Shown here: in pieces, positions 1 through 64,000 of the stretch
Layout of the letters: each line of letters begins with the position of its first letter
How positions within the stretch are numbered: the stretch's first letter is position 1
Origin: an uncultured Candidatus Saccharibacteria bacterium
Lineage (GTDB): Bacteria > Patescibacteriota > Doudnabacteria > UBA920
Assembly: GCA_964504715.1 (NCBI GenBank)
Contig: CAZDEP010000006.1
Span: forward strand, 4,748-68,747
DNA: 64,000 nt
Reading direction: 5' to 3'
Notes under the pieces: generated by a model
Database searches by the model: none
The model's input: the letters and a program-made list of their open reading frames with translations, nothing else
What the model was told of the DNA's origin: nothing
Position numbers and translations under genes: made by a program

Positions 1-1
1 T

Positions 2-157
2 GAGGAAAAATGTTTGGCATTTGCACAGGAAAACGGGCTTTATAAAGTCGAAGCAGGCCTGCCTAAAGGTTGGTATCCAAAACCCGAGGAAGTAAATTGG
101 CAAAGGATAAAAAGAGCCGTTATTCTTTTTCAAAAGCGTGCTGATATCCGAGAATGA
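2..157 (+). CDS. 3' end of upstream gene, partial, product unknown
   Basis: Open frame entering from the window edge (...GLPKGWYPKPEEVNWQRIKRAVILFQKRADIRE*); no recognisable motif. Confidence 0.3.
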   Translation, partial: EEKCLAFAQENGLYKVEAGLPKGWYPKPEEVNWQRIKRAVILFQKRADIRE

Positions 158-164
158 ATATAAT

Positions 165-1028
165 ATGGACCTATCAATCGTAATTTTATCTTTTAATTCC
201 AACTCCGACTTAGAGCGGCTGCTGCCGAGCATTTTTGCGTCCGCGGGCGAATTTTCCTATGAGGTGATTGTTGTCGATAACGGCTCAACGGACGGCACGG
301 TTGACTCGCTTCAAAGATTGAAAGATTTAAAATATAAAGATTTAAAGATTATTGCCAACCAAAATAACGGCTTTTCGCATGGAAATAATTTGGGTATAAA
401 ACAGGCCCAAGGCAAATATATTTTAATTCTTAACCCGGATACGGAGCTAAAGCCCGAAACTTTGGAGGTGATGTTGGAATTTATGGAAGCCCATTCTGAT
501 GTCGGAATTAGCACTTGCAAGGTTATGCTGCCGGACGGCCGGCTGGATTTGGCATGCAGGCGCAGGTTCCCAAATCCCTGGAACAGTTTTAAGCGATTAT
601 TCCTTTTGTCGAATCGCGATTATAATTATGCCAATGCCGATGCGGATCGGGATATAGAAATTGAGAGCTGTATGGGTGCGTTTATGTTTGCCAGAAAATC
701 TGTACTTTTGCAAGTCGAGGGGTTTGATGAAGATTTTTTTATGTACGGAGAAGATTTGGATTTATGCTGGCGGGTAAAAGAGCTGGGCTTTAAGGTTTGG
801 TATTACCCTCAAACAACCATTACGCATTACAAAGGTTCTTCTTCCAAAAAAGTCCCATACAGTGCGCTTAAGTGGTTTCATGATGCAATGTGGATTTTTT
901 ATAAAAAGCATTACGGACGTCGCTATCCTTTTTGGTTTGGGTGGATGGTGTGGCTGGGAATTTATTTTCGATTGGTCGCTTTGTGGCTAATTAGTTTTCT
1001 TCGAAAGGAAAAATTTGTAAGCAAGTGA
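165..1028 (+). CDS. Family 2 glycosyltransferase
   Basis: N-terminal GT2 fold motifs (IVILSFNS..., VIVVDNGSTDGT, DxD-like EDLD); ATG at 165 inside the track ORF 138..1028. Confidence 0.8.
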   Translation: MDLSIVILSFNSNSDLERLLPSIFASAGEFSYEVIVVDNGSTDGTVDSLQRLKDLKYKDLKIIANQNNGFSHGNNLGIKQAQGKYILILNPDTELKPETLEVMLEFMEAHSDVGISTCKVMLPDGRLDLACRRRFPNPWNSFKRLFLLSNRDYNYANADADRDIEIESCMGAFMFARKSVLLQVEGFDEDFFMYGEDLDLCWRVKELGFKVWYYPQTTITHYKGSSSKKVPYSALKWFHDAMWIFYKKHYGRRYPFWFGWMVWLGIYFRLVALWLISFLRKEKFVSK

Positions 1029-1069
1029 GTAAATATGGTAAAATTATTATCTATCAATAATCTCAAAAC

Positions 1070-2335
1070 ATGAATAACAACTTGTCAGGCCCAATTCCGG
1101 AAGGCGGCGGCTCCACCAGGGGTGCATCAAAGAAAGTTTGGGCAATTTTTACATTCATCCTCATAATTGCAAGCTACAATTTGGGCCACAAAGCCGGCGA
1201 AAAAGGTTTTGTTTTAGAACCCAAAGAATTTAAGGTAATAAGCCGGAATGACGCGCCGCAGGCGGTAAACTATGGGCTTTTGTGGGACGCGATTAAAGTC
1301 GTCCAGGATAAATATATAGACAAAAAGCCCACGGATTTGGAATTCTTGTACGGAGCCGCCCGCGGCGCCGTGGCCTCCACCGGCGACCCTTACACTTCTT
1401 TTTTCCCGCCCAAGGAACTGCAAAGTTTTAAGACGGATTTGGCCGGGGAGTTTGACGGCATTGGGGCGGAAATTGGCAAAAAGGACGGGAATATTGTTGT
1501 TGTTGCCCCTTTGGAAGATTCGCCCGCGCAAAAGGCGGGGCTTAAAGCTCAGGATATTGTTTACAAGGTGGACGGGCAGGTAGTTTTAGACTGGACAGTG
1601 GAAGACGCAGTATCAAAAATCCGCGGTAAAAAAGGTACACAGGTAACTTTAACTCTGGTTCGGCAGGGCAAGAGCGAGCCGTTTGACGTAGTAATCACGC
1701 GCGACAAAATTGAAATCAAAAGCGTAAAATGGCAATTTAAGGAAGTCGACAGCAACGGCGTTAAAAAAACCGTTGCGGTTTTAAGCATCTCCAAATTCGG
1801 TGACGATACGGAAGGGCTGTTTGCAAAAGCGGTAAACGAAATCTTGAGCCGTAAAGTAGACGGCATAATTGTAGATTTGCGGAACAACCCGGGCGGATAT
1901 TTGCAGACTTCGGTTGAATTGGCCTCCGAATGGGTAAAACAGGGAGATGTGGTTGTGACCGAAGCCAGAAGCTCGGGGGAAAACCAGGTTTATAAAGCTT
2001 CAGGCAATAACCGGTTGGCTTCTATTCCCACCGTTATCCTTATAAATGGCGGCAGCGCCTCGGCATCGGAAATTTTTTCCGGCGCTTTGCACGACCACAG
2101 TTTGGCAAAGCTGGTGGGTGAAAAATCATTCGGCAAAGGCAGCGTGCAGGAACTGGTGGAATTGCCCGAAGGCGGCGCGGTAAAGGTTACCATTGCCAAA
2201 TGGATTACCCCCGGCGGCAAGAATTTAAACAAAGACGGCTTGGTCCCCGACGTGGAAGTAAAGTTTACCGACCAGGATTTAGCGGCGGGCAAGGACCCGC
2301 AAATGGAGAAAGCTTTGGAAGAAATAACCAAATAG
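1070..2335 (+). CDS. ctpA: Carboxyl-terminal processing protease (S41 peptidase with PDZ domain)
   Basis: PDZ segment (GIGAEIGKKDGNIVVVAPLEDSPAQKAGLKAQDIV), S41 catalytic motifs (DLRNNPGGYL, GSASASEIF) and an N-terminal membrane anchor. Confidence 0.85.
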   Translation: MNNNLSGPIPEGGGSTRGASKKVWAIFTFILIIASYNLGHKAGEKGFVLEPKEFKVISRNDAPQAVNYGLLWDAIKVVQDKYIDKKPTDLEFLYGAARGAVASTGDPYTSFFPPKELQSFKTDLAGEFDGIGAEIGKKDGNIVVVAPLEDSPAQKAGLKAQDIVYKVDGQVVLDWTVEDAVSKIRGKKGTQVTLTLVRQGKSEPFDVVITRDKIEIKSVKWQFKEVDSNGVKKTVAVLSISKFGDDTEGLFAKAVNEILSRKVDGIIVDLRNNPGGYLQTSVELASEWVKQGDVVVTEARSSGENQVYKASGNNRLASIPTVILINGGSASASEIFSGALHDHSLAKLVGEKSFGKGSVQELVELPEGGAVKVTIAKWITPGGKNLNKDGLVPDVEVKFTDQDLAAGKDPQMEKALEEITK

Positions 2336-2411
2336 ATCACAAATACACGAATACCACCAATATCACTAATCTGATATTTGTGCAATTTGTGCAATTTGTG
2401 CATTAGTGATC
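2336..2411. repeat. Imperfect inverted repeat built from tandem 9-bp CACNAAT units (locus A)
   Basis: Left arm atcacaaat acacgaata ccaccaata tcactaat; right arm atttgtgca atttgtgca atttgtgca ttagtgatc. Arms pair at the conserved cac/aat positions of every unit. Confidence 0.8.
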
Positions 2412-2413
2412 TT

Positions 2414-4201
2414 ATGAAAATAACAGCGCAAGAGCTTAGGGAAAAATTTCTTAATTTCTTTAAGTCAAAAAAACACGCCATCATCCCTTCGGCTTCTTTA
2501 GTGCCTTCAGGAGACGCTTCGGTTTTGTTTACTACTGCTGGCATGCATCCGCTGGTGCCGTTTTTGCTTGGCCAGGAGCATCCGGCAGGGAAACGCGTAG
2601 CCAACGTCCAAAAGTGCATAAGAACAGGCGATATAGACGAAGTGGGGGACGCAACCCATCTGACTTTTTTTGAAATGATGGGCAATTGGAGCTTTGGCGA
2701 TTATTTTAAAAAAGAAGCGATTGAGTGGAGCTTTGAATTCTTGACCTCCCCTGAGTATTTAGGTTTGCCTTTGGAGCGTCTCGCTATAACCTGTTTTGCG
2801 GGCGACGAAGATGCGCCAAGGGACGAAGAATCATCCGCAATCTGGAAAGCTTTGGGTGTGCCGGAACACCGAATTAGCTTTTTGCCGAAGGAAAAAAATT
2901 GGTGGATAGCCGGCGGCAGCGGACCATGCGGCCCTGACACCGAAATGCATTACTGGATAGACGATTCCACGCCTGCGCCCAAGGAATACGACGTTAACGA
3001 ATCGCGCTGGGTGGAAATTTGGAACGATGTCTTCATGCAGTATGAAAAAAAACCCACCGGCGAATTGGTGCCGTTAAAGCAGCAAAATGTGGATACGGGC
3101 ATGGGCTTAGACAGGGTTTTGGCCGTGTTGAACGGCCAGACTTCGGTTTACGATACTGACTTGTTTAAGCCAATGTGGGAGGTAATAGGTTTGGGCAATG
3201 AAATACTGTCAAACGACGAAATAAAAAAAGCCCGGATTATTTTGGACCATATCCGCGCCGCTGTGTTTATTGTAGGGGACGGCATTGAGCCTTCCAACAA
3301 GGACCGCGGCTATGTTTTAAGACGGCTTTTAAGGCGCGCTATGGTTATGGCCAGGCTTTTGAATTTGCAGTCAACCTGGCTTAAGGCATTGGTGGGGCAG
3401 GTGATATTTACCTATTCATCGCCATATACAGAGCTACGCGATAACAATGAAAAGATTTTCAATGTAATTGAAAATGAGTATGGTAAGTTTAATACAACAC
3501 TGGAAAAAGGTTTGAAGGAGTTTGCCAGGATAAGTAAGCAGTACGCAGAGGACAGCAAGCAGTTGAATGGTAAAGATGCGTTTGATTTGTATCAAACTTA
3601 CGGTTTCCCGTGGGAATTGACCAAAGAATTGGCTGAGGCTGCGGGGCAAAAAATTGACAAGGCCCAGTTTGAAGAAGAATTTAAAAAGCACCAGGACTTG
3701 TCCAGGACAGCCAGCGCCGGGCAGTTTAAAGGCGGTTTGGCCTCTCATAGTGAAAAGATTGTCAGACTCCATACTGCCACGCATTTAATGAACGCGGCCT
3801 TAAGGCAGGTGCTGGGGGAAAATATTTGGCAAAAGGGGAGTAACATTACCGAAGAGAGGACTCGTTTTGATTTTACCCACGACAAAAAAATGACGTCTGA
3901 GGAAGTTGCGGCCGTGGAAGCTTTGGTTAACGATTGGGTGGCAAGGGACTTAAAAGTCAAACGGGAAATGATGCCCCAGGAGGCCGCGCGAGAGCTTGGA
4001 GCCATCGGCGTGTTTGGTGAAAAATACTCAGACACCGTTTCTATTTATACCGTTTTTGACGAAAAAACCGGGGAAGTCATCTCCCGCGAGTTTTGCGGCG
4101 GCCCTCACGTAGAACATACCGGCGTAATCGGCCAGTTTAAAATCCAAAAGGAAGAGGCTTCTTCCGCAGGCATTAGAAGAATTAAAGCAACAATTATATA
4201 A
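2414..4201 (+). CDS. alaS: Alanine--tRNA ligase, short form lacking the C-terminal C-Ala domain
   Basis: Class II AlaRS catalytic core (FTTAGMHPLVPF, FFEMMGNWSFGDYFK) and editing-domain HxxxH (HTATHLMNAA ... CGGPHVEHTG). The protein is about 596 aa versus about 870 aa for typical AlaRS. ATG at 2414 inside track ORF 2378..4201. Confidence 0.85.
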   Translation: MKITAQELREKFLNFFKSKKHAIIPSASLVPSGDASVLFTTAGMHPLVPFLLGQEHPAGKRVANVQKCIRTGDIDEVGDATHLTFFEMMGNWSFGDYFKKEAIEWSFEFLTSPEYLGLPLERLAITCFAGDEDAPRDEESSAIWKALGVPEHRISFLPKEKNWWIAGGSGPCGPDTEMHYWIDDSTPAPKEYDVNESRWVEIWNDVFMQYEKKPTGELVPLKQQNVDTGMGLDRVLAVLNGQTSVYDTDLFKPMWEVIGLGNEILSNDEIKKARIILDHIRAAVFIVGDGIEPSNKDRGYVLRRLLRRAMVMARLLNLQSTWLKALVGQVIFTYSSPYTELRDNNEKIFNVIENEYGKFNTTLEKGLKEFARISKQYAEDSKQLNGKDAFDLYQTYGFPWELTKELAEAAGQKIDKAQFEEEFKKHQDLSRTASAGQFKGGLASHSEKIVRLHTATHLMNAALRQVLGENIWQKGSNITEERTRFDFTHDKKMTSEEVAAVEALVNDWVARDLKVKREMMPQEAARELGAIGVFGEKYSDTVSIYTVFDEKTGEVISREFCGGPHVEHTGVIGQFKIQKEEASSAGIRRIKATII

Positions 4202-4202
4202 T

Positions 4203-4589
4203 ATGGACGAAAGATTAGAACAATGGAAAGGGGAATATGGCGCGGGCCACAGCAAAGAATTTTTAAAGCGCGCCTATATTACTATTGACTCCCAGGCGCG
4301 GTCGCTTAGGATTCACCCCGAATATGTTTTAAAGGCCCTTGAGGGTTTGACCTTAAAACTGGACCCAACTATGCCTGAAAGCGAACCGGGGGATCTGGTG
4401 TATAAGGGAAACTATGCGGATATAATCCGCGCAAAGTCTCCGGACACTTACAGGGTACAAAGAAAAGATTTTTTTGACGCAGTGAAAAAACACTGTCCGG
4501 AAATTGAGCCGTATTTTGCCAAATTTATTATGCCCGACATAGATGTAATAGTATTTAATAAAGACGCAATACAAAGTATTGTCGATTAG
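4203..4589 (+). CDS. Hypothetical protein
   Basis: 128-aa ORF tightly packed between alaS and pgi; no recognisable motif. Confidence 0.4.
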   Translation: MDERLEQWKGEYGAGHSKEFLKRAYITIDSQARSLRIHPEYVLKALEGLTLKLDPTMPESEPGDLVYKGNYADIIRAKSPDTYRVQRKDFFDAVKKHCPEIEPYFAKFIMPDIDVIVFNKDAIQSIVD

Positions 4590-4592
4590 CTT

Positions 4593-5759
4593 ATGAAACT
4601 GGAATTTTACAACTGTCCTCCACCCAGCGATTTTAATCCTGCAATTTTACCGCCGCCACCGGAGTTTTTAAGTTATGTTCCGGATTTTAAATTCCTGGAA
4701 GATTTTGCCCGGGCTTACGAGAATTTTAAAAACGTTTTAGTCATTGGCCACGGCGGCAGCATTACCAGTTTTTACGGTTTTTACAACGCGCTAAAGCCTT
4801 TTGCCACTAAGCCCGCTTATTTTTTAAATTCCGTAGACCCGGTTTATATTTCGGAATTAAAATCCTCTTTAAAGAAAGAAGACACTCTGGTGGTGTGCAT
4901 TTCCAAATCCGGCGACAATATTACACTCATCGAAATGTTTTCCCAATTTTTAGACTACACGAGCGTGGTTATTACCGGCAAAGCCAGTCCTTTGAGGGCC
5001 ATGGCGGAAAAGTTAAAAATAAAAGTTATCACCCATCCGCCAATAGGCGGTCGCTACACGGGTTTGACGGAAATTGCCCTGCTGCCGGCTTTGCTTACAG
5101 GGCTCGACGCCGAGGCAATATACCAGGGCGCGGAAAAAATGTATCAAAATTACTCTTCCAACAACTTAGCCTGGAAAGCTGCCTCAATATTTTACGAACT
5201 TGAAAAAAAAGGTTATGCCGATGTCTTTATGCCGTTTTACAGCCACAGTTTGTTTTTTATGAGCAATTTAATAGTACAGTTGTGCCACGAAAGTTTCGGC
5301 AAAGCCGGCAAAGGCCAAACTTATTTTGCCCACGAGGCGCCGGAAAGCCAACATCACACTAACCAAAGGTTTTTTGGCGGCCCCAAAAATATTTGCGGTT
5401 TCTTTACTTCCGTAGAACATTACGACCAGGATTTATCTGCCGTCTACCCGCCCCATACCCACAGCGTACAAATAAAGGGGCATGCCTTGTTTGATATCAA
5501 TAAAATCCCTTTGGCTGAATCTATGCGAGCCGAGCTTTTGGGTACGATGGAAGACGCCCGAATAAATTCCATCCCTCTTGCCCATTTGAGCGTTTTTGCC
5601 GTTACTGCCGACGAAATTGGCCAGCTCACAGCTTTTTGGCAGCTGTATGCGGTTTATTCATCTCTTCTTAGGGGTGTGGACCCCTTTGACCAGCCACAGG
5701 TGGAAAACAGCAAAAAGATTAGCTTTAATAAGAGGCTGCAGTACAAAGGGTTGCTATAA
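4593..5759 (+). CDS. pgi: Glucose-6-phosphate isomerase, short SIS-domain type
   Basis: SIS/PGI motifs VLVIGHGGSITSFYGF and LVVCISKSGDNITLIE; about 390 aa, as in archaeal/CPR-type PGI. Confidence 0.55.
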   Translation: MKLEFYNCPPPSDFNPAILPPPPEFLSYVPDFKFLEDFARAYENFKNVLVIGHGGSITSFYGFYNALKPFATKPAYFLNSVDPVYISELKSSLKKEDTLVVCISKSGDNITLIEMFSQFLDYTSVVITGKASPLRAMAEKLKIKVITHPPIGGRYTGLTEIALLPALLTGLDAEAIYQGAEKMYQNYSSNNLAWKAASIFYELEKKGYADVFMPFYSHSLFFMSNLIVQLCHESFGKAGKGQTYFAHEAPESQHHTNQRFFGGPKNICGFFTSVEHYDQDLSAVYPPHTHSVQIKGHALFDINKIPLAESMRAELLGTMEDARINSIPLAHLSVFAVTADEIGQLTAFWQLYAVYSSLLRGVDPFDQPQVENSKKISFNKRLQYKGLL

Positions 5760-5789
5760 TCACGCAAATCGCCTAAAATAACGGCGGAA

Positions 5790-5893
5790 TGTCAAATCCC
5801 AAATATCAAATATCAAATGAAATCCAAATGCCAAAAGGTTAAAGTTTGCAGGTTTGGAGGTATTTGAAATTTGTCATTTGTAATTTGAAATTT
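5790..5893. repeat. Imperfect inverted repeat of tandem 7-bp CAAATNN units (locus C)
   Basis: Left arm gtcaaatcc caaatat caaatat caaatgaaatc caaatgc; right arm tttggaggt atttgaa atttgtc atttgta atttgaa attt. It directly abuts the start codon of the next gene. Confidence 0.75.
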
Positions 5894-5895
5894 TT

Positions 5896-7647
5896 ATGAT
5901 CCCCAGTATATACATAAACTTGGATGATGACGTCGCGCGAGTAGTTGCGAGGCTCAAGAAAACCCAGGCTGACAAGCTGGTTTTGGTTTGTCCCAAAAGG
6001 TGTCAGCTTTTTTCAGACAGCATAAATTTAAGGCTGCTTAAAAAACAGACCGACTTCCTCAAAAAAGAAGTTTATATTTTAACCATGGACGAGCGCGGCC
6101 AGCTTTATGCCAAAGAAGCGGGCTTTGGGCTTAAGTTTTTACCTAAAGGGAAAAACCCTTCGGCCTTTTCGGATATCCAGGTTCAGCATAAGCCGACTGC
6201 AGTTGAGCCCAAGGAATTTGGCGCAGCTTTGGCTGACAAAGTTAAAGAAGCAAAGAATTTTGTAAGCGAATTAGTCGCGTTGCCCAAAACTCAAACCCCT
6301 AAGCGAACGGAATTTAAAACCCAAGACCCGGCTAACTCAACAGCCAAAACGAGAAGCAATTTAAAGAAACCTTTGGCTCGTGCGCCTAAAATTTCCGAAG
6401 ATTTAATGCTTCCTAAAAACAGCGTTGCGAACGAGTTTTTTGAGCATTCCGCCAGTTATCCCGCCGAAGAGTCGGAAAATATAAAAAAGCCAGGTCGGCG
6501 TTGGCTCTTTAGTTTAAGCCTGGCTGCATCCCTGATTGTCGTTATGGCCTTAATTTTTGTGGTTTTACCGGCGGCCGCAGTAGATGTCTATCCTAAAACT
6601 GAACCTGTAACCCGGGATTTTGACGTGAGTTTGGACCTTAACGCCAAGCAAGCTGATGAGACCCGGTTGGTTTTGCCTGCGTCAAAAGTCGAGCAAACGC
6701 TGGAAACCTCGGCAAAATTCCAGAGTCAGGGCAAAAAAGACGTGGGAGCAAAGTCGGCCGGTTCGGTAATAATATATAATTTTACGGGACAAATATTAAA
6801 CTTGAAGGCTGCCACCACGGTAATTTCGGCTGGCAATAAAACTTATACCTTGGCTGAAGACGCCATGCAGATTAAGCCCACCAAGTACAAAAACGCGGTA
6901 ACCAAGGAAATTGACCCCGCCAGCTTAAACAGCCCTTTTGAAATTTTGGCGCAGGCCGCGGGGGAAGATTCGAATTTGCCCGCCGGCGTTAGGATGGAAA
7001 TAGCCAACCAAGTGTTCGGAAGCCGGCCGCAATTGGTATACGCAAAAACCGAAACACCGGTAAGCGGAGGGACTTCCAGGTTTTTATCGCTGGTTTCGGA
7101 AGGCGATTTGGCGGCGGCACAGGACCAGCTGGGCAAAAACCTGCTTTCCCAAGTTCAGCAGGCGTTGTCGGCAAGCCGTCAGCAATTAACTGAAAATTCT
7201 TACCGGCTGGAAGTTTTATCCTTTACGGCCGATAAGCAGGTTGGCACCGAAAGTCCGAGCTTCAACGCCACCCTCAAAGCCAAAGTTGTAGGCTTGGCTT
7301 TTTCTGAAGAAATGCTAAAAGAGTTGTTGGCCAAAAGAATCGGCCAAAATTTGTCGGAAAACCGCAAGCTAAGTTTGGGTAAAGATTTCAGCATGACTTA
7401 TAAAATTAAAACCGTGGATTTAAATATTCCTTCTGCTGTTTTGAGCGTGCATTTTGAGGGGAAAACCCAAATGAAGGTGGAAACTCAAAAATTGCCGGAA
7501 AGTTTGTTGGGCAAAACCAAGAATCAGGCCCGCGACGTTTTGGAATCCATGCCGGAAATTGAACGTGTAGATGTTACTTTAAGCCCGTCATGGCAAAAAA
7601 ACTTTCCCTGGTTTGTGGGAAAAATAAAAGTTAAGGTTATAGAATAA
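5896..7647 (+). CDS. Hypothetical single-pass membrane protein (583 aa)
   Basis: Long ORF with an internal hydrophobic helix (LFSLSLAASLIVVMALIFVVLPAAAV); no recognisable catalytic motif. Confidence 0.5.
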   Translation: MIPSIYINLDDDVARVVARLKKTQADKLVLVCPKRCQLFSDSINLRLLKKQTDFLKKEVYILTMDERGQLYAKEAGFGLKFLPKGKNPSAFSDIQVQHKPTAVEPKEFGAALADKVKEAKNFVSELVALPKTQTPKRTEFKTQDPANSTAKTRSNLKKPLARAPKISEDLMLPKNSVANEFFEHSASYPAEESENIKKPGRRWLFSLSLAASLIVVMALIFVVLPAAAVDVYPKTEPVTRDFDVSLDLNAKQADETRLVLPASKVEQTLETSAKFQSQGKKDVGAKSAGSVIIYNFTGQILNLKAATTVISAGNKTYTLAEDAMQIKPTKYKNAVTKEIDPASLNSPFEILAQAAGEDSNLPAGVRMEIANQVFGSRPQLVYAKTETPVSGGTSRFLSLVSEGDLAAAQDQLGKNLLSQVQQALSASRQQLTENSYRLEVLSFTADKQVGTESPSFNATLKAKVVGLAFSEEMLKELLAKRIGQNLSENRKLSLGKDFSMTYKIKTVDLNIPSAVLSVHFEGKTQMKVETQKLPESLLGKTKNQARDVLESMPEIERVDVTLSPSWQKNFPWFVGKIKVKVIE

Positions 7648-7733
7648 TTTTTTCCTTTTATTTATGAGGTTTTTTGCTTGCCTCCATTTAGTTGACAAAA
7701 AAACTTTAATGTTATAGACTTATTGAAGTTTTA

Positions 7734-7997
7734 ATGGAGAAAGATATTAATACTAGCACTCAAGACTTTAGGAAGTCTTCCCAAAAAAAGGATATAATAG
7801 AGCTTGAGGGCAAGGTCGTTGAGAACTTGCCTAATGCTGTTTTTCGTGTCCAACTACAGTCGGGGCAGGTTGTTTTGGGGCATTTGTCGGGGAAGATGAG
7901 GGTAAATATGATCAAAGTTTTACCCGGCGACAAAGTTATTATTGAAATGACCCCCTACGATTTAAGCAAGGGGAGAATTACCAGAAGATTAAGATAG
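7734..7997 (+). CDS. infA: Translation initiation factor IF-1
   Basis: S1-like IF-1 signature ([20 protein letters not shown] ... [30 protein letters not shown]). Confidence 0.85.
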
Positions 7998-8099
7998 ATC
8001 GCAAATTCACCAATACCACAAATAGCACTAATTTTTTTCAAAAATAGAGATCTGAAATTAGTATTTGTGGAATTTGTGAAATTTGTGCATTAGTGATCA
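7998..8099. repeat. Imperfect inverted repeat of 9-bp CACNAAT units (locus B)
   Basis: Left arm atcgcaaat tcaccaata ccacaaata gcactaat; right arm attagtatt tgtggaatt tgtgaaatt tgtgcatta gtgatcac. It ends 3 nt before the rpmJ ATG. Confidence 0.8.
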
Positions 8100-8102
8100 C
8101 CT

Positions 8103-8216
8103 ATGAAAGTAAGAGCATCAGTCAAGCCAATTTGTAAAAAATGCAAAGTAATAAAACGCTTTGGCAGGATTTATATTATTTGCGAAAATCCAAAGCATAA
8201 GCAGAGACAAGGCTGA
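8103..8216 (+). CDS. rpmJ: 50S ribosomal protein L36
   Basis: 37-aa [40 protein letters not shown] with the CxxC...C...H zinc ribbon; below the size cut-off of the ORF track. Confidence 0.85.
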
Positions 8217-8229
8217 TAAACTGACAAGA

Positions 8230-8275
8230 TTGACAAAATTGAACAAAAATAAACCGCAGTCAAAATTTTGTCAAT
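8230..8275 (+). promoter_or_regulatory. 11-bp inverted repeat (ttgacaaaatt / aattttgtcaa) in the rpsM leader, candidate S4 translational operator or promoter element
   Basis: Perfect 11-bp arms flanking a 22-nt loop immediately upstream of the first gene of the alpha operon. Confidence 0.35.
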
Positions 8276-8310
8276 TTAATTTAAATTTTTAAATTTTGTT
8301 CAATTAAATT

Positions 8311-8700
8311 ATGGCTAGAATTGCTGGAATAAACATCCCCAACGAAAAAAGAATTGAAGCGGCTTTGCCGTACATTTATGGCGTCGGTTTGCCGCTCGCC
8401 AAAAAAATTCTTTCCGCGACAAACGTTGATCCTAACAAAAGGACCAAAGATTTAAGCGAAACCGAAGTCAACCGTATACGCGAATATATTGAAAAGAATT
8501 TTAAAGTGGAAGGTGAGCTTAAGCAGCAAGTCCTGTTGAATATAAAAAGGCTCAAAGAAACCGGTTCTTATCGAGGTTTACGGCACATAAGAGGCCTTCC
8601 GGTTAGGGGCCAGCGGACCAAAACCAATTCCCGCACCCGCAGGGGTAACGTAAGAAAAACAGCCGGGTCGGGTAGGAAAAACGCGTCGGAGAAAACCTAA
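8311..8700 (+). CDS. rpsM: 30S ribosomal protein S13
   Basis: [26 protein letters not shown]... Confidence 0.95.
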
Positions 8701-8775
8701 TCAAAATTACAAATTAACAATATAACAAAATAACATGTTATATTGCTATCTTGTTTAATTGTTAAATTAAATTAA

Positions 8776-9234
8776 ATGGCTCAAGAAACAACCAACACAA
8801 CTAAAGAAGTTATTGAGGAGACTCCTAAAACGGATGCCACTGCAGAAGCTCCAAAAATCAAGTCTAAGAAGAAAAAGTCCAAGGCTAAAGTCACTAAGGG
8901 CAAGATTTTTGTCAATTCCACTTATAATAATACTATTGTGTCGGTTACAGATATGGCCGGCAATGTTTTGTTATGGAGCAGCGCCGGTAAAATCGGTTTT
9001 AAAGGTTCCAAAAAATCCACTCCTTATGCCGGACAAAAGACTATGGAAGACGCCCTGGCTCGTTTAAAGGAGAGAGGCCTGACCGAAGTCGATATTTTTA
9101 TAAAAGGCATAGGTTCCGGCAGAGAATCGGCAGTTCGAGCGCTTCAAGGCAGCGGTTTGGCCGTCTTAACCATTAAGGACCAGACACCCATTCCGCACGG
9201 CGGCGTAAGGCCAAAGAAGCCCAGAAGAGTTTAA
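8776..9234 (+). CDS. rpsK: 30S ribosomal protein S11, with a lysine-rich N-terminal extension
   Basis: S11 core (IVSVTDMAGNVLLWSSAGKIGFKGSKKSTPYAGQ ... IKGIGSGRESAVRAL). Confidence 0.95.
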   Translation: MAQETTNTTKEVIEETPKTDATAEAPKIKSKKKKSKAKVTKGKIFVNSTYNNTIVSVTDMAGNVLLWSSAGKIGFKGSKKSTPYAGQKTMEDALARLKERGLTEVDIFIKGIGSGRESAVRALQGSGLAVLTIKDQTPIPHGGVRPKKPRRV

Positions 9235-9306
9235 ACCTTAATTTTAGATAAGAGTAAAATTAGAATTTAATTATTTTTCGGATTTCTATATTCGAACTTA
9301 GAAATT

Positions 9307-9915
9307 ATGCGTTATACAGGACCCAAAGCAAAAAAAGCCAGGCGATTTGGAATGGCATTCACCGCCAAAGACGCTAAGATCCTTCAAAAAAGGGGTTTTG
9401 CACCTGGGCAGCACGGCCAAAATAAAGCCAGAATTTCCGAATACGGCATGCAATTGCGCGAAAAGCAGAAAATGAAAATCAATTACGGCGTCCTGGAAAA
9501 GCAGTTCAGCAATTATTTTAAAAAAGCCTTAAGCCAGACCGGTGTAACAGGCGATAACTTGCTCAGGGCGCTTGAAATGCGTTTAGACAATGTCATCTAC
9601 AGGCTTGGGTTTGCCGAAAGCCGGGCTCAGGCCAGGCAATTGGTATCGCACGGATTTTTTACTGTCAATGCAAAAAAGGTTGATATTCCTTCCTTTCAAA
9701 CCAAAGTAGGCGATGTCATAAAATTCAAAGAGAACAAAAAGAAAAGCAAGTATGTGGAAGTTTTAAAAGAAAAGCTGAAAGGTATTCAGCCCGCAGAGTG
9801 GCTGGAGGTAGACAAGTCAGTCATGGTTGGGAAAGTGCTTACTTCACCTACGCCCGAAATGGTAGGAAACCAAATAAACACGCAATTGATTGTTGAACAT
9901 TATAGCCGCACCTAA
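9307..9915 (+). CDS. rpsD: 30S ribosomal protein S4
   Basis: MRYTGPKAKKARRFG ... LDNVIYRLGFAESRAQARQLVSHG. Confidence 0.95.
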   Translation: MRYTGPKAKKARRFGMAFTAKDAKILQKRGFAPGQHGQNKARISEYGMQLREKQKMKINYGVLEKQFSNYFKKALSQTGVTGDNLLRALEMRLDNVIYRLGFAESRAQARQLVSHGFFTVNAKKVDIPSFQTKVGDVIKFKENKKKSKYVEVLKEKLKGIQPAEWLEVDKSVMVGKVLTSPTPEMVGNQINTQLIVEHYSRT

Positions 9916-9981
9916 TCTTTTAATCCTTCATCCTTAATTTTCGTTAAAGATTAAGGATTAAACATTAACTATATTAAAACT

Positions 9982-10920
9982 ATGGAAGCAATTCCTCTTC
10001 CAAACCGCGCTAAAATTGAAGATTTGGGCGGAAATAAGTACAAGCTAATTTTAGAACCGCTATATCCAGGATATGGCGTTACTGTTGGCAATGCGTTAAG
10101 AAGGGTTTTGTTGTCTTCCATGCCCGGATCTTCCGTCACTGCGGTTAAAATCAAGTACGTTGACCATGAATTTTCAACAATCCCCAATGTGAAGGAAGAT
10201 GTTATACAGCTTTTATTGAATTTAAAGCAGCTTAGGGTCAGGAGCTTTAGCACTGAGCCGGTCAGAATTCTCTTGAAGGCAAAAGGCGAAAAAGTTGTCA
10301 CTGCAGCCGATATAAAAGAAACCGATCAGGTTAAGGTCATAAGCAAAGATTTGCACATCGCAACTCTTGACAACAAAAATTCCGACTTTGAAATGGAATT
10401 GGTTGTTGAGCAGGGTAAAGGCTATTTGCCGGTAGAGCAAAGGGAAAATCATAAGCCGGAAATTGGCATGATTGCTTTAGACGCAGTATTTACCCCGGTT
10501 AAGTCGGTATTTTTCGATATTTCCAACGTACGCGTAGGCCAGCTTACAAACTTTGACAAATTGGAAGTAGTTATGGAAACCGACGGAAGCATAGACGGCA
10601 ATACCGCCATAAACATTGCAACCCATATTCTGGTTGACCATTTTTCCATGCTTTTTTCTGAACAGCCCGAAGGCGTTATCGAGAGACCCGAAGAAGCCGC
10701 TTTGCCCGGTGAAGGCGAAACAGCCGAAGTAGAAACGGTCCCAGGAGAAGACAATGAAATAACCGCTTCCACGCTTTCCACCCGCGCTAAGAACGCGCTT
10801 TCCAAAAACGGCATAAGCAGTATGAGCGCCTTAAGAGCATTAAGCAACGAGCAGATAGAGAATATTGAGGGCTTGGGCAAGAAAACCATTATGGAGATTA
10901 TTGAGTTTTTAGGCCGATAA
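9982..10920 (+). CDS. rpoA: DNA-directed RNA polymerase alpha subunit
   Basis: LEPLYPGYGVTVGNALRRVLLSSMPG plus a C-terminal alpha-CTD. Confidence 0.95.
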   Translation: MEAIPLPNRAKIEDLGGNKYKLILEPLYPGYGVTVGNALRRVLLSSMPGSSVTAVKIKYVDHEFSTIPNVKEDVIQLLLNLKQLRVRSFSTEPVRILLKAKGEKVVTAADIKETDQVKVISKDLHIATLDNKNSDFEMELVVEQGKGYLPVEQRENHKPEIGMIALDAVFTPVKSVFFDISNVRVGQLTNFDKLEVVMETDGSIDGNTAINIATHILVDHFSMLFSEQPEGVIERPEEAALPGEGETAEVETVPGEDNEITASTLSTRAKNALSKNGISSMSALRALSNEQIENIEGLGKKTIMEIIEFLGR

Positions 10921-10925
10921 AATTA

Positions 10926-10954
10926 TTGACAAAAGTTTACTCGGCAATTATGCT
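10926..10954 (+). promoter_or_regulatory. Sigma-70-type promoter upstream of rplQ
   Basis: TTGACA, a 17-nt spacer, then TATGCT. Confidence 0.4.
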
Positions 10955-10993
10955 CTATTTATTTAATTTTTTTAAATTTTGTTGAATTAAATT

Positions 10994-11338
10994 ATGCGTC
11001 ACAGAAAAAAGCCAAAAATAGGTAAAGGCAACGACCAAAAAAGGAAGCTTTTAAGAAGCCTTGCTTCTTCTTTGGTGCTGTACGAAAAAATAACTACGAC
11101 TTTAAAAAATGCCCGGGCGGCAAAATCCTACGCCGAGAAATTAATTACCCGCTCCAAAGAAAATAGCCTGCATAACCGAAGGATTTTAGCTTCAATGCTC
11201 AGCCCGATGGCCGCGAAAAAAGCCATTGAGGTCTTAGGCCCCAAGTACAAAGAGCGCAAAGGCGGGTATACCAGAATGGTAAAGTTAGTGCACCACCTGT
11301 CCGGAAATTCTAAGGTTTTACTGGAACTGGTGGAATAA
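10994..11338 (+). CDS. rplQ: 50S ribosomal protein L17
   Basis: MRHRKK ... LLRSLASSLVLYEKITTTLKNA. Confidence 0.9.
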   Translation: MRHRKKPKIGKGNDQKRKLLRSLASSLVLYEKITTTLKNARAAKSYAEKLITRSKENSLHNRRILASMLSPMAAKKAIEVLGPKYKERKGGYTRMVKLVHHLSGNSKVLLELVE

Positions 11339-11425
11339 ACTGGCGCTTCGCGCCCCCGATCAACAAGAACGCGTTGTTACAAGTTTAATTTTAAATCCGC
11401 GCTATCTGCGTATCAGCGAAAATTT

Positions 11426-11851
11426 ATGAAGTCACAAAAAATCACACTACCTAAAGTTAAAGAGGTAAAAAGGAGTTGGTACCAAATTGACGCCTCCTCG
11501 GCGACAATGGGCAGGGTTGCAAGCCAGATTGCCAACATCCTCAGAGGAAAGCATAAAAGGGATTTTACACCCCATATGGATATGGGTGATTTTGTGGTTG
11601 CCATAAACGCCGATGCGCCAAAATTTACAGGCAGGAAAGTTGACCAGAAAAAATATTTCCGCCATTCCGGTTATTTAGGTGGTATTAAATCAACCACCCT
11701 CAAAGTGCAACTGCAGAAAGAACCTACCGAAGTTTTAAAAAAAGCAGTGTTCAGCATGATTGACGATTTGAAGTTCAGGAAAAAAATCATGTCCAGATTA
11801 AAATTGGTAAAGGGGACTGAACATAATTATAAAATTGATAAGACTTTATAA
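11426..11851 (+). CDS. rplM: 50S ribosomal protein L13
   Basis: SWYQIDASSATMGRVASQIANILRGKHK. Confidence 0.9.
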   Translation: MKSQKITLPKVKEVKRSWYQIDASSATMGRVASQIANILRGKHKRDFTPHMDMGDFVVAINADAPKFTGRKVDQKKYFRHSGYLGGIKSTTLKVQLQKEPTEVLKKAVFSMIDDLKFRKKIMSRLKLVKGTEHNYKIDKTL

Positions 11852-11948
11852 CATAATCTGAATTATCCAAAGATTAATGCCCGAAAAGTAAATATTCGGG
11901 ACATTTGGATCCGCCTCTGGCGGGAATTCGGAACATTAGGATATATTA

Positions 11949-12470
11949 ATGCCGACTAAAACCACCACAACCAAGCCCGCAATCAAAACAGTAAGAAAGC
12001 CTCGCGCTGCTAAGCCAAAAGTAGAAGAAGCCGCGCCGCACGCGGAAGCAAAGACTGAAAATAAAGCCCATCACGTTGCTAAGGGTAAGTACATTTTTGC
12101 AACCGGCAGGCGCAAAACCGCCATTGCCAACGTCAGGCTTTTTGAAGGCAGCGGCAAGCACGTGGTAAACCAAAAACCTTTTGAAGGTTATTTTGGTTAC
12201 GGTTTCCACCAGGAAAAAGTCTTAAAGCCTTTTGATGTAACCGGTTTGGGAAAAAACTATTTTTTCACAGCCAGTATTTCCGGCGGCGGCAGCAACGCCC
12301 AAGCCGAAGCCTTAAGCCACGGCATTTCCCGCGCCCTTGCCGGCCTGTCCGACGATATAAAGAGCCTGCTTAAGAAAAACGGGCTGCTTACCCGCGACGA
12401 CAGAGTAAAAGAAAGAAAGAAGCCCGGCTTAAAACGCGCCCGCCGCGCTCCCCAGTGGGCCAAACGTTAA
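11949..12470 (+). CDS. rpsI: 30S ribosomal protein S9, with an N-terminal extension
   Basis: GRRKTAIANVRLFEGSG ... KKPGLKRARRAPQWAKR. Confidence 0.9.
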   Translation: MPTKTTTTKPAIKTVRKPRAAKPKVEEAAPHAEAKTENKAHHVAKGKYIFATGRRKTAIANVRLFEGSGKHVVNQKPFEGYFGYGFHQEKVLKPFDVTGLGKNYFFTASISGGGSNAQAEALSHGISRALAGLSDDIKSLLKKNGLLTRDDRVKERKKPGLKRARRAPQWAKR

Positions 12471-12475
12471 TTTTA

Positions 12476-12508
12476 AAACCGTTCCGCTGTAAGCGGGACG
12501 GTTTTTTT
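12476..12508 (+). terminator. Rho-independent terminator after rpsI
   Basis: Hairpin ccgttccgctgtaagcgggacgg followed by a T-run. Confidence 0.7.
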
Positions 12509-12652
12509 GTCGTTTATAGCAGGACAACGCATCTTTTCAGCGTTTCCGGTTATCCACTGTTACTTTGGGCAATAATTAGCGTATAATTTAATAGCAAAAA
12601 TAAATTATAGTTAACCCGAGGTTTTAAATTGACCCCGGACGAAAGGAAAGCA

Positions 12653-13426
12653 ATGAATCCATTCCCAAAATGGCTGGTAAGCGGCCTTGGCGGGCTGCTT
12701 ATTGCCTTGGTCGCCTTAATGGTAATCGGCAAAGGCAATGAACTGAGTGCCCAGCTTAGAAACAAAAATCCCAAAAATACAATTTCCGTGAGCGCCGAAG
12801 GCAAGGTCCAAGCGGTGCCGGATTTAGCTACAGTAAACTTGGGCGTGTTAACCCAGGGTTCCAGCCCGGCAAAAGTCCAGGAGGACAACACTCTTAAGGT
12901 AAATAAAATAATCGACTACATAAAGCAGCAGGGGATTGGCAAGGATGAAATTTCCACCTCGCAATTTAATATCTATCCCCAATATGATTATTCCAACGGC
13001 CGGAATAATATTATTGGCTACCAATTAAACCAAACCATAACGGTAAAAGTTAAGGGCGTGGACAAAACCACCGACGTACTGGGCAAAATACTGCAGGGAG
13101 CGGTTAACGAGGGCGCGAACGAAATAAACGGCGTGTCTTTGGGGTTTGACGATCCGGACAACTTAAGGCAAGAAGCGCGCAAACAGGCTATAGAAAAAGC
13201 CAAAGCCAAGGCCCAGGATCTGGCCCAAGCTGCAGGCTTGCGCCTTGGGAAAGTGGTAAGCGTTTCGGAATCGGGCATGGGCGGCTATCCGACGCCAATG
13301 TATGCAGAATACGGCATGGGTTACGGCGGTATGGACTCGGCTCAAGTGAAGGCGGCAGCCCCAAATGTTGAACCAGGCAGTCAAGATGTAATTGCAAATA
13401 TGACTGTTGTATTTGAAGTTAAGTAG
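12653..13426 (+). CDS. SIMPL/DUF541-family periplasmic protein (YggE-like)
   Basis: Signal anchor plus the SIMPL-domain pattern. RBS AGGAAA lies before the ATG at 12653 (track ORF begins at 12629). Confidence 0.65.
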   Translation: MNPFPKWLVSGLGGLLIALVALMVIGKGNELSAQLRNKNPKNTISVSAEGKVQAVPDLATVNLGVLTQGSSPAKVQEDNTLKVNKIIDYIKQQGIGKDEISTSQFNIYPQYDYSNGRNNIIGYQLNQTITVKVKGVDKTTDVLGKILQGAVNEGANEINGVSLGFDDPDNLRQEARKQAIEKAKAKAQDLAQAAGLRLGKVVSVSESGMGGYPTPMYAEYGMGYGGMDSAQVKAAAPNVEPGSQDVIANMTVVFEVK

Positions 13427-13442
13427 CAAAGGTTTTTTGCAA

Positions 13443-13480
13443 GATGACGGTCTTCTTGCTTTAGCAAGAAGACCGTCATC
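13443..13480. terminator. Perfect 18-bp stem hairpin (gatgacggtcttcttgct / agcaagaagaccgtcatc)
   Basis: Lies between the convergent SIMPL gene (+) and rnpB (-). Confidence 0.5.
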
Positions 13481-13502
13481 TAAATAAGTAGGATAAAATT
13501 AA

Positions 13503-13533
13503 AACAATCCCGCATTTTGCGGGATTGTTTTAA
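13503..13533. terminator. Hairpin aaaacaatcccgcattttgcgggattgtttt, likely rnpB terminator
   Basis: Perfect palindromic stem with flanking A/T runs, immediately 3' of rnpB on the minus strand. Confidence 0.55.
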
Positions 13534-13534
13534 T

Positions 13535-13950
13535 GCTCTAAGCAAGCTCATAAGCCGAATTCTGTTTCTTCCGCCAAAGGCGGATCGCCGAAATTAAATA
13601 AATAATCTTGGCGAAATAATCATCTCTCTGCCCATTCGATTGCTCGGAAGGGTCAAGCAGCCTACCAAATTTGGCCTTGCACTCAAGTAAGGATTTAGCC
13701 GTTTCACCCGCGATATTTCTATCACGGCTCACCCTATGCCGTATATCTTCCTTTTCGGGAAAATTCGGGTATAGGGTGTCTTTAGCCTTTCGGCCAAAGA
13801 CGTTTCTGTTCGCACCTCGAGGATTACTCCAGACGGGCGTTACCCGCTACTAATTTTGAAAACTCTATAGAGGTTCTCAAAGGAGTGTTCGGACTTTCCT
13901 CCCAGCCCTTTGAATAGAGCTGGGCGATTATTCGACTTGCTTAGAGCCAG
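13535..13950 (-). ncRNA. rnpB: RNase P RNA (bacterial type A)
   Basis: The minus-strand read has a P1 pairing (gctctaagcaag ... cttgcttagagc) and a P3 hairpin. The universally conserved P4 strands are present: GGAGGAAAGTCCGAAC at the 5' end and ACAGAATTCGGCTTA at the 3' end. It also carries GGGTAACGCC, GTGCGAACAGAAAC, AGGGTGAAACGGC and TGCAAGGCCAAAT. Confidence 0.8.
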
Positions 13951-13952
13951 TC

Positions 13953-13981
13953 GAATATTATCATATAATGTTGCTTTTGTC
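13953..13981 (-). promoter_or_regulatory. rnpB promoter
   Basis: Minus-strand TTGACA, a 17-nt spacer, then TAATAT, ending about 7 nt before the predicted 5' end of RNase P RNA. Confidence 0.55.
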
Positions 13982-13990
13982 AACGAAAAA

Positions 13991-13999
13991 TGGTATAAT
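13991..13999 (+). promoter_or_regulatory. Extended -10 promoter (TGGTATAAT) for the glycan cluster, divergent from rnpB
   Basis: TGnTATAAT about 95 nt upstream of the 14095 start. Confidence 0.4.
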
Positions 14000-14094
14000 T
14001 TTAAGTGTTTATAGGGAAATATGCAAGTGTTTATTGCATTTTTTTGCTATTATTATTTCCTTTGCTAATTAATCTTTTCAATAGTTTGGAATAA

Positions 14095-15531
14095 ATGAAA
14101 CGTTCTGAGTTGGCCTTTAATATGGCTTCCATCCCGGTTGATGCTTGCATGCTTTTGTTTGCAGGACTGATATCTTTTTATTTGCGCGAGCGATCTACTA
14201 AGCTCGTGGGTCCGATTTTATTCCAACTAAAACTGTCCGACTTTTTGTCGGTTTCCTATAAGCTCATACCTATCCTGCTTATAATATTTGCCATTCTCGG
14301 ACTTTATAATTTAAAAGGCACCCGCAAGTTTTTTACCGAGTTTGGGCGGGTTGCCGTGGCGGTTTCCTTGGGCCTGCTTATCGTCATGCTCCTTTTCTTT
14401 TTTGACCAGACAATCTTTCCATCGCGTTTTATTATTCTTGCCACGTGGGTATTGGGTATATTTTTTGTCACTTTTGGCCGCCTGACGCTTAAGGCCTTCC
14501 AAGAGTTTGCTTTTTCCAAACATATTGGCTTGCATAGGCTTGTTTTAATCAATGGCGCCGGCAGTGATGCCCGTATAATTGAGAATTTTTTCAAAAATAA
14601 AGCATACGGTTACGAGGTTGTAAAGGAACTGGAATTTAATTCGCAAATTTTCGGTATTTTGCAAGACTTGCATGCCCGGCAGAAAATTGACGAAATCTTG
14701 CAGGCCAATCCTACTTTAAGCGACGAACAAAATTTGAAGTTAGTGGAGTTTTGCCGGAACAACGGCTTGCGTTATTGCTTTGTGCCAAATTTGTTTAATG
14801 TCCAGCGGGGCGCTGTAGAAACCACCGATTACAATGGCATGCCCATAATTAGCTTAAAAAATACCCCGCTTGACGGCTGGGGCAAAGTCGCAAAAAGGAT
14901 TATGGATATTGTTTGTTCGATCATTTGCCTAATTCTGACCTCGCCATTTTTTTTGCTAATCGCTATTGCCATAAAAATAGACAGCCGGGGGCGGGTAATT
15001 TATTCCGCCACCCGTGGCGGCAAAAATCGCGACTTTAAGTTTTATAAATTCCGGACCATGTTCAGCCATATGTCGGTAGGGGATGCTTACGGCGGGCAGA
15101 ATGCCGAAAAATTAAGGCGCGAGCTTTGGAAAAAAAATAACCGCGGCGGCGAAGAGGGGCCATTTCTTAAAATAAAAGAGGATCCGCGCGTAACCAGGGT
15201 GGGGCGCTTTTTAAGGCGGACAAAGTTGGATGAAATTCCGCAATTTTGGAATGTTTTTTTGGGACATATGAGTATGGTCGGGCCGCGGGCCCATGTTTTG
15301 GACGAGGTCGAAAGGTACAGGAGCAGGTACATGAGAATGTTTTCCATAAAGCCCGGAGTTTTTGGGCTGTCTCAAATAGCGCAGTTTAATTGGCCCGATC
15401 TTCCTTTCGAGGAGGAGATTAGGCTCAACACACATTATATAGAAAATTGGTCGCTGTGGTTGGACTTAAAAGTATTGGCTAGAATGTTTTGGCTTTTGTT
15501 TTTTTCTAAAAAACCAAAAGGAGATTACTAA
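14095..15531 (+). CDS. Polyprenyl-phosphate sugar phosphotransferase (WbaP/bacterial sugar transferase family)
   Basis: Four N-terminal TM helices plus the C-terminal sugar-transferase domain (DIVCSIICLILTSPFFLLIAIAIKIDSRGRVIY ... RRTKLDEIPQFWNVFLGHMSMVGPR). Confidence 0.85.
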   Translation: MKRSELAFNMASIPVDACMLLFAGLISFYLRERSTKLVGPILFQLKLSDFLSVSYKLIPILLIIFAILGLYNLKGTRKFFTEFGRVAVAVSLGLLIVMLLFFFDQTIFPSRFIILATWVLGIFFVTFGRLTLKAFQEFAFSKHIGLHRLVLINGAGSDARIIENFFKNKAYGYEVVKELEFNSQIFGILQDLHARQKIDEILQANPTLSDEQNLKLVEFCRNNGLRYCFVPNLFNVQRGAVETTDYNGMPIISLKNTPLDGWGKVAKRIMDIVCSIICLILTSPFFLLIAIAIKIDSRGRVIYSATRGGKNRDFKFYKFRTMFSHMSVGDAYGGQNAEKLRRELWKKNNRGGEEGPFLKIKEDPRVTRVGRFLRRTKLDEIPQFWNVFLGHMSMVGPRAHVLDEVERYRSRYMRMFSIKPGVFGLSQIAQFNWPDLPFEEEIRLNTHYIENWSLWLDLKVLARMFWLLFFSKKPKGDY

Positions 15532-15559
15532 AAGACTCAATTATTTATCCGACGTGCAT

Positions 15560-16654
15560 ATGAAAATTGCTCTTGTTCATGACTCCATTACCCAATCCGG
15601 AGGGGCGGAGAGAGTGGTGGATTGTTTGCATGAGGTTTTTCCTGAGGCTCCGGTTTATACGTTGGTGATGGATCGCAAACTGGCCGCCCGTTACGCCACT
15701 TGGGATATTCGTACTACTTGGCTTCAGCCCCTTTATAATTTTTTGCCTAAACTTCAGTACTGGCTCTTTTTTATTCCATGGGCAGTGGGCTCTATTAGAA
15801 TTAAGGATGTAGAGGTGGTGATATCGTCTTCATCGGGTTTTGCAAAGAATATTCGGGTTGCAAAAAATGTCTGCCATGTAAATTATTGCCATACGCCTTC
15901 CAGATTTTTATGGATTGATAAAGATTACATTAATCAAGAAGTTAAGTGGTTTTTTAGGCCCGGTGTTAAATTGTTCTTATGGTGGATGAAAAAATGGGAC
16001 TCCAAGGGCTCCAAAACGGTAAATATTTTCATTGCCAATTCCAAAGAAGTTCAAAAGCGGATTGCCGAGGTTTACAGTCGGGACTCGGAAGTAATTTATC
16101 CCGCTATTGATACCGATTTTTGGAAACCGACCCAAGCCAAACAAAACTATTTCCTAGTCGCAGGCCGTCTGCAGGCGCATAAGAGAATAGATTTTATAGT
16201 CGAATGTTTTAACGAGTTAAACCTGCCGCTTCATGTGGTTGGCACCGGAAGGCAGGAAAGCTATTTGAAGTCAATTTCAGGTCCCAACATTAAATTTTTA
16301 GGATACGTATCTGATGATAAATTAAGAGACGAATATAGCGGCGCAATTGCCTTTATTTATCCTCAGGTGGAAGACTTCGGCCTGATGCCCCTGGAAGCCG
16401 CTGCCTGCGGCACTCCCACCTTAGCCTTCGCCCGGGGCGGTGCTTTGGAAACGGTAATTTCGGGTGTAACCGGGGAGTTCTTTGAAAGTTACAATAAATT
16501 AAAAGTAAAAGAAATAGTTTTAGATTGGCAACAGACGAAGTATAAACAAGAGGAGTTATGGAACCAGGCTTTAAAATTTAACAAAGACGCATTTAAAAAT
16601 AAGATTCACAATTTGATTGACAGTTTACATCTTGCGCGGCCGCGCAAGATGTAA
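15560..16654 (+). CDS. GT4 family glycosyltransferase
   Basis: EDFGLMPLEAAACGTPTLAFARGGALETV (GT-B C-terminal E-x7-E motif). Confidence 0.8.
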   Translation: MKIALVHDSITQSGGAERVVDCLHEVFPEAPVYTLVMDRKLAARYATWDIRTTWLQPLYNFLPKLQYWLFFIPWAVGSIRIKDVEVVISSSSGFAKNIRVAKNVCHVNYCHTPSRFLWIDKDYINQEVKWFFRPGVKLFLWWMKKWDSKGSKTVNIFIANSKEVQKRIAEVYSRDSEVIYPAIDTDFWKPTQAKQNYFLVAGRLQAHKRIDFIVECFNELNLPLHVVGTGRQESYLKSISGPNIKFLGYVSDDKLRDEYSGAIAFIYPQVEDFGLMPLEAAACGTPTLAFARGGALETVISGVTGEFFESYNKLKVKEIVLDWQQTKYKQEELWNQALKFNKDAFKNKIHNLIDSLHLARPRKM

Positions 16655-16690
16655 ACTAAAATTTTTGTCCTTATTTCATATTGTAAAGAA

Positions 16691-17815
16691 ATGAAAATCG
16701 CCGTTGATTTAAGAAGTTTGCAAACCGGTTCGGTTTCCGGAGTGGAGAATTATACTTTGAATCTTATCGAGCGGCTTTTGGAAATGGACAAAGCTAATAC
16801 CTATGTGCTGTTTTATAATTCTTTCAGTCCGTTGGAACTAAGAGACTTGAATTTTGTAAATGTTAAAACCATTAGAACCACATACCCCAATAAAATTTTA
16901 AATATTTTTTTTAAGTTTAAAATCCTTAGCTTGGAAGACTTAATTGGGCCATTTGATGTGCTGTTCATGCCAAATTTAAACGTTATAAATATCAGCGAAA
17001 AGGCGAGGCTAGTGGTAACCGTCCATGACCTTTCTTTTATTAAATTCCCCGAATTTTACGATCTTAAAAGGCGGTTGTGGCATCATTTTTTAGGAGTGGG
17101 TAATTTATTTAAGCGGGCCGATTTACTGCTGGCGGTTTCTAAATACACCAAGGAGGATATGGAAAAAATTTTTCATTGCCCCGAAAGTAAAATTAAAGTA
17201 GTCTACCCAGGTGTAGACCAAGCGGTTTTTAACAGTAATATGCCACTGTATAAGTTACGAGCCCTCAGGAATAAGTACGATCTGCCTGGTGAGTTTTTTT
17301 TATTCTTGAACACCCTTGAACCGCGTAAAAATTTAATCAAGCTCGTTAAAGCTTTCGAATCGTTGAATTCCGGCACCCACTTGGTAATTGCCGGAAAGAA
17401 AGGCTGGAAGACCAGATCAATACTTAAAAAAATTGCCAATAGCCCCAAAAGAAAGCTAATCCGTTATTTAGGCTACTTTGACGAGGCGGATAAACCTGCG
17501 TTATTCAAAATGGCCAAAGCGCTTTTATACCCTTCGTACTATGAAGGCTTTGGCTTCCAAGCTTTGGAGGCAATGTCTGTCGGCACTCCCGTTTTGGCAA
17601 CCCAAGTTACTTCGTTGCCTGAAGTTGCGGGTGATGCGGCTTTGCTTATAAATCCGTATAATGAACAAGATTTGGCAGCAGCCATGAAAATCTTGGAAAC
17701 AGACGAAAAGCTAAGGGTGGGCCTAATTAACGGAGGGCTGCAAAGAGCAGGGGGCTTTACCTGGCAGAACAGCGCCCGTCAAGTATTGACTCATCTTCAA
17801 TCATTAATAAATTAA
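16691..17815 (+). CDS. GT4 family glycosyltransferase
   Basis: YEGFGFQALEAMSVGTPVLATQVTSLPEVAGDAALLINP. Confidence 0.8.
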   Translation: MKIAVDLRSLQTGSVSGVENYTLNLIERLLEMDKANTYVLFYNSFSPLELRDLNFVNVKTIRTTYPNKILNIFFKFKILSLEDLIGPFDVLFMPNLNVINISEKARLVVTVHDLSFIKFPEFYDLKRRLWHHFLGVGNLFKRADLLLAVSKYTKEDMEKIFHCPESKIKVVYPGVDQAVFNSNMPLYKLRALRNKYDLPGEFFLFLNTLEPRKNLIKLVKAFESLNSGTHLVIAGKKGWKTRSILKKIANSPKRKLIRYLGYFDEADKPALFKMAKALLYPSYYEGFGFQALEAMSVGTPVLATQVTSLPEVAGDAALLINPYNEQDLAAAMKILETDEKLRVGLINGGLQRAGGFTWQNSARQVLTHLQSLIN

Positions 17816-17816
17816 T

Positions 17817-18929
17817 ATGCGTATTGGCATAGATTTCAGAATGGCGGGTATAGAAAACGGCGGCCTGGGCAGGTATGTTTTTGAGCTGACACGGGCGCTT
17901 TTAGCGGCGGATGCGGTAAACGAGTATGTTTTATTTTGCCGAAATACCGAACAGGCTAAAACTTTATCGGGTTATAAAAACGTGCAGATTGCCAAAGCGG
18001 ACTATAGGCACTATTCTGTTTCAGAGCAGCTTTTTTTCCCGCGCATCCTTAATCGTTATAGATTAGACTTGGTCCATTTTCCAAATTTTAATGTGCCACT
18101 TTTATATAAGCGCCCGTTTATAGTTACCATCCATGATTTAATCCACCATAAAATCGGCGGGGTAAAAAAAACCAACTGGGCGCACTTTTGGGCCTACAAG
18201 AAAGTCATTGAACATGCTGCTAAAAATTCCAAATCCATAATCACGGTCTCCGAGTGTTCCAAACAGGACATTATTAATGAGCTAAAGGTTCTGCCAAGCA
18301 AGGTAAAGGTTATCTACGAGGGTATCTCTTTGCGCCCGCCGGTTGATGAAAATAAAGTCGCTCAAGCTAAGGCCAAGTACTTTCTTGAAAAACCTTATTT
18401 TATGTTTGTGGGTGTACTGCAGAGGAACAAAAATTTATCGGCCTTAGTGGAAGGTTTTGCCGACTTTCAAAAAAAATTAGGGAACAGCTTCCATTTATTA
18501 ATAGTGGGCAAAGCTGACCCGCATTACCCGGACATAAAAACCCAATGCCTATTGTCGCCGGCCGCGCAAGATTTGGTTTTCGTCGGCGCAGTGGACGATG
18601 AGGATCTAAAATCTTTGTATGCCGGGGCCCAAGGCTTTGCTTCCGCATCGGTTTTGGAAGGCTTTGGCCTGCCCGGACTTGAGGCTGCAGCTTTTGGCGT
18701 ACCGTTGGCTGTTTCCAATATCCCAGTATTCAATGAAATTTACGAAAACGCAGCCATATATTTTAACCCTAAAAATCCAGCTGAAATTTCCCAGTGCTTA
18801 AAGCTTTTGTCCATGGACGAAAAATACCACGCCCAAGTTTCTGAAAATGCGCGAAAAAGAGCTTTGTTTTTTAATTGGCAAAAATGCGCAGCGGAAACTT
18901 TGCTTGTTTATAAAAGTGTCATAAATTAA
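17817..18929 (+). CDS. GT4 family glycosyltransferase
   Basis: LEGFGLPGLEAAAFGVPLAVSNIPVFNEIYENAAIYFNP. Confidence 0.8.
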   Translation: MRIGIDFRMAGIENGGLGRYVFELTRALLAADAVNEYVLFCRNTEQAKTLSGYKNVQIAKADYRHYSVSEQLFFPRILNRYRLDLVHFPNFNVPLLYKRPFIVTIHDLIHHKIGGVKKTNWAHFWAYKKVIEHAAKNSKSIITVSECSKQDIINELKVLPSKVKVIYEGISLRPPVDENKVAQAKAKYFLEKPYFMFVGVLQRNKNLSALVEGFADFQKKLGNSFHLLIVGKADPHYPDIKTQCLLSPAAQDLVFVGAVDDEDLKSLYAGAQGFASASVLEGFGLPGLEAAAFGVPLAVSNIPVFNEIYENAAIYFNPKNPAEISQCLKLLSMDEKYHAQVSENARKRALFFNWQKCAAETLLVYKSVIN

Positions 18930-18948
18930 ATTTGCCGCTGTTGAATAA

Positions 18949-20064
18949 ATGACAACATTTAAAATTATTTTGGCCGGCGGGGGAAGCGGAGGGCCGGTCG
19001 CGCCACTCTTGGCCGTACATTCAGAAATTAAAAAATCGCATTCAGATGCGCGATTTTTGCTTGTGGGCACAAGAAGCGGGCCGGAGCGGCGCATGGCTGA
19101 GGCCGCAGGAATTAGTTTTATTCCGATCATTTGCGGCAAATGGCGGCGATACTTTAGTGTGCATAATTTTCTGGCGCCCTTTTTAACCTTTGCCGGGTTA
19201 ATTTCGGCAATTTTTCTGTTAAAAAAATTTAGGCCTAATGTAGTTTTTGGCGCCGGCAGCTTTGTACAAGTGCCAATAATTTGGGCAGCTTGGATTTTAA
19301 GAATTCCCGTCGTTATCCATCAGCAGGATATTTACCCGAGCCTCGCAAATAAACTAACGGCTTGGGCATCGGACCAAGTTACAGTCAGCTTTGAAAAATC
19401 CTTGACCGATTTTTCGGCCGGAGCAGGTTTGTTTTACAAGGCGCGTGCTGGCGAAAAAGTTGTCTTAACCGGCAATCCTTTTAGAGAAGAACTTAAAGGT
19501 GTTTCCAGGCAACAGGGCCTAAAACATTTTAAGCTGAAAAACAATATGCCAGTGCTGCTGGTATTGGGAGGAGGAACCGGTTCGGATTTTATAAACAATC
19601 TCACGGACCGTGCGCTGCCCGAATTGGCCAAATTTGTGCAGATACTGCATTCTTATGGGGGCAGAAAAACCCGCAACCCGGATAAACACGAAAACTACCA
19701 TCCGTATCCCTTTATTTTAAGTATGGGCGAGGCTTATGCTGCTGCCGATTTTGTGCTCACACGCGCGGGCCTTTCCACCATTACCGAATTGTCTAATTTG
19801 GGTAAAGTCAGTATAATAATTCCCATGCCCGGCACGCACCAGGAATATAATGGGTTTATTTTAGATAAGCTTAAGGCGGCATTGGTGTTGAGGCAAAAAA
19901 TAGTCACGCCCGTAATTTTAATAAAGCTGCTTAAGGCTCTAATGTTTGATATAAAGACTCAAAAAATTATTGCGGAAGGAGTAGCCGGTATTATGCCAAG
20001 AAACTCGGCAAAAAAAATATCCCAGATTATTATTGACCTTGCACAAAGACATGCAAAAGAATAG
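18949..20064 (+). CDS. murG: Undecaprenyldiphospho-muramoylpentapeptide beta-N-acetylglucosaminyltransferase (GT28)
   Basis: N-terminal G-loop (ILAGGGSGGPVAPLLAV) and C-terminal RAGLSTITELSNLGKVSIIIPMP; followed by murC and murB. Confidence 0.7.
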   Translation: MTTFKIILAGGGSGGPVAPLLAVHSEIKKSHSDARFLLVGTRSGPERRMAEAAGISFIPIICGKWRRYFSVHNFLAPFLTFAGLISAIFLLKKFRPNVVFGAGSFVQVPIIWAAWILRIPVVIHQQDIYPSLANKLTAWASDQVTVSFEKSLTDFSAGAGLFYKARAGEKVVLTGNPFREELKGVSRQQGLKHFKLKNNMPVLLVLGGGTGSDFINNLTDRALPELAKFVQILHSYGGRKTRNPDKHENYHPYPFILSMGEAYAAADFVLTRAGLSTITELSNLGKVSIIIPMPGTHQEYNGFILDKLKAALVLRQKIVTPVILIKLLKALMFDIKTQKIIAEGVAGIMPRNSAKKISQIIIDLAQRHAKE

Positions 20065-20974
20065 GCCTAAAATCGGTCTCGCATTATCGGGTAGCGGTAA
20101 TCGCTCTGCTTTTTATATAGGATTTTTAGAAGAGTTGGAGCAAGTTGGCATTCGTCCCGATTATATTACCGCATGCAGCGGTGGGTCAATTGTAGTAGCC
20201 GCCTTTGCCGCCGGGAATTTGAAGCTGTTAAAAAAAGATTTTTTATCTATGACCAAGCAGGATTTAGTTAAGCTGATTACTTCCAAGCGCGGCAAGGGTG
20301 GCATTTTTTCTCTCGACCCCATGGAGGAAGAATTGCGGCGCTATACCAACGGATTGACTTTCGAAAATTCGCACATACTTATGAGTTTCATTGCGGCAGA
20401 CTTGGAGTCTGGCCAAATAGTGGAATTGGCCATGGGAGATGTTGCGCGCGCGGCGCGTATTTCGTGCACCATGCCCGGCGTATTTGAGCCGGTAAAATGG
20501 GGCAATCAAACACTGGTAGATGGGGGATTGCTTTGTATAGTTCCGCTCGAGGCCCTCAAAAAATTCCCCGCCGACATTACCATTGGCGTAGATATGCGGA
20601 CCACGCCCAATATTTTTACCGCAACGCATATAAACATAAAAAGATTCGCCAACTGGGTCAAGAAAATGTTTTTTATTGACGAATTAAAAGGCATTTTTTA
20701 TTCCAGCCAAAACGGCTACGGTGTAAAATTCGGCACTTTTTCCATCCTTGGGCGCAGCCTCGATTTAGTCATCGAAGCAAGAAATCAGCAGCTTAAGGAA
20801 GACAGGACCTGCGACTTAATGATTGAGCCCGATTTTCCCATATTGGGCAAAACGGATATTTCCGAAAACGCCATGCAGTACTACTATGAAATGGGCGTCA
20901 AGACCGCTCAGCAGTATTTGCCCGAAATTCGTTCGTTAATTAACTCTAAGTCCTCGGTTTCTGTAAACGCGTAA
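20051..20974 (+). CDS. Patatin-like phospholipase
   Basis: GLALSGSGNRSAFYIGFL, nucleophile elbow GxSxG (ACSGGS) and DGG (LVDGGLLCIVP). Confidence 0.75.
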   Translation: MQKNRPKIGLALSGSGNRSAFYIGFLEELEQVGIRPDYITACSGGSIVVAAFAAGNLKLLKKDFLSMTKQDLVKLITSKRGKGGIFSLDPMEEELRRYTNGLTFENSHILMSFIAADLESGQIVELAMGDVARAARISCTMPGVFEPVKWGNQTLVDGGLLCIVPLEALKKFPADITIGVDMRTTPNIFTATHINIKRFANWVKKMFFIDELKGIFYSSQNGYGVKFGTFSILGRSLDLVIEARNQQLKEDRTCDLMIEPDFPILGKTDISENAMQYYYEMGVKTAQQYLPEIRSLINSKSSVSVNA

Positions 20975-21038
20975 ATCAATTTTAATAAGCATTGGACCAC
21001 ATCAAAAAAGCACGTTAAATAGCCGCATATATAAATTT

Positions 21039-22511
21039 ATGATCGAAAATTCTCAGCTAGAAGAAATTCTTTCGCAAGATTCAGCCAAAGCTTATTTTAT
21101 TGGCATGGGCGGCATTGCCATGTCTGCTGCCGCCAGCATAGCAATGGAAATGGGCCTTCAGGTAGAAGGCAGCGATGCGACCGAAGTTTATGCGCCGGCC
21201 AGCGATGTGCTCAAGTCTTTTGGCTTAACGCCTCATTTGGGTTACAATGCGCAAAATATTTTAAATTCCCAAGCAGACTTATTTGTGCTTTCGGCGGGGG
21301 AAGGTCCGCAAAATCCGGAAGTTGATTGCATATTAAAAAATAATTTTCCTCGCGTCGGTTTTCCGCAGCTTTTGCGCCTGCTCGCCGAAGACAAATTAAG
21401 GGTAGTGATTGCCGGCACTCACGGCAAGACCACCACTACCGGGCTTTTAGGCCATATTTTAAAAAATATTGATGGTAGCTCTTTTTTAGCCGGGGGCGTG
21501 CTTGTAAATTATGGACAAAATTTCCATCTTGGCCAGGGGCACTATTTTATTTTTGAAGGGGATGAATATAAATCGGAATTCGACGACCCGACGCCCAAAT
21601 TCCACTATTACGAGCCTGATATTTTAATTCTAACAAACCTGGAATTTGACCACCCAGACCTGTTTGCGTCTTTTGAGGACCTCAAGCGAGAGTTTGAGCA
21701 GTTAATTGCCAATCTCCCCCCCGACGGTTTGATTGTTTACAATGCCGATAATGTCCATTTGTCACAGCTGGTTAGGGCTTCAGAAGTGGCCAGCGTAAGC
21801 TTTGGTATAGACAATGAGGCCGATTACAAAGTTGAGCAAATCCAGTATGACCAAAATTTTACTTCTTTTGAAGTATTAAATAAATTTTCCAAAAATGTTT
21901 CTTCCAGCCTGCTTGGCCTGACCGAACAGTATAAAATTCAGTTGCCGGGAAAACTTAACGTTTACAACGCTTTGGCAGTTGTGGCAGCCTTGCGGGCCCT
22001 GGGGTTTTCCGAGGAAGATATCCAGCTTGATTTGCTCTCTTTTAAAGGCATAAAACGCCGTTTTGAGGTTGTGGGATCGAAAAGTGGCGTTACCCTTATA
22101 GACGATTATGCGCATCACCCGACAGCGGTAAAAGAAACGCTGGATGCCGCCCGCCTGCGCTACCCTCAGGCAAAAATCTGGGCGATATTTGAACCTCATA
22201 CCTTTTCCCGCACCAAAGCGACGCTGGAGGAATTGGCTCAGGCATTCGATTCTGCGGATGAGGTTTTAATTTCCGAAATTTATCCCGCTCGCGAAAAAGT
22301 TTCCGAAGCCACTATAGATTCAGCAAAGGTCATTGAAGTTATAAAAGAGCATAATGCTAAATTCCAAATCAAAAATGGGGTTAGAAAAGTGGATAGCAAA
22401 TCAAACGCGATTAAAATTTTAAAAGATGAACTTAAGCCCGGCGATGCGGTAGTGGTTATGGCGGTTGGTGAATTCAACCGACTATCTTATGAGTTAAAAG
22501 AAATTTTATAA
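21039..22511 (+). CDS. murC: UDP-N-acetylmuramate--L-alanine ligase (Mur ligase family)
   Basis: MurC-type N-terminus (YFIGMGGIAMSAAASIAMEMGLQVEGSD) and P-loop IAGTHGKTTTTGLLGHIL. Confidence 0.7.
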   Translation: MIENSQLEEILSQDSAKAYFIGMGGIAMSAAASIAMEMGLQVEGSDATEVYAPASDVLKSFGLTPHLGYNAQNILNSQADLFVLSAGEGPQNPEVDCILKNNFPRVGFPQLLRLLAEDKLRVVIAGTHGKTTTTGLLGHILKNIDGSSFLAGGVLVNYGQNFHLGQGHYFIFEGDEYKSEFDDPTPKFHYYEPDILILTNLEFDHPDLFASFEDLKREFEQLIANLPPDGLIVYNADNVHLSQLVRASEVASVSFGIDNEADYKVEQIQYDQNFTSFEVLNKFSKNVSSSLLGLTEQYKIQLPGKLNVYNALAVVAALRALGFSEEDIQLDLLSFKGIKRRFEVVGSKSGVTLIDDYAHHPTAVKETLDAARLRYPQAKIWAIFEPHTFSRTKATLEELAQAFDSADEVLISEIYPAREKVSEATIDSAKVIEVIKEHNAKFQIKNGVRKVDSKSNAIKILKDELKPGDAVVVMAVGEFNRLSYELKEIL

Positions 22512-22533
22512 ACATTCTCACATTCTCAAGAAT

Positions 22534-23631
22534 GTGAGAATGAATTTTATGGACATTTTAAAGAATGTTGGGTTATCGCAATATACAACCTTTAAAATCG
22601 GCGGGGAAGCCGACTATTTTTGCGTAGTGAAAGACCAATTCGATGCGCTGACGGCTTACGAGTTTGCCCGCAGCAAACATCACGAAGTATTTATTTTGGG
22701 CGGTGGCAGCAATTTGCTCATAAGCGACAAGGGTTTTGGAGGGTTGGTTATAAAAGTTGAAAACAGCGGTATAGAAGTTGTATGTGAAAACGATACAGAA
22801 GTCGTTTTAAAAGTAGCGTCGGGCGAAAAATGGGACGCTGTGGTTAGTTTTGCAGTAAATAACGGGTGGTGGGGCGTGGAAAACCTTTCGCACATTCCCG
22901 GAAACTGCGGCGCCATTGCCGTACAGAATGTCGGGGCCTACGGCCAGGAAGCTTCGAAGGTTATAAAGTCGGTTACGGTTTTTGACCGCGACACTCACCA
23001 AATTTTGGAGTTGGAAAACAGCAGTTGCAATTTTGGTTATCGTTCGAGCATTTTTAACACTGCGCAAAAGGGCAAATATATAATTTTCTCCATAACGTTT
23101 GTACTTTTAAAATCCCCCCGGCCGGTTTTGTCTTATAGGGATTTAGCCAAAAAATTTGAAGGATTTAACCCTTCTTTGCAGGAAATTAGGTCCGCTGTTA
23201 CGGAAATCCGCGATGCCAAGTTTCCATATCCTACGGAAGCGCGCTTGGGCAACGCGGGGTCGTTTTTTAAAAATCCAGTAATGGACGAAAAGGAATTGCT
23301 TAAACTCAAAGAAGTTTTGGCCTCGGTTTTTGGGTCCGAAAAAGTCGCCCTTTTGGAGAGTAAAATTTTTAAGGAAGGGAGGAAAATCAAAGTCCCCGCG
23401 GCTTTTTTAATGGAAATTTGCGGCCTTAAAGATTTAAAATATGGAGGCGCAAAAATTAATCATAACCAACCCTTAGTCATAGTTAATGAAGAGGGCAGGG
23501 CCACGGCTTTGGATGTGTTGGGCTTGGCCAAAAAAGTCATTGCGACTGTCTATGAAAAGTGCGGCGTTAAGTTAAAACTTGAGCCGGAGCTGGTGGGTTT
23601 TTCCCCAAGCGAACTTGAAGGTGTGATATAA
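22534..23631 (+). CDS. murB: UDP-N-acetylenolpyruvoylglucosamine reductase
   Basis: FAD-binding domain (TTFKIGGEADYFCVVKD ... ILGGGSNLLISD). Confidence 0.8.
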   Translation: MRMNFMDILKNVGLSQYTTFKIGGEADYFCVVKDQFDALTAYEFARSKHHEVFILGGGSNLLISDKGFGGLVIKVENSGIEVVCENDTEVVLKVASGEKWDAVVSFAVNNGWWGVENLSHIPGNCGAIAVQNVGAYGQEASKVIKSVTVFDRDTHQILELENSSCNFGYRSSIFNTAQKGKYIIFSITFVLLKSPRPVLSYRDLAKKFEGFNPSLQEIRSAVTEIRDAKFPYPTEARLGNAGSFFKNPVMDEKELLKLKEVLASVFGSEKVALLESKIFKEGRKIKVPAAFLMEICGLKDLKYGGAKINHNQPLVIVNEEGRATALDVLGLAKKVIATVYEKCGVKLKLEPELVGFSPSELEGVI

Positions 23632-23708
23632 TATAAACAAGCTAAAACATTAATTTATTGAGCTGGATTAAATTTTAGGTTAATCCTATCAATTATGTAA
23701 TTTTTACA

Positions 23709-24020
23709 GTGAACATCAACATCAAAGCTACTAAAACAACTCTCACACCTTCCATAAAACAGTTTGTGGAAGATAAAATCCAGTCATTGGAGACTTTTAT
23801 AAAGTCGGAAGACAAAATTCGTGTTGAACTGGAAGTCGACAAAAAACACAGTTCGGGCAAAATCTACCGAGCGGAAGTTGATATTCAGCCGCACGGGCAC
23901 TATGCCGAGGCTTTTGCTGAAGATTTTTATGCCGCGTTTGATTTGGTAATGCCCAAAATAAAAGAACAGCTGGCAAAGCAAAAAGACAAGCGCGTTTCCC
24001 TTAGGCGCCGCGGTCGCTAG
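23709..24020 (+). CDS. hpf: Ribosome hibernation promoting factor / RaiA (S30AE family)
   Basis: HYAEAFAEDFYAAFDLVMPKIKEQL signature; GTG start. Confidence 0.85.
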   Translation: MNINIKATKTTLTPSIKQFVEDKIQSLETFIKSEDKIRVELEVDKKHSSGKIYRAEVDIQPHGHYAEAFAEDFYAAFDLVMPKIKEQLAKQKDKRVSLRRRGR

Positions 24021-24086
24021 CCCCTCAAACCTTTTGCACTACTGTACCTGCCTGCCCTGCCTACCGGCAGGCAGGCGGTAGGCAGG

Positions 24087-24195
24087 CTAGTGCCGTTTCA
24101 TTTTAATTATGTCGATTGTCAGATTTTCAAACTCCTCTAAAATAAATTAATTTAAGGGATATTGGCCGTCAGGTTTAAAATGAAACGGCACTAGT
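24087..24195. terminator. 20-bp perfect inverted repeat (ctagtgccgtttcattttaa / ttaaaatgaaacggcactag) flanking a 69-bp AT-rich loop
   Basis: Long stem-loop at the 3' end of the minus-strand trpR-like gene. Confidence 0.45.
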
Positions 24196-24209
24196 ACACT
24201 AAAACAGTC

Positions 24210-24494
24210 TTATTTGTAAAATTTTTCCAAAACCAGGCGGAAACCACCTTTTTTGTTTGCCAATTCGCGGGCGCCGCGATTAACGGTCGCCACACTCACC
24301 TTGAGCTGTGTGGCAATTTCGCGATGTGGGACCGCGGCCTGGAGCCTCTTGATGATTTGCCAGCGGACGGCCAGTTCGCGGTATTCGGCGGGTGACAGTA
24401 TATCAAATAAAAATTCCCTCATCAGAGCCTTGTCTTTGCCAATTTTGCCCACCAATCCTTCTAGTTCTGCCCCATATTCGTGTTTATATTGCAT
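24210..24494 (-). CDS. TrpR/YerC/YecD-family transcriptional regulator
   Basis: Trp-repressor-like helix-turn-helix (HREIATQLKVSVATVNRGARELANK); about 94 aa. Confidence 0.7.
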   Translation of the reverse strand: MQYKHEYGAELEGLVGKIGKDKALMREFLFDILSPAEYRELAVRWQIIKRLQAAVPHREIATQLKVSVATVNRGARELANKKGGFRLVLEKFYK

Positions 24495-24510
24495 ATTTTT
24501 TCTTTTGCTT

Positions 24511-24528
24511 TAGTGTACTAGTACACTA
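24511..24528. promoter_or_regulatory. 18-bp perfect palindrome tagtgtactagtacacta (trp-operator-like ACTAGT core) over the regulator's own promoter
   Basis: Lies 17-34 nt upstream of the regulator's start codon and overlaps a minus-strand TTGACG -35 / TAGTGT -10. Confidence 0.6.
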
Positions 24529-24594
24529 GAACATGCGGATCTTCGCGTCAACTGTGGATAATTAGATCTATTTTTTGCAATTTGGATGTTTCAG

Positions 24595-24606
24595 CGTACT
24601 AGTACG
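24595..24606. promoter_or_regulatory. 12-bp palindrome cgtactagtacg abutting a TTGACA -35 box on the + strand
   Basis: cgtactagtacg ggtg TTGACA, 17 nt, then TATGTT. Confidence 0.5.
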
Positions 24607-24941
24607 GTGTTGACAATGGGACGCAGAGAGAGTATGTTTTATTCATATGGAAAATTTGGTGGCTAAAAACAATATTGCAGTTTGGTGGGGTTTGCAGACT
24701 TTCGCAAAGCCCGGTGTTTTTAGCTGACTTTTTCAGTCTCCCGATAGTTGCTTTTAACCACCTTTTGGCTTTTTGCGAAAGGTGGTTTTGTTTTGGCTGT
24801 TTTTAACATCTCGATCAAATTTGCGTATTAGCCTGCCTGCTGGCAGGTATGCTAATGCAAATGGATGTTGTTGGCAGCCAGCACAAATCCACATGGCAGG
24901 ATAAACAAGCGTGCTGGCTTGCCTGCAAAGAAGGAGGTGCG

Positions 24942-25169
24942 ATGTACTACATCGCGCAGCAGCCGTCGCCAGTGGCGACCGCAAGACTTAAAAACGCTGG
25001 GTATGGGCGGGAAGGGGGCGAACTGGCGGCTCATCAGGTTAGCGGGAATTCTGTAACCGTGACCTTCGTTGAAACGGGTTTTTTTGGCGGCTTAACCCGT
25101 CATACAATGTCTGGCGAAGAATTTAAGCGCAACTTCGCCGTTATCCGCAACAAGAGGGCCAAACGCTAA
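24942..25169 (+). CDS. Hypothetical small protein (75 aa), higher GC than surroundings
   Basis: Strong RBS AAGGAGGTG 5 nt before the ATG at 24942; it is the internal start of track ORF 24849..25169. A near-perfect GC hairpin follows the stop. Confidence 0.35.
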   Translation: MYYIAQQPSPVATARLKNAGYGREGGELAAHQVSGNSVTVTFVETGFFGGLTRHTMSGEEFKRNFAVIRNKRAKR

Positions 25170-25212
25170 AAGCGTTTCGGCCCTCTTTCCACATCAGCAT
25201 GCACGTTTTAAC

Positions 25213-25222
25213 GTACTAGTAC
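25213..25222. promoter_or_regulatory. Third GTACTAGTAC palindrome at the right edge of the island
   Basis: acgtactagtac immediately followed by the right terminal inverted repeat. Confidence 0.45.
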
Positions 25223-25695
25223 AGTAGTGCAAAAGGCGCGGGGGTGGGGAGGGTTATGGGTATATTTACCCTTTTTAGTTTACTTGGAGCATGTAGGGAG
25301 GGTTTGTGCCCAGTTGGGTGCTTTATAGTTACTGCTTGAGAGAATGTAATTTATTGAGTTTTTAGGCTCGATAAATCGAGCGACTACAAGATCATTGGAA
25401 ATTGAAATTATAATTATAATGTTGATTGCTATTGACAGCATTGGTCGGGCTGGTATAATACAGTAAGTATGAATAAATTATCGCAAAATTTCTGGTATTT
25501 CTTTTATTTTTTTACTGGCCTGCTTGGAACCAGGAATTTTGAGTTTAATCCACAGATACACATATTGCACAGATAACACTGAACAAAGGATTCAACGTAA
25601 AACTCCCGGCTTCAAGCGAAGCCGGTTTTTTGTTTACCAATACAATATAATAGCAAACAATCCGCCGAAGCGTCTGGCGTAGGCGGGTGTTATTT

Positions 25696-25771
25696 GGGGA
25701 CGTAGTTTAGTTGGTTAGAACGCCGGCCTAAAAAACCGGAAAGGCAGGTTCGAATCCTGTTGTCCCCGCCA
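25696..25771 (+). tRNA. tRNA, isotype unresolved (anticodon loop CUAAAAA; apparent anticodon AAA)
   Basis: Cloverleaf: acceptor GGGGACG pairs with TGTCCCC (one G-U pair), D-arm with GG, T-arm GCAGG-TTCGAAT-CCTGT, encoded CCA, short variable loop. The anticodon stem has a C-A mismatch and the loop is A-rich. Confidence 0.55.
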
Positions 25772-25808
25772 AAATACCCCCGCTTAGCGGGGGGAGAAGG
25801 AGGGGCTT

Positions 25809-25937
25809 ATGGAATGCCCTAATTGTAAAAAAAAGCTCATCGAAAAAGGGGATCGGGCCCTGTGTCCGAAGTGCCCTTTTCGAAGAGAAAAAAAATTGGT
25901 TGCTAACTGGCAACCGAAACTACAGGAAAAAAAGTGA
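25809..25937 (+). CDS. Small zinc-ribbon protein (42 aa)
   Basis: MECPNCKKKLIEKGDRALCPKCPFRREKK... with two CPxC pairs; strong RBS AGAAGGAGGGG 6 nt upstream. A perfect hairpin ccccccgcttagcgggggg lies between the tRNA and this ORF. Confidence 0.4.
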   Translation: MECPNCKKKLIEKGDRALCPKCPFRREKKLVANWQPKLQEKK

Positions 25938-26077
25938 TGGGATTTGCCATTTGGCGCAAGGAATTTGGATCTCTATCTTTCGGTAGTTCTCGATAAACTC
26001 GAACACTACTCACGAACACGGAGAGCATTTTCCTAGCCCCAAAAGGCCAAGCTTTGTTATCCAGGAAAGGAGGCGGT

Positions 26078-26146
26078 ATGTACGAACCGTACCGTAACCC
26101 CGAGGTAGAACGGGGCGCAATACTATTCTACCGGCCGGAAACTTAA
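26078..26146 (+). CDS. 22-codon upstream ORF with a consensus RBS, overlapping a terminator hairpin (possible leader peptide)
   Basis: AAGGAGG 6 nt before the ATG. The stop codon sits inside the hairpin ccggaaacttaatgtttccgg, which is followed by a T-run. Confidence 0.25.
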   Translation: MYEPYRNPEVERGAILFYRPET

Positions 26147-26170
26147 TGTTTCCGGCTCTTTTCTTTTTAA
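26135..26170 (+). terminator. Rho-independent terminator/attenuator in the secA leader
   Basis: ccggaaac-ttaatg-tttccgg plus ctcttttcttttt. Confidence 0.5.
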
Positions 26171-26271
26171 CCTGAATTAGGTATAATTTATTGGCATTTA
26201 TTATTTAAGGGATCCCCTCACTCATCCTCGGATGCACTCGGATTCAAGGCCTGGGATGACAACAAAAGCTA

Positions 26272-29034
26272 ATGTCTTTTTTATCCAAACTATTCGGCGG
26301 TGAATCGCCCGCTATCGACAAATACCAAAAAGAACTTGACGCGGTCAATGTTTTTAAAAGTGAAGTTGAGAAATTGACACAGGAAAAAATTCAAGAAGAA
26401 GTAGCAAGTATCAAGGGTCAAGTATCAAGCTTAAAGACAAAAGAAGAAATAAAAAACAAGTTGAAAGAAGTTAGGCCACGCGTGTTTGCTTTAGTCAGGG
26501 AAGCGGCCAAAAGAACCATAGGCCAGACGCATTATGACGTGCAAATTGTCGGCGGCCTGGCTTTGTCGGACAACCGCATAGCGGAAATGAAGACCGGCGA
26601 AGGCAAAACACTCACTGCCACGCTGCCTTTAGTCTTGTATGCTTTGGCAGGCAAGGGCGCGCATTTGGTAACCGTCAACGACTATTTAGGCCGGTGGCAA
26701 GCCTCCCTTATGGGCCCGATTTTCCATTACTTGGGCTTAACTGTTTCTTCCATCCAGCATGAAGCTTCTTTTTTATATGATCCCACTTACCAACCCGAGG
26801 CGGAAGAACTCGAAAAGCTGGAAGGCCAGACCGAAGGTTTGGTAATGGATGTAAAGCACATGAGGCCGATTGCGAGAAAAGAGGCCTATGCTTCCGACAT
26901 AACTTACGGCACCAACAACGAATTCGGTTTTGATTATTTGCGGGACAATATGGCCCAGCGGGCCCAAAGCATGGTCCAAAGGCCTTTGTTTTTTGCCATT
27001 GTCGACGAAGTTGACTCAATTTTAATTGACGAAGCCAGGACGCCGCTTATAATTAGCGCGCCCGATACAGACCCGACTGACAAGTACGTGCAGTTTGCAA
27101 AGCTGGTTGGTCAGCTAAACGAAGGCGAGCACTATTCCGTAGACGAAAAACACAAAGCCGCGAGTTTGACCGATTCCGGCATTAACAAAATTGAAGAAAT
27201 TTTGCGCGTGCCCAATATTTACGACACGAGCAAGGGCGTGACCACCATCCACCACATAGAGCAGGCTTTGCGTGCCAAAACTTTGTTTAAAATTGACCGC
27301 GACTACGTAACGCGCAACGGGGAAATAGTGATTGTGGACGAATTCACCGGCAGGCTCATGTTTGGCCGGAGGTATTCCGAAGGCCTTCACCAGGCCATAG
27401 AAGCCAAGGAGGGAGTAAAAATCCAAGCCGAAAGCAAAACTCTTGCCACTATTACTTTTCAAAATTTGTTTCGCCTTTACGATTTTTTGTCCGGTATGAC
27501 AGGTACGGCTAAAACCGAAGAGGAAGAATTTTTCAAAATTTACCGCCTGCAGGTGGAAATTATCCCCACTAACCGGCCGATGGTAAGGAACGATGCGGCC
27601 GATGTGGTCTATAAAACCGAAAAAGCAAAATTTGAAGCCATTGCCAAAGAAGTCGCACTTAGGCATAAAAAAGGCCAGCCGATTTTGATTGGCACGGTCA
27701 GCATTGCCAAGAACGAACTTTTGGCCGATGAACTTAAAAAACAGGGCTTAAGTTTTGAGCTTTTAAATGCCAAAAACCACGAACGTGAAGCGCATATTAT
27801 TGCCCAGGCAGGACGGCTTGGAGCCATTACTTTGGCTACCAACATAGCCGGTCGCGGCGTGGACATTCTTTTGGGCGGAAATCCCATTGACCAGGAGGAA
27901 GCCAAAGCTGTGCGTGAGGCAGGCGGCCTGCACGTTTTGGGGACCGAGCGGCATGAATCTCGTAGGATCGACAACCAGCTTAGGGGCCGCGCAGGACGCC
28001 AGGGCGACCCGGGTTCTTCGCAGTTTTTCGTTTCCATGGAAGACGACCTCATGAGGCTTTTCGGCGGCGAACGGATGAAATCCCTCATGACGACTTTAGG
28101 CATACCCGACGACCAGCCCATAGAAGCCAAAATGGTTTCCCGCTCCATTGAATCGGCGCAAAAAAAGATTGAAGGCCTAAATTTTGACACCCGCAAGCAC
28201 GTCTTGGAATTCGACGATGTATTAAACCATCAACGCAATATTATTTATAAAATTCGCAGGCGCTATTTGCCCGGCTATGAACCGAAAGTGGACGAAGCCG
28301 GCCAACCGTTTGACCTTAAAAAAGAAATTTTGGAAATTGCGCGTGAGGAAGTAAGTAATTTGGTATTGAGTATACTTAATGCCGAAGTTCCGTCCGAAAA
28401 TAAGGCTTCCCAGGTTGACGAAGTAATTAAAGCGCTTGGGTCAATTTTTACAGTCCCCGAAGAGCTTAAAAGTAAAATTAAGGACGAATTTCCAAACGCC
28501 GCGGACAGGGAATTTGCCATAACGGATGCAACTCTGGTGGAACTGGAAAAATTCTGGGATGCAAAGGCGCAAGAATTCACGAAAGAAGGCTTTGAAAGCG
28601 TGGCACAGTATATAGCACTTCAAAATTTGGACGCCTTATGGATGGAGCACTTGGATACCATGGACCATCTGCGCGACAGCGTAAGGCTTCGCGGCTACGG
28701 TCAAAGGGACCCGTTGGTGGAATACAAAAAGGAAGGCTTTGGCATGTTCCAGAGGCTGGTGAAGGAAATAAACCGGCAAATAGTCTTTACAATTTTCAAA
28801 GTTAATATTCAAGTTAATCCAAATGTCCCTGCTCAGGAAGTCCAAATGGTGACAAATAGGACAGATACGACAAATACGTCGAATAGGACCAATGAGAATG
28901 TCGGCCGCAACGATCCCTGCCCATGCGGCAGCGGGAAAAAGTGGAAGAAATGCGGAATGCAAAATACCCAGGAACACCAAATAAATATGGCCAAAGGCAC
29001 CAGTCAAAAGCATGCGGCCAAGGTGGGAGGGTAG
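26272..29034 (+). CDS. secA: Preprotein translocase ATPase SecA
   Basis: DEAD-like motor motifs (MKTGEGKTLTATLP, TVNDYL), helical scaffold, and C-terminal SEC-C zinc finger CPCGSGKKWKKCG. Confidence 0.95.
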   Translation: MSFLSKLFGGESPAIDKYQKELDAVNVFKSEVEKLTQEKIQEEVASIKGQVSSLKTKEEIKNKLKEVRPRVFALVREAAKRTIGQTHYDVQIVGGLALSDNRIAEMKTGEGKTLTATLPLVLYALAGKGAHLVTVNDYLGRWQASLMGPIFHYLGLTVSSIQHEASFLYDPTYQPEAEELEKLEGQTEGLVMDVKHMRPIARKEAYASDITYGTNNEFGFDYLRDNMAQRAQSMVQRPLFFAIVDEVDSILIDEARTPLIISAPDTDPTDKYVQFAKLVGQLNEGEHYSVDEKHKAASLTDSGINKIEEILRVPNIYDTSKGVTTIHHIEQALRAKTLFKIDRDYVTRNGEIVIVDEFTGRLMFGRRYSEGLHQAIEAKEGVKIQAESKTLATITFQNLFRLYDFLSGMTGTAKTEEEEFFKIYRLQVEIIPTNRPMVRNDAADVVYKTEKAKFEAIAKEVALRHKKGQPILIGTVSIAKNELLADELKKQGLSFELLNAKNHEREAHIIAQAGRLGAITLATNIAGRGVDILLGGNPIDQEEAKAVREAGGLHVLGTERHESRRIDNQLRGRAGRQGDPGSSQFFVSMEDDLMRLFGGERMKSLMTTLGIPDDQPIEAKMVSRSIESAQKKIEGLNFDTRKHVLEFDDVLNHQRNIIYKIRRRYLPGYEPKVDEAGQPFDLKKEILEIAREEVSNLVLSILNAEVPSENKASQVDEVIKALGSIFTVPEELKSKIKDEFPNAADREFAITDATLVELEKFWDAKAQEFTKEGFESVAQYIALQNLDALWMEHLDTMDHLRDSVRLRGYGQRDPLVEYKKEGFGMFQRLVKEINRQIVFTIFKVNIQVNPNVPAQEVQMVTNRTDTTNTSNRTNENVGRNDPCPCGSGKKWKKCGMQNTQEHQINMAKGTSQKHAAKVGG
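26395..26430 (+). repeat. In-frame 7-bp periodic CAAGTAT repeat inside secA (encodes EEVASIKGQVSSLK)
   Basis: gaagtag CAAGtat CAAGggt CAAGtat CAAGc; a near-identical DNA segment occurs in pepN at 31513-31554. Confidence 0.6.
28843..28895 (+). repeat. In-frame 9-bp periodic ACAAATAGG-type repeat inside secA, just before the zinc finger (encodes QMVTNRTDTTNTSNRTNEN)
   Basis: caaatggtg acaaatagg acagatacg acaaatacg tcgaatagg accaatgag. It nearly matches the left arm of intergenic locus A (acaaatac acgaatacc accaatat). Confidence 0.65.
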
Positions 29035-29271
29035 CTATAAAAATGCCCGGACAATAATATGGAAAAATATACTATCGAAATTGAAACTTCAGCGGGCTGG
29101 ATACAATATCACAGCATTATGCGGCCGGGACAAGAGAGAGCTAAAATAATCCTTAAAGAATTACAGGATAAGTTTCCCAGTTCAAAATTTAGAATTGTGG
29201 TGTGGGAGGGGAAAGAAATTTAGAAATTTAAATTAACATAAATCTTTAATCTTAAATTTAATATCTAATTT

Positions 29272-29559
29272 ATGTCACACGATTACCTCAAAAAAGAACC
29301 GTCAAAAACCGAAAAAATGCTTTACGAGCTCGCTATGAACCAGAACCAAATGCAAAAAGGCTTATGGTCCACTTCCACGGTGGCAATGGCTGCAGCAATT
29401 GCCGCAAAAATTAAGCCGGAAGAGTTGGCGGCATTAATTGTCGATGACGCGAAAATCAAAGAATTCAGCGAAAAAGTAAACGAAGTAATAAAAAAATTGG
29501 AGTCGGAAAAGCATGCGGGCCACGAGCATGCAGCTGAAGTAGAAAAGAAGAACACTTAA
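29272..29559 (+). CDS. Hypothetical protein (95 aa)
   Basis: ORF with a plausible AT-rich leader; no recognisable motif. Confidence 0.4.
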   Translation: MSHDYLKKEPSKTEKMLYELAMNQNQMQKGLWSTSTVAMAAAIAAKIKPEELAALIVDDAKIKEFSEKVNEVIKKLESEKHAGHEHAAEVEKKNT

Positions 29560-29757
29560 AGGAAATTTAGGAGACCTGCGCTACCAAAAGTTTTCTTGGT
29601 GATTTTGTAGGGCGCAGCAAGAGCGCGGACTTACCTCATAATTCTTAGGATATATATTCGGACAAAAATTTATTGAAGAAAACAGTAGCGAGTTTTCGAT
29701 CAAGGTCTAACCGAACGGAAAATCTCCGACACTTTTAACTTATTGGATAAAAACTTA

Positions 29758-30216
29758 ATGGAAAAGGAAAGGCCAAAAATCGGAATTGGGGTTTATATTG
29801 TCAATAATAAGAATGAGCTTTTGTTAATGCTTAGAAAGGGAGTAAAGGGTGCGGGGAAATGGTCGCCCCCGGGGGGTCATTTGGAAATAGGGGAAGAATT
29901 TTTCGATACTGTAAAAAGGGAAACAAAAGAAGAGGTGGGGATTGACGTTTTTGAGGCGGAATTTTTGGCACTAGGGAACAACATAATGCCTGATAGGCAT
30001 TATGTAAATATAGATTTTCTTGTTTCAAAATATAGTGGCAGTCCCCATAACCTTGAACCTGAAAAATGCGCCGAAATACGATGGTTCAGCCTCGCTAACC
30101 TGCCACAACCGTTGTTTGAACCCACGGAGTACTTGCTTAAAAGGAACCCTAAATGTTTATGTCGAAGCGGAAAAAATTACTCTGATTGCCACGGTAAAAC
30201 TAACCATCCCAACTAA
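29758..30216 (+). CDS. Nudix hydrolase with a C-terminal SEC-C-type zinc motif
   Basis: Nudix box GGHLEIGEEFFDTVKRETKEEVGI; C-terminus KCLCRSGKNYSDCHG matches the SEC-C CxC..SG..Y..CHG pattern. ATG at 29758 (track ORF uses TTG at 29743). Confidence 0.8.
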   Translation: MEKERPKIGIGVYIVNNKNELLLMLRKGVKGAGKWSPPGGHLEIGEEFFDTVKRETKEEVGIDVFEAEFLALGNNIMPDRHYVNIDFLVSKYSGSPHNLEPEKCAEIRWFSLANLPQPLFEPTEYLLKRNPKCLCRSGKNYSDCHGKTNHPN

Positions 30217-30232
30217 CTTCTTGGAAAAAACT

Positions 30233-30823
30233 ATGCTTTATTTTATAACCGGAAACAAAAAAAAGTTTTTTGAGGCCAGTCAAATTATGCCTAAACTTAA
30301 GCAATTAGACATAAGTTTGCCGGAAATCCAAGAATTAGATATTAAGAAAATTATTGTTTTTAAGCTTAAACAAGCCTTTTTGCATCACAAGGGCCCTTTT
30401 TTAATTGAGGACAGCGGGGTTTGCCTTGGGGCTTTAGGAAATAAACTGCCCGGACCTTTGGCTAAGTGGTTCAACGATACTATCGGTCCAGATGGTTATT
30501 TTAAGCTTGCAAAAAAGTTCAAAAATTTTAAAGCTTTTGCTGTTACAATTGTTGCGTATGCCCAAAACGCTAAAAATATTAAATTTTTTGAAGGCAGGGT
30601 AAACGGCACTGTGGTCAAGCCCAGGGGCCAATACCGCTTTGGCTATGACGAAATTTTAGTTCCTAACGGGTCCAAATTCACCCTGTCGGAATTGAAAGCC
30701 GGGGGTAACTTCACTTTGAGCCCTCGTGGACTGGCTTTTAGGAAACTTAAGGATTATTTGTATGGCAAAGCAAAAATTAAACGAAAAGCAAAGAAGACTC
30801 GACAAGATAGCAAAAGAAATTGA
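30233..30823 (+). CDS. rdgB: Non-canonical purine NTP pyrophosphatase (Ham1/RdgB, dITP/XTPase)
   Basis: MLYFITGNKKKFFEA ... FGYDEILVP. The upstream part of track ORF 30020..30823 overlaps the Nudix gene and is not part of the protein. Confidence 0.75.
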   Translation: MLYFITGNKKKFFEASQIMPKLKQLDISLPEIQELDIKKIIVFKLKQAFLHHKGPFLIEDSGVCLGALGNKLPGPLAKWFNDTIGPDGYFKLAKKFKNFKAFAVTIVAYAQNAKNIKFFEGRVNGTVVKPRGQYRFGYDEILVPNGSKFTLSELKAGGNFTLSPRGLAFRKLKDYLYGKAKIKRKAKKTRQDSKRN

Positions 30824-31331
30824 GGCGTGCGAAATTTGCAAAGTGGGCAAGATCGGCCAAGCAGTGCCCGGCGAGGGCAATGCGGATGCCGATGTTGTTT
30901 TTATAGGCGAAGCGCCGGGCAAGCAGGAGGCGGTCACGGGCCGGCCTTTTATTGGCAGGGCCGGAAAGGTTTTAAGGGGTTTGATTAAGCAAGTTGGTTT
31001 GAATGAAAAAAACGTTTTTATTACAAGCCCGGTAAAATATCTGCCCGAATATGTCACCCCCAAACCCGCTGACATTGAGCATGGGAGGACGCATCTTTTT
31101 AAGCAACTAGACATAATTCGGCCCAAGGTGGTGGTATTACTCGGCAACGTGGCCGTTCAAGCGCTTTTGCACGAAAAAATGGCAATTGCCAAAGAGCATG
31201 GTAAAATAGTAAACAGGGACGGAATTACGTATTTAATTACTTACCACCCCGCCGCCCCGCTCTACAGCCCAAAAGTCAGGTTGGAGTTGGAAAAAGATTT
31301 TAAAAAATTGAAAAGTCTATCAGTCGTATAG
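30762..31331 (+). CDS. Uracil-DNA glycosylase, family 4 (Fe-S type)
   Basis: ACEICKVGK ... GEGNADADVVFIGEAPGKQEAVTGRPFIGRAGKVL; overlaps the rdgB 3' end by about 60 nt. Confidence 0.8.
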   Translation: MAKQKLNEKQRRLDKIAKEIEACEICKVGKIGQAVPGEGNADADVVFIGEAPGKQEAVTGRPFIGRAGKVLRGLIKQVGLNEKNVFITSPVKYLPEYVTPKPADIEHGRTHLFKQLDIIRPKVVVLLGNVAVQALLHEKMAIAKEHGKIVNRDGITYLITYHPAAPLYSPKVRLELEKDFKKLKSLSVV

Positions 31332-31332
31332 T

Positions 31333-33900
31333 ATGAAAAATATCAAAAAACAATCCGTACGTTTATCTGCTTTCATTAAACCCGAAAACTACAAGCTCCT
31401 TATCAAACCTGATTTGGAGGGTTTTACGTTTGAGGGGGAAGAGACAATATCAATTAAGCTGGAAAAGTCCGTAGCATCTATAACACTGCACGCAAAGGAG
31501 CTCGACATATCCGAAGTAGAGTATCAAGTAGCAAGAATCAAGTATCAAGCAAGGGAGATAAAATACGACAATAAGTCGGAAACAGCAACTTTCATTTTTG
31601 CCCGTAATTTGCCAAAGGGCAGGGGGGCCTTGAATTTAAAATTCAAGGGCATATTGAATGACCATATGCGCGGGTTTTACCGCAGCCGGTACCTTCACAA
31701 CGGCAAGGAAAAACATTTGGCCACCACCCAATTTGAGGCCACGGACGCCAGAAGGGCTTTCCCGTGTTTTGACGAGCCCGCGCAAAAGGCGATTTTTGAC
31801 ATAACGGTAATGGTGCCGCCCGGCCTGACGGCCATATCTAACACCGTGGAATCGAAAATTACCGAACACGAATCCGGCTATAAAGTGGTGGAGTTTGCCC
31901 CCACGCCTAAAATGTCCACATACTTGGTGGCTTTTATAGTAGGCGATTTCGAATTTATTGAAGGCAAGACCAAGTCGGGGACAGCAGTGAGGGTTTTTGT
32001 GACGCCGGGGAAAAAGCACCAGGCCAAATTTGCTTTGGAGTGCGCAATAAAAACTTTGGAATTTTACAATAAGTATTTTGATATTCCCTATCCCTTGCCG
32101 ATTCTTGACCTGATTGCCATTCCGGATTTTAGCCATGGCGCCATGGAAAATTGGGGCGCGGTAACTTACCGCGAATCCGCGCTTTTGGTTGATCCCGAAA
32201 ATTCTTCCGCTGCCAACAAACAATGGGTGGCGCTTGTAATTGCCCACGAACTCGCGCACCAATGGTTCGGTAATTTGGTCACCATGCAGTGGTGGACGGA
32301 TTTGTGGCTGAATGAAGGTTTTGCATCTTATATTGAATACCTGGCAGTCGACCACTTGTTTCCTTCTTGGGATATTTGGACTCAGTTTGCTTACAACGAT
32401 TTGGGCATAGCGTTAAAACTGGACGCGCTTAAATCCACCCACCCAATTGAAGTTGAGGTTAGGCACCCCGACGAAATCGGCGAAATTTTTGACGAAGTCA
32501 GCTATTCAAAAGGTGCCAGCGTAATCCGCATGCTGGCCAATTACCTGGGCGAACGTGATTTTATGGACGGCTTAAGGCATTATTTAAAAAAACATGCCTA
32601 TCAAAATACGCGGACAGTGGATTTGTGGCGGGCGTTTGAAAGAATTTCCAAAAAACCGGTGAGCAAAATTATGAAGAATTGGACGGGCAAACCCGGCTAC
32701 CCGCTTATTAAAGTTATCCAAAAACCGCGGGGGATAGGGCTTGCCCAATCCCGCTTTTTTTCTTCGCCGCTTTCTAAAAAACAGGCTAAAGACAAGACGC
32801 TTTGGGATATCCCGGTAAAAATTTCGAATGACAAATTACAAATTTCAAATGAGATCTTAAAAGCCAAATCACAAACCCTCACAAAGCCCCAGGGCCAAAT
32901 GTTTAAGCTCAACTTTGGCGAGTCTTCCCTGGTGCGCGTAGATTACCCGGCGCAACTTTTGCAAAAGCTTCATGGGCCGATTAAAAGCAAAAAGCTCCCG
33001 GCTCTGGACCGTTTAGGCTTAATCCGCGACGCCTTTGCTTTGGCCGAAAGCGGGGATTTGCCTTCTGCCCAGGCTTTGGAGCTTGCCATGCATTATATTA
33101 ATGAAAATGACTATACCGTTTGGCTGGAGCTTGTTTCAGGCCTTCATTCGGTTGATAATTTGCTGGCCGGGCAAAATTTCCAAAGCCAATTCCGGCATTT
33201 TGCAGTCGGTTTGCTTAAACAGATGCTAAAAAATGTGGGATGGAAAGCTCAGGCCAATGAACCGCACACCAAGAGCCTTTTAAGGAGCCTTATTTTAAGT
33301 GCCAGCGGCAACTTTAAAAATCCGGAAGTAATTCTGGAAGCAAAAAATAGGTTTGACGGGTGGATGCGGAAAAATAAAAAAATCACCCCTGATTTAAGAG
33401 GTGTGGTTTACTCAGTTGCTGCGGAAAACGGCGGACATAAAGAACATAGTTTTTTAATCAATGCTTACAAAACAGAAGCCCTGCACGAAGAAAAAAACCG
33501 CATTGGCCGCGCTTTGGGCCTGTTTAATTCCGAGGCTTTGGTAAAAAAAACCTTGGAATTTGCTTTGTCGGAAGGCGTTAGGCCACAGGATACGCCGGGA
33601 ATTTTCCTTTCCTGCTGGCAAAACCAAAACCAGAGGGCTCAAGTCTGGAAGTTTACTAAGCAGCACTGGCAAGAGCTTTTAAAGCGCTACCCGTCGTCTG
33701 GCCATATGCTTAACCGTTTTATAAAACCCGCCGGTCTTTTTGCGGACAAAGCCCGGGCAAAAGAAGTTGGTAATTTTTTCAAAGCCCATAAGGCGCCGGG
33801 GGCACAAAGGGCAATTGAACAAGTCGTAGAAAAAATTCTTTCCAATGCCGAATGGCTGGGAAGGGACGGGGGGAAAATACAAAATTGGCTAATGCAGTAA
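31333..33900 (+). CDS. pepN: Aminopeptidase N (M1 family zinc metallopeptidase)
   Basis: GAMENWGAVTYRE and HELAHQWFGNLVTMQWWTDLWLNEGFA (HEXXH-18-E). Confidence 0.9.
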   Translation: MKNIKKQSVRLSAFIKPENYKLLIKPDLEGFTFEGEETISIKLEKSVASITLHAKELDISEVEYQVARIKYQAREIKYDNKSETATFIFARNLPKGRGALNLKFKGILNDHMRGFYRSRYLHNGKEKHLATTQFEATDARRAFPCFDEPAQKAIFDITVMVPPGLTAISNTVESKITEHESGYKVVEFAPTPKMSTYLVAFIVGDFEFIEGKTKSGTAVRVFVTPGKKHQAKFALECAIKTLEFYNKYFDIPYPLPILDLIAIPDFSHGAMENWGAVTYRESALLVDPENSSAANKQWVALVIAHELAHQWFGNLVTMQWWTDLWLNEGFASYIEYLAVDHLFPSWDIWTQFAYNDLGIALKLDALKSTHPIEVEVRHPDEIGEIFDEVSYSKGASVIRMLANYLGERDFMDGLRHYLKKHAYQNTRTVDLWRAFERISKKPVSKIMKNWTGKPGYPLIKVIQKPRGIGLAQSRFFSSPLSKKQAKDKTLWDIPVKISNDKLQISNEILKAKSQTLTKPQGQMFKLNFGESSLVRVDYPAQLLQKLHGPIKSKKLPALDRLGLIRDAFALAESGDLPSAQALELAMHYINENDYTVWLELVSGLHSVDNLLAGQNFQSQFRHFAVGLLKQMLKNVGWKAQANEPHTKSLLRSLILSASGNFKNPEVILEAKNRFDGWMRKNKKITPDLRGVVYSVAAENGGHKEHSFLINAYKTEALHEEKNRIGRALGLFNSEALVKKTLEFALSEGVRPQDTPGIFLSCWQNQNQRAQVWKFTKQHWQELLKRYPSSGHMLNRFIKPAGLFADKARAKEVGNFFKAHKAPGAQRAIEQVVEKILSNAEWLGRDGGKIQNWLMQ
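31513..31554 (+). repeat. In-frame CAAGTAT repeat inside pepN (encodes EVEYQVARIKYQAREIKY)
   Basis: gaagtag agtat CAAGtag CAAGaat CAAGtat CAAG CAAGg; shares gaagtag and caagtatcaagc with the secA copy. Confidence 0.6.
32821..32880 (+). repeat. In-frame CAAAT-family repeat inside pepN (encodes ISNDKLQISNEILKAKSQ)
   Basis: atttcgaatgacaaattacaaatttcaaatgag ... gccaaatcacaaaccctcacaaag; same units as the intergenic arrays. Confidence 0.55.
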
Positions 33901-33910
33901 CGGCCGGAAA

Positions 33911-33960
33911 TACCAAATGACAAATGACAAATCCCAATTAAATTCCAAAATCAAAATTTT
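33911..33960 (+). repeat. CAAAT-family repeat spanning the start codon of the L,D-transpeptidase gene (encodes MTNDKSQLNSKIKILK)
   Basis: ccaaatgacaaatgacaaatcccaattaaattccaaaatcaaaatttt. Confidence 0.55.
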
Positions 33961-34597
33961 AAAGCCTCGGCCGCAAGCAGGGCGCAGTTTAAAAAATCGT
34001 TTGATTTACCGGCTGGCGTGGTGCTTGTTTGCAGCCGTGTTAATTTTGGCAAGTCCGCTGCAATTTGCTCTCGCACAGGAAAATACCGACTCGGACGCCG
34101 ACGGTTTGTCAGATTACCTGGAAATAAATATTTACCGGACCGACCCTAAGCGCGCGGACACTGACGGGGACGGTTATATTGACGGCGTGGAGATTGAAAA
34201 TTCTTACGATCCGAATAAGCCTTACGACGACAAAATTTCAAAAGTCATCGGCGTCAGTTTAAAAGACCAAACGCTCACTTATTCTTTGGGACCCTATATT
34301 TTAAAAACTATTTTTATATCTTCCGGCCTGTCCTCCACCCCGACTCCGCCGGGAGAATACGCGGTAGAAAAAAAGCTGCCTTTGGTAACCTACCGCGGCC
34401 GCAACTATTATTATCCAAATACCAAATGGAATATGCTGTTTAAAAGCGGCTCAAAAGGCGGGTATTATATTCATGGCGCTTATTGGCATAATAATTTTGG
34501 CAAACCCATGAGCCATGGCTGCATTAACGTTTCTTATACAGAAATGCAGCCCCTTTACGAATGGGCCGATGTGGGCACAAGGCTAATAATTGAATAG
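33917..34597 (+). CDS. L,D-transpeptidase (YkuD domain) with N-terminal calcium-binding-like D-x-D repeats
   Basis: Catalytic HG...SHGC (YYIHGAYWHNNFGKPMSHGCINV) and DSDADGLSDY ... DTDGDGYIDGVE. Confidence 0.8.
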   Translation: MTNDKSQLNSKIKILKPRPQAGRSLKNRLIYRLAWCLFAAVLILASPLQFALAQENTDSDADGLSDYLEINIYRTDPKRADTDGDGYIDGVEIENSYDPNKPYDDKISKVIGVSLKDQTLTYSLGPYILKTIFISSGLSSTPTPPGEYAVEKKLPLVTYRGRNYYYPNTKWNMLFKSGSKGGYYIHGAYWHNNFGKPMSHGCINVSYTEMQPLYEWADVGTRLIIE

Positions 34598-34645
34598 CTG
34601 GCACAAGCTTGCATTATCTAAAAATCCCGCTATAATATCTTAAGT

Positions 34646-36127
34646 ATGAATCCTCGAATAAAACTCATTCTTTCCTTAGTTGGAATTTTTTTGTTAGCTG
34701 CCTCGGCAGCCTGGATAGTTTATCCCAAAGGCTCGGCAATAAACTTAAAGCCGCTAAAAATCCCCTTGGAAAAGCGTTTCAAGGTAAATTTAGGTTTGGA
34801 TTTACAAGGCGGGTCGCATTTGGTGTATAAGGCCAATTTTACGGGCATAAACCAGGCCGACCGCGGCGAATCTTTAAACGGCATTAGAGATGTTATTGAA
34901 AGGCGGGTAAACAGCTTTGGCGTCAGCGAACCCGTGGTGGCTGTTTCCGGTACAGATAAAATTATAGTTGAGCTGCCCGGGGTAAAAGACGTTAATGAAG
35001 CCATCAAGCAGATAGGCGAAACCCCCCAACTTGAATTCAGGGTGCAGAACCCCCAGGTGGCCACAACCACAGCCGACGCAAACGGCAACATTGTGGTTAA
35101 CGCTCAAGAGCAATGGTTGTCTACAGGGCTTTCGGGTAAACAACTTTCCCGCGCTTCCGTGGACTTCCAGCAGGGCAAGGGTTTAAATGAAGTTGTCGTC
35201 CGATTGGAATTTAATGATGAAGGTAAAAAACTTTTTTCTGAAATTACTTCTGCCAATGTAGGCAAGCCAGTGGCAATAATTTTAGACGGCCAGGTAATAA
35301 GCGCTCCGGTTGTCCAAAACGCGATTACTGACGGCATCGCTGTCATAACCGGTAATTTTTCCTCCGAGGAAGCCAAAATTTTGGCTCGCAGGCTTAACAG
35401 CGGAGCCCTGCCGGTACCGATAAGCCTGGTGTCCCAGGAAAGCGTGGGTGCAACTTTAGGCAAAGAATCTGTCCAAAAATCTGTCATAGCGGGCGTAATT
35501 GGCCTTTTAATGATTATTTTGTTCATGCTTATTTATTACCGCTTTCCGGGTGTTTTGGCTTCGTTTGCCCTTTTAATTTACGCTCTCGTTGCTTTTGCGG
35601 TTTTTAAAATCGGTATTTCTTTTTTGGCTGTAATTTTAGTCGGGGCGTTCTTTTTTCTGGGGCTTACAGTAAATTCAAAGTTCGGATTTTTGGCGCTGCT
35701 CAGCTATTTGGGCCTAATGTTGGCCTCCGCCTTGCAGCCCGTTACCCTGACTTTGGCAGGCATTGCCGGATTTATTTTGTCCATTGGCATGGCAGTTGAC
35801 GCCAATATTTTAATTTTCGAAAGGCTCAAGGAAGAAATTAGGGCGGGCAAGGACATCCAAAAAGCGGCGGAAGACGGCTTTAACCGAGCTTGGCTGTCCA
35901 TAAGGGATTCTAACGTTTCCAGTTTAATTACCTGTGCCATTTTATACCTTTACGGCACGCCTTCCATAAAAGGTTTTGCGGTAACTTTGGCCATTGGCAT
36001 CCTTATTTCCATGTTTACGGCAATTACCGTGACGCGCAATTTGCTTAAAACCTTCATTGGTAACAGCCTTTTAAGCCACCCGTGGCTGTTCGGCGTGGGA
36101 CGCAGGTTTAATGCAGATAAAAAGTAA
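34646..36127 (+). CDS. secD: Protein translocase subunit SecD
   Basis: SecD periplasmic domain plus 6 TM (LGLDLQGGSHLVYKA ... IDANILIFERLKEE). Confidence 0.9.
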   Translation: MNPRIKLILSLVGIFLLAASAAWIVYPKGSAINLKPLKIPLEKRFKVNLGLDLQGGSHLVYKANFTGINQADRGESLNGIRDVIERRVNSFGVSEPVVAVSGTDKIIVELPGVKDVNEAIKQIGETPQLEFRVQNPQVATTTADANGNIVVNAQEQWLSTGLSGKQLSRASVDFQQGKGLNEVVVRLEFNDEGKKLFSEITSANVGKPVAIILDGQVISAPVVQNAITDGIAVITGNFSSEEAKILARRLNSGALPVPISLVSQESVGATLGKESVQKSVIAGVIGLLMIILFMLIYYRFPGVLASFALLIYALVAFAVFKIGISFLAVILVGAFFFLGLTVNSKFGFLALLSYLGLMLASALQPVTLTLAGIAGFILSIGMAVDANILIFERLKEEIRAGKDIQKAAEDGFNRAWLSIRDSNVSSLITCAILYLYGTPSIKGFAVTLAIGILISMFTAITVTRNLLKTFIGNSLLSHPWLFGVGRRFNADKK

Positions 36128-36169
36128 TACGCGGATTACACGAGCATCCGCAAGAAATCAGCGACTCAA

Positions 36170-37054
36170 ATGTTTAATGTTTTAAAATATTATAAAGTTT
36201 GGTTTATAATTTCCGGCCTAATACTGGCTTTTGGCATATTTTCTTTGGCCAGTTTCGGACTGCGCCTCGGTATTGACTTTACCGGCGGCAGTCTGACTGA
36301 AATTAAATTCAATTCCCAATACGATTTAGGCAAAGTTGAAAATGCCCTTAAAGAAAAAAATATTGAAGGCGCCCAGCTGCAGACCACAGAAAATTTCGGA
36401 CTGATTATAAAAACCAAACCGCTTGAAAAAGACCAGCACGACGAAATGATGGCAGCTATAAAAGACGAGGCAGGGGATTTCCAACAGGAACGGTTTGAAT
36501 CAATAGGCCCCATAATCGGAGCCGAACTTAAGCAAAAGGCCTTTTATCAACTGTTATTTGTTTCGCTCGGAATTTTAATTTACATCGGCTACGCTTTTAG
36601 GAAAGTAGCCAAGCCCATAACCTCATGGAAATTCGGCGTCGCTGCGGTTATTGCGCTTTTCCACGACCTGCTTTTTGTGGTTGGCGTATTTTCCATCCTT
36701 GGTAAATACAAAGGAATAGAAGTCGACAGTATGTTTGTGACGGCGGTTCTAACAGTCCTGGGCTTTTCCGTGCACGACACAATAGTGGTTTTTGACAGGA
36801 TCCGCGAAAACCTAAAAATTTATGCGGGCAGAGGAGTGGAATACGTAGTAAACCACAGTATTGCCCAAACCCTGGTCCGTTCGCTTAATACCAGCTTGAC
36901 CGTGTTATTTGTGTTATTGGCCCTGCTTTTATTCGGTGGCGAAACAATCAGGTATTTTGTGCTTGCGCTGTTTATTGGAATTATCGTGGGCACCTATTCT
37001 TCAATTTTTGTAGCCAGCCCAATGTTAATGCTAATGCAAAGGGCAAAAAAGTAG
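36170..37054 (+). CDS. secF: Protein translocase subunit SecF
   Basis: LRLGIDFTGGSLTEIKF ... VHDTIVVFDRIRENL. Confidence 0.9.
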   Translation: MFNVLKYYKVWFIISGLILAFGIFSLASFGLRLGIDFTGGSLTEIKFNSQYDLGKVENALKEKNIEGAQLQTTENFGLIIKTKPLEKDQHDEMMAAIKDEAGDFQQERFESIGPIIGAELKQKAFYQLLFVSLGILIYIGYAFRKVAKPITSWKFGVAAVIALFHDLLFVVGVFSILGKYKGIEVDSMFVTAVLTVLGFSVHDTIVVFDRIRENLKIYAGRGVEYVVNHSIAQTLVRSLNTSLTVLFVLLALLLFGGETIRYFVLALFIGIIVGTYSSIFVASPMLMLMQRAKK

Positions 37055-37169
37055 CTAATTTCAACAGATATATTTAAATCCCCCATAAATATGGGGGATT
37101 TTTGATATTCGATATATTTGACATTAAAAATAGTTTGTGCTATACTATAAAAAAGTTTTTAGGAAATAT

Positions 37170-38252
37170 ATGGGAATACTCGACACAATTATCCAGACTA
37201 AACAAGACGAAGCCTTAAGGACTTTTAATCCTGAAAGCATCATAGACGAAATCCTTTCCGCCTTAAAAGAACGCGAAAGGCAAATCCTTATGAAGCGCTA
37301 CGGCCTTAAAGGCAGCGAAATTAAAACTTTGGCTGCCATTGGTCTTGAACATGGCTTAACGCGTGAGCGCGTGAGGCAGATTGAAAAAGACCTAATCAAA
37401 AACCTGCGCAAAAATGGCCGAGCCAACACAGGGCTTTTGGCAGTGAAAGAAATGATGCTAAATACCATAAGCGAGCACGGTAAAATTATTGCGGAAGACA
37501 ATCTGCTTAAAACCTTGGGCGTTAAAAGCGAGCAGGAACGCAATTCTATTATTTTCCTTTTGCATTTGATAGAAGAAATTGACTTATACTTGCACGACAA
37601 TTACAAAAATTGCTGGTCTTCTGTGGTTTTTAACAAGCAAATTCTGCACGATTTCACCGGTGAAGCGCACCAGATTTTGGAACGCTTCGCAAAGCCAGTG
37701 GAAGAAAAGGAGTTTTTACAGCACTTTACGCAAACCGAATTTTACCAGCGCTATGCCAATGATTTTCCGCAAAAAGTCATATTGAATTTTTTGGATTTGG
37801 CCCACCGAGTGGAAAGGAACGTGTTTGGGCACTGGGGCCTGACTAATTGGAAGCAAATTGTCCCCAAAGATGTCGGTGATAAAGCTTATTTGATCTTAAA
37901 ACAGCACGGCAAGCCCGAACATTACTCCGTAATTACCGATATGATAAACAAAGCGGCTTTTGATTCGCGCACGGCCTACAAAGAAACTGTCCATAACGAA
38001 CTAATTAAAGATCAGCGGTTTATTTTAGTAGGGCGCGGTATTTACGCGCTTGCCGAATGGGGCTATAAATCGGGCGTAGTTTCCGATGTTATAAAGGAGA
38101 TATTAACTGAAAATGGGAAACCGCTTCCTAAGGATAAAATTATAGAAGAAGTCCTCAAGCGCAGGCAAGTTAAGAAAAATACCATTCTTGTAGGATTATC
38201 CAACAAAAAACTATTTAGGAAAGTAGAAAAAAACCTCTACGCCTTGGCTTAA
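37170..38252 (+). CDS. DNA-binding protein with an N-terminal sigma-70 region-4-like HTH and a C-terminal HARE-HTH domain
   Basis: N-terminus LSALKERERQILMKRYGL...KTLAAIGLEHGLTRERVRQIEKDLIKNLRK (region 4 consensus, no region 2). C-terminus YSVITDMINKAAF...RFILVGRGIYALAEWGY (HARE-HTH ending). RBS AGGAAA before the ATG at 37170. Confidence 0.6.
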   Translation: MGILDTIIQTKQDEALRTFNPESIIDEILSALKERERQILMKRYGLKGSEIKTLAAIGLEHGLTRERVRQIEKDLIKNLRKNGRANTGLLAVKEMMLNTISEHGKIIAEDNLLKTLGVKSEQERNSIIFLLHLIEEIDLYLHDNYKNCWSSVVFNKQILHDFTGEAHQILERFAKPVEEKEFLQHFTQTEFYQRYANDFPQKVILNFLDLAHRVERNVFGHWGLTNWKQIVPKDVGDKAYLILKQHGKPEHYSVITDMINKAAFDSRTAYKETVHNELIKDQRFILVGRGIYALAEWGYKSGVVSDVIKEILTENGKPLPKDKIIEEVLKRRQVKKNTILVGLSNKKLFRKVEKNLYALA

Positions 38253-38311
38253 GTTTTTTGCCTTTTAGTTTTATTGCAAAAAGAAGGTAAAACCCGCCCG
38301 AAACAAAAATC

Positions 38312-39649
38312 ATGGGTAACTTCAATTCAATATTTCCAGATTTTCAAATAATGTTAGGTTATACCTACCGTTTTATTTTTGTATATTACGGGTGGGCGGT
38401 TTTTGTTATTGGGATTATGTATATGCTTTGGCGCTCGTATCTTATGGAAATCCAGCACCAATATGTGCATACCAATAAGTTCATTTTTTTCCAGATAAAA
38501 GTGCCTAAAGACAATTTGGTGAGCACGCTTGCGGTGGAAACCATATTTGCCCAGCTGCATTCGCTGCACGTCGGTAAGACTTTCACGGAAAAATACATAG
38601 AGGGACACGTACAGCTTTGGTATTCGCTGGAAATTATTAGCATGGGCGGCAAAGTTTCTTTTATTATCCAACTGCCTGAACGCATGCGGCACGTAGTGGA
38701 ATCGGCCTTTTATGCGCATTATCCGCAGGCAGAAATCACCGAAGTCAGCGATTACATGGAAAATTTCACTTATGATCCTGAAGATAAAGACAATCCTTAT
38801 GAAATATTCGGCACCGAATGGAAACTAAACGACAGCGAAGTAATCCCAATTAAAACCTATAAAGACTTTGAGCATCCGGCTGCGGAAGAAACGATTATAG
38901 ATCCTTTGGCCAATTTTTTTGAAGGGCTTTCCAAAATGGATCCCCACGAATTTTTTGGGGTACAAATTTTAATTTCGCCGAGGGCGGACGACGAATGGAA
39001 ACCTTTGGGCGACGCTAAAATTAAGGAGCTGATAGGCGAAGATGTCCCTCACACAGCCAGCTTTAAGAGTTTTCTTATGTCCCCGGCGGATAAATTTGCC
39101 AAATTCAGTTATAAAGAAACCCTGTTCGGCGGCCACGGGCATGCCGCGGGCCCTGAGAACAAGCCTAAAAACAACTGGATGAATATGACCGAAAGTGAAA
39201 AGGAGAGGGTATCCTTAATTGAAAAGAAAATCGGCAAACCCGGATACAAAACCAAAATAAGATTTTTGTATGTGGCGCCCAAGGACAAATTTGATGCCAC
39301 AAAAAAGTCAATCCTGACGGGCGCCTACCGCCCTTTGGGCAGCGTGATGACAAACAAAATCAGGCCGGATGTGGCCAACACATGGACTTCAGTAGATTAT
39401 GTTCTCTCAAAACCCCTCGAAAAGCCTTACTTGGAATGGCTGCTTAATTACAAAAAGCGAAACGTTTTTAAAGGCTATAAAGACCGTGACACCCACATTG
39501 GTTTGCCTATGTTCATTTTAAATATTGAAGAATTGGCTACCCTTTACCATTTCCCCATCACCACCAAAACTTCTACCGTTCCGAGTAATATTGAGCGCAC
39601 GGAAAGCAAAAAATCCCAGCCGCCCGTTAATTTGCCGATCCTTGAATGA
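38312..39649 (+). CDS. Hypothetical single-pass membrane protein (445 aa), partner of the downstream ATPase
   Basis: N-terminal TM helix FIFVYYGWAVFVIGIMYMLW followed by a roughly 400-aa soluble domain; no recognisable catalytic motif. Confidence 0.5.
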   Translation: MGNFNSIFPDFQIMLGYTYRFIFVYYGWAVFVIGIMYMLWRSYLMEIQHQYVHTNKFIFFQIKVPKDNLVSTLAVETIFAQLHSLHVGKTFTEKYIEGHVQLWYSLEIISMGGKVSFIIQLPERMRHVVESAFYAHYPQAEITEVSDYMENFTYDPEDKDNPYEIFGTEWKLNDSEVIPIKTYKDFEHPAAEETIIDPLANFFEGLSKMDPHEFFGVQILISPRADDEWKPLGDAKIKELIGEDVPHTASFKSFLMSPADKFAKFSYKETLFGGHGHAAGPENKPKNNWMNMTESEKERVSLIEKKIGKPGYKTKIRFLYVAPKDKFDATKKSILTGAYRPLGSVMTNKIRPDVANTWTSVDYVLSKPLEKPYLEWLLNYKKRNVFKGYKDRDTHIGLPMFILNIEELATLYHFPITTKTSTVPSNIERTESKKSQPPVNLPILE

Positions 39650-39753
39650 GCTTTGCATATCTCTACGAAATACTAAAACTCTTATATAATCATTGTTATT
39701 TAATTTATTTCGTATTTAGTATTTCGTCCCTTTAGTATTTAGTAGAAGAACCT

Positions 39754-41559
39754 ATGGATACCAAAGACCAAATAACCATATTTGCGCGTACCAACTTCCG
39801 GAACAAGGAAGTGCCTTTTGGCATAAAAACCGACGACCGCCGCAGGCATATGTACCTAATCGGTAAAACCGGCATGGGCAAAACCTCGTTAATGGAAAAC
39901 ATGGTCATCCAGGATATAAAAAATGGCCATGGTGTGTGCTTTATTGACCCGCACGGGGATTCTGTCCAAAGGATTTTAGATTCCGTACCCTCTTCCAGGG
40001 TAAATGACGTAATTTACTTTAACCCCGCGGACCTGCAATTTCCTATTGCCTTTAACATCCTCGAGGCCGTAGAAACCGAATATAAGCACTTGGTTGCTTC
40101 GGGCCTAATGGGCGTTTTTACGAAAATTTGGGCGAATGTGTGGTCTGCCAGGATGGAATACATTTTAAACAACACTGTGTTGGCGCTTTTGGAAAGCCCG
40201 GGCAATACGCTTTTGGGCATTACCCGTATGTATGTGGACAAAAAGTACCGAAAGAAAATTGTCGACAACGTAAAAGACCCGGTTGTTAAAACCTTTTGGA
40301 CCGACGAATACGCCAACTATAACGAAAAATACCGGACTGAGGCCATAGCCCCTATCCAAAACAAAGTTGGGCAATTTTTGTCTTCGGCCATAGTTAGGAA
40401 TATCGTAGGCCAGCCAAAAAGCACCATAGATTTGAGGGAGATAATGGACAATAAAAAAATCTTAATTGTCGATATTTCCAAAGGCAAGGTGGGTGAGGAC
40501 AATGCCGCCCTTTTGGGCGCCATGTTAATTACCAAACTGCAGCTGGCAGCCCTTTCGCGAGCCGACATACCCGAACGTGACCGCAAAGACTTCTATTTGT
40601 ACGTGGACGAGTTCCAAAATTTTGCCACCGACAGTTTTGCGACCATTTTAAGCGAGGCCAGAAAATACCGCCTTAACTTAATTATCGGCCACCAATACAT
40701 TGCCCAGCTGGAAAATGACAAAAATACCAAAGTCAGGGACGCAATTTTCGGTAACGTGGGCACTATGGTCATTTTTCGTATCGGCGCGGCGGATGCGGAA
40801 TTCCTGGAAACCGAATTCGATCCAATTTTTACGCCTAACGACCTCGTAAACTTGCCTAAATACAACATAATTCTGAAGCTTATGATAAATGGCGTGGCTT
40901 CGGACCCTTTTAGCGCCGTAACCTTGCCGCCGAACCCCGAGTTTATATCCGGCAATTTGGAAAAAGTCGTAAAAGTTTCGCGCGAACGTTACGCCAACCC
41001 CGTGGCTTTTGTAGAAGAAAAAATTGCCCGCTGGATGGATTCGGATTACCACAAAGAAGCGGCAATTTTGATAGGAAAAAATCTGGAAACCGAAGAGGAA
41101 AGCGAACAGGAAGGGGAGGGCGAAAGCAAAAATAACCAACCTGAAGTTGCGCCCCAGCCACCGCCAAAACCCCCCGCCCCGGTCTCACCGCCCGTCGTCC
41201 CCGAGCAAAATCGGCCCGAACAAAACAGGGATAAAACAGAATCTCAGCCGGCAAAGGCGCCCTCCAAACCCAAAGAGCAATTCAATCCGCAGCAAAAAAA
41301 GGACCACCAGAGGCCTTTTAGGGAAAAGGACCATGACCGCAGACCTCAAAACAAGCAGAAAAAAGAGCACCCAATTTGGCAAAAGGTTGCCGGGCTGGAA
41401 GCGGAAAAGGCCAAGGAACAATTGAAAGCCCTGGATAAAACTTTAGAGGACCTGGGTAAAAATTTAAGTTCGGATTCAGGCCCAGTCCAAAGCCCCGCTC
41501 TACCCCCTCCGCCCCAAAAGATAGTCCTGCGGCCCGGGGAATCTCATAGCTTAGAATGA
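39754..41559 (+). CDS. VirD4/TraD/TrwB-like (type IV coupling-protein-type) P-loop ATPase lacking a TM anchor, with a disordered Pro/Gln-rich tail
   Basis: Walker A YLIGKTGMGKTS then CFIDPHGD. Walker B and the sensor region: LYVDEFQNFAT ... SEARKYRLNLIIGHQYIAQL ... IFGNVGTMVIFRIG, which resembles the T4CP DEF...Q..Q signature. The roughly 150-aa C-terminal tail is rich in E/P/Q/K. Confidence 0.6.
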   Translation: MDTKDQITIFARTNFRNKEVPFGIKTDDRRRHMYLIGKTGMGKTSLMENMVIQDIKNGHGVCFIDPHGDSVQRILDSVPSSRVNDVIYFNPADLQFPIAFNILEAVETEYKHLVASGLMGVFTKIWANVWSARMEYILNNTVLALLESPGNTLLGITRMYVDKKYRKKIVDNVKDPVVKTFWTDEYANYNEKYRTEAIAPIQNKVGQFLSSAIVRNIVGQPKSTIDLREIMDNKKILIVDISKGKVGEDNAALLGAMLITKLQLAALSRADIPERDRKDFYLYVDEFQNFATDSFATILSEARKYRLNLIIGHQYIAQLENDKNTKVRDAIFGNVGTMVIFRIGAADAEFLETEFDPIFTPNDLVNLPKYNIILKLMINGVASDPFSAVTLPPNPEFISGNLEKVVKVSRERYANPVAFVEEKIARWMDSDYHKEAAILIGKNLETEEESEQEGEGESKNNQPEVAPQPPPKPPAPVSPPVVPEQNRPEQNRDKTESQPAKAPSKPKEQFNPQQKKDHQRPFREKDHDRRPQNKQKKEHPIWQKVAGLEAEKAKEQLKALDKTLEDLGKNLSSDSGPVQSPALPPPPQKIVLRPGESHSLE

Positions 41560-41571
41560 CCGTAAATTAAA

Positions 41572-41601
41572 AAATCTCCCTATTAAGGGAGATTTTTTAA
41601 T
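41572..41601. terminator. Bidirectional terminator between convergent genes
   Basis: aaaaaatctccc-ttaata-gggagatttttt. Confidence 0.7.
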
Positions 41602-41611
41602 GGAAGGGAAC

Positions 41612-41932
41612 TTATAGGTATTTTTTTATTTCTGATTCTATCATAGGCTTCGGGGCGGCGCCGATTAATTCGCCCACAATTTTGCCGCTTTTAAAAAACT
41701 TCAGAGTGGGGATGCTCATTATTCCAAAGCGGCCTGCGAGGGAATTATTTTCATCCACATTGATTTTTACGACTTTAAGTTTTCCCGTGTAATCGTTTGA
41801 CAGTTCCTCGACAATTGGCCCCAATACTTTGCAGGGACCGCACCATTCAGCCCAAAAATCAGCCATAACTGGCATTTCTGATTCCAATACCTCCTTTTGG
41901 AAATTTTGTTCGTTTACTATTGTATGCGCCAT
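41612..41932 (-). CDS. trxA: Thioredoxin
   Basis: WAEWCGPCK active site; start at the internal Met (MAHTIVNEQNF). Confidence 0.9.
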   Translation of the reverse strand: MAHTIVNEQNFQKEVLESEMPVMADFWAEWCGPCKVLGPIVEELSNDYTGKLKVVKINVDENNSLAGRFGIMSIPTLKFFKSGKIVGELIGAAPKPMIESEIKKYL

Positions 41933-42072
41933 TTTTTTCCTTTCGCAATTACTTTTTGCCAAACTATTTTATCCACAATTAAAAGTCTTGTCAATCATAT
42001 ATACTGAATATAAGAATTATTGATTTAAAAGCCATTTTAATAACAAATACCAAAACCAAATCGGCTGTCTTA

Positions 42073-42990
42073 TTGCTCGCAATCGCATTTAGTGCAGCCT
42101 TTTATTTATTTAAGGATTCCGCGGCTTTGACGGAAGAAAAGCCTGTTTCCACGACGGCTCAACAAGGGCAAGTTTTGGGGGAAGTCACCGAAAAAGCCCG
42201 GGGTGCAGATATTCCACCCGCCGTCATTGAGCAAAAGGCGGCAGGGCCTTTGGCGTTTAATGGCGTTTCCGCAAAATCATTTGCGGTTTTTGAAAATTCG
42301 ACTAAGGCCGAACTGTTTGGAAGCAACCAGCACCAAAAGCTTCCTATTGCCAGCTTAACCAAGCTTATGACTGCGCTTTTGTCCTACGAAAACCTGGAGC
42401 CATATGATTATTTAGATGTATCCTCAGCCGACCGTATAAACGTTAATCCAAGGCTAGATTTACTGCCGCCAGATGAGATCCAAATCATAAATTTGCTGGA
42501 AGCCAGCCTGGTCTGTTCGGCTAACGATGCTGCTCGGGCTTTGGCGAGGGCCACGCAGGAAAAAACCGGCACTAACTTTGTTGCTTTAATGAATTCGCGT
42601 GCCAAAGAGCTGGGGATGGAAGATACCAATTTCAGCAATCCTTTGGGTTTTGACAGCTGGTACAACTATTCGACAGTCTCGGATTTAGTTAAGCTTGCAA
42701 ACTACACCCAAAACCTTGCGGTGTTTAAAAACTTGGGCAAAAAAACCGGCGTAAGTTTCGTTTCAAAGGAAAACCGAAGCTACTCCTGCACGGCGACCAA
42801 TAAGTTGGTCGGTAAAAACGGGGAAATTGAAGCCGTAAAAACCGGTTCAACCCCGGAAGCAAAAGGGGCAATAATAGCCAAAGTGAACCGCGAAGGCAAG
42901 ACTGTACTGGTTATACTTTTAGAAAGCGAAGACCGAGAAAAAGACCTTCTAAACCTTGCCGATCTTGCTTTTAAGGCTTTTGAGTGGTAA
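42073..42990 (+). CDS. dacA: D-alanyl-D-alanine carboxypeptidase (S11 family, PBP5-like)
   Basis: SxxK (ASLTKLMT), SxN (SANDAARAL), KTG (KTGSTPEAKG); TTG start with a signal/anchor sequence. Confidence 0.8.
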   Translation: MLAIAFSAAFYLFKDSAALTEEKPVSTTAQQGQVLGEVTEKARGADIPPAVIEQKAAGPLAFNGVSAKSFAVFENSTKAELFGSNQHQKLPIASLTKLMTALLSYENLEPYDYLDVSSADRINVNPRLDLLPPDEIQIINLLEASLVCSANDAARALARATQEKTGTNFVALMNSRAKELGMEDTNFSNPLGFDSWYNYSTVSDLVKLANYTQNLAVFKNLGKKTGVSFVSKENRSYSCTATNKLVGKNGEIEAVKTGSTPEAKGAIIAKVNREGKTVLVILLESEDREKDLLNLADLAFKAFEW

Positions 42991-43035
42991 AATTATTTTT
43001 TCCATCTTTTAGATAAACTGTGGTATAATTAATGC

Positions 43036-44076
43036 ATGAATGGTTATCCAGATCTTGCTAAAATATCCATACTCACTGTTTTGGCTTTTGCGTTCGCATT
43101 GCTAAATACGCCCCTTCTAACTACATTCCTTTACCGCAAAAAATTGGGGAAAAACATCCGAAACGACAAAGACACGCCGTTGTTTTCGCGAATGCACGCG
43201 AAAAAACAGGGCACTCCCACCATGGGCGGCATTCTAGTCTGGGGCACAGTGGTCTTTTTAATTTCTTTTTTTTGGTTCGCGCACCGGATTTTGGGCATTG
43301 AACAGCTGTCCTTTTTAAATTTTCTTTCGAGAAAAGAAACCCTTTTGCCCATTGGGGCATTTTTAGGCGCTTCCTTAGTCGGCCTTTTAGACGACTGGCT
43401 GGATGTGAAAAAAATGGGGCCATCCGGCCGGGGTTTAAGATTTAGGTTTAAAATTTGGCTGTACGCCCTTGTGGCGGCCATTGGCGCCTGGTGGTTCTAT
43501 TTTAAACTCGACTTTAGCACCGTAAAAATTCCTTTTTTTGGCAGTTTCGATTTTGGAATTTGGTTTATCCCTTTTTTCATACTTGCAATTACGGCAGTAA
43601 GCTTTGCAGTAGATTTAACCGACGGACTGGACGGTTTGGCGGGCGGAACTTTAATGATTGCTTTTTTCGCCTACGGCGTAATTGCGTTCACCCAGGGCAA
43701 AACCGACCTTGCCGCACTGGCGGGCGTGGTGTGCGGCAGCCTTTTGGCTTTTTTGTGGTTTAACATTTACCCGGCCAGATTTTTTATGGGAGATACAGGT
43801 GCTATGGGATTGGGAGTGCTTTTGGCAATTATTGCATTTTTAACGAACTCCGTTTTTTTACTCGCATTTTTTGGCTTTATTTTTATGATTGAAGCCGGCT
43901 CAACATTAATCCAAATGTTTTCAAAAAAAGTCTTTGGAAAAAAACTCCTGCTTTCTTCGCCCCTTCACCACCATTTTGAGGCCCTGGGGTGGCCCGAAAC
44001 CAAAGTCACCATGCGTTTTTGGATAATTTCGGCCGTTATGGCCATAGTAGGCATGATAATTTATTTTATTAGTTAA
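43036..44076 (+). CDS. mraY: Phospho-N-acetylmuramoyl-pentapeptide transferase
   Basis: KQGTPTMGGILV and FFMGDTGAMGLG; about 10 TM helices. Confidence 0.9.
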   Translation: MNGYPDLAKISILTVLAFAFALLNTPLLTTFLYRKKLGKNIRNDKDTPLFSRMHAKKQGTPTMGGILVWGTVVFLISFFWFAHRILGIEQLSFLNFLSRKETLLPIGAFLGASLVGLLDDWLDVKKMGPSGRGLRFRFKIWLYALVAAIGAWWFYFKLDFSTVKIPFFGSFDFGIWFIPFFILAITAVSFAVDLTDGLDGLAGGTLMIAFFAYGVIAFTQGKTDLAALAGVVCGSLLAFLWFNIYPARFFMGDTGAMGLGVLLAIIAFLTNSVFLLAFFGFIFMIEAGSTLIQMFSKKVFGKKLLLSSPLHHHFEALGWPETKVTMRFWIISAVMAIVGMIIYFIS

Positions 44077-45639
44077 ATGTATAGTTTAGTAATAAAAAAC
44101 GCCACTGTTTACGACGGAACCGGCAAACCGGGCGAAGTTTTGGATGTGGCGGTTGAAAACGACAAAATCGTCAATGTTGACAAAGGCATTGGACAATCGG
44201 CCCGCGAAGTTATTGACGCTCAAAGCTTGGCGCTCGCACCGGGGTTTATTGACCTTCAAAACCACAGCGACAGCTACTGGCAAATTTTTGACAACCCAAA
44301 TTTTGAAAGTCTTATTACCCAAGGTTACACCACAGTCTTGCTCGGAAACTGCGGCGCCAGCTTGGCCCCGTTGCTTTCCGACCAAAGCATGCTGGCTTTG
44401 CAAAAATGGCACAACCTGGAGGGCGCAAACATAAATTGGAACAGTTTTGGCGAATTTTTAAAAGAACTTTCCCGCAAATCATTTGGTTGCAATGTAGGCA
44501 GCTTAATCGGCTACGACACCATAAGAAGAGGGATAGTGGGCGACCAAATCCGCTCTTTGGAAAAGAACGAATTTAAAGCGATTGCAAAAATTTTGGAAGA
44601 GGGCTTAAGCGCCGGCGCTTTTGGCCTCTCTAGCGGACTTTCCTACTCACACGAAATAATTATTTCAGAGCTCGAGCTTTTTGAGCTGGCCAAAATTGTC
44701 AAAAAATACGGACGCCTTTTCTCCATCCACTTAAGGAGCGAAGGTTCGGAAGTGTTGGAAGCCACGGAAGAAGCTCTGGATATTGCCAGAAACACTGAAG
44801 TCAACCTTAAAATTTCCCACTTAAAAGTGCGGGGCCAGCAAAATTTCGCCAAATTCCCAAATTTGCTTTCCGATTTGGAAACCGCCTACCACCAGGGCGT
44901 AAATGCGCATTTTGACGTTTACCCATACGACACAATTTGGCAGGTTTTATATTCTTACTTGCCGAAATGGGCAATTGAAGGCGGCAGGCAAGCCATGCTA
45001 ATGCATTTTAAGGACCCCGTCCAAAAAAACAAAATTCTTTTGTATCTAAATTCCCTGGATGTTAAGTTCCCTGAAATTATAGTCGCATCCACGGCCAACA
45101 AACTTTCAGCTTCGGGCAAAACGCTCGGGCAAATTGCAAAAAACCTGGAAATTTCATCCGAGCAGGCGGTTTTGGATTTAATCCAAAATGGCGGAAGTGA
45201 AGTTTTGGTTTTTGAAAAAAACCTTAGCAGCGAGCAGGTAAGAGAGCTTCTTTTCCACCCTCTGTCCTTTGTGGGCACGGACGGAGCCGGCTTTAGCGGC
45301 AAACCTTTGGAAAAGCTTGTCCACCCGCGCTGTTTCGGCACTGCCCCGCGCTTTTTAAAGCTTGCCAGGGAGTCAAAAATAAGTTTGGAATCGGCCATTA
45401 AAAAACTTACAACCTTGCCCGCGCAAAAAGCAGGCATTAAAAACCGTGGGGAAATAAAAGTCGGCAATTTTGCCGATTTGGTCTTGTTTGACCCGGCCAA
45501 AATTGCTGACAAAGCCACCTACCAAAATCCCTTCCAATTTTCCGAAGGAGTGGATTCCGTTTTTGTAAACGGCAGGGCAGTGGTCAAAGGAGGCAAGGTT
45601 ACCCAGGTCTTGTCCGGGACAATATTGAAGAAAAGCTAA
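44077..45639 (+). CDS. Amidohydrolase-3 family protein (D-aminoacylase-like)
   Basis: N-terminal metal-binding module (VIKNATVYDGTG ... APGFIDLQNHSDSYW). Confidence 0.65.
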   Translation: MYSLVIKNATVYDGTGKPGEVLDVAVENDKIVNVDKGIGQSAREVIDAQSLALAPGFIDLQNHSDSYWQIFDNPNFESLITQGYTTVLLGNCGASLAPLLSDQSMLALQKWHNLEGANINWNSFGEFLKELSRKSFGCNVGSLIGYDTIRRGIVGDQIRSLEKNEFKAIAKILEEGLSAGAFGLSSGLSYSHEIIISELELFELAKIVKKYGRLFSIHLRSEGSEVLEATEEALDIARNTEVNLKISHLKVRGQQNFAKFPNLLSDLETAYHQGVNAHFDVYPYDTIWQVLYSYLPKWAIEGGRQAMLMHFKDPVQKNKILLYLNSLDVKFPEIIVASTANKLSASGKTLGQIAKNLEISSEQAVLDLIQNGGSEVLVFEKNLSSEQVRELLFHPLSFVGTDGAGFSGKPLEKLVHPRCFGTAPRFLKLARESKISLESAIKKLTTLPAQKAGIKNRGEIKVGNFADLVLFDPAKIADKATYQNPFQFSEGVDSVFVNGRAVVKGGKVTQVLSGTILKKS

Positions 45640-46964
45640 TGGTTATAAACGATTTAAAAAATAAACAAGTCGCGGTGCTTGGCTTTGGCCAAGAAGGCCA
45701 GGCGGTAACGCGGTATCTAACCAAGCACGGAATAAAACCCGTGCTGTTTGATCAGAAGCCCTGGGAAGATTGGGACAAAGCGCAGCAGGAAGAAATAAAA
45801 AAATTGGGCTTAAATTTTATTTTCGGACCCGACGCATTCATAGAACTAAAAGGTTTTGATATGGCTTTTAGGAGTCCGGGAATTGCGTTAGAAAAGATTA
45901 AAAATTTAGGGTTAAAGCTCGAAGTCACTTCCCAAGCTAAGTTTTTTTTTGAAAATTGCCACGCAAAGATAATAGGCGTAACCGGCACCAAGGGCAAAGG
46001 CACCACCGCAAGCTTAATTTATCAAATCCTAACCGCAACCCGCTACTTGCTACCCGCTAAAGTTTTTTTAACCGGCAATATCGGCAAGACCCAACCGCTG
46101 GACATTTTGGATAATTTACAGCCGGAAGATTGGGTGGTTTTTGAACTTTCGAGTTACCAGCTTCACGACCTGAACCAAAGCCCGCACATTGCCGTGGTGC
46201 TTATGGTGACTAGCGAACATTTGGACTACCATAAGGATTTGGCAGAATACCGTGTGGCCAAATCGTCCATTACGCGCTATCAGAGTCCCCAAGATTGGGC
46301 AGTCATAAATTCCGCCTATCCCGCATCCGTCCAAATCGGCTCCGGGGGGCAGGGGAAAAAAGTGTTCTTTGGCGGACAAGAGTTTAACCTGCTTCCCCAA
46401 GAAAAAATCCAGCTTAAAGGCAAACATAACCTTGAAAACATCCAGGCTGCGGTAAAGGTGGCGGAGATATTGGGTATAAATTCCGAAATAACCAAACAAG
46501 CCATAGCGGAATTCCGCGGGCTTGAGCATAGGCTGGAATTCGTTGCGGAAAAAAATGGCATAAAGTTTTACGACGATTCATTCTCAACAACCCCTGAAGC
46601 TGCCATTGCGGCCATTCGGGCTTTTTTTGAACCCTTGGTAGTCATATTGGGCGGGTCAAAAAAAAATTCAGACTTTTCGGAGCTCGGCAAGGTAATTAGG
46701 GAAGCTAAAAACATCCGCGCCCTGATTTTAATAGGGGAGGAAGCCCCAAGGATCAGGCAGATTATTACAAAAAACGCAGACGCGGACAAACGGTTAGTTT
46801 TTGAAGGCGCGCAAAATATGCCGGAAATTTTTGGTCAAATTAAGCAGGTGGCAAAACCGGGCGACTCAGTCTTGCTTTCACCGGCTTGCGCAAGCTTCGG
46901 GATGTTTAAAAATTACAAAGACCGGGGCGAAAAATTTAAAAATTCAGTTTTAAGCTGGAATTAG
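45639..46964 (+). CDS. murD: UDP-N-acetylmuramoylalanine--D-glutamate ligase
   Basis: VAVLGFGQEGQAV (N-terminal Rossmann) and IGVTGTKGKGTTASLI. Confidence 0.85.
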   Translation: MVINDLKNKQVAVLGFGQEGQAVTRYLTKHGIKPVLFDQKPWEDWDKAQQEEIKKLGLNFIFGPDAFIELKGFDMAFRSPGIALEKIKNLGLKLEVTSQAKFFFENCHAKIIGVTGTKGKGTTASLIYQILTATRYLLPAKVFLTGNIGKTQPLDILDNLQPEDWVVFELSSYQLHDLNQSPHIAVVLMVTSEHLDYHKDLAEYRVAKSSITRYQSPQDWAVINSAYPASVQIGSGGQGKKVFFGGQEFNLLPQEKIQLKGKHNLENIQAAVKVAEILGINSEITKQAIAEFRGLEHRLEFVAEKNGIKFYDDSFSTTPEAAIAAIRAFFEPLVVILGGSKKNSDFSELGKVIREAKNIRALILIGEEAPRIRQIITKNADADKRLVFEGAQNMPEIFGQIKQVAKPGDSVLLSPACASFGMFKNYKDRGEKFKNSVLSWN

Positions 46965-46968
46965 CAAT

Positions 46969-48069
46969 ATGCCAAAAAAACAAAAAATCGACTACTGGCT
47001 CCTGCTTCTTACTTTGGCGCTTTTGGTTTTCGGTTTAACTGCACTGTATTCGGCGTCCACGGTGGAGTCTATTGATAACTTCGGCAACACCACGCACTAT
47101 ATTTTCCATCAGCTTGCATACGGTGTGGGGATTGGTTTGATAAGTATGTTGATTTTTTCCAAAATTGATTACAAAATTTGGCAAAAGTTGCTTCCACTTA
47201 TTGTTTTAGCTTCGCTGGTTTTGCTGGCTTTGGTAAAAATTCCGGGCTTTAGCTTTTCCGCAGGCGGCGCATCAAGATGGATCCACATCGGGCCTATTTT
47301 TTTCCAGCCTTCGGAACTGGCAAAACTTGCAGTCGTTTTATATTTGGCGGCCTGGGCCGGCAAAAAAGCATCTTTGAGGGAAAATTTTATTTTCGGCCTG
47401 CTTCCTTCGCTCATTATAGTCGGCCTGTTTTCGCTGCTTATTCTTTTTCAGCCCGATTTCGGCACAATGAGCGTTCTTGTGGGTACGTCCGCCGTATTGC
47501 TTTTCGCCTCCGGAATCAAATTAAAACACTTTTTATTGCTTATGGCCTGTGGTCTCTTGGCTGTGGCTCTGTTAATAAAATTTGAGCCTTACAGAGCCGA
47601 AAGGCTAACCAGCTTTTTAAACCCAAAAATAGACCCCCAAGGGTCAAGCTACCAAATAAACCAGTCTCTATTGGCCATTGGCGCAGGCGGTGTAACAGGC
47701 TATGGCTACGGGCTTTCCAGGCAAAAGTATAACTACCTGCCCGAGCCAATGGGGGATTCCATTTTCGCCATTACCGCAGAAGAACTTGGGTTTTTTAGGG
47801 TGATTTTTGTCCTGCTGCTTTTCCTTATGTTTTTTTTGCGGGCCCGCAAAATTTCGCAGGGCATATCGGACCCGTTTGGCCGCATGACAGTGCTCGGAGT
47901 GGCTACTTGGATATCGCTGCAGGCTTTGGTTAACATTGGCTCTATGGTCGGTGTTATGCCCCTTACCGGGGTGCCGCTGCCTTTTTTTTCCTACGGCAGC
48001 TCGGCATTGCTGATTACTCTGTCTGCAGTCGGCATTGTTTTAAATATCAGTAAAAATTATAAACAGTAG
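46969..48069 (+). CDS. ftsW: SEDS-family peptidoglycan glycosyltransferase FtsW/RodA
   Basis: 10 TM helices and SEDS motifs (PSELAKLAVVLYLA, GVMPLTGVPLPFFSYGSS). Confidence 0.85.
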   Translation: MPKKQKIDYWLLLLTLALLVFGLTALYSASTVESIDNFGNTTHYIFHQLAYGVGIGLISMLIFSKIDYKIWQKLLPLIVLASLVLLALVKIPGFSFSAGGASRWIHIGPIFFQPSELAKLAVVLYLAAWAGKKASLRENFIFGLLPSLIIVGLFSLLILFQPDFGTMSVLVGTSAVLLFASGIKLKHFLLLMACGLLAVALLIKFEPYRAERLTSFLNPKIDPQGSSYQINQSLLAIGAGGVTGYGYGLSRQKYNYLPEPMGDSIFAITAEELGFFRVIFVLLLFLMFFLRARKISQGISDPFGRMTVLGVATWISLQALVNIGSMVGVMPLTGVPLPFFSYGSSALLITLSAVGIVLNISKNYKQ

Positions 48070-50100
48070 ATGGGAATGTTTCGAAAAAAAAAGACTTTTA
48101 AATTCAGGGCGAACCCCTACGCTGAATTCCATATCGTCTATGCTAAAGCACGAAAGGGATTCTGGACCGGTTTTAATTTTAGCCGGCAAAATTTTAAAAA
48201 AATTTGGCCCGAGCTTTCAGTTTTTCTTGCCGTGCTGGTTTTGGGCTGGGCGCTTCTGCAATCGAGCCGCTTGGCCGCAGTGACTTTGAGCATAAAAGAA
48301 AAAATTCTCATGGGCGGCAAAAGCGGGGCGGAAATGCTCAGACTGGCTAAATCCTCCCTGGAAAAGCGGGACTTGGAATCTGCGGGTGTGGAACTCGGTG
48401 ATGCTGTGGAAAATTTCAAGCAGAGCCAGCAGGAACTTTTTGCCGTGAGGCAAAATTTTATGGGCTTAAGCAGACTTCTGCCTCAAGAACGGGCGGCCGC
48501 CAAACTCTTGGAAGGTTCCTTAAACTTGGCCGAAGCGGGCCAAAGCGGGCTAGTATTAGCCAAGCTCACCTCCAACCTCTCCTTCGGCGCACAGGGTTTA
48601 AGTGCGGAGGCTGATATAAATGAAATTTACAGCCAGCTTGTGGTCTTTGAATCTAAAATTAGCCGGGCATTTCAAGCTTTAAGCGAAATCGACCCCGGCA
48701 AGCTACCCCCAAATGAACGGGACGATTTTGAAAAAAACTTCACGAAAGTTAAAGCGGTGGCCGATTCGGCCGCAACCTTAAAATCGCTGGGCAAACTCGG
48801 GCAAATATTTTTGACCGGTAAAAAAAATGTCCTGCTATTGTTTGAAAACAACAACGAGCTCAGGCCCACGGGCGGATTTATGGGCTCTTTTGGCGGCGCA
48901 GTTTTAAATAACGGCAAACTCGAGTCGCTTAAAATTAGCAGTATTTACGACTTGGACGGCCAGTTAGCTGAAAAAATTGTCCCGCCATCCCCAATAATCG
49001 CGGTTAATGACCGTTGGTTTTTGCGAGACTCCAACTGGTTCACCTCGTTTCCCGAATCCGCAGCGCTAATTAGCGCGTTTTATGAAAAAGAAGGGGGCGA
49101 AACGCCGGACCTTATAATTGCCCTTACGCCGCAAACACTGGAAAAAATTATTGAAGTAACCGGTCCGCTTAAAACACCCGGGGGACTAACCATTAACGAA
49201 GAAAATCTGCTGGAACAAATCCAAATTCTTACAACCAGCACAGCCGAAGACCCGTCCAATGAACCTAAAAAAATATTGGGACAGCTTTTAACCGAATTGC
49301 TCCAAAAAATCAGCCAGTTAGATGCCCCGCAAAAAACCCGCGTACTTAAAGCATTGAGCGAAAGCCTTTCGGAAAAAAGCCTGTTGGCCTTTTCCCGCAT
49401 CCCGGAAGCGGCGGATATTTTCAGCCAATTTAACTGGGCAGGACAAATTTTGCCCACTGACAGGGATTTTTTGCTTATGTCTTTTGCCAACCTCGGCGGG
49501 ACAAAAACCGACCTTAGTGTGCAGCGCAGCGCAGCTTTAAACAGTTATGTTAACCGCGGCGGCGAAATTCAAAACACGCTTACCATAAGCCTTAAAAACC
49601 TTATGCCGGAAATGCCATTTTCGGAAAATAAAACTTTCGTAAGGGTGTATGTGCCGGAAGGCAGCAAACTTTTATCTTCCGAAGGCTTCGACAAGCTGGA
49701 ATTGCCGGCGCCTGATAATGAGGATTATAAAAGCAGCAGCGCCATTCGTGACTGGGAAAAAACCTCGGTTAAAGACGTGGTTACGGGTACGGTTATTGGA
49801 GAAGAGTCCGGCAAAACTTTTTTTGGAAACTGGGTAATTTTAAAAGCGGGGGAAAGCCGTCAAATAAAAATTGTTTACCAACTGCCCTGGAGGTTAAAAA
49901 AACTCGACCGCTTAAGCCTAATGCTTCAAAAACAGCCCGGCGTCACTTGGGAAGAATTCGGCTATACCTTAAGCATTCCGGGGCGCCAAGCAATTTGGGC
50001 AACTGCTGCGGATTTTACGCAAAAAAACGGCATTTGGAGCCTAAAAAACCATTTGAACAAAGACGTTTTTTCTGGTATGGTATTGATGCAAGATAATTGA
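48070..50100 (+). CDS. DUF4012-like membrane-anchored protein (676 aa)
   Basis: N-terminal TM then a large extracytoplasmic domain with the ENNNELRPTGGFMGSFG motif (recalled as DUF4012-like; unverified); embedded in the dcw cluster. Confidence 0.45.
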   Translation: MGMFRKKKTFKFRANPYAEFHIVYAKARKGFWTGFNFSRQNFKKIWPELSVFLAVLVLGWALLQSSRLAAVTLSIKEKILMGGKSGAEMLRLAKSSLEKRDLESAGVELGDAVENFKQSQQELFAVRQNFMGLSRLLPQERAAAKLLEGSLNLAEAGQSGLVLAKLTSNLSFGAQGLSAEADINEIYSQLVVFESKISRAFQALSEIDPGKLPPNERDDFEKNFTKVKAVADSAATLKSLGKLGQIFLTGKKNVLLLFENNNELRPTGGFMGSFGGAVLNNGKLESLKISSIYDLDGQLAEKIVPPSPIIAVNDRWFLRDSNWFTSFPESAALISAFYEKEGGETPDLIIALTPQTLEKIIEVTGPLKTPGGLTINEENLLEQIQILTTSTAEDPSNEPKKILGQLLTELLQKISQLDAPQKTRVLKALSESLSEKSLLAFSRIPEAADIFSQFNWAGQILPTDRDFLLMSFANLGGTKTDLSVQRSAALNSYVNRGGEIQNTLTISLKNLMPEMPFSENKTFVRVYVPEGSKLLSSEGFDKLELPAPDNEDYKSSSAIRDWEKTSVKDVVTGTVIGEESGKTFFGNWVILKAGESRQIKIVYQLPWRLKKLDRLSLMLQKQPGVTWEEFGYTLSIPGRQAIWATAADFTQKNGIWSLKNHLNKDVFSGMVLMQDN

Positions 50101-50105
50101 CCTGA

Positions 50106-51722
50106 TTGGGTCAATTTTTTAAACTACCACCTGTGATCAATAAACTCAAAAGTCTGGAGTCGAATTTTACAATCAATAAGGCAGCCTTAATCGTCGGCTT
50201 TTTCACTCTACTGTCCAGGCTCACCGGCCTGTTGCGCGACCGACTTTTTGCCGGCAAATTCGGCGCCGGCGATATTTTAGACGCATATTACGCGGCTTTT
50301 CGCATTCCCGATTTTGTTTTTAATTTGCTGATTTTGGGTACCTTGTCCGTCGCCTTCATTCCTGTTTTCAGCGAACTTTTGGTTAAAGACCGCCAGCAAG
50401 CCAACCGGACGGCCAATACCATTCTCAACTCCACTTTTCTCTTGATGTTTGCAATTTGCACCATCCTCTGGCTTTTTAGCGCCAGCCTTTCCAAAATCCT
50501 GGTGCCGGGATTTACGGGAGAAAAATTGGCAAATATGATTTCTTTGACCCGCTTGTTTTTAATCTCTCCTATTATCTTTACGCTTTCCAACGTATTCTCC
50601 AGCATCTTAAACAGCCAAAAAAAATTTGTGGCCGTCGGCCTTGCGCCCGTGCTTTACAACTTCGGCATTATTTTCGGCCTCCTTGCTCTTTACCCCCGCT
50701 ATGGGATAATGGGCATTGGCTACGGCGTGCTTGTAGGCGCCTGCCTGCATTTGCTGGTCCAGGTGCCCGAAGCTGTCCGCTTAGGTTTTAGGTGGAAACC
50801 CATAATGGATTTTAAGGACAAAGCTTTCCAAAAAATGACCAAGCTTTTTGTACCCAGAATTTTCGGGCTGGATAATTCGCAAATCAGCCTGCTAATCGGC
50901 TCCGTCATCGGTTCTTTTTTGGCTTCCGGCTCCATTGCCATTTTAAATTTGGCCAACAATTTGCAGGCGGTGCCCATTGGCATCTTTGCCATTTCCATTG
51001 CCGTGGCTTCTTTTCCTGCCCTATCCCAATTGAATGCGGAAAAAAACGAGCGGGGTTTTTTGGAAACTTTGGCCAAAAGCCTCCTGCAGATTTTATTTTT
51101 CATTATCCCCATAACCATTTTTATTTTAATTTTAAGGGCGCACTTAGTGAGGCTGGCTTACGGCGCGGGCAATTTTTCCTGGGAAGACACCATCTTAACT
51201 TTTAAAACCCTGGGCGTCTTTGCTTTTTCCCTTTTTGCGCAAAGCGTAAGCCCGCTTTTGGCCAGAAGTTTCTACGCCAAACAGAACACCATAATCCCGG
51301 TGGCCATTAATTTTTTTACCATGGCCTTAAACGCCTCTTTGGCCTACTTTTTTGGAAAGAGTTATGGCGTGGTGGGAATTGCCGCCGGGTTTTCCATTGC
51401 AAGCATATTTAACGCGCTGTGCCTTTTTATTGCGCTGCATTATTTCCTCTCCGAAGACGGTAAAACAGGGTTACTAAAGGAATTCGACCTGACAATTTTC
51501 AAGCAAGTAGCTAAAATAACTATTTGCGCGCTGGCAGGAGGCCTTGCAGCTTACGGCGCCTTGTATGCGGCGGAGCCCTTCATAAATACTCGTACCGTTT
51601 TGGGTCTTTTGGCCCAGGCGGCAGCCGCCGGACTTTTGGGCTCAGCAATTTATTTTATGGCGGCTGTTGCGCTGGATTTGTCCCAGGCTAAAAAGTTTGT
51701 AGAAAAATATGGATCAAAGTAA
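50106..51722 (+). CDS. murJ: Lipid II flippase MurJ
   Basis: LLSRLTGLLRDRLFAGKFGAGDILDAYYAAFRIPDFVFNLL; 14 TM helices. Confidence 0.85.
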   Translation: MGQFFKLPPVINKLKSLESNFTINKAALIVGFFTLLSRLTGLLRDRLFAGKFGAGDILDAYYAAFRIPDFVFNLLILGTLSVAFIPVFSELLVKDRQQANRTANTILNSTFLLMFAICTILWLFSASLSKILVPGFTGEKLANMISLTRLFLISPIIFTLSNVFSSILNSQKKFVAVGLAPVLYNFGIIFGLLALYPRYGIMGIGYGVLVGACLHLLVQVPEAVRLGFRWKPIMDFKDKAFQKMTKLFVPRIFGLDNSQISLLIGSVIGSFLASGSIAILNLANNLQAVPIGIFAISIAVASFPALSQLNAEKNERGFLETLAKSLLQILFFIIPITIFILILRAHLVRLAYGAGNFSWEDTILTFKTLGVFAFSLFAQSVSPLLARSFYAKQNTIIPVAINFFTMALNASLAYFFGKSYGVVGIAAGFSIASIFNALCLFIALHYFLSEDGKTGLLKEFDLTIFKQVAKITICALAGGLAAYGALYAAEPFINTRTVLGLLAQAAAAGLLGSAIYFMAAVALDLSQAKKFVEKYGSK

Positions 51723-53502
51723 CATTAGAAATTTTTGCATAATTGCGCACATTGACCACGGCAAAAGCACGCTGGCCGACCGCCTTTTGGAAATAACCGG
51801 CACGGTCTCGAAAAGGGAAATGAAAGACCAACTCTTGGACCAGATGGATTTGGAGCGCGAACGCGGCATTACCATAAAACTCCAGCCGGTTCGTATGGAC
51901 TACCAGCTACAAGCAACTTCCTACACGCTAAATTTAATAGATACTCCAGGCCATGTGGATTTTTCTTACGAAGTTTCGCGCTCTTTGGCCTGCTGCGAGG
52001 GGGCAATTTTAGTCGTGGACTCCACGCAGGGGATAGAGGCTCAAACCCTGGCAAACGTATATTTGGCAATGGAGCACGACCTGAAAATTATCCCTGTTGT
52101 CAACAAAATTGATCTGCCCAATTCCGACCGTAAAAAAACCGCGGAGCAAATTAAAGCGGCGTTCGGCTTTACGGACGAAGAAATTCTTTATGCTTCGGGC
52201 AAAACCGGCGAAGGCGTGGAAGATATTATTAAAGCCGTAATAAAGCACGTGCCGCAGCCAAAAGGGGACTCTTCCAAATCCTTAAGGGCGCTGATTTTTG
52301 ATTCCATTTACGACATCCATAAAGGCGTGGTGGCTTATGTCAGGGTGTTTGACGGCCAGCTGCTCCCGCGCGAAAAAATCTATACCCTCGGCAGCCAAAC
52401 GGAAGCGGAGAGCTTGGAAGTCGGGTATTTTAAACCGAAAATGGAAAAACATTTTGAAATTAAAACCGGCGAAGTCGGCTACATTGTCACGGGATTAAGG
52501 GACGTTTCCAAAGCCCGGGTCGGCGACACTATAACGCTGTTTGAAGGCCGGCAGGCAGTTGAGCCTCTCGCCGGCTACAAGCACGTTACGCCCATGGTCT
52601 ATGCCACAATATTCCCGACCAGCGGCGACGACTACCCGTTGTTGCGCGACGCAATGGGCAAATTAAAGCTGTCGGATGCCGCCCTTGAATACGAACCCAT
52701 AAACATCCCTTCCATAGGGTTTGGTTTTAGGACCGGCTTTTTAGGCCTTCTCCACATGGATATTGTGCAGGAGCGGCTGCAGAGAGAATATAATTTGGAT
52801 TTGGTCCTAACTGCTCCCAGCGTGGCTTATAGAATAGCCAAAACCGACGGGTCGGAAATTACCATCCACAATCCCGCGGAATTCCCGGACCCTTCCATAA
52901 TCAAAGAAATTTTTGAACCGTGGATGCGGGTGGAAATATTAACACCGCCCGATTACATAGGCCCCATAATGGAAATCGCCACCCAAAGGCGCGCCGTTTC
53001 CCGCGACATCAAGTACATTGGCGAAAGCCGCGTGGAAATGTTTTTTGAAATGCCGCTGGCAAACATAATTTTGGATTTTTATGACAAGCTAAAGTCGGTT
53101 TCCTCCGGCTATGCCAGCCTGAACTATGATTTTTTGGAAGAGCGGGTGGGGGAGTTGGTTAAAGTTGATATTTTAGTTGCGGGGGAAAAAGTTGATGCGC
53201 TGTCTGCCATTATGCACCGGAGCGCGGCGCAGGAAGACGGGAAAAATTTGGTGGAAAAGCTAAAGCAGCTCATCCCCAAACACCAGTTTGAAATAGCCAT
53301 CCAGGCCGCCATTGGCGGCAAAGTTATTGCCCGAGAAACCATTTCGGCCCTAAGAAAAGACGTAACCGGCTACCTTTACGGCGGCGACGTTACGCGCAAA
53401 ATGAAACTTTTAAACAAGCAGAAAAAAGGCAAGAAAAGAATGAAAAAAATCGGCAAAGTCGACATACCCCAGGAAGCATTCCTTGCCGTACTAAAGAAAT
53501 AA
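51709..53502 (+). CDS. lepA: Elongation factor 4
   Basis: IRNFCIIAHIDHGKSTLADRLLE, GTPase domain, and LepA C-terminal domain. Confidence 0.95.
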   Translation: MDQSNIRNFCIIAHIDHGKSTLADRLLEITGTVSKREMKDQLLDQMDLERERGITIKLQPVRMDYQLQATSYTLNLIDTPGHVDFSYEVSRSLACCEGAILVVDSTQGIEAQTLANVYLAMEHDLKIIPVVNKIDLPNSDRKKTAEQIKAAFGFTDEEILYASGKTGEGVEDIIKAVIKHVPQPKGDSSKSLRALIFDSIYDIHKGVVAYVRVFDGQLLPREKIYTLGSQTEAESLEVGYFKPKMEKHFEIKTGEVGYIVTGLRDVSKARVGDTITLFEGRQAVEPLAGYKHVTPMVYATIFPTSGDDYPLLRDAMGKLKLSDAALEYEPINIPSIGFGFRTGFLGLLHMDIVQERLQREYNLDLVLTAPSVAYRIAKTDGSEITIHNPAEFPDPSIIKEIFEPWMRVEILTPPDYIGPIMEIATQRRAVSRDIKYIGESRVEMFFEMPLANIILDFYDKLKSVSSGYASLNYDFLEERVGELVKVDILVAGEKVDALSAIMHRSAAQEDGKNLVEKLKQLIPKHQFEIAIQAAIGGKVIARETISALRKDVTGYLYGGDVTRKMKLLNKQKKGKKRMKKIGKVDIPQEAFLAVLKK

Positions 53503-53508
53503 AATAAT

Positions 53509-53940
53509 ATGATTTTGTACCACGGCTCAAAAGGACTGCTAAAAAGTTTGACGCCTCATCAAGCCAGGTCTAAAGATCCGAATCAGGTTCCGAAGGACGA
53601 GCTGCTGAACGCAATTTATTTAACCAATGAATTTAAATTCGCTTTAGCTATGGGCGCCAGGCCGGAAGGGATTACTCAAATTGACAATAACAAAATTAGG
53701 TTTGAGCATCCTGAACTTTTTGACCCGGAATGCATTGTTTATATTTATGAATTTGACACCTCCGATATCCCTGCGGAGAATCTAAGTCCAATCGACAGCA
53801 AACAATTTGCGGTAAATGGGGTGGAGAGGCTTGTGCCAAAAAGCTACCAAAAACTGAAGGCAAAAGAACTGCTAAAGTACTATGAATTGACCAACTGGAA
53901 AAATCCGGAGACCGAGGTAAGGCGGCTTCCCAGAAGGTAA
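53509..53940 (+). CDS. Hypothetical protein (143 aa)
   Basis: ORF tightly following lepA; no recognisable motif. Confidence 0.4.
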   Translation: MILYHGSKGLLKSLTPHQARSKDPNQVPKDELLNAIYLTNEFKFALAMGARPEGITQIDNNKIRFEHPELFDPECIVYIYEFDTSDIPAENLSPIDSKQFAVNGVERLVPKSYQKLKAKELLKYYELTNWKNPETEVRRLPRR

Positions 53941-54078
53941 GCATGAGTTTTATACATGATAAGAATAAGTTTTGCAGCGGTACTTTTGCGTTGAATGAAA
54001 AAAACAGCAATATTGCCTAAAAAATAAAAAAGTATCATACTTAAACAAATTGAAAAGTTAATATGTTAGAACAAAATT

Positions 54079-54474
54079 ATGACCCTTCATAGCAATTTGC
54101 TTTACATTGTATCCATAATTGGCCTTGTAGATACAATATACCTTTCCTACCACGCCATAACCAAAACCGACGTAGCCTGCTGGTTTTTCCCGGCAGAGTG
54201 GTGCAAAAAAGTCCAGTACAGCAAATACAGCCGCACGCTCGGCATACCCAACCCATACTTAGGCCTTTTAATGTATGTGGCCATTATACTTCTAACTTAT
54301 TTTACGGGTCTCGGACAGGTTAGTTCTTGGATTGTGCCTGCCATAGTAGCATTTGGATTTGCCTTTTCCATGTATTTTACATTCATACAAGCCTTTGTGC
54401 TGAGGGCTTTTTGCACCTGGTGCGTGGTTTCGGCCATAAACTTTACTATTATGTTTATTTCGCTTTTTAAATAA
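54079..54474 (+). CDS. Vitamin K epoxide reductase (VKOR)-like membrane thiol oxidoreductase
   Basis: Four TM helices, loop cysteines (VACWFFPAEWC) and the CxxC active site (CTWC). Confidence 0.6.
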   Translation: MTLHSNLLYIVSIIGLVDTIYLSYHAITKTDVACWFFPAEWCKKVQYSKYSRTLGIPNPYLGLLMYVAIILLTYFTGLGQVSSWIVPAIVAFGFAFSMYFTFIQAFVLRAFCTWCVVSAINFTIMFISLFK

Positions 54475-54480
54475 AATTAT

Positions 54481-54915
54481 ATGGGCGAACATTTTAATTT
54501 TTTGGATGACCCCACAACCAAATCCCAGCTCACACAATTGCTCGAGACGCACTTAGACGCCCTTTCCAGCTTCTCAAAAGGCGAGCAATATATGACCCAG
54601 GCTTTTGCGGCACTGGAGGCAGATAAATGGTTCCGGCACATGCTATCCACCGCAAGCAATAAAGACCTGGAAGGCATTGCAACGCAGCTGGCTTTGGGTG
54701 AGTACGCTAAAAAACCGTCTTCAGATGCTGCCTATGAGGTGGTAGTCGCGAGTAATGATATAGCCATCGCAGCCGTAAAAGGCCATACCATCGACGAAAA
54801 GCAGGTTAAATTTGATTCGAAAATTCAGGAATTTTATTTGAGTAAACTATTAGAACTAAGGGCGCGCGCCCGGGAAATTGCTGGCACGCCTTCTGATACT
54901 AAAGATATTAATTAA
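54481..54915 (+). CDS. Hypothetical protein (144 aa)
   Basis: ORF followed by a terminator; no recognisable motif. Confidence 0.4.
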   Translation: MGEHFNFLDDPTTKSQLTQLLETHLDALSSFSKGEQYMTQAFAALEADKWFRHMLSTASNKDLEGIATQLALGEYAKKPSSDAAYEVVVASNDIAIAAVKGHTIDEKQVKFDSKIQEFYLSKLLELRARAREIAGTPSDTKDIN

Positions 54916-54916
54916 A

Positions 54917-54940
54917 GGCTCAACCGGTTGAGCCTTTCAA
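54917..54940 (+). terminator. Terminator hairpin aggctcaaccggttgagcct
   Basis: Perfect 8-bp stem followed by an A/T stretch. Confidence 0.55.
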
Positions 54941-54953
54941 AACAGCCATCTTT

Positions 54954-55265
54954 ATGCTACTTTTTGCGCTAGGCTTTATTATAGGTTTAGGATCGGGTTG
55001 GCTAATATCCAAATACTCGACCGGCCAGCCGCTAATAGGACACTTTGTACAAAATCAGGTAGAAACCCGCAAAAAACATTTGGATGCCGTTTTGGCCCTG
55101 TCCGCAAGGCAGGCAAAAATTACCAACGACGACGTGCAGCGCGAACTAAAAGTCAGTGACGCCACAGCCACCAGGTATTTGGAAACATTGGCTGAATTCG
55201 GACAGCTAACCCGCGTGGGCCAAAGAGGTCAAAGCGTCTATTATACATCACAAGTACACAGATAA
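54954..55265 (+). CDS. Membrane-anchored winged-HTH protein
   Basis: N-terminal TM (LLFALGFIIGLGSGWLI) then an HTH (ITNDDVQRELKVSDATATRYLETLAEFGQL). Confidence 0.45.
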   Translation: MLLFALGFIIGLGSGWLISKYSTGQPLIGHFVQNQVETRKKHLDAVLALSARQAKITNDDVQRELKVSDATATRYLETLAEFGQLTRVGQRGQSVYYTSQVHR

Positions 55266-55266
55266 C

Positions 55267-55402
55267 ACATCACAAATACATAAATCACAGTAGACCACGG
55301 CAATCGGTATGGCATAAATAGATTGCTTCGGATGCACTCGCAATGACATTATCGAAACTTATAGCGTTTGTGTAATTGGTGATATTGGTGCATTTGTGAT
55401 CA
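55267..55402. repeat. CAAAT-family inverted repeat (locus G) with a central conserved motif
   Basis: Left arm catcacaaat acataaat cacag...; right arm gtgtaattg gtgatattg gtgcatttg tgatc. The centre is aaatagattgcttcggatgcactcgcaatgaca. Confidence 0.7.
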
Positions 55403-55516
55403 GAATAATTTATGTTTAACAACCGAAAACTTATAAACAAAATAATGCAGGTTTTGGCCGTAATAATAATTGCCACAACCGTAATTATGCTTTTTGGTCC
55501 GGCGTTTTTAAATTAG

Positions 55517-56005
55517 ATGTTTAAATTTAACTTACATCCCGGGGAAAAAGTCGTACAAACTTACCGCCAGGCGGAAATTATTTTGGTGCGTCCGGTTTTA
55601 ATAGTTTTCATTTTAATTTACGCGCCATGGGCTTTTTTAATCAAGTATGACCTTATTCGGCAAAGCACCCGCTGGCTGTTTTTTTGGACGGCTTTGGTGG
55701 TGTTATATGCGCTTTACAAATACCTCCTGTGGCTTATAAACGCTTATATTGTAACTGACAAGCGGCTTATTTCCGTGCATTATTTAAGCCTGGTCCACAA
55801 GGTAGTTTTGGAAACACCTTTGGACAGGATACAAAATATAAGTTTTGAAACCAAAGGCCTGTGGCGCTCCCTTTTAAAAGTTGGTAATGTGGTAGTACAG
55901 GTCGCTTCTTTAAACCAGCCGATGGTCTTAAAAAACCTTAAAAATCCGGATTCCGTTAAAGATCTCCTCTGGAAAATCCACACCCGGCCGCTTAACCGCA
56001 TATAA
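55517..56005 (+). CDS. bPH_2 (YdbS/YdbT-like) membrane-flanked PH-domain protein
   Basis: HPGEKVV ... two TM helices ... TDKRLISV ... GNVVVQVA pattern. Confidence 0.5.
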   Translation: MFKFNLHPGEKVVQTYRQAEIILVRPVLIVFILIYAPWAFLIKYDLIRQSTRWLFFWTALVVLYALYKYLLWLINAYIVTDKRLISVHYLSLVHKVVLETPLDRIQNISFETKGLWRSLLKVGNVVVQVASLNQPMVLKNLKNPDSVKDLLWKIHTRPLNRI

Positions 56006-56006
56006 A

Positions 56007-56381
56007 ATGAAAATCGCTTGGACATCCAAATGGGTAATTTTTGGACTTGTGATTCTCACAATTTTTTTTGCTGAGCAAAAATACCGGCAATTCCGTTTGC
56101 AGGCAAAAATTGAAACGGAAAAAGTCAGCCTCCAAAAGGAGCTCCAGGGATTGGAGGGGAGAAATTCCGAGCTCCAGCGTACACTCGGCTATTTGGACTC
56201 CGATACCTACAAAGAACTCATTGCCAAACAGCAGCTAAACTTGCAAAAAAATGGCGAATTGGCCTACAGCTTTTCCGAAAACCAGGCTCCGCCGGATACG
56301 GGCAATGCGCAGCAAAACTTAAGCGGACTTAGCAATTTCCAAAAATGGGCAAACTATTTTTTAAATAAACCCAAACAATAA
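56007..56381 (+). CDS. Septum formation initiator (FtsB/DivIC-like) protein
   Basis: N-terminal TM plus coiled coil (LQKELQGLEGRNSELQRTLGYL). Confidence 0.5.
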   Translation: MKIAWTSKWVIFGLVILTIFFAEQKYRQFRLQAKIETEKVSLQKELQGLEGRNSELQRTLGYLDSDTYKELIAKQQLNLQKNGELAYSFSENQAPPDTGNAQQNLSGLSNFQKWANYFLNKPKQ

Positions 56382-57209
56382 ATGACAAAAAATAACCATA
56401 CATCCTTTAAACACATACTGCTGTGGGCCTGTGGCCCGGTGGTTTTTTTAATTGCGTTCGGCTACTGGCTTAAAGCAGCGCCGTTTTCCGGTATAAAAAA
56501 AGCGGTAATGTTGGCTATTCCCGTCCCCATGGCCAGGGTTAATTCCCATATTATTTACAGCACCGAATATATAAATAGATTTAACGATTACTCCGCTCTT
56601 AAAAACGCCGGCATAAATTTGTCCGCCGCGCCAAAAGACGCCGCGCTGCAGAATTTAATTTATGAGAGTCGGCTGGATGAATTGGCGAGGGCTGAAAAGG
56701 CCAAATTAAAACCCGCTTCCGATTTCATTGACTTAAACGCGGAAGAGCTTAAAAAGAGTCAGCTGATTAAACGGGCCGCCGAAGCAGATGCGAAAAAATC
56801 CGCACTTAAATTCTGGTTTTATTCGCAAAAAACGCTCAACTCCGGGGCGTGGGAAAAGGCGGAGAAAATAATAAGCCAGGCCAAAGACGGGGCGGATTTT
56901 GGCACCCTGGCCAAAACTTACAGCGATGACCGGCAATCCTTGATGTTGGAAGGGGACTTGGGTCCGCAAAATCCGGAAGACATGCTCTTTGAAATAAGGC
57001 AGCCGCTGGCAGCCTTAAAATCCGGAGAAGTGGCGATTATCCCAAGCAGGTTGGGCCTGCATGTTATTCAGGTTTACAAAAAAGAAAATTCTGAAAATGG
57101 CAAGGATATGCTATACTTAAAACAAATCTTCCTCAAGGGTTCGGACTTCGAAACTTGGGTTTTAGAGGAAACAAAAAATTATCAAGTCAGCCAATGGCTG
57201 GCCATATAA
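56382..57209 (+). CDS. PpiC-type peptidyl-prolyl cis-trans isomerase (parvulin; SurA/PrsA-like)
   Basis: Parvulin domain GADFGTLAKTYSDDRQSLMLEGDLGPQNPEDMLFEIRQPL...GLHVIQV; N-terminal membrane anchor. Confidence 0.8.
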   Translation: MTKNNHTSFKHILLWACGPVVFLIAFGYWLKAAPFSGIKKAVMLAIPVPMARVNSHIIYSTEYINRFNDYSALKNAGINLSAAPKDAALQNLIYESRLDELARAEKAKLKPASDFIDLNAEELKKSQLIKRAAEADAKKSALKFWFYSQKTLNSGAWEKAEKIISQAKDGADFGTLAKTYSDDRQSLMLEGDLGPQNPEDMLFEIRQPLAALKSGEVAIIPSRLGLHVIQVYKKENSENGKDMLYLKQIFLKGSDFETWVLEETKNYQVSQWLAI

Positions 57210-57218
57210 AAAAATAAA

Positions 57219-59003
57219 ATGAACCAAGACATAATCAATTACATAAAAGAAGGCAGGCAGCATAACCTGGCGGATATTGAAATTAAGCAAAATTTGCTGA
57301 ACGTCGGCTGGGATGCCGGGACCGTGGAGGAAAGCTTTGCGCATTTAAAGGCGCAGGAAAACCGTTCGCCCGTCAACAGGGACGAAGACATAAAACCGGA
57401 AAGCCCCGCGGGCAGCGGCCCAAACTTGAATTTCCATTTAAGCCAGCATATGCAGGAGCAAAAACCGCAAGCCAATGTGCAGCCCGCTGCAGCGTTGCCG
57501 GCCATAGGTTTGGGCGGGAGCCCGCAAAAAAGCGGCAGCCGAATGGCAAAAATTTTGGGCGGGGTCATTGCGGCCGTAATTTTGCTTGCCGGCGCGGGCG
57601 CGGCGGCCTATTTTTATGTTTACCAGAACCCTGAAAGGGTGTGGAAAAAATTCAGCTCAACGGATCAGGACAAAACCTTCAGCGGAAACCTGAAAATTTC
57701 TTACAAAGACACGGGCGCTATAACCCCCGAAGATTCTTTGGGTATGACGCTTAAAGATATCAGCTTGGATTTAACCAGCAAGGTCTATAGCGACATAAAA
57801 GCGGACAGCCCGCAAAGCAGCGCGGAAATGTCCTACTCTTTTTCCAGCGGAAACACGAGTTTTTCCACCGGTTTTGAATACCGCCTGATTGGCAAAAAAC
57901 TCTATATGAACGTCGGCAGCAACCCGTTTTTGGTAAATATGTTTGCCCAGCTCGGAAAGGGGAAGCAAATAAATTGGATAGTTTTGGACATTGCGGAGCT
58001 TGAAAAAAAGGCGGATCAGGAAAACTCGGAAAAAGCCAACCAACTGAGGCAGGCGTTTAACGACCAGCTGTTTGGCGAGATCCAAAAAACCTGGAACGAC
58101 GCCAGTTTTGTAAAAATGGACAAATACCTCGGCCGTGAAAAAGTTAACAACAAAAACACTTTGCATTTTGCCAATACGCTCGACAAACAGGCCATTAAAA
58201 ACACTTTTGGTGAAATTGTCGACCGTTTGGTAAAAGCCGCCAAAGATTCCGGGGAAAACGTGGACGACTCAACAGTTAATACGGTAAAAACCACTGTAAA
58301 TGCCCTGGTAGACAAGCTCGAAGTCAAGCAGTTTGAAACATGGATAGGGGTAACCGATTTTAAAATATATAAAGTCAGCATAAAAACCAGCGCGCCTTCG
58401 GTCGTTTCGACCATAAAAACCGCATTCCAAGGGCCGCAGGAATCTTCGCGCGACGCAAAACGTCTGTCGGACGTCAGGCAAATGGCTTCGGCTCTGGAAC
58501 TATACTTTAACGATAAAAACCGATACCCGGCGTCAAAAGACGGCAAGCCGGTGGGATTATCCCCATCTTACATTGGCGAATTTCCCAATTCGCCCACGCC
58601 CGCGGACGGAAACTGCACCGACTATTACAACACTTACTGGTATGAAACCTCGACCGATGGCTCCACATACCAACTGACTTTCTGCCTAGGCAAAAATACC
58701 GGCGGTTACACTTCGGGCATTATGAAGCTCTCCCCCCGGGGGATCGAGGAAGTTGCGGAATGCCCCAGTACGCCCGAAAATTGCTACAAGAATGGCAAGC
58801 CTGGGTCCAATGCAGAAGTTGATGTCGCGGATATAGAGAAAAGCATAAAAGAAAAAGTGGAAAGCATTAGTTTTGACGCTGCCTTCGAAATTACGGCTGA
58901 CTACAGCGACTACGGAGTCAAAAAAGAAGTTACCGCGCCTGAAGGGGCTTTTGACTTAATCGAACTTTTAGACAGCAGCGGTGAACAACTGCTTTCAAAC
59001 TAA
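57219..59003 (+). CDS. Large membrane protein with a C-terminal type-IV-pilin-like globular domain
   Basis: TM helix (ILGGVIAAVILLAGAGAAAYF). C-terminal RDAKRLSDVRQMASALELYFNDKNRYP ... C...C core matches the pilin/pseudopilin head motif. Confidence 0.55.
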   Translation: MNQDIINYIKEGRQHNLADIEIKQNLLNVGWDAGTVEESFAHLKAQENRSPVNRDEDIKPESPAGSGPNLNFHLSQHMQEQKPQANVQPAAALPAIGLGGSPQKSGSRMAKILGGVIAAVILLAGAGAAAYFYVYQNPERVWKKFSSTDQDKTFSGNLKISYKDTGAITPEDSLGMTLKDISLDLTSKVYSDIKADSPQSSAEMSYSFSSGNTSFSTGFEYRLIGKKLYMNVGSNPFLVNMFAQLGKGKQINWIVLDIAELEKKADQENSEKANQLRQAFNDQLFGEIQKTWNDASFVKMDKYLGREKVNNKNTLHFANTLDKQAIKNTFGEIVDRLVKAAKDSGENVDDSTVNTVKTTVNALVDKLEVKQFETWIGVTDFKIYKVSIKTSAPSVVSTIKTAFQGPQESSRDAKRLSDVRQMASALELYFNDKNRYPASKDGKPVGLSPSYIGEFPNSPTPADGNCTDYYNTYWYETSTDGSTYQLTFCLGKNTGGYTSGIMKLSPRGIEEVAECPSTPENCYKNGKPGSNAEVDVADIEKSIKEKVESISFDAAFEITADYSDYGVKKEVTAPEGAFDLIELLDSSGEQLLSN

Positions 59004-59008
59004 TTTTT

Positions 59009-59416
59009 ATGATAAAGGGCGTTGGGCAAAAAGGATTTATTTTACCGGGAGTGGAAGGCCTAATTATGATAGGCGGGCTTATGGTTTCAGTAACCCTTCT
59101 TAGCTTAAATTCGGCCCGAATGAAGTCGCGAGATGCCAAACGGATGGCGGACACCAGGCAAATTGCTGCGGCTTTGGAATTGTATTATAACGACCGGCAA
59201 GCCTATCCCGGAAGTTTGAACGAACTCACCCCAAATTATATTGGCATTCTGCCCACTGCACCAAAGCCCCAGGATGGGACATGCACAGCCGAACAAAATG
59301 AGTATAAATACACAAATATGGGCAAAGAAAAATACGAATTCACTTTTTGTCTGGGCAACATAACTAGCGGGTATCAGGCCGGGCCTAGGACCCTAAGCGA
59401 AGCAGGCATAAAATAA
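59009..59416 (+). CDS. Type IV pilin/pseudopilin-like protein with a degenerate prepilin leader
   Basis: KGFILPGVEGLIMIGGLMVSV (G-F but no Glu5) then SRDAKRMADTRQIAAALELYYNDRQAYP and paired Cys; paralogous to the C-terminus of the upstream gene. Confidence 0.6.
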   Translation: MIKGVGQKGFILPGVEGLIMIGGLMVSVTLLSLNSARMKSRDAKRMADTRQIAAALELYYNDRQAYPGSLNELTPNYIGILPTAPKPQDGTCTAEQNEYKYTNMGKEKYEFTFCLGNITSGYQAGPRTLSEAGIK

Positions 59417-59479
59417 CCACTACATATTTTTAAAAACGGGACTGTTTTCTTTTGGAAATGGTTCCGTTCTTTTTATTTT

Positions 59480-59740
59480 ACGCCGGAGTAGCTATTCTAA
59501 GAGCCCCAGAGCAGCCCCGTGGACCTTGCAGGCGCAAGCGCGCTTGCCGCTTTCGTAGCGGCGTGTTTGACCCTAGACGCCTTAAGGTTCGCGTTTACTT
59601 TCGCGATGTTGTCCTTAAGGGGTTTTAACTTCGCTTATTATGCGCGCGCTACGACGGAAGTTCGAGCGGTGTAGCGTGGCCTAACAGCTGAGCAGTCCAT
59701 AAATGGGCACGCTACCTTTATTGCGGTGCTAGTTTTTGGT
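59480..59740. ncRNA. GC-rich, highly self-complementary intergenic region; candidate structured RNA of unknown family
   Basis: About 58% GC in an AT-rich genome. Dyads include gcaagcgcgcttgc, gccgc-tttcgta-gcggc, ccttaagg[tcgcg-tttacttt-cgcga]ccttaagg and cgctacgacgg-aagttcgag-cggtgtagcg. No ORF. Confidence 0.3.
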
Positions 59741-59751
59741 ATAATAGCCGT

Positions 59752-60552
59752 ATGAAAATCGGTATTTTTGATTCGGGGCTTGGGGGACTTACTGTTGCCA
59801 AAGCGCTATTTAAAAAACTTCCCAGTTACGACTACTTATACTTGGGAGACACAAAAAACCTGCCATACGGGCAAAAGACACCGGCTGAAATTTATCGCCT
59901 TACCCAAAGGGGCGTTAATTTTTTATTTCAAAACGGCTGTCAACTAATTATTATTGCCTGCAACACCGCTTCGGCTTTGGCCTTGCGCAAAATCCAGCAA
60001 AAATATTTGCCCAAACATTGGCCCAAAAAACGGGTGCTTGGAGTAATAATCCCCACGCTGGAAGAAGCCGACAAAAAGCACCGCGGCAAAACTTTGGGGG
60101 TAATTGGCACCACGGCAACCGTAAAGTCCCATATATATAAAAAAGAATTGAAAAAAATAGACAGCCGCGCCCGGATTTTTGAACTTGCCACTCCCGGGCT
60201 GGTGCCGCTAATAGAAAAAAATTCTTTACAAAAAGCCACAAAATTACTACAATTATACCTGCAGCAGCTTCAAAACAAGGGGATTGAGGCGCTGGTTTTG
60301 GCTTGCACTCATTACCCCATTTTAAAAGCGTCGGCCAAAAAATATGCGGGACCTAAAACCAGCGTTATCAGCCAGGACGAAATTATTCCGGGCAAACTTA
60401 CGGATTATTTAAAAAGGCATGCGGAAATATCCTCCCAGCTTTCCAAAAACGCGCGACGGGATTTCCTGGTCACTGCCAAAAGTAAAACTTTTAGTTCCGT
60501 AGCCAAGAGGCTGTTTGGCAGGAAAATTAATTTTAGGCTCGCGAAATACTAA
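59752..60552 (+). CDS. murI: Glutamate racemase
   Basis: KIGIFDSGLGGLTV and IIACNTAS; TGGTATAAT extended -10 directly upstream. Confidence 0.9.
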   Translation: MKIGIFDSGLGGLTVAKALFKKLPSYDYLYLGDTKNLPYGQKTPAEIYRLTQRGVNFLFQNGCQLIIIACNTASALALRKIQQKYLPKHWPKKRVLGVIIPTLEEADKKHRGKTLGVIGTTATVKSHIYKKELKKIDSRARIFELATPGLVPLIEKNSLQKATKLLQLYLQQLQNKGIEALVLACTHYPILKASAKKYAGPKTSVISQDEIIPGKLTDYLKRHAEISSQLSKNARRDFLVTAKSKTFSSVAKRLFGRKINFRLAKY

Positions 60553-60664
60553 CACAGGCCTGCAAGGTTTAAAGGTTTCTTCGAGGACAGGCGTTAATAT
60601 TCAAAAACCGGTGATAATCAACGCCCGGCCGCAACGACTTACTATACAAACAGTGCTTAATGGT

Positions 60665-60740
60665 GCCGGCTTAGCTCATCTGGTAGAGCAGCGGTATCGT
60701 AAACCGCAGGTGGTCGGTTCAAGTCCGACAGCCGGCTCCA
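60665..60740 (+). tRNA. tRNA-Thr (anticodon CGT)
   Basis: Acceptor GCCGGCT/AGCCGGC, D-arm GCTC-ATCTGGTA-GAGC, anticodon stem GCGGT/ACCGC with loop ATCGTAA, T-arm GTCGG-TTCAAGT-CCGAC, encoded CCA. Confidence 0.9.
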
Positions 60741-60955
60741 CTAAGTACTGTGGTTTGCAAAAATCATCCGATGGTTGCGAAGTCGGGCGGACCCGCCCGC
60801 CATTATATTGGCAAAGTAAATCAGCCCATAAGTTAGCCGATTTGTTGGCTTTTCTTTCCTAGGCTGCAAGCATAAAACCTACCCCAAGTCAAGGCTATAT
60901 AGTCTTGACATGAGAAGCTATTTTAGATACATTTAATGCGTTATTTAAGCGGGAT

Positions 60956-61300
60956 ATGGACGAAGAACATAACAAAACCGAATATAAGGTTCCGGGCCGG
61001 GTGGATTTGGATAAACTGCACAGGGAGGAACAGGAAATAAGGGAATTCAACGATGTAACACGGCGAAAACAAGGCCCGAAACTTTTAAATGCTATGTCGC
61101 TGGTATCTGTAGGACTGGATTTTGCCGTAATTTTAGCAGCCCCACTGCTGGTCGGCATTTTCCTAGGCCGCTATATAGACGGCAAAATGGGAACCAAATA
61201 CTGGGTGATTGTGGGCATACTTGTCGCCATGGTCGTGTCCGCCGTCGGAATTTACAAGCACACTAAGCGAGTGGAAAGATTAATGAAAACGAAAAAATAA
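60956..61300 (+). CDS. AtpZ/AtpI-like small membrane protein preceding the ATP synthase operon
   Basis: Two C-terminal TM helices (LVSVGLDFAVILAAPLLVGIFLGRYIDGKMGTKYWVIVGILVAMVVSAVGIY); the true start may be the internal Met near 61094. Confidence 0.45.
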   Translation: MDEEHNKTEYKVPGRVDLDKLHREEQEIREFNDVTRRKQGPKLLNAMSLVSVGLDFAVILAAPLLVGIFLGRYIDGKMGTKYWVIVGILVAMVVSAVGIYKHTKRVERLMKTKK

Positions 61301-62178
61301 TGGAACTGCACTTGCCGCCGCTTGCGGCAGAAACCATCTTTAATATAGGACCACTGCCCATAACCAATTCATATTTAAACACGACACTGGCTTTGGCAGT
61401 TTTTATTGTCCTGGCGATATTCATTCAAATCGGCATTAAAAAATATTACACCGCCAATCTGGCGCCAAAAGGTTTTTTAAACTTTTTTGAATGGCTCGTG
61501 GAAACCATGTTTGGCTACTTGGACCAGGTTACGGGCGACAGGAAAAAATCCTTAAAATTCCTGCCTATAATCGGCGGATTTTTCCTCTTTATTCTTGTGG
61601 CAAACTGGATGGGACTTTTGCCAGGAACGGGCTCTGTAACCATTACGGCATTGCACAACGGCGAAGTTGAAGCCCTGCCGCTATTTAGGCCCAGTAACAC
61701 CGATTTAAATATGACCCTGGCCATGGCAATTTTGGCCGTGGTTTCTTCCCACATTTTGGGCGCGGCCACAATTGGCTTCTTTAAATACGCCAACCGTTTT
61801 ATAAAGCTTGGCGATTTGTACAAAGCGTTGGTTTCCCTAAGTCCCGTAAAAATCCTCACCGCGGTAATCGAATTTTTCGTCGGCTTTATAGAAATCTTTT
61901 CCGAAGTGGCCAAAATGGTTTCTTTGTCGCTCCGGCTTTACGGCAACGTTTTTGCGGGCGAAGTTTTGCTTACAGTTTTGGCAAGTTTAATGGCCTACGT
62001 AGTGCCATTGCCTTTTATGGGCCTTGAATTGCTCGTGGGCCTTATCCAGGCCGTGGTCTTTTCCATGTTAACTCTGGTATATTTAAATTTGGCGACTACT
62101 GACACACATGGCCATGCAGAGAGCGGCCACGGTGCAGAACACGTGGAAGTTGAAGAAAACCAAGTGCCGACAGTTTGA
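61300..62178 (+). CDS. atpB: ATP synthase F0 subunit a
   Basis: LSLRLYGNVFAGEVLL with the essential Arg. Confidence 0.9.
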   Translation: MELHLPPLAAETIFNIGPLPITNSYLNTTLALAVFIVLAIFIQIGIKKYYTANLAPKGFLNFFEWLVETMFGYLDQVTGDRKKSLKFLPIIGGFFLFILVANWMGLLPGTGSVTITALHNGEVEALPLFRPSNTDLNMTLAMAILAVVSSHILGAATIGFFKYANRFIKLGDLYKALVSLSPVKILTAVIEFFVGFIEIFSEVAKMVSLSLRLYGNVFAGEVLLTVLASLMAYVVPLPFMGLELLVGLIQAVVFSMLTLVYLNLATTDTHGHAESGHGAEHVEVEENQVPTV

Positions 62179-62223
62179 AGCTTGAATTAAGAATTATGAA
62201 TTAAGAATCAAAATTTTTATTCT

Positions 62224-62301
62224 TTCACTAATGCACAAATGGCACAAACAGATAAAATACTGCAATTAGGTGATATCAGTGGAATTTGTGTATCAGTGGA
62301 C
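62224..62301. repeat. CAAAT-family inverted repeat (locus H) in the atpB-atpE spacer
   Basis: Left arm cactaat gcacaaat ggcacaaac; right arm attaggtga tatcagtgg aatttgtgt atcagtgg. Confidence 0.7.
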
Positions 62302-62384
62302 GAGTAAATTAATTTAGCACGCAAGACGACGTTAAATAACAACAACAAATACCGTCGATCGACCGTGAAAGAAAGGTTAGCACT

Positions 62385-62603
62385 ATGGATGCAGAATCCG
62401 TAACAGCAGTCGCAAAGGCTGCAACCATCGCAATTGGCGGCGCTATGCCGGCTTACGCGATTGGCAAAACCGCTTCCAAGGCCATGGAAAGCATTGGCCG
62501 CAACCCGGAAGCCGCTGACAAAATTTTCGTACCTATGCTTTTGTCGCTGGCTTTTGCCGAAGCTATCGCCATTTACGCTTTGGTCATTACCTTCACCCTC
62601 TAA
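62385..62603 (+). CDS. atpE: ATP synthase F0 subunit c
   Basis: GRNPEAADKIFVPMLLSLAFAEAIAIYALVI (hairpin with the essential Glu). Confidence 0.9.
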   Translation: MDAESVTAVAKAATIAIGGAMPAYAIGKTASKAMESIGRNPEAADKIFVPMLLSLAFAEAIAIYALVITFTL

Positions 62604-62697
62604 TTGAGTGATTTTAGGTTTACCGATACACGTGCTTGTGCGAGTGTCATCGCGAGGAGACAAAGGGCCTTATCTTTGTCGACGTGGCGATCTTTTA

Positions 62698-62757
62698 GCA
62701 AAATAGATTGCTTCGCTTTTCAGATGAAGCCCTGAAAAACTCGCAATGACACAAATA
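62698..62757. repeat. Second copy of the aaatagattgcttcg ... ctcgcaatgaca motif with a CAAAT-family tail, in the atpE-atpF spacer
   Basis: gcaaaatagattgcttcg[cttttcagatgaagccctgaaaaa]ctcgcaatgacacaaatagataaatac; compare 55311-55353. Confidence 0.6.
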
Positions 62758-62828
62758 GATAAATACTTACCCGTGTCTATCTAGCTAGTATAGTATTCGG
62801 TAAACCAATGAATCATTAAATATACACT

Positions 62829-63410
62829 ATGGATTTTACAAATATACTGGAAATTTTTGTCCACACTGCCCATGCGGCAACCGAAGTTGCAGGCGAGACG
62901 GAAAAAGCCAGCGGCATAGCAACTTTGGGCCTTAACTGGAAACTTTTTGCAGCGCAGCTTTTTAACTTTGCGATAATAGTCGCGGTTTTATACAAATGGG
63001 TTTTTACCCCTGTCGGAAAAAAATTGCAGGAAAGGCACGAGAAAGTTAACCGCGCCTTAAAAGACGCCGAAGACATTGAAAAGCAAAAAACCGAATTTGA
63101 AACGTGGAAACAGCAGGCGATCCAGGAGGCGCGCAAAGAGGCGGCCGAAATAGTTGCGGGCGCCCAAAAAGACGCAACGTCCGCCAAGGACGCAATTTTG
63201 TCGCAAACCAAGCAGGAGCAGGCCAAGCTGGTGTCTGAAGCGCGCAGCCGCATAGAAAATGAACAAAAACAGGCAATGCAGCAGGCGAAAAGCGAAGTGG
63301 CGGATTTGGTGACACTGGCGGCCGAAAAAGTAATCCGCGCAAAACTGGACGACAAAAAAGACAAGGAGCTAATTACCCAGGCTATTAAAGAGGCAGGGGA
63401 GAACGTTTAG
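62829..63410 (+). CDS. atpF: ATP synthase F0 subunit b
   Basis: N-terminal TM (LFAAQLFNFAIIVAVLYKWVF) then a long coiled coil. Confidence 0.8.
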   Translation: MDFTNILEIFVHTAHAATEVAGETEKASGIATLGLNWKLFAAQLFNFAIIVAVLYKWVFTPVGKKLQERHEKVNRALKDAEDIEKQKTEFETWKQQAIQEARKEAAEIVAGAQKDATSAKDAILSQTKQEQAKLVSEARSRIENEQKQAMQQAKSEVADLVTLAAEKVIRAKLDDKKDKELITQAIKEAGENV

Positions 63411-63412
63411 TT

Positions 63413-63805
63413 ATGAAATTTACAAGCAAGGACTACGCCAAGGCCCTTTTTGAATCCGTTTCGGAAGTTTCCGATGCGGATTCGGAAAAAGTCCTGGAAA
63501 ATTTTGCCAAAGTATTGGCTGATATGGGCGATACGGAAAAGCTGGAAGAAATTGAAAAAGAATTTAAAATTCTCGCGGATAAAAAACAGGGCAAAATGGA
63601 AGCCGAAATAACTACGGCCCGGAATGTAAACATTGGCAAAGAAAGCATGGAAACCCTGAACAAAATCGCCAACGCGCAGGTTAAGGCCAATCCCAAAACC
63701 GAAGAAAAAATTGTGGGCGGGGTCATAGTTAAAATGGAAGACCAACTGGTAGATGGCAGCTTAAAAAGCGAATTGGAAAAATTAAACAGCTTATTAAAAT
63801 CTTAA
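63413..63805 (+). CDS. atpH: ATP synthase delta (OSCP) subunit, short form
   Basis: N-terminal YAKALFES and C-terminal IVGGVIVKMEDQLVDGSLKSELEKL. Confidence 0.7.
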   Translation: MKFTSKDYAKALFESVSEVSDADSEKVLENFAKVLADMGDTEKLEEIEKEFKILADKKQGKMEAEITTARNVNIGKESMETLNKIANAQVKANPKTEEKIVGGVIVKMEDQLVDGSLKSELEKLNSLLKS

Positions 63806-63823
63806 TTTTGCATAATTAAACAT

Positions 63824-64000
63824 ATGGCAACTTCAGAAGCAATTATCAGCCAATTAAAAGATAAAATAACCGCATACCGGCCAAAAGCCGGCGTGGAAAG
63901 CATAGGCACAGTGCTGGAAGTCGCGGACGGCGTTGCCCGTATTTCCGGCCTTAAGCAAGTTGCCAGCATGGAAATGCTTGAGTTTTCAGCTAGTGGCGGC
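63824..64000 (+). CDS. atpA: ATP synthase alpha subunit, 5' partial (continues beyond the window)
   Basis: MATSEAIISQLKDKITAYRPKAGVESIGTVLEVADGVARISGL (alpha N-terminal beta-barrel); open to the window end. Confidence 0.85.
   Translation, partial: MATSEAIISQLKDKITAYRPKAGVESIGTVLEVADGVARISGLKQVASMEMLEFSASGG

What the first reader, a model, noticed from the sequence alone, without database searches (positions are those of the whole stretch)
28843..28895. The same repeat family is inserted in-frame inside secA, pepN and the L,D-transpeptidase start (RPE-like behaviour)
Inside secA, the DNA at 28843-28895 is caaatggtg acaaatagg acagatacg acaaatacg tcgaatagg accaatgag. It encodes QMVTNRTDTTNTSNRTNEN in the variable linker just before the SEC-C zinc finger. 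This is almost the same nucleotide sequence as the left arm of intergenic locus A (acaaatac acgaatacc accaatat).

Inside pepN, 32821-32880 (atttcgaatgacaaattacaaatttcaaatgag...ccaaatcacaaac) encodes ISNDKLQISNE...KSQ. The L,D-transpeptidase gene begins inside another copy at 33917-33960 (atgacaaatgacaaatcccaattaaattccaaaatcaaaatttt, encoding MTNDKSQLNSKIKILK).

So three unrelated proteins acquire near-identical (T/S)NDK(S/L)Q-type peptides from one DNA repeat, and the reading frame is preserved each time. In-frame colonisation of housekeeping genes by a short palindromic repeat is known mainly from Rickettsia RPEs. Seeing it here points to an active or recently active small repeat element that tolerates, or is selected for, insertion into surface loops of proteins.
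Basis: partly seen in the sequence, partly recalled or inferred. Interest (0 to 1): 0.75.

Follow-up and report, generated by a model that had tools for sequence, protein, structure and literature searches.

The report
Short tandem repeats inside housekeeping genes
The repeat-like stretches in secA, pepN and the L,D-transpeptidase gene are short tandem DNA repeats (7- or 9-base units) that formed in place, not an inserted palindromic mobile element, but 7-base arrays of this kind turn up unexpectedly often, in frame, inside essential genes of this bacterial group.

Summary
The window comes from a Candidatus Doudnabacteria (CPR/Patescibacteria) genome. The RPE-like reading fails.

- **secA and pepN are not insertions.** They are no longer than orthologs, or than B. 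subtilis SecA and human PSA.
- **No coding copy has a palindromic partner.**
- **The secA tract is a 9-nt array.** Its first units are shared, with synonymous changes, by a 76%-identical ortholog. The T/N-rich peptide alone explains its likeness to intergenic locus A (P=0.24).
- **pepN and ldt carry 7-nt arrays.** The pepN array encodes a well-ordered β-hairpin. The ldt array lies in a lineage-specific N-terminal extension.

A DNA-level repeat process is nonetheless real.

- Heptamer arrays in this window's CDS number 3, against 0.01 expected.
- At one pepN site, 9 of 11 orthologs keep a 7-nt period while the unit sequence differs and the alignment stays gapless.
- Exact (ATTTCAA)4, which encodes ISNFKFQISN, sits inside LeuRS, LigA, UvrD, RecJ, PBP and NuoN domains in metagenome contigs.

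Best reading: simple-sequence (heptamer/nonamer) arrays arise by slippage or templated copying and persist where the encoded peptide is tolerated.

The parts
28851..28893 (+). secA C-terminal linker: imperfect 9-nt tandem array (ACAAATAGG ACAGATACG ACAAATACG TCGAATAGG ACCAATGAG) encoding TNR TDT TNT SNR TNE, just before the SEC-C zinc finger.
   Evidence: TRF period 9, 4.8 copies. Translation; Pfam SEC-C at aa 879-894. First units are shared with L081 with synonymous changes. The last two units differ from the closest relative L093 by substitutions only. No hairpin, z = -0.62.
32820..32852 (+). pepN (M1 peptidase) domain III: 7-nt tandem array (ATTTCGA ATGACAA ATTACAA ATTTCAA ATGA) encoding ISNDKLQISNE.
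   Evidence: TRF period 7. Lag-7 match 18/26 against 12.2 expected from synonymous recoding, P=0.005. Gapless against close orthologs, several of which carry their own heptamer unit at this site. No insertion against human PSA 8SW0. Maps to β-hairpin E493-499/E504-509, pLDDT about 90.
33905..33941 (+). pepN-ldt junction: 7-nt array (ACCAAAT GACAAAT GACAAAT CCCAAT) that contains the ldt start codon at 33917 and encodes MTNDKSQL.
   Evidence: TRF 33914-33932, period 7; lag-7 array 33905-33941. Orthologous Ldts start 4-9 codons later at M-x-K-I-[QK]-I-L. The ATG of L083 aligns to the window's AAT/ATT. The window's Ldt N-terminus is 28 aa longer than that of the closest relative L093. Not palindromic, P=0.06.
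26399..26429 (+). secA N-terminal helix: 7-nt array (AAGTAGC AAGTATC AAGGGTC AAGTATC AAG) encoding VASIKGQVSS.
   Evidence: TRF period 7. Lag-7 match 19/26 against 6.3 expected, P<0.0002. At the same gapless site, L081, L086 and L087 carry ATTTCAA-type arrays encoding ISNFKLQISK. Aligns residue for residue with B. subtilis IEFKERL.
31519..31552 (+). pepN N-terminal domain: 7-nt array (GAGTATC AAGTAGC AAGAATC AAGTATC AAGCAA) encoding EYQVARIKYQA. It uses the same unit as the secA N-terminal array.
   Evidence: TRF period 7/14. Lag-7 match 21/32 against 11.0 expected, P<0.0002. 9 of 11 orthologs have lag 7 as best period at this site, with different units. Maps to the tip of β-hairpin E58-66/E69-79.
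313..350 (+). Putative glycosyltransferase gene, ORF 138-1028 (function inferred by reading the translation, not tested): 8-nt array (AAAGATTT x4.9) encoding RLKDLKYKDLKI.
   Evidence: TRF score 55. Translation. Lag-8 match 23/31 against 13.7 expected, P<0.0002.
2337..2415 (+). Intergenic 'locus A': a hairpin. The left arm has CACAAAT/CACGAAT/CACCAAT/CACTAAT units and the right arm is (ATTTGTGCA)x3. It fills the spacer up to the next ATG.
   Evidence: Sequence. TRF 2376-2402, period 9. Fold z = -3.83. Arm complementarity P<0.001.
5786..5895 (+). Intergenic hairpin. The left arm is a (xCAAATx) heptamer array and the right arm is an (ATTTGxx) array. It contains the exact ATTTGTCATT = AATGACAAAT unit shared with pepN and ldt.
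   Evidence: Sequence. TRF period 7 on both arms. Fold z = -2.33. Arm complementarity P=0.001. 10-mer search.
8000..8105 (+). Intergenic hairpin between infA and rpmJ (gene names inferred by reading the sequence and ribosomal-operon context, not tested), of the same 9-nt family as locus A.
   Evidence: Sequence. Inverted repeat I7. Fold z = -4.45. Arm complementarity P=0.001.
39650..39753 (+). Intergenic array/hairpin (TATTTAG x5) that is absent from the closest relative. It shows recent turnover of intergenic arrays.
   Evidence: TRF 39706-39744. Fold. L093 has a 19-nt spacer at the orthologous junction.

Best explanation
The three tracts are simple-sequence tandem arrays that arose in place. 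They are not copies of an inserted palindromic element. secA has a 9-nt unit; pepN and the ldt start have 7-nt units.

They belong to the same oligonucleotide-repeat class (A-rich, CAAAT core, 7-9 nt units) that builds the two arms of the intergenic hairpins in this Candidatus Doudnabacteria genome.

**Proposed mechanism (inferred).** Slipped-strand or template-switch copying between neighbouring units makes a stretch progressively more repeat-like. In essential genes, only outcomes that keep the reading frame and roughly the length survive. The result looks like a patch overwritten by substitutions.

**Where arrays persist (shown).** They sit where the encoded peptide is tolerated:
- the variable SecA linker before the zinc finger;
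- β-hairpins of PepN;
- the cytoplasmic N-terminal tail of Ldt, where the start codon has moved upstream into an array-containing leader.

**Why unrelated proteins share peptides (shown).** A 7-nt unit is read in all three frames. One unit therefore always gives the same cyclic heptapeptide: (ATTTCAA)n gives ISNFKFQ, and the window's variants give ISNDKLQ and TNDKSQL.
For: **Not insertions.**
- secA linker: window and L081 share T-N-R-T-D-T-T-N-T-(S/T)-N with synonymous differences, on the family motif NLVTN[LR][ST]DG.
- The closest relative L093 has zero indels across the whole gene. This patch is the most divergent 45-nt window of the gene: 19 mismatches against a mean of 5.6.
- The linker is 8 aa shorter than in B. 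subtilis SecA.
- The pepN tract is gapless against close orthologs, and the region is shorter than in human PSA.

**The DNA-level repeat is real.**
- Periodicity exceeds synonymous-recoding expectation: P=0.0002 (secA, lag 9), 0.005 (pepN mid), <0.0002 (secA N-terminal, pepN N-terminal, the 8-nt array at 313-350).
- Lag-7 arrays in the window's CDS: 3 against 0.01 expected under codon shuffling.
- TRF arrays in CDS: 26 against 9.8 ± 3.0.

**The period is conserved but the unit is not.**
- At the pepN N-terminal site, 9 of 11 orthologs have lag 7 as best period, with at least four unrelated units. P is about 3e-13, or 5e-7 on a conservative count.

**Structural tolerance.**
- Both pepN arrays map to β-hairpins in a model with mean pLDDT 90.

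**The same class occurs elsewhere.**
- CPR loci: 10 lag-7 arrays in CDS against 0 expected. Non-CPR loci: 3 against 0.65.
- Exact (ATTTCAA)4 lies inside Pfam domains of LeuRS, LigA, UvrD, RecJ, PBP, CobQ, CCA-adding enzyme, MiaA and NuoN.

**Prior literature.**
- Over-representation of heptamer simple-sequence repeats in bacteria, and a polymerase-slippage explanation, are already published (PMC4692102 and PMC4679880, both citing Mrazek et al. 2007).
Against: - Slippage by one 7-nt unit causes a frameshift. The length-preserving pattern therefore needs a conversion-like or double event that I infer but did not observe.
- No copy-number polymorphism (±7 or ±21 nt) was seen in any coding array among the relatives I compared.
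- Perfect AT-rich (ATTTCAA)4 arrays inside genes of 55-61% GC contigs are hard to obtain by local drift. They suggest either an import or templating mechanism, or selection for the motif itself.
- A conserved 7-nt period with a changing unit could equally reflect a constraint at the nucleic-acid level.
- The secA tract taken alone is adequately explained as an ordinary T/N/S-rich low-complexity linker (P=0.24).
- The CPR/non-CPR split rests on record titles and my own judgement.
Confidence: 0.6

Rival explanations
1. RPE/MITE-like element. A short palindromic mobile repeat inserted in frame into secA, pepN and ldt, adding a peptide at surface loops.
For: - The coding tracts share units with the intergenic hairpins.
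- The Ldt N-terminus is a true lineage-specific gain of 28 aa.
- Intergenic copies show presence/absence between close relatives.
- Some metagenome arrays coincide with net insertions: LigA +21 aa and UvrD +6 aa.
Against: - secA and pepN show no length gain against close or distant homologs.
- Coding copies have no second arm and no fold signal.
- The tracts are 30-45 nt, against about 150 bp for RPEs (PMC10969869).
- There is no family consensus: secA shares only an 8-mer with the other two.
- The secA tract is shared with a 76%-identical ortholog through synonymous changes.
- No terminal inverted repeats were found at the ldt tract, the one coding copy tested (P=0.06); target-site duplications were not searched for.
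Confidence: 0.05
2. No DNA-level process. The tracts are ancestral peptide segments (low-complexity linker, β-hairpins) encoded with AT-rich codons, and the resemblance to intergenic repeats comes from composition.
For: - The secA/locus A similarity is reproduced by synonymous recoding (P=0.24), and L081's secA tract scores 13 against the window's own locus A.
- The sites are homologous residue by residue to B. subtilis SecA and human PSA.
- The ldt lag-7 signal is weak (P=0.15).
Against: - Protein-level selection cannot create a 7-nt period.
- Recoding tests reject this reading for pepN mid (P=0.005), pepN N-terminal and secA N-terminal (P<0.0002).
- The CDS-wide excess is 3 against 0.01.
- An exact 14-nt x2 duplication sits in L083 pepN.
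- Exact 28-nt arrays lie in many unrelated genes, including 55-61% GC contigs.
Confidence: 0.12
3. A selected nucleic-acid signal. The 7-nt arrays, in leaders, in hairpin arms and inside 5' parts of ORFs, are binding or phasing sites for a factor that reads heptamers on single-stranded RNA or DNA (for example a cold-shock or S1-like OB-fold protein). Selection would then keep the period rather than the sequence.
For: - The period is conserved while the unit changes at the same site in 9 of 11 orthologs.
- Arrays lie directly upstream of start codons and inside ribosomal-protein operons, as do the TAACTGA heptamer repeats for which a translational role was proposed.
- CspB is reported to bind one protein per heptamer (PMC4679880).
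- Identical (ATTTCAA)4 arrays occur across contigs of 0.29-0.66 GC overall, and inside verified genes of 55-61% GC contigs.
Against: - No factor is identified and no expression or binding data exist.
- Units differ widely (TATCAAG, TAAGAAG, CGAAT-type, AAATTTC), so no single sequence-specific reader fits.
- Persistent intra-array homogenisation explains the same pattern without invoking function.
Confidence: 0.18

Closest known systems
Long simple-sequence repeats of the heptamer class in bacteria. These include cyanobacterial heptamer repeats, GGGAATC in Xanthomonas, and TAACTGA in Beggiatoaceae, Cyanobacteria and Bacteroidetes.
   Same: - Head-to-tail 7-nt units, typically about four copies.
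- Abundant in particular lineages.
- Mostly intergenic, often inside ribosomal-protein operons and just upstream of start codons.
- Sometimes arranged as inverted pairs that can form stem-loops.
- Rapid turnover between relatives.

(PMC4692102, PMC4679880; window.)
   Different: - The organism is a CPR bacterium and the unit core is CAAAT/ATTTCAA.
- The arrays are also embedded in frame in conserved domains of housekeeping genes, with length preserved and the period conserved across orthologs.
[quoted passage not shown] The few in-ORF cases lie in small hypothetical ORFs or in a second β'-like gene.
Rickettsia palindromic elements (RPEs) and other intragenic MITEs
   Same: A repeat shared by intergenic DNA and unrelated housekeeping ORFs, read in frame, giving similar peptides in unrelated proteins.
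   Different: RPEs are about 150 bp. They fall into defined families with a conserved encoded peptide, and they are insertions relative to orthologs (PMC10969869; that they are palindromic rests on my own knowledge). Here the tracts are 30-45 nt tandem arrays with no second arm and no family consensus, and two of the three show no length gain.
Cryptic simplicity / slippage-driven low-complexity regions in coding sequence (Tautz, Trick and Dover concept; Asn-rich tracts in AT-rich genomes). Cited from my own knowledge, not checked in a paper here.
   Same: Local over-representation of short motifs generated by slippage-like copying and tolerated in variable protein segments. The secA T/N/S-rich linker fits this directly.
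   Different: The usual coding examples have triplet-compatible units and vary in length. Here the dominant unit is 7 nt, the length is conserved, and two arrays lie in ordered β-hairpins rather than in disordered regions.
Tandem repeats in Borg extrachromosomal elements
   Same: DNA tandem repeats arise de novo inside ORFs and create new peptide segments (PMC9879509, listed).
   Different: From the abstract, Borg repeats are recently formed, rapidly evolving tandem direct repeats that create new intrinsically disordered regions; that they are perfect, multi-copy and have unit lengths divisible by three inside ORFs is from my own knowledge. The arrays here are short, mostly 7-nt, often degenerate, and replace existing structure rather than extending it.

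Membership tests
Rickettsia palindromic element (RPE) / intragenic MITE | Discrete element of about 100-150 bp | tested here: not met
   The coding tracts span 43 nt (secA), 33 nt (pepN) and 37 nt (ldt). RPE size is taken from PMC10969869.
Rickettsia palindromic element (RPE) / intragenic MITE | Palindromic / terminal inverted repeats able to form a hairpin | tested here: not met
   Fold z-scores are -0.62, +0.20 and -1.24 for the coding regions, against -2.3 to -4.5 for four of the five intergenic hairpins tested (the fifth, 8210-8312, gave -0.81). The inverted-repeat score at ldt gives P=0.06, against ≤0.001 for intergenic loci.
Rickettsia palindromic element (RPE) / intragenic MITE | Insertion relative to orthologs (presence/absence with length gain) | tested here: not met
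   secA has zero indels against L093, shares the tract with L081, and has a shorter linker than B. subtilis. pepN is gapless against close orthologs, and the region is shorter than in human PSA. Only Ldt shows a length gain (+28 aa N-terminal).
Rickettsia palindromic element (RPE) / intragenic MITE | Multi-copy family with a consensus sequence and a conserved encoded peptide | tested here: not met
   Pairwise local scores among the three tracts are 8, 9 and 19. secA shares only TGACAAAT with the others. The peptides are TNRTDTTNT (secA) and ISNDKLQ/TNDKSQL (pepN/ldt).
Long simple-sequence repeats (5-11 nt units; heptamer class) | Head-to-tail tandem copies of a short unit | tested here: met
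   TRF periods of 7 and 9 with 2.7-4.8 copies; lag analysis.
Long simple-sequence repeats (5-11 nt units; heptamer class) | More or longer arrays than expected from composition | tested here: met
   CDS lag-7 arrays: 3 against 0.01 under codon shuffling. TRF arrays: 26 against 9.8 ± 3.0. CPR loci: 10 against 0.
Long simple-sequence repeats (5-11 nt units; heptamer class) | Copy-number change in unit-length steps between relatives | tested here: inconclusive
   No ±7 or ±21 nt differences appear at the coding arrays among up to 12 orthologs. Intergenic arrays show whole presence/absence between the window and L093.
Long simple-sequence repeats (5-11 nt units; heptamer class) | Predominantly intergenic, under-represented in coding regions | tested here: not met
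   In this window, 3 of 9 lag-7 arrays lie within CDS and a fourth overlaps the ldt start codon. In the metagenome scan, 60 of 80 exact (ATTTCAA)4 arrays lie in stop-free stretches of at least 150 aa, and 10 of 10 checked lie inside Pfam domain envelopes or, for CobQ, between two adjacent domains.
Cryptic simplicity / low-complexity coding tract | Located in a variable, structurally permissive segment | tested here: met
   The secA linker is hypervariable in length and sequence across 45 and 70 homologs. The Ldt tract is a variable N-terminal tail. The pepN sites are the most variable stretches between conserved anchors, although they fold as β-hairpins.

The most novel reading that the evidence does not exclude
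CPR/Patescibacteria, and some other heptamer-rich lineages, have a process that overwrites short stretches of essential genes with 7-nt tandem arrays while keeping frame and length. The commonest array is (ATTTCAA)n, which encodes ISNFKFQ. The process then maintains the 7-nt period over long times while the unit drifts. That implies either a templated patch-conversion mechanism not yet described for bacteria, or selection on a heptamer-phased nucleic-acid signal inside coding regions.
Probability: 0.3. Interest if true: 0.8.

Novelty: new variant of a known kind. Interest (0 to 1): 0.5.

Why it matters
Simple-sequence repeats whose unit is not a multiple of three are expected to be purged from essential genes. 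Here they sit in conserved domains of SecA, an M1 peptidase and, elsewhere, LeuRS, LigA, UvrD, RecJ and PBPs. The alignments are gapless and the 7-nt period is conserved across orthologs.

If this is general, a mutational process, or a nucleic-acid-level constraint, is writing protein sequence in reduced genomes. That would have three consequences.

- It would explain recurrent 'ISNFKFQ'-type peptides in CPR proteomes.
- It would affect alignment-based phylogeny and ortholog annotation in these lineages.
- It would offer a tractable test of template-switch mutagenesis in bacteria.

For this specific finding, the practical result is negative: there is no RPE-like mobile element here.

Tried and rejected
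- **RPE/MITE insertion.** Rejected by ortholog and PDB alignments, fold tests and the lack of a family consensus.
- **secA derived from locus A DNA.** Rejected. Synonymous recodings of the same peptide score as high (P=0.24), and L081's secA tract matches the window's locus A nearly as well.
- **Hairpin spanning the ldt start (33901-34014).** RNAfold draws a long-range stem, but z = -1.24 and arm complementarity gives P=0.06. Rejected.
- **Known RNA families.** Rfam finds only RNase P and two tRNAs in the window, and nothing at the repeats.
- **'One native unit + three units = 21 nt' in-frame expansion as the general origin.** Insertion sizes at array sites were 0, -1, +1, +6 and +21 aa, not consistently multiples of 7. 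The window's SecA is +7 aa against B. subtilis near the N-terminal array, which is suggestive only.
- **Genome-contig scan with SecA.** It returned only relatives of 53% identity or less. Closer relatives had to come from the protein database and contig look-ups.
- **Literature.** No paper in the held library links CPR to simple-sequence repeats or mentions ISNFKFQ-type peptides. Mrazek et al. 2007 itself is not held.
- **Assembly artefact.** Considered and judged unlikely. The same arrays occur at the same sites in independent assemblies (L130/L173 LeuRS, L158/L172 PBP, L090/L092 PepN), and the ORFs stay in frame across them.

Full report
**What is at the coordinates.** The window is a CPR/Patescibacteria fragment. 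Nearly all genes lie on the + strand and GC is about 44%. The closest named SecA and PepN homologs are from Candidatus Doudnabacteria.

- ORF 26272-29034 is SecA.
- ORF 31333-33900 is an M1 aminopeptidase.
- ORF 33917-34597 is a YkuD L,D-transpeptidase.

Tandem Repeats Finder calls each as a short tandem array:

| Tract | Coordinates | Period | Copies |
|---|---|---|---|
| secA | 28851-28893 | 9 | 4.8 |
| pepN | 32819-32850 | 7 | 4.6 |
| ldt start | 33914-33932 | 7 | 2.7 |

**Is the likeness to the intergenic repeats more than chance?** The intergenic elements are hairpins whose two arms are themselves tandem arrays.

- Locus A (2337-2415) and 8000-8105 have 9-nt units: CAC[AGCT]AAT on the left and ATTTGTG on the right.
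- 5786-5895 has 7-nt units.
- Four of the five elements tested fold significantly (z = -2.3 to -4.5; 8210-8312 does not, z = -0.81), and the arms of the three tested are complementary (P≤0.001).

Against 5962 coding windows, the secA tract is the best match to the locus A arm (15 against 5.6 ± 1.3). The pepN tract is the best match to the 5786 arm (23-24 against 6.2 ± 1.7). The exact 10-mer AATGACAAAT occurs only in the 5786 hairpin, in pepN and twice at the ldt start.

Recoding the same peptides with this genome's codon usage reproduces the secA similarity (mean 12.8, P=0.24). It does not reproduce the pepN similarity (P=0.0075), and ldt is borderline (P=0.03). The three coding tracts are not one family: secA shares only an 8-mer with the other two.

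**secA.**
- Across 45 SecAs from diverse genomes, and 70 close homologs, the stretch between the scaffold domain and GRNDPCPC is hypervariable. The window's version is among the shortest.
- It is 8 aa shorter than the B. subtilis linker.
- Doudnabacteria-like SecAs share NLVTN[LR][ST]DG at this position.
- L081 (76% identical) reads ACC AAT AGG ACT GAT ACG ACG AAT ACG ACG AAT. This is the same T-N-R-T-D-T-T-N-T-T-N with synonymous third-position differences.
- The closest relative, L093, is 94.6% identical at the protein level and 87.6% at the nucleotide level, with no indel in 2763 nt.
- L093 has TDT-APR-ADR-PNE where the window has TDT-TNT-SNR-TNE. This is the most divergent 45-nt window of the whole gene, with 19 mismatches against a mean of 5.6.
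- With L081 and the family consensus (…ADPKYQ…) as outgroups, TNT is ancestral in the window. SNRT is a window-specific, substitution-only change that extends the 9-nt array.

The tract is therefore old, is not an insertion, and has no second arm (z = -0.62).

**pepN.**
- The tract aligns without gaps to close orthologs, and the region is 6 aa shorter than in human puromycin-sensitive aminopeptidase.
- In an AlphaFold model (55-sequence alignment, mean pLDDT 90.4) it forms the β-hairpin E493-499/E504-509 of domain III.
- Its 7-nt periodicity exceeds what the peptide dictates (18/26 against 12.2, P=0.005).
- Orthologs carry their own heptamer at the same site:

| Locus | Heptamer unit | Peptide |
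|---|---|---|
| L083 | ATTTCAA | ISNFKFQISS |
| L081 | AATCCAA | ISKSKIQNPS |
| L090 | GT[GT]AAAA | VKSEKLKVKS |
| L091 | GT[GT]ACAA | VTSDKLQVTS |

**ldt.**
- Orthologous Ldts begin M-x-K-I-[QK]-I-L and run straight into the membrane helix.
- The window keeps AAA ATC AAA ATT TTA (KIKIL) but has AAT/ATT where L083 has ATG.
- Its ORF therefore starts nine codons upstream, at an ATG inside the (CAAATGA) array.
- Compared with L093, the N-terminal region is 28 aa longer, and the genes no longer overlap.

This is a real lineage-specific gain. It is a start-codon shift into an array-containing leader plus extra sequence, and it is not a palindromic element (P=0.06).

**What lies beyond the finding's coordinates.**
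- secA and pepN each carry a second 7-nt array near the 5' end (26399-26429 and 31519-31552). Both use the unit CAAGTAT, and both are far more periodic than their peptides require (P<0.0002).
- A putative glycosyltransferase gene (ORF 138-1028; function inferred from its translation, not tested) has an 8-nt array at 313-350.
- In 48 kb of CDS, lag-7 arrays number 3 against 0.01 expected under codon shuffling. TRF arrays number 26 against 9.8 ± 3.0 (three of the 26 are ORF-overlap artefacts).
- At the pepN N-terminal site, 9 of 11 orthologs have 7 as the best period in a gapless alignment. The units are unrelated: TATCAAG, TAAGAAG, xxCGAAT, GGAATT-type, AGTTAAG, AAATTTC. The background frequency of such a signal is 2.6%, giving P about 3e-13, or 5e-7 when only four independent unit types are counted.
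- That site is the tip of β-hairpin E58-66/E69-79 and is 1 aa shorter than in human PSA.
- The secA N-terminal site aligns residue for residue with IEFKERL of B. subtilis SecA. In L081, L086 and L087 it reads ISNFKLQISK, encoded by ATTTCAA-type units.
- ISNFKFQ is simply (ATTTCAA)n read in three frames. It recurs at the PepN N-terminal site in many homologs.

**Generality.**
- In 27 CPR or likely-CPR loci, CDS hold 10 lag-7 arrays against 0 expected. In 53 other loci they hold 3 against 0.65, and there the triplet-compatible lags 6 and 9 dominate. The grouping was made by record title and is rough.
- Of the 80 contigs fetched, 60 carry the array inside a stop-free stretch of at least 150 aa.
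- In 10 of 10 cases checked, the array lies within a Pfam domain envelope or, for CobQ, between two adjacent domains. The proteins are LeuRS, LigA, UvrD, RecJ, PBP transpeptidase, CobQ, CCA-adding enzyme, MiaA and a NuoN-like protein from a 61% GC contig.
- Independent assemblies show the same array at the same site (L130/L173, L158/L172, L090/L092), which argues against an artefact.
- Against solved homologs, the net length change at array sites is +1 aa (LeuRS), +6 aa (UvrD) and +21 aa (LigA).
- Many of these contigs are dense in heptamer arrays of varied units, about 33 per 100 kb overall.
- Between the window and L093, intergenic arrays and hairpins are gained or lost. For example, 39650-39753 corresponds to a 19-nt spacer in L093.

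**Interpretation.** The evidence favours simple-sequence arrays over a mobile element.

Shown:
- The arrays are tandem and more frequent than chance.
- They share a unit class with the intergenic hairpin arms.
- They preserve length in secA and pepN.
- They are placed in structurally tolerant segments.

Inferred:
- They arise and are homogenised by slippage or template-switch copying between adjacent units.
- Selection removes frame-breaking outcomes.

Two facts keep other readings open. One is the conserved 7-nt period with a changing unit. The other is the presence of perfect AT-rich arrays inside genes of high-GC genomes. A selected heptamer-phased signal, or an undescribed patch-conversion mechanism, is not excluded.

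**Comparison with known systems.**
- The nearest known kind is the heptamer class of long simple-sequence repeats. These are reported as over-represented in many bacteria and attributed to polymerase slippage. They are typically intergenic, lie within ribosomal-protein operons and just upstream of start codons, and sometimes occur as inverted pairs (PMC4692102 and PMC4679880).
- The difference here is the in-frame, length-preserving presence in conserved housekeeping domains of CPR genomes. I found no description of this in the held literature.
- RPEs (about 150 bp; defined families; true insertions; PMC10969869; palindromic by name and from my own knowledge) resemble these tracts only in outcome. 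Four defining features were tested and none was met.

**Verdict.** The RPE-like interpretation is not supported for secA and pepN, and holds only loosely for ldt. The underlying idea, that a DNA repeat process writes similar peptides into unrelated proteins, does hold. It appears to be a lineage-wide feature worth a genome-scale test.

Noticed in passing
window 25696-25771 (+): A tRNA that ARAGORN calls tRNA-Phe with anticodon AAA (Rfam tRNA, 62 bits). The anticodon arm reads CCGGC-CTAAAAA-ACCGG with a C·A closing mismatch, or alternatively has a 9-nt loop. The discriminator base is G and CCA is encoded. An A34 AAA anticodon is very unusual in bacteria. The region is 90% conserved in the closest relative L093.
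   Followed up: partly
window 2337-2415, 5786-5895, 8000-8105, 8218-8300, 8700-8775: Intergenic spacers in the ribosomal-protein/translation gene cluster are filled almost end to end by hairpins whose arms are 7-9 nt tandem arrays. The 3' arm runs right up to the next ATG (for example gcattagtgatcttATG), leaving no obvious Shine-Dalgarno sequence.
   Followed up: partly
window 24021-25507: About 1.5 kb with no counterpart in the closest relative L093. It contains long perfect inverted repeats (24087-24106/24175-24194, 20 nt, 100% complementary), GC-rich palindromes and small ORFs on both strands.
   Followed up: no
window 29035-29230: A 200-nt segment with a 54-codon ORF (29059-29223) sits between secA and the next gene. 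It is absent in L093, where the two genes are about 40 nt apart. It ends in an AGAAATTT x2 repeat.
   Followed up: no
window 28938-29031 (SecA aa 890-920): SecA continues beyond the SEC-C zinc finger with CGMQNTQEHQINMAKGTSQKHAAKVGG. A tail ending in KH[QEA]AKVGG recurs in many Doudnabacteria-like SecAs but is missing in others, which end at KKCHGK.
   Followed up: no
window 26272-26520 (SecA aa 1-80): The region after the N-terminal heptamer array is exactly 7 aa longer than in B. subtilis SecA (1TF2). All eight Doudnabacteria orthologs share this length. One 21-nt (three-unit) expansion would give 7 aa.
   Followed up: partly
window 13535-13943 (-): A bacterial class A RNase P RNA lies on the minus strand in an otherwise + strand region (108 bits; gathering threshold 100).
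   Followed up: no
L095 2-2047 (-) and L173 7378-10320 (-): Metagenomic LeuRS genes that carry (ATTTCAA)4 arrays also have a NUDIX domain embedded after the editing domain (Pfam PF00293, 8e-11 and 1e-9). L173 has a further insertion of about 31 aa, of ISND/ISNE/NSNDKNSKQ-type low complexity, at the site where L095 has its array.
   Followed up: no
L149 327-369; L100 and L103 around the array: Contigs of 60-61% GC carry perfect AT-rich (ATTTCAA)4. In L149 it lies in frame inside a NuoN-like gene (Pfam Proton_antipo_M). In L100 and L103 it forms the left arm of intergenic hairpins, one of them just upstream of an ORF beginning MLMPKRVKFRK, which I read as rplP (L16; not tested).
   Followed up: partly
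L083 672-711, 1336-1361/1470-1519, 9103-9139, 16111-16201: A relative's arrays favour a CGAAT core instead of CAAAT. This holds both in its intergenic hairpins and in its pepN N-terminal coding array, which is an exact 14-nt x2 repeat. It hints that unit flavour may be genome-specific.
   Followed up: partly

What the first reader, a model, noticed from the sequence alone, without database searches (positions are those of the whole stretch)
26395..26430. A second short repeat (7-bp period, CAAGTAT) inserted in-frame near the N-termini of both secA and pepN
secA 26395-26430 reads gaagtag CAAGtat CAAGggt CAAGtat CAAGc, encoding EEVASIKGQVSSLK. pepN 31513-31554 reads gaagtag agtat CAAGtag CAAGaat CAAGtat CAAG CAAGg, encoding EVEYQVARIKYQAREIKY. 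The two share the 7-mer gaagtag, the 12-mer caagtatcaagc, and the 15-mer gtagcaagtatcaag with one mismatch.

Two unrelated essential genes carrying the same roughly 40-bp periodic DNA segment in frame is hard to explain by convergent protein evolution. The CAAGTAT unit is one transition away from the CAAATAT unit of intergenic locus C, so this may be a diverged subfamily of the same element.
Basis: seen in the sequence. Interest (0 to 1): 0.6.

Follow-up and report, generated by a model that had tools for sequence, protein, structure and literature searches.

The report
In-frame 7-base repeats in secA, pepN
Two housekeeping genes of an uncultivated Patescibacterium each carry a short run of 7-base DNA repeats read in frame; these were not inserted but formed in place in the most variable parts of the proteins, and their units change together over evolution, which makes them an unusual example of a known but unexplained bacterial repeat class.

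Summary
secA (26398-26432) and pepN (31513-31554) each carry 4-5 in-frame copies of a CAAGTAT-like heptamer and share an exact 12-mer (expected 0). The interpretation as an insertion fails: the 40 closest homologs of each protein, and distant SecAs, have a segment of the same length there.

- **DNA-level feature.** Resampling synonymous codons almost never reproduces the periodicity (<=1/20,000).
- **Conserved position, changing unit.** Relatives at 70-76% protein identity have heptamer arrays at the same positions and phase, but with other units (CAAATTn, nAGATTn, yAGGTTT; AGAAGTA, CGAATTn).
- **Concerted evolution.** Units resemble each other within a genome more than their positional counterparts across genomes (0/20,000 permutations).
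- **Permissive sites.** The arrays lie in the most variable protein windows.
- **General excess.** Period 7 is uniquely over-represented here and in about 2 Mb of other bacteria, including inside long ORFs.

Best reading: these are heptanucleotide simple-sequence repeats, a known and unexplained prokaryotic class. They are tolerated in permissive coding segments and kept homogeneous by misalignment in 7-nt register without length change.

I found no mobile element and no copy-number variation, and no RNA family, RNA structure or promoter signal. A functional binding array is not excluded.

The parts
26272..29034 (+). secA gene (920 aa), host of the first array
   Evidence: ORF list. Pfam hits SecA_DEAD, SecA_PP_bind, P-loop_SecA, SecA_SW and SEC-C.
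26398..26432 (+). secA heptamer array: five units GAAGTAG CAAGTAT CAAGGGT CAAGTAT CAAGCTT, codons 43-54 (EVASIKGQVSSL). A weaker AAG phasing continues to 26459.
   Evidence: Same position and phase in 9 of 10 clade genomes. Synonymous resampling 1/20,000. The most variable 13-residue window of the first 660 residues.
31333..33900 (+). M1-family aminopeptidase gene (pepN-like, 855 aa), host of two arrays
   Evidence: ORF list. Pfam hits Peptidase_M1_N, Peptidase_M1 and ERAP1_C.
31513..31554 (+). pepN heptamer array 1: GAAGTAG AGTAT CAAGTAG CAAGAAT CAAGTAT CAAG CAAGG, codons 61-74 (EVEYQVARIKYQAR)
   Evidence: Arrays at the same site in 6 of 8 clade genomes, with other units. Resampling 0/20,000. 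Top 1.8% most variable window of the protein.
32816..32861 (+). pepN heptamer array 2: AAATTTC GAATGAC AAATTAC AAATTTC AAATGAG, about codons 495-510 (KISNDKLQISNEIL)
   Evidence: Orthologous arrays in L082 (AAATTTC x4, score 21/24) and L084 (CAAAATC x3, 20/24). Resampling 28/20,000. The single most variable window of the protein.
28851..28893 (+). 9-nt array in the secA C-terminal linker (GACAAATAC-like x4.8, codons 860-874). Same kind of repeat but an in-frame period.
   Evidence: Lies in the most variable window of SecA.
33902..33944 (+). Heptamer array over the pepN-ykuD spacer and the ykuD start codon (CAAATAC CAAATGA CAAATGA CAAATCC). Same class, intergenic.
   Evidence: An orthologous array exists in L082 (CAATTTC-type).
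29234..29274 (+). Intergenic heptamer array ending a few bases before the ATG at 29272 (TAAATCT-type). Same class.
5783..5901 (.). Intergenic pair of heptamer arrays in inverted orientation, (CAAATnn)x5 ... (ATTTGnn)x5, ending at the ATG of the gene at 5896.

Best explanation
The two segments are short heptanucleotide simple-sequence repeats that formed in place inside pre-existing, weakly constrained parts of the two proteins. These parts are an N-terminal helix of SecA and a variable stretch (presumably a loop) in the M1 N-domain. A third array lies at the catalytic/C-terminal domain junction of PepN.

Three 7-nt units make 21 nt, or 7 codons, so an array is read through all three phases of its unit. 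It can sit in frame provided the unit has no stop in any phase and the resulting peptide is tolerated.

**Shown:**
- The arrays are DNA-level features.
- They are not insertions.
- They occupy the most variable protein windows.
- They persist at the same positions, in the same phase and at the same length across a Doudnabacteria-like subclade.
- Their units change in concert within each genome, including at synonymous sites.

**Inferred:** the homogenising force is replication misalignment in a 7-nt register. The nascent strand pairs transiently with the neighbouring unit, copies a few bases and realigns. This converts one unit toward its neighbour without changing length. Selection on reading frame, length and residue type removes everything else. 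For example, unit 3 of the secA array, which encodes residue 49, deviates from the consensus in most genomes.

On this reading the arrays have no dedicated function. The identical CAAGTAT unit in secA and pepN is a lineage-specific coincidence within a narrow permitted repertoire (purine-purine-purine-T-A/T), or the result of a rare ectopic templating event.
For: - **No insertion:**
- **DNA-level periodicity beyond the peptide:** observed score 19/24 against a resampled mean of 9-10, reached in <=1/20,000 draws. The arrays use this genome's two rarest Ser codons, TCA and AGT, each where the repeat phase requires it.
- **Same site and phase, different units:** 9 of 10 clade genomes for secA, 6 of 8 for pepN site 1 and 3 of 8 for pepN site 2.
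- **Lineage restriction:** 76 more distant Patescibacteria SecA genes score like other periods at this site.
- **Concerted evolution:** mean unit identity within a genome is 4.64 of 7, against 4.01 for the same unit position across genomes (secA). For pepN the values are 4.60 and 3.04. No permutation out of 20,000 reaches the observed value, and the result holds with one genome per lineage.
- **Synonymous sites follow the unit type:** K/R48 is AAG, AAA, AGA or AGG, and Q50 is CAA or CAG.
- **Permissive sites:** PepN arrays lie in the #1 and #3 most variable windows. The SecA array is the top window of the first 660 residues. The 9-nt array is in the #1 window of SecA. The same sites accept unrelated inserts in other genomes.
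- **Period 7 is uniquely in excess:** 8 arrays against 0.07 expected in the window. In ORFs >=250 aa there are 18, 19 and 19 period-7 arrays, against 0-5 for any other period that is not a multiple of 3, in three sequence sets.
- **Unit composition:** units are diverse and A/T-rich, and none dominates.
- **Birth and decay:** there are lineage-specific births (L081 murC) and decay (L166 pepN).
- **Strain difference:** the only change inside an array between near-identical strains makes a unit identical to its neighbour.
- **Literature:** heptanucleotide repeats are the most abundant long-SSR class in most prokaryotic genomes, and polymerase slippage with a 7-nt contact was proposed to explain this (summarised in PMC4679880, and in PMC4692102).
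Against: - The homogenising mechanism is inferred, not observed. No slippage variant, +/-7 nt allele or copy-number difference was seen in any comparison.
- Persistence of a 5-unit imperfect array in an essential gene across lineages whose SecA proteins are only 70-76% identical is longer than one would naively expect for a neutral short repeat.
- Unit choice is not random. CAAAT and AAATT cores are 5-7 times enriched.
- In the window's lineage two genes share exactly the same unit and an exact 12-mer. A purely local process does not predict this.
- The intergenic arrays of this genome sit directly upstream of start codons that lack an obvious Shine-Dalgarno sequence. This hints at function for at least that subset.
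Confidence: 0.6

Rival explanations
1. The arrays are selected cis-elements: rows of 7-nt docking sites for an oligomerising nucleic-acid-binding protein. One candidate type is an OB-fold protein of the cold-shock or S1 kind, binding one molecule per heptamer on the mRNA. Another is a ribbon-helix-helix protein of the omega type, binding one dimer per 7 bp on the DNA. Because the genome is compact, such arrays would be placed in the only coding segments that tolerate them.
For: - Position, phase and copy number (4-5 or more contiguous units) are retained across the subclade.
- CAAAT and AAATT cores are 5-7 times enriched among units.
- Intergenic arrays of the same genome lie immediately upstream of start codons without an obvious SD. 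Published TAACTGA heptamers do the same, and S1, Csp or CsrA binding was proposed for them (PMC4679880).
- Omega protein needs >=4 contiguous 7-bp heptads, in direct or inverted orientation (PMC9499535).
- secA and pepN share a unit in the window's lineage.
Against: - Units differ between arrays of one genome. In L084 they are CAAATTn, AGAAGTA and CAAAATC. They also differ between genomes at one site.
- secA/pepN unit covariation is not significant with one genome per lineage (24/120 and 66/120 permutations).
- Arrays are lost in some lineages (L166 pepN; pepN site 2 in 5 of 8 genomes).
- They sit exactly where protein constraint is weakest.
- There is no Rfam family, no significant RNA structure (z -1.1, -0.14, +0.65) and no excess of promoter-like sites.
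- The same excess of period 7, with unrelated units, is seen in many phyla.
Confidence: 0.2
2. One reading: one roughly 40-bp periodic element, a diverged subfamily of an intergenic repeat, was inserted in frame into both genes. This would resemble a miniature mobile element such as the Rickettsia palindromic elements.
For: - The two arrays share a 7-mer, an exact 12-mer and a near-identical 15-mer, far beyond chance.
- Other genomes do carry a true in-frame insert at these same sites. It is a GC-rich hairpin, CCCTCCCC-GTCAA-GGGGAGGG, encoding HPSLSLPVKGRE, found in SecA of L169 and in PepN P0026 and P0034.
- The clade's SecA is about 6-7 residues longer than most SecAs just downstream of the array, within the weakly phased stretch 26431-26459.
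Against: - There is no length difference at either array among the 40 closest homologs of each protein, nor against distant SecAs.
- The Pfam domain match shows no extra residues.
- Orthologs have arrays of the same length and phase but with other units, so the segment evolved in place.
- There are no terminal inverted repeats and no shared flanks.
- No other copies occur in the window on either strand.
Confidence: 0.03
3. The arrays are contingency loci. Slipped-strand gain or loss of a 7-nt unit would switch the genes off and on by frameshift (phase variation).
For: - Tandem units that are not a multiple of 3, near the 5' end of a gene, are the classic architecture.
- 7-bp repeats act as phase-variable elements in Haemophilus (papers listed).
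Against: - SecA is a core part of the general secretion system and is generally essential (established knowledge), so an OFF state would be lethal.
- The arrays are imperfect and only 4-5 units long.
- No unit-number difference exists between two strains at 99.6% identity or among orthologs.
- All assemblies carry the in-frame form.
Confidence: 0.04
4. Chance, or peptide-level convergence in an A-rich, lysine-rich genome.
For: The unit repertoire is A/T-rich. The peptides are of a common amphipathic type.
Against: - Shuffle controls.
- Synonymous resampling.
- Recurrence at orthologous sites.
Confidence: 0.01

Closest known systems
Over-represented heptanucleotide long simple-sequence repeats of prokaryotic genomes (Mrazek, Guo and Shah 2007, as summarised in PMC4679880 and PMC4692102)
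   Same: - Tandem 7-nt units.
- Period 7 is singled out over 5, 8, 10 and 11, both here and in about 2 Mb of unrelated bacterial loci.
- Units are diverse.
- A polymerase-slippage origin was proposed.
   Different: - The published description places repeats with units that are not multiples of 3 mainly outside genes, and stresses copy-number change.
- Here the arrays are in frame inside conserved domains of housekeeping genes and have fixed length.
- They are retained at orthologous positions and evolve in concert without indels.
TAACTGA heptamer direct repeats of marine Beggiatoaceae, cyanobacteria and Bacteroidetes (MacGregor 2015, PMC4679880)
   Same: - 2-6 or more tandem heptamers.
- Mostly directly upstream of start codons, as for this window's intergenic arrays.
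- A minority lie inside ORFs and are translated as a 7-residue repeat (LSVISYQ), mostly where the protein tolerates it.
   Different: - One specific unit dominates those genomes, and related heptamers are rarely repeated. Here units differ from site to site.
- ORF-internal copies there lie at protein ends. Here they lie inside the SecA motor domain and the M1 N-domain.
GGGNATC heptamer repeats of Xanthomonas and Nostoc (Rehm 2015, PMC4692102) and the heptanucleotide tandem repeats reported in the cyanobacterium Calothrix (cited there)
   Same: Dispersed tandem heptamers with a preference for about four units.
   Different: - Those repeats are G-rich, quadruplex-forming and under-represented in coding regions.
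- These arrays are A/T-rich and show no predicted structure.
Omega (ParB of pSM19035) heptad operators / parS sites (PMC9499535)
   Same: Contiguous, unspaced 7-bp units in direct or inverted orientation, with four or more needed for activity. The intergenic inverted array pairs in this window resemble that layout.
   Different: - The WATCACW consensus is absent.
- Those sites overlap promoters and are bound by a cognate ribbon-helix-helix protein encoded next to them. No such protein or promoter was identified here.
- Units are not uniform within a genome.
Rickettsia palindromic elements (in-frame insertions of a small mobile repeat into protein genes; recalled from memory, Ogata et al. 2000, not checked here)
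   Same: DNA repeats translated as part of housekeeping proteins at structurally permissive sites.
   Different: - Those are insertions of about 100-150 bp, palindromic, with presence/absence polymorphism.
- These arrays are not insertions, not palindromic and only about 35 nt long.
- The GC-rich hairpin insert seen in L169, P0026 and P0034 at the same sites is the better analogue.

Membership tests
Prokaryotic heptanucleotide simple-sequence repeats | Head-to-tail copies of a 7-nt unit, three or more | tested here: met
   Tandem Repeats Finder gives 4.3-4.6 copies at 76-82% matches at all three coding sites. The units were read directly.
Prokaryotic heptanucleotide simple-sequence repeats | Period 7 in excess over neighbouring periods in the genome | tested here: met
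   8 arrays against 0.07 expected at 18/24. Periods 4, 5, 8, 10, 11 and 13 give 0-1. The same holds in relatives and in unrelated bacteria.
Prokaryotic heptanucleotide simple-sequence repeats | Copy-number polymorphism through slippage (typical of the class, not strictly defining) | tested here: not met
   No indel in any array between strains at 99.6% identity. Same length in orthologs. Only two strains were available.
In-frame mobile miniature elements (RPE / MITE-like) | Segment present in some orthologs and cleanly absent in others | tested here: not met
   No gap at the arrays in 40+40 close homologs or in distant SecAs.
In-frame mobile miniature elements (RPE / MITE-like) | Dispersed copies with conserved ends or terminal inverted repeats | tested here: not met
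   The only matches in the window are the two arrays themselves, both on the + strand. Flanks are unrelated. Only 64 kb of the genome was searched.
Omega-type heptad operator / centromere arrays | Four or more contiguous 7-bp units | tested here: met
   Five units in secA and four to five in pepN.
Omega-type heptad operator / centromere arrays | Unit consensus WATCACW | tested here: not met
   Units are CAAGTAT or CAAATnn. The consensus is taken from PMC9499535.
Omega-type heptad operator / centromere arrays | Overlap with a promoter and a cognate ribbon-helix-helix protein encoded nearby | tested here: inconclusive
   Promoter-like matches are at chance level in 26000-34600 (15 against 12.5 expected). 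Neighbouring small ORFs were not searched systematically for RHH proteins.
TAACTGA-type heptamer repeats | Unit TAACTGA | tested here: not met
   No array in the window has this unit.
TAACTGA-type heptamer repeats | Location within a few nucleotides upstream of a start codon | tested here: not met
   The secA and pepN arrays lie 126 and 180 nt inside the genes. The window's intergenic arrays do meet this feature.
Phase-variable contingency loci | Unit-number variation that switches the reading frame | tested here: not met
   All copies are in frame and of equal length.

The most novel reading that the evidence does not exclude
The heptamer arrays are maintained by selection as register-tolerant landing pads for a protein with a 7-nt footprint. 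This could be a cold-shock/S1-type protein on mRNA or an omega-like ribbon-helix-helix protein on DNA. In this reading they form a genome-wide regulatory or organisational code in these reduced genomes. The code would be written into 5' leaders where space allows and into the most permissive codons of long genes such as secA and pepN where it does not, with units drifting together with the binding protein.
Probability: 0.15. Interest if true: 0.8.

Novelty: new variant of a known kind. Interest (0 to 1): 0.5.

Why it matters
According to the papers read here, the excess of 7-nt tandem repeats in prokaryotes has been known since 2007. One of them (2015) states that no detailed literature on heptameric repeats existed.

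Arrays locked inside essential reading frames cannot change length. They therefore separate two things that are normally confounded: gain or loss of units, and homogenisation of units. Here homogenisation clearly occurs without length change, even at synonymous sites.

That gives a concrete, countable prediction: substitutions should be templated by the base 7 nt away. It also gives a natural test bed for the polymerase-register idea against the binding-site idea.

The case also shows a DNA-level process rewriting short protein segments. A 7-nt DNA repeat necessarily encodes a 7-residue peptide repeat. This may be one source of rapid change in the variable segments of otherwise conserved proteins.

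Tried and rejected
- **Insertion or mobile element.** Rejected by alignments and by the absence of other copies or shared flanks.
- **Close relatives in GTDB species genomes.** They served as an outgroup only.
- **Metagenome scan with a clade-specific SecA N-terminal alignment.** It gave only five clade members. Most useful DNA came from exact-protein look-ups.
- **First periodicity threshold (20/24).** Too strict to count anything, so it was relaxed.
- **Known RNA families.** Nothing at the arrays.
- **RNA structure around the arrays, either strand.** Not different from shuffles.
- **Sigma-70-like promoters and intrinsic terminators.** At chance level. One weak minus-strand match overlaps the pepN array.
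- **Strain-level copy-number variation.** None found.
- **Within-genome covariation of secA and pepN units.** Nominal p = 0.03 with all genomes, but not significant once the window, L081 and L166 are counted as one lineage.
- **A single dominant unit, as for uptake sequences or TAACTGA.** Not found.
- **GC-content drift as the cause of the concerted A/G states.** Rejected, because A-G and G-A types are each internally uniform.
Full report
**What is in the window.** The window is 44% G+C. Its best protein matches are named Candidatus Doudnabacteria or Patescibacteria by their sources.

The ORF 26272-29034 is SecA and 31333-33900 is an M1-family aminopeptidase.

- The pepN segment reads GAAGTAG AGTAT CAAGTAG CAAGAAT CAAGTAT CAAG CAAGG at 31513-31554.
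- Tandem Repeats Finder calls period 7 at both sites. It also calls it at a third site in pepN (32819-32850) and finds a period-9 array near the end of secA (28851-28893).

The shared words are far beyond chance:

| Word | Matches | Expected |
|---|---|---|
| CAAGTATCAAGC, exact | 2 | 0.00 |
| CAAGTATCAAG, <=1 mismatch | 5, all at these two sites | 0.65 |
| GTAGCAAGTATCAAG, <=2 mismatches | 4 | 0.08 |

**Not an insertion.**
- Distant SecA proteins align without a gap across the repeat-encoded peptide. It corresponds to the universal LKxKTxEFKxRL helix. The only extra residues, about 6-7 (TKEEIKNK...), lie downstream of it.
- Among the 40 closest homologs of each protein, the segment has the same length in all SecAs but one. 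In about three quarters of the PepNs the length is identical, and four differ by a single residue. The remaining exceptions carry unrelated inserts.
- Pfam's M1 N-terminal domain matches 183 residues to 186 profile positions.

**The periodicity belongs to the DNA, not the peptide.** I kept each peptide and redrew codons from this genome's own usage.

| Site | Draws reaching the observed 19/24 | Resampled mean |
|---|---|---|
| secA | 1 of 20,000 | 9.0 |
| pepN site 1 | 0 of 20,000 | 9.9 |
| pepN site 2 | 28 of 20,000 | 12.6 |

The secA array uses three different serine codons (AGT, TCA, AGC), each where the repeat phase requires it. TCA and AGT are the rarest serine codons in the window.

**Orthologs.** Exact-protein look-ups gave contigs from relatives whose SecA is 73-76% identical, and more than 90% identical in L166. 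Their PepNs are up to 75% identical. The order secA ... pepN-ykuD-secD-secF is conserved in most of them.

At the secA site, 9 of 10 genomes have a five-unit heptamer array in the same phase:

| Genomes | Unit |
|---|---|
| window, L166, L081 | CAAGTAT type |
| L084, L170, L172 | CAAATTn |
| L082, L086 | nAGATTn |
| L171 | yAGGTTT |

All fit N-A-R-R-T-W-N, but each genome is internally uniform for the two purine positions (A-G, A-A, G-A or G-G). Synonymous sites follow the unit type: Lys/Arg48 is AAG, AAA, AGA or AGG, and Gln50 is CAA or CAG.

At pepN site 1, six of eight genomes have arrays. Their units are CAAGTAT, nnnGTAT, CGAATTn, AGAAGTA (four nearly perfect copies), GGAATTn and AGAGTTA.

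At pepN site 2, three of eight genomes have arrays (AAATTnC, AAATTTC x4, CAAAATC x3).

76 more distant Patescibacteria SecA genes show nothing special at the site.

**Concerted evolution.** Units are more alike within a genome than the same unit position is across genomes. The values are 4.64 against 4.01 of 7 for secA, and 4.60 against 3.04 for pepN.

When units are shuffled among genomes within each unit position, no permutation out of 20,000 reaches the observed homogeneity. The result holds with one genome per lineage.

Drift in G+C content cannot explain this, because the A-G and G-A types are each uniform.

**Where the arrays sit in the proteins.** I computed entropy profiles over 120 homologs of each protein.
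- The two PepN arrays fall in the #1 and #3 most variable 13-residue windows (top 0.4% and 1.8%).
- The SecA heptamer array is the most variable window of the first 660 residues.
- The 9-nt array lies in the most variable window of the whole SecA protein.
- The same sites accept unrelated in-frame inserts elsewhere, for example a GC-rich hairpin encoding HPSLSLPVKGRE in SecA of L169 and in PepN P0026 and P0034.

**Period 7 is special, and not only here.**
- In the window, at 18 of 24 matches, period 7 gives 8 arrays against 0.07 expected. Period 9 gives 3. Periods 4, 5, 8, 10, 11 and 13 give 0-1.
- The same holds in 672 kb of other Patescibacteria loci and 1.4 Mb of loci from diverse bacteria.
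- Inside ORFs of at least 250 aa, period 7 gives 18, 19 and 19 arrays in the three sets. Every other period that is not a multiple of 3 gives 0-5.
- Units are diverse and A/T-rich (mean G+C 0.32). CAAAT and AAATT cores are 5-7 times enriched, but no unit dominates.

**Literature.** Two papers state that heptameric repeats are over-represented among simple repeats in many bacterial genomes. They add that a 7-nt contact with DNA polymerase was proposed to favour slippage, and that coding regions mostly hold units that are multiples of three (PMC4692102; PMC4679880).

The second paper describes TAACTGA heptamer arrays directly upstream of start codons. A minority lie inside ORFs, mostly at protein ends, and are translated as LSVISYQ repeats.

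Contiguous 7-bp heptads are also the binding sites of the omega/ParB protein of plasmid pSM19035, which needs at least four units (PMC9499535).

**Tests for a conventional cis-function.**
- No Rfam family matches at the arrays.
- RNA folding energies do not differ from shuffles (z -1.1, -0.14, +0.65).
- Promoter- and terminator-like matches are at chance level.
- A strain 99.6% identical over both genes (L168) has about 80 substitutions from secA onward and no indel in any array. The single change inside an array, 31543 T>A, makes unit 3 identical to unit 2.
- Unit sharing between secA and pepN is not significant across genomes once the window, L081 and L166 are treated as one lineage.

**Interpretation.** The evidence fits heptanucleotide simple-sequence repeats that arose in place in weakly constrained protein segments.

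They appear to be kept homogeneous by misalignment in a 7-nt register without net length change. Selection on frame, length and residue type limits what is seen.

The first part is shown. The mechanism of homogenisation is inferred.

A selected binding array is the main rival, at about 0.2. It is favoured by the long retention, the unit preference and the leader-like placement of the intergenic arrays. It is disfavoured by unit heterogeneity within genomes, losses in some lineages, and the exact coincidence with the least constrained protein windows.

The mobile-element, phase-variation and chance explanations are contradicted by the data.

**Verdict.** It is a new variant of a known but poorly understood repeat class: in frame, fixed in length, retained at orthologous positions and evolving in concert inside housekeeping genes of a candidate-phyla bacterium.

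Noticed in passing
window 5862-5893, 8736-8775, 9944-9968, 29239-29266, 33902-33932, 39697-39744, 42039-42061: Most intergenic gaps carry a degenerate A/T-rich array of period 7-9. It ends a few bases before the start codon, or overlaps it, and no obvious Shine-Dalgarno sequence is present. The genes concerned include ribosomal protein genes. This resembles the published TAACTGA leader arrays.
   Followed up: partly
window 5783-5825 vs 5856-5901; 8702-8735 vs 8736-8768: Intergenic arrays come as inverted pairs: (CAAATnn)x5 ... (ATTTGnn)x5, and (CAAnnTAA)x4 / (TTAnnTTG)x4. The two halves could pair as a long imperfect A/U-rich hairpin in the leader.
   Followed up: no
window 2376-2413 and 8063-8102: Two near-identical leaders, (ATTTGTGnA)x3 followed by TTAGTGATC. 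They lie immediately upstream of the ATG of alanyl-tRNA synthetase (2414) and of ribosomal protein L36 (8103). Gene identities are from Pfam. A shared regulatory leader is possible.
   Followed up: partly
L169 10001-10330 (SecA codons 53-67); PepN homologs P0026, P0034, P0040: A small GC-rich hairpin (CCCTCCCC-GTCAA-GGGGAGGG) is translated in frame as HPSLSLPVKGRE. It occupies the secA array site in one genome and the pepN array site in others. This looks like a genuine in-frame miniature insertion element that targets the same permissive sites.
   Followed up: partly
window 24289-26271 vs L168: The roughly 2 kb upstream of secA is very divergent between two strains that are otherwise 99.6% identical. 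It contains a tRNA at 25696-25768 and a Trp-repressor-like gene at 24210-24494 (minus strand). The differences include many substitutions, a 145-bp indel at 25239 and several smaller indels.
   Followed up: no
L166 (ENA ERZ964708 contig, 41,959 bp): Its SecA falls in the same 90% cluster as the window's (87.6% nt identity). The PepN only about 1.5 kb downstream of it is just 75% identical at protein level. This suggests mosaic ancestry or recombination between related lineages.
   Followed up: no
window 28851-28893: A 9-nt array (GACAAATAC-like, 4.8 copies) encodes the low-complexity linker TNRTDTTNTSNRTNE just before the zinc-binding C-terminus of SecA. It lies in the most variable window of the protein.
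   Followed up: partly
L081 5194-5240 (murC codon ~368): A heptamer array (AGAATTC x4, score 20/24) lies inside murC of one relative only, and was not flagged in the other loci that carry murC. It is an apparent recent birth of a coding array.
   Followed up: no
L047 8938-9007, 18922-19032, 22152-22191; L064 27-226 and 8284-8416: A Clostridia genome (Anaerosolibacter) carries long perfect heptamer arrays outside genes: CTAACGG repeated at least 7 times and AGTAGCC over about 110 bp. A Hydrogenedentota MAG carries clusters of inverted GAGTCGT/GACTCAA arrays. This shows how widespread and varied the class is.
   Followed up: no
window 13535-13943 (minus strand); 25696-25768; 60665-60737: A bacterial RNase P RNA (class A, 108 bits) and two tRNA genes. 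These are the only Rfam matches in the window.
   Followed up: no
window 46028-46061 (in the Mur ligase gene 45639-46964): A G+C-rich heptamer array (CTACCCG-like, 4.4 copies) lies inside a Mur ligase gene. It was not compared with orthologs.
   Followed up: no

What the first reader, a model, noticed from the sequence alone, without database searches (positions are those of the whole stretch)
38312..41559. Split coupling-protein-like module: a single-pass membrane protein plus a soluble VirD4/TraD-type ATPase with a long Pro/Gln-rich tail, in a housekeeping neighbourhood
The 601-aa protein has the T4CP/FtsK/HerA-superfamily hallmarks in T4CP order, as listed under its feature: a Walker A box followed by an xDPxGD motif, then Walker B and the Q/H-rich sensor block. 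It lacks the N-terminal transmembrane domain that anchors canonical coupling proteins. Its last roughly 150 aa form a low-complexity acidic/Pro/Gln tail (PQPPPKPPAPVSPPVVPEQNRPEQNR...). This is reminiscent of the relaxosome-binding tails of TraD.

The gene just upstream encodes a 445-aa protein with one N-terminal TM helix and no recognisable domains, which is a plausible detached membrane anchor.

The pair sits between secDF and trxA/dacA/mraY. No relaxase, VirB4 or other conjugation genes are visible, and it follows the HTH protein above. That argues against a conjugative element. It is more consistent with a chromosomal, possibly lineage-specific, DNA or protein translocation system, for example DNA uptake or export across the envelope, which would matter for an organism with minimal nucleotide biosynthesis.
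Basis: partly seen in the sequence, partly recalled or inferred. Interest (0 to 1): 0.7.

Follow-up and report, generated by a model that had tools for sequence, protein, structure and literature searches.

The report
Split long-form type IV coupling ATPase
The two genes are the two halves of one long type IV coupling ATPase: a membrane-anchored domain folded like the front half of VirB4, and a soluble VirD4-like motor. With an upstream DNA-binding gene they form a chromosomal unit kept across Patescibacteria, not a mobile element.

Summary
ORFs 38312-39649 (445 aa, one TM helix) and 39754-41559 (601 aa) exist as described. The second has Walker A/B, IDPHGD and GHQY motifs, no TM segment and a ~160-aa Pro/Gln/acidic tail.

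The two genes are halves of one protein:
- Fused DUF8128-T4CP proteins exist (P0397, a Priestia plasmid gene, probably S. epibionticum SEML1_0293).
- The N-domains of 812-819-aa T4CPs in actinomycete plasmids, one beside VirB4, are homologous to DUF8128 (hhalign 94.5%).

A sigma-70-region-4 + HARE-HTH gene (37170-38252) precedes DUF8128 in 71/73 related loci. The ATPase follows in 64/73.

The 64-kb window holds only housekeeping genes. The module is ancient and chromosomal.

Orphan VirD4 homologues in Patescibacteria were already reported in 2025. The split, the VirB4-like N-domain and the HTH linkage were not in the papers I found.

Function is inferred: substrate receptor/motor of the chromosomal T4SS, or an autonomous DNA translocase. 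The apparent orthologue in S. epibionticum is dispensable in Tn-seq.

The parts
37076..37101 (+). Terminator-like hairpin after secF (11-bp stem, T-run). It marks the upstream boundary of the unit.
   Evidence: Pattern scan and the sequence itself. Consensus match only; not shown to function.
37118..37146 (+). Promoter-like site: TTGACA, 17 nt, TG-n-TATACT (11 of 12 matches, extended -10). An AGGA ribosome-binding site at 37161-37164 lies ahead of the ATG at 37170.
   Evidence: Consensus match only.
37170..38252 (+). First gene: a 360-aa DNA-binding protein with sigma-70 region 4 at the N-terminus and a HARE-HTH winged helix towards the C-terminus. It has no sigma region 2.
   Evidence: Pfam Sigma70_r4 1.8e-11 and HARE-HTH 2.9e-11. 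It lies directly upstream of DUF8128 in 71 of 73 loci with enough flank. SEML1_0294 of S. epibionticum has the same architecture and position and is essential in Tn-seq.
38312..39649 (+). Second gene: DUF8128 protein, 445 aa. An N-terminal TM helix is followed by a cytoplasmic alpha/beta domain with a VirB4-N-terminal-domain-like fold. It ends in the conserved ELATLYHFP...PPxNLP motif.
38372..38428 (+). Predicted transmembrane helix of DUF8128 (residues ~21-39).
   Evidence: Kyte-Doolittle 19-residue maximum of 2.02 at residue 21. It lies inside the long helix 9-54 of the model.
39754..41058 (+). Third gene, core (residues 1-435): soluble VirD4/TrwB-type nucleotide-binding domain. Walker A is at 39862-39885 and Walker B at 40594-40611.
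   Evidence: TrwB_AAD_bind 58.8 bits, TraG-D_C 34.9, T4SS-DNA_transf 25.3 and DUF87 39.8, all above gathering cut-offs. Best PDB sequence hits are TrwB and DotL. The core is nearly invariant among homologues.
41059..41559 (+). Third gene, disordered Pro/Gln/acidic tail (residues 436-601) plus stop codon. It holds two conserved short motifs: KKEHPIW (41359-41379) and the C-terminal VLRPGESHSLE (about 41524-41556).
   Evidence: In alignment A3 the tail varies in length and sequence, but P540 and W542 are invariant and the C-terminal vLxPGESHxx motif is conserved. ABY1-type relatives lack NPIW; two of the four end in a similar acidic ...GEL+EG-E...F motif.

Best explanation
Genes 38312-39649 and 39754-41559 encode the N- and C-terminal halves of a single long-form type IV coupling protein (T4CP) that has been split into two polypeptides.

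- The first half (DUF8128) inserts in the membrane through one N-terminal helix. It exposes to the cytoplasm an alpha/beta domain folded like the N-terminal domain of VirB4.
- The second half is a soluble VirD4/TrwB-type ATPase. By analogy it should assemble into a ring.
- Its long disordered tail carries two conserved short motifs that probably bind adaptors or substrates.
- DUF8128 is inferred to tether the ATPase to the membrane. By analogy with VirB4's N-domain, it may also dock it onto a VirB3/VirB6/VirB8-type platform.
- The pair is probably co-transcribed with an upstream sigma-region-4/HARE-HTH DNA-binding gene from its own promoter.

The module is an old, vertically inherited chromosomal feature of Patescibacteria, not a mobile element. 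Its most likely job is substrate recruitment and energising for the chromosomal MPF-FATA-like type IV secretion system encoded elsewhere in these genomes.

Shown here: identity of the parts, the split/fusion relation, the fold, conservation and synteny.
Inferred: physical interaction, ring formation, coupling to the T4SS, and the nature of the substrate (DNA or protein).
For: ATPase family:
- T4CP Pfam families are all above their cut-offs, and no VirB4 family (AAA_10, CagE_TrbE_VirB, TraC_F_IV, P-loop_TraG) appears at E<=1.
- NCBIfam gives TraD/VirD4-like models.
- The best PDB sequence hits are TrwB and DotL.

Partner fold:
- The AF2 model is confident, with pLDDT 88.4.
- The top 14 Foldseek hits are all TrwK chains or R388 complex entries that contain TrwK.

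The two genes are one unit:
- P0397 (724 aa) aligns with DUF8128 residues 86-445 over its residues 21-308. It aligns with ATPase residues 2-414 over its residues 313-720 at 50% identity.
- A Priestia plasmid ORF runs from TM + DUF8128 (hhalign 99.4%, E 8.5e-22) straight into the Walker A region.
- Precomputed Pfam shows PF26449 and PF10412 in the same proteins.
- S. epibionticum SEML1_0293 is 921 aa with its ATPase domain starting near residue 400, and it lies directly downstream of a Sigma70_r4 + HARE-HTH gene.

Link to real conjugation systems:
- The 812-819-aa T4CPs of three Embleya/Streptomyces plasmids have a DUF8128-homologous N-domain (hhalign 94.5%, E 7.4e-8, 320 columns).
- In the annotated Embleya locus the T4CP sits next to VirB4, TrbL-like and PrgI genes and a replication-relaxation gene.

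Conservation:
- HTH lies upstream in 71/73 loci and the T4CP downstream in 64/73. This includes ABY1-type loci whose outer flanks differ.
- The ATPase core is 60-80% identical across the class.

Not mobile:
- The ORFs scanned across the window are all housekeeping and GC is normal.
- Nothing was found in viral contigs.

Literature:
- VirD4 homologues were found in 2,918 of 3,035 Patescibacteria genomes, with only 148 of 5,713 near virB4.
- T4CPs that lack a TMD and pair with a membrane protein are a recognised subclass.
Against: - No T4SS gene lies in the window, and the literature finds these T4CPs almost never next to virB4. Coupling to the T4SS is therefore inference.
- In S. epibionticum the T4SS genes are essential but the apparent orthologue SEML1_0293 is not. 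That fits a substrate-specific accessory role, but equally fits a function unrelated to the T4SS.
- Relaxases are rare in the phylum, so a classical DNA substrate is not evident.
- In Paceibacteria-type loci the ATPase is not within 10 kb of HTH-DUF8128.
- The ATPase structure prediction failed (pLDDT 48). The all-alpha domain and the closeness to VirD4 versus the VirB4 C-domain rest on sequence profiles only.
- P0397 appears to lack the TM helix.
- The N-terminal ~400 residues of SEML1_0293 were not compared with DUF8128, so its status as fused orthologue rests on architecture and gene order.
- No interaction between the two products was tested.
Confidence: 0.6

Rival explanations
1. A T4SS-independent DNA translocase. 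The membrane-tethered ring pumps DNA on its own or with an unidentified channel. The multi-winged-helix HTH protein acts as its DNA-recognition subunit, much as the FtsK gamma domain or Streptomyces TraB does. The purpose could be DNA export, DNA import or chromosome handling at division.
For: - The module is almost never near virB4.
- It is tightly linked to a DNA-binding protein in 71/73 loci and apparently in Saccharimonadia too.
- Neighbours are repeatedly cell-envelope and division genes: mraY/murD/ftsW here, murC/murB/divIC in ABY1-type loci, an MltG-like gene (assigned by reading its translation) in Paceibacteria-type loci.
- Relaxases are rare in the phylum.
Against: - S. epibionticum has a canonical, essential FtsK with 4TM, alpha, beta and gamma domains.
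- Competence there depends on ComEC.
- The HTH orthologue is essential while the ATPase is not, so the two do not share one indispensable function.
- No channel component is visible in the operon.
- Homologous long T4CPs in actinomycete plasmids sit inside T4SS loci.
Confidence: 0.22
2. A second, split VirB4-type ATPase: an assembly or pilus-biogenesis motor rather than a coupling protein. DUF8128 would be the VirB4 N-domain and the downstream gene the VirB4 C-domain.
For: - The N-to-C gene order reproduces the VirB4 domain order.
- The DUF8128 fold matches the VirB4 N-domain.
- The combined core size of about 880 aa is VirB4-like.
- Patescibacteria VirB4 genes often have a separate TrsD-like N-domain gene next to them.
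Against: - The ATPase hits T4CP profiles only. AAA_10, P-loop_TraG and TraC_F_IV, which the Embleya and Bacillus VirB4s hit strongly, are absent at E<=1.
- The best PDB sequence hits are TrwB and DotL.
- DUF8128 is not TrsD-like by sequence: hhalign 0.2% and no NCBIfam hit.
- The apparent orthologue is non-essential in S. epibionticum, whereas its T4SS locus is reported essential.
- In the annotated Embleya locus the DUF8128-bearing protein coexists with a separate VirB4.
Confidence: 0.08
3. A decaying remnant of an integrated conjugative element, or a defence-island ATPase (Mad8/HerA-like) that sits among housekeeping genes by chance.
For: - The closest non-CPR relatives are on plasmids.
- PADLOC gives mad8 at 2.2e-15 and weak HerA hits for the ATPase, and MzaA for the HTH region 4.
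Against: - Gene order and flanks are the same in 44/44 close loci, and the core triad is kept where flanks differ.
- The ATPase core is 60-80% identical across the class, with full-length intact ORFs.
- There is no integrase, relaxase, VirB4 or other mad gene among the ORFs scanned and no tRNA beside the module.
- GC is normal and viral contigs gave no hits.
- The PADLOC matches cover only the generic P-loop core or sigma region 4.
Confidence: 0.03

Closest known systems
SEML1_0294 / SEML1_0293 of Candidatus Southlakia epibionticum ML1 (Saccharimonadia; Wang et al. 2023, PMC10633639, supplementary tables)
   Same: The gene order matches: a Sigma70_r4 + HARE-HTH protein directly upstream of a protein with the same TrwB_AAD_bind / TraG-D_C / DUF87 signature. 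Both sit in a chromosomal housekeeping context.
   Different: There the N-terminal ~400 residues and the ATPase are one 921-aa polypeptide, whereas here they are two genes. Tn-seq shows the HTH gene essential and the T4CP non-essential. I did not have the sequences, so orthology and the DUF8128 nature of its N-terminus rest on domain architecture and synteny.
T4CPs lacking a transmembrane domain that pair with a membrane protein (TraJ/TraI of pIP501), and the TraG-TraJ pairs of H-type plasmids (review PMC7434980)
   Same: A soluble VirD4-type ATPase whose membrane attachment is supplied in trans by the product of an adjacent gene.
   Different: The known partners are described as small membrane proteins or ~200-residue polytopic proteins. 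Here the partner is 445 aa with a large folded cytoplasmic VirB4-N-domain-like module. The pair is chromosomal, phylum-wide and not linked to a relaxase or T4SS locus.
Long-form T4CPs of monoderm conjugative plasmids (Embleya sp. NBC_00896 WP_331738717, 812 aa; homologous 819- and 814-aa ORFs in Embleya sp. NBC_00888 and Streptomyces sp. BHT-5-2; possibly Bacillus thuringiensis pBMB28 ADY24938, 925 aa)
   Same: Same domain order: TM/N-domain homologous to DUF8128 (hhalign 94.5%, E 7.4e-8, including the ...PELAxLxHLP...PPxxiP end), then a T4CP ATPase 32-33% identical to the window protein.
   Different: These are single polypeptides. The annotated Embleya copy lies inside a bona fide conjugation locus with VirB4, TrbL-like, PrgI, a replication-relaxation protein and NlpC/P60. 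For the Bacillus protein the N-domain similarity is not significant.
VirB4/TrwK of plasmid R388 (PDB 7o42, 8rtd)
   Different: Sequence identity is 8%. The associated ATPase is VirD4-like, not VirB4-like, by profiles. DUF8128 shows no detectable sequence relation to TrsD, the known free-standing VirB4-N-like protein.
Orphan VirD4 homologues of Patescibacteria (Quinonero-Coronel et al. 2025, PMC12102498)
   Same: The window ATPase belongs to this already reported set: 5,713 homologues in 2,918 of 3,035 genomes, rarely near virB4, with exaptation suggested.
   Different: In the parts of that paper I read and searched (VirD4, T4CP, coupling protein, TraG, relaxase), there is no mention of the DUF8128 partner, the split or fused states, the VirB4-like fold of the N-domain, or the linkage to the HARE-HTH gene.

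Membership tests
Type IV coupling protein (VirD4/TrwB/TraD) | P-loop nucleotide-binding domain with Walker A and B, matching T4CP profiles above curated thresholds | tested here: met
   TrwB_AAD_bind 58.8 bits (cut-off 20.5), TraG-D_C 34.9 (22) and T4SS-DNA_transf 25.3 (20.1). TraD/VirD4-like NCBIfam hits fall below the equivalog cut-offs. TrwB and DotL are the best PDB sequence hits.
Type IV coupling protein (VirD4/TrwB/TraD) | All-alpha domain inserted in the nucleotide-binding domain | tested here: inconclusive
   The TrwB_AAD_bind alignment spans residues 25-344. The AF2 model shows helices over ~102-232 between Walker A and B, but its pLDDT is only 48, so this is not reliable.
Type IV coupling protein (VirD4/TrwB/TraD) | N-terminal transmembrane domain on the same polypeptide | tested here: not met
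   The ATPase has no hydrophobic segment (KD maximum 1.34). A TM helix is present on the upstream DUF8128 product (KD 2.02). This matches the recognised 'T4CP lacking TMD' subclass.
Type IV coupling protein (VirD4/TrwB/TraD) | Genetic linkage to a relaxase and/or a VirB4-containing T4SS locus | tested here: not met
   None was found among the larger ORFs scanned across the 64-kb window or among the called genes around the module. Flanks of the related loci were only compared with the window's own housekeeping proteins. Whether a T4SS exists elsewhere in this genome could not be checked.
Type IV coupling protein (VirD4/TrwB/TraD) | Recruits substrates to a T4SS and is needed for their transfer | not testable with these tools
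   Needs genetics or biochemistry. The only data are from Tn-seq: the apparent orthologue SEML1_0293 is non-essential.
DUF8128 (Pfam PF26449) | Match to the family profile | tested here: met
   The precomputed hit for the identical protein is 'faint'. Most close homologues carry an unmarked PF26449.1 hit. The local Pfam copy returned no PF26449 hit even for P0012, which carries the precomputed hit, so it seems to lack the model.
VirB4 (CagE/TrbE/TraC) | N-terminal domain fold | tested here: met
VirB4 (CagE/TrbE/TraC) | C-terminal ATPase matching VirB4 profiles (AAA_10, P-loop_TraG, TraC_F_IV, CagE_TrbE_VirB) | tested here: not met
   None is listed at E<=1 for the window ATPase. True VirB4s from Embleya and B. 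thuringiensis plasmids hit them at 1e-11 to 7e-71.
TrsD/TraD family (free-standing VirB4-N-like protein of pGO1-type systems) | Sequence similarity to TrsD | tested here: not met
   hhalign of the DUF8128 profile against pGO1 TrsD gives probability 0.2%. There are no NCBIfam hits at E<=1. The test has low power because the template is a single sequence.
FtsK/SpoIIIE DNA translocase | FtsK_SpoIIIE motor domain, 4TM N-domain and gamma winged-helix domain | tested here: not met
   FtsK_SpoIIIE is not among the Pfam hits at E<=1, and there are no TM segments. A canonical FtsK exists separately in S. epibionticum.
MADS defence system (Mad8) | Mad8-like ATPase together with the other mad genes | tested here: not met
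   The mad8 profile hits at 2.2e-15, but the DUF8128 protein has no PADLOC hit and the HTH protein matches only MzaA. All other ORFs scanned in the window are housekeeping by Pfam.

The most novel reading that the evidence does not exclude
The sigma4/HARE-HTH, DUF8128 and T4CP triad is a self-contained, Patescibacteria-wide DNA-handling machine that works without the VirB4 secretion system. The multi-winged-helix protein would select DNA. The membrane-tethered ring would pump it, for example towards or from the host cell. In addition, DUF8128-bearing long T4CPs would be surviving intermediates showing that VirD4-type coupling proteins arose from a VirB4-like protein by keeping its N-domain.
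Probability: 0.18. Interest if true: 0.75.

Novelty: new variant of a known kind. Interest (0 to 1): 0.5.

Why it matters
Patescibacteria make up a large share of bacterial diversity. They depend on host cells and carry an essential but poorly understood type IV secretion system. Nearly every genome also has VirD4-like genes of unknown role, located far from that system.

This analysis adds three things:
- One of these genes is half of a two-part protein.
- Its other half looks like the membrane-docking N-domain of VirB4.
- The pair travels with a DNA-binding protein whose counterpart is essential in the one genetically tractable species.

This yields concrete hypotheses and constructs to test in S. 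epibionticum: what the N-domain docks to, what the tail motifs bind, and whether DNA or protein is moved.

It also assigns a fold and a context to a Pfam domain of unknown function. It points to a structural link between the VirB4 and VirD4 ATPase lineages, which bears on how conjugation machines evolved.

Tried and rejected
1. AlphaFold model of the ATPase core. The alignment of 32 sequences was all about 80% or more identical to the query. The model had pLDDT 48.3 and pTM 0.53, too poor for a fold search, so none was run.
2. Foldseek against afdb50. The library was not available.
3. Direct hhalign of the DUF8128 profile against pGO1 TrsD and TrsE (VirB4). No significant match.
4. hhalign of the ATPase profile against single TrsE and TrsK sequences. 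Both were weak (72% and 21%), which says little with single-sequence templates.
5. PDB sequence search with the DUF8128 profile. No hits.
6. Search for the ATPase near DUF8128 in Paceibacteria-type loci, by tblastn and by an HMM on six-frame ORFs. Absent within 10 kb.
7. Representative-library search for DUF8128-ATPase fusions. None was seen among the 150 best of 2,444 clusters. Fusions turned up only through plasmid tblastn and the Priestia query.
8. Viral contigs. No relatives.
9. FtsK-replacement idea. Set aside because S. epibionticum keeps a canonical essential FtsK.
10. Defence-system idea. PADLOC hits are limited to generic cores.
11. Literature searches for PF26449 and DUF8128. Nothing found.
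12. B. thuringiensis pBMB28 long T4CP N-domain against DUF8128. Not significant.

Full report
**What is in the sequence**

The 601-aa protein has these features:
- Walker A is GKTGMGKT (residues 37-44), followed by IDPHGD (64-69).
- Walker B is YLYVDEFQNF (281-290), followed by GHQYIAQL (312-319).
- All of these are invariant in 19-32 homologues.
- It has no hydrophobic segment; the Kyte-Doolittle 19-residue maximum is 1.34.
- Its last ~165 residues are a Pro/Gln/acidic low-complexity tail.

The 445-aa protein has one hydrophobic segment at about residues 21-39 (KD 2.02).

The neighbours are secD, secF and an HTH gene upstream. Convergent trxA, then dacA, mraY, an amidohydrolase, murD and ftsW lie downstream.

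The rest of the window is housekeeping wherever I scanned it. It holds glycosyltransferases, AlaRS, RpoA, MurC/B/G, SecA, MurJ and LepA. No VirB4, relaxase or integrase appeared. GC content is flat.

**The ATPase**

Pfam places it in the coupling-protein families, all above their gathering cut-offs:
- TrwB_AAD_bind 58.8 bits
- TraG-D_C 34.9 bits
- T4SS-DNA_transf 25.3 bits
- DUF87 39.8 bits

No VirB4 family (AAA_10, P-loop_TraG, TraC_F_IV, CagE_TrbE_VirB) appears even at E<=1. Genuine VirB4s from two plasmids hit those models strongly.

NCBIfam gives TraD/VirD4-like models, all below the equivalog cut-offs. The best solved-structure relatives by sequence are TrwB and DotL.

An AlphaFold model of the core failed (pLDDT 48). 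The presence of an all-alpha domain is therefore not settled.

**The partner**

Homologues carry Pfam PF26449, which is DUF8128. The family is large: 2,444 clusters at 50% identity in the representative library, typically 400-650 aa for full-length members.

AlphaFold with a 56-sequence alignment gave a confident model (pLDDT 88.4, pTM 0.83). It has a long N-terminal helix (9-54) containing the TM segment, then an alpha/beta domain over residues 57-411.

No P-loop ATPase ranks high, and DUF8128 has no Walker motif. The match must therefore be to the non-ATPase N-terminal domain of VirB4. This step is inferred, because the tools did not return aligned residue ranges.

DUF8128 is not detectably TrsD-like. 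TrsD is the known free-standing VirB4-N-like protein. hhalign gives 0.2% and there is no NCBIfam hit.

**The two genes are one protein cut in two**

1. P0397 is a 724-aa protein in a CPR-like housekeeping context.
   - Its residues 21-308 align with DUF8128 residues 86-445. That alignment ends in the shared PPxNLP motif.
   - Four residues later, its residues 313-720 align with ATPase residues 2-414 at 50% identity.
   - The junction coincides with the gene boundary in the window.
2. In Priestia megaterium plasmid pFDU301A one reading frame encodes a TM helix and a DUF8128 domain. hhalign gives 99.4%, E 8.5e-22, over 358 columns.
   - The frame then runs straight into the Walker A region.
   - That gene is interrupted further on by two non-coding inserts.
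3. Precomputed Pfam annotations show PF26449 with PF10412 and PF01935 in single proteins.
4. The supplementary tables of Wang et al. 2023 list S. epibionticum SEML1_0293 as 921 aa, with TrwB_AAD_bind at residues 402-719.
   - I did not have its sequence, so the DUF8128 nature of its N-terminus is inferred from architecture.
5. The N-terminal ~400 residues of the 812-819-aa T4CPs of three Embleya/Streptomyces plasmids are homologous to DUF8128 over the whole domain. hhalign gives 94.5%, E 7.4e-8, over 320 columns.
   - In the one locus with annotation (Embleya NBC_00896), the T4CP sits beside VirB4, TrbL-like and PrgI genes, a replication-relaxation gene and NlpC/P60.

DUF8128 is thus the N-domain of a long-form T4CP that also occurs in real monoderm conjugation systems. 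In the fused forms the domain is linked by a few residues to an ATP-using domain, so it must be cytoplasmic.

**Conservation and context**

I recovered 80 related loci from species-representative genomes, all apparently Patescibacteria. Some carry generic or wrong labels.
- In loci 45% or more identical to the window DUF8128, the HTH gene lies directly upstream in 44/44 and the T4CP directly downstream in 44/44.
- In the more distant loci the figures are 27/29 and 20/29.

ABY1/Falkowbacteria-type loci keep HTH-DUF8128-T4CP in a different outer context: murC-murB upstream, and DUF1361, GT2, divIC and dacA downstream.

Paceibacteria-type loci keep LeuRS-HTH-DUF8128 followed by an MltG-like gene, an MnmA-like gene and AlaRS, without the ATPase within 10 kb. 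LeuRS was checked by Pfam. The other three names come from reading the translations.

In S. epibionticum the gene upstream of SEML1_0293 is SEML1_0294. It has the same Sigma70_r4 + HARE-HTH architecture as window gene 37170-38252.

Within the window, the signals fit a three-gene transcription unit:
- A hairpin with a T-run follows secF (37076-37101).
- A near-consensus extended -10 promoter sits at 37118-37146.
- There are no terminator-like sites in the two short intergenic gaps of 59 and 104 bp.

These are consensus matches only.

No relatives occur in viral contigs. The module is an old chromosomal feature, not an integrated element.

**What is already known**

Quinonero-Coronel et al. 2025 (PMC12102498) reported the following:
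- 5,713 VirD4-type homologues occur in 2,918 of 3,035 Patescibacteria genomes.
- Only 148 of them are near virB4.
- Relaxases are rare in the phylum.
- The t4cp of S. epibionticum is not essential, so exaptation cannot be excluded.

A 2020 review (PMC7434980) recognises a subclass of T4CPs lacking a TMD that pair with small membrane proteins, such as TraJ/TraI of pIP501.

I found no paper mentioning DUF8128 or PF26449. In the parts of the 2025 paper that I read and searched, there is no mention of the split, the VirB4-like N-domain or the HARE-HTH linkage.

**How it most likely works**

Shown here:
- The parts and the fold of the partner.
- The split/fusion relation.
- Conservation of the operon.

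Inferred:
- DUF8128 anchors the soluble ATPase to the membrane through its TM helix.
- Like VirB4's N-domain in the R388 structure (own knowledge), it docks the motor onto VirB3/VirB6/VirB8-type membrane components.
- The ATPase forms a ring.
- The disordered tail carries two conserved short motifs, KKEHPIW and the C-terminal VLxPGESHxx. These bind adaptors or substrates, as the tails of TraD and DotL do (own knowledge).

Tn-seq in S. epibionticum shows the T4SS essential, the HTH gene essential and SEML1_0293 dispensable. This fits a T4CP needed only for a particular substrate. It also means the HTH protein has a wider role, perhaps in transcription.

I rate the structural and evolutionary statement at about 0.85-0.9 and the T4SS-coupling function at about 0.45. 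The overall confidence given is 0.6.

**Rivals**

- An autonomous DNA translocase guided by the HTH protein remains possible (0.22).
  - For it: these T4CPs are rarely near virB4, the DNA-binding partner is conserved, and the neighbours are cell-envelope and division genes.
  - Against it: S. epibionticum has a canonical essential FtsK, competence there depends on ComEC, and homologous long T4CPs sit in T4SS loci.
- A split VirB4 paralogue is unlikely because of the profile results and the coexistence with a separate VirB4 in the Embleya plasmid (0.08).
- A mobile-element remnant or a defence ATPase (PADLOC mad8 2.2e-15) is contradicted by the conservation and context (0.03).

**Verdict**

The module is best filed as a new variant of a known kind. 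It is a T4CP without its own TMD, paired with a large VirB4-N-domain-like membrane partner and an HTH gene. It is conserved across Patescibacteria. Interest is moderate, at 0.5.

Noticed in passing
window 25696-25771 (+): ARAGORN calls a tRNA-Phe with anticodon AAA. The sequence shows the anticodon arm CCGGC / CUAAAAA / ACCGG with a C-A mismatch closing the loop. As far as I know, bacterial tRNA-Phe normally has GAA, so A34 here is unusual.
   Followed up: partly
L083 (Priestia megaterium pFDU301A, NZ_CP045273.1) locus 9372-9600 and 10083-11000: The fused DUF8128-T4CP gene is interrupted in frame by two non-coding inserts. The second falls right after the Walker B 'FLYVDE' and contains two copies of a repeated element. 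A group II intron reverse transcriptase ORF lies nearby at 16716-18740 (-). These may be ORF-less introns or other mobile RNA elements.
   Followed up: partly
window 37170-38252 (+); SEML1_0294 in S. epibionticum: A Sigma70_r4 + HARE-HTH protein with no sigma region 2 is conserved across several Patescibacteria lineages. Its S. epibionticum counterpart is essential in Tn-seq. Its own function (transcription factor, RNA polymerase accessory or DNA adaptor) is unknown.
   Followed up: partly
S. epibionticum SEML1_0142 (literature table): A second long T4CP-like paralogue is 1,019 aa, annotated as a TraM-recognition-domain protein, with its P-loop domain at residues 381-800. It is essential, unlike SEML1_0293. 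Whether this window's genome has such a paralogue could not be checked.
   Followed up: no
L076:3974-6805 (+): A Paceibacteria-type leucyl-tRNA synthetase (943 aa) carries a NUDIX domain at residues 379-496, inserted after the editing domain.
   Followed up: no
window 5896-7647 (+) and 57219-59003 (+): Two large ORFs of 583 and 594 aa have no Pfam match at E<=0.001.
   Followed up: no
window 39754-41559 (+): The PADLOC profile for mad8 of the MADS defence system matches the ATPase at 2.2e-15 and 55 bits, about as well as TrwB_AAD_bind does. Mad8 may itself be a T4CP-like ATPase.
   Followed up: no
window 48070-50100 (+): A 676-aa DUF4012 protein sits between ftsW and murJ inside the cell-wall gene cluster.
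   Followed up: no
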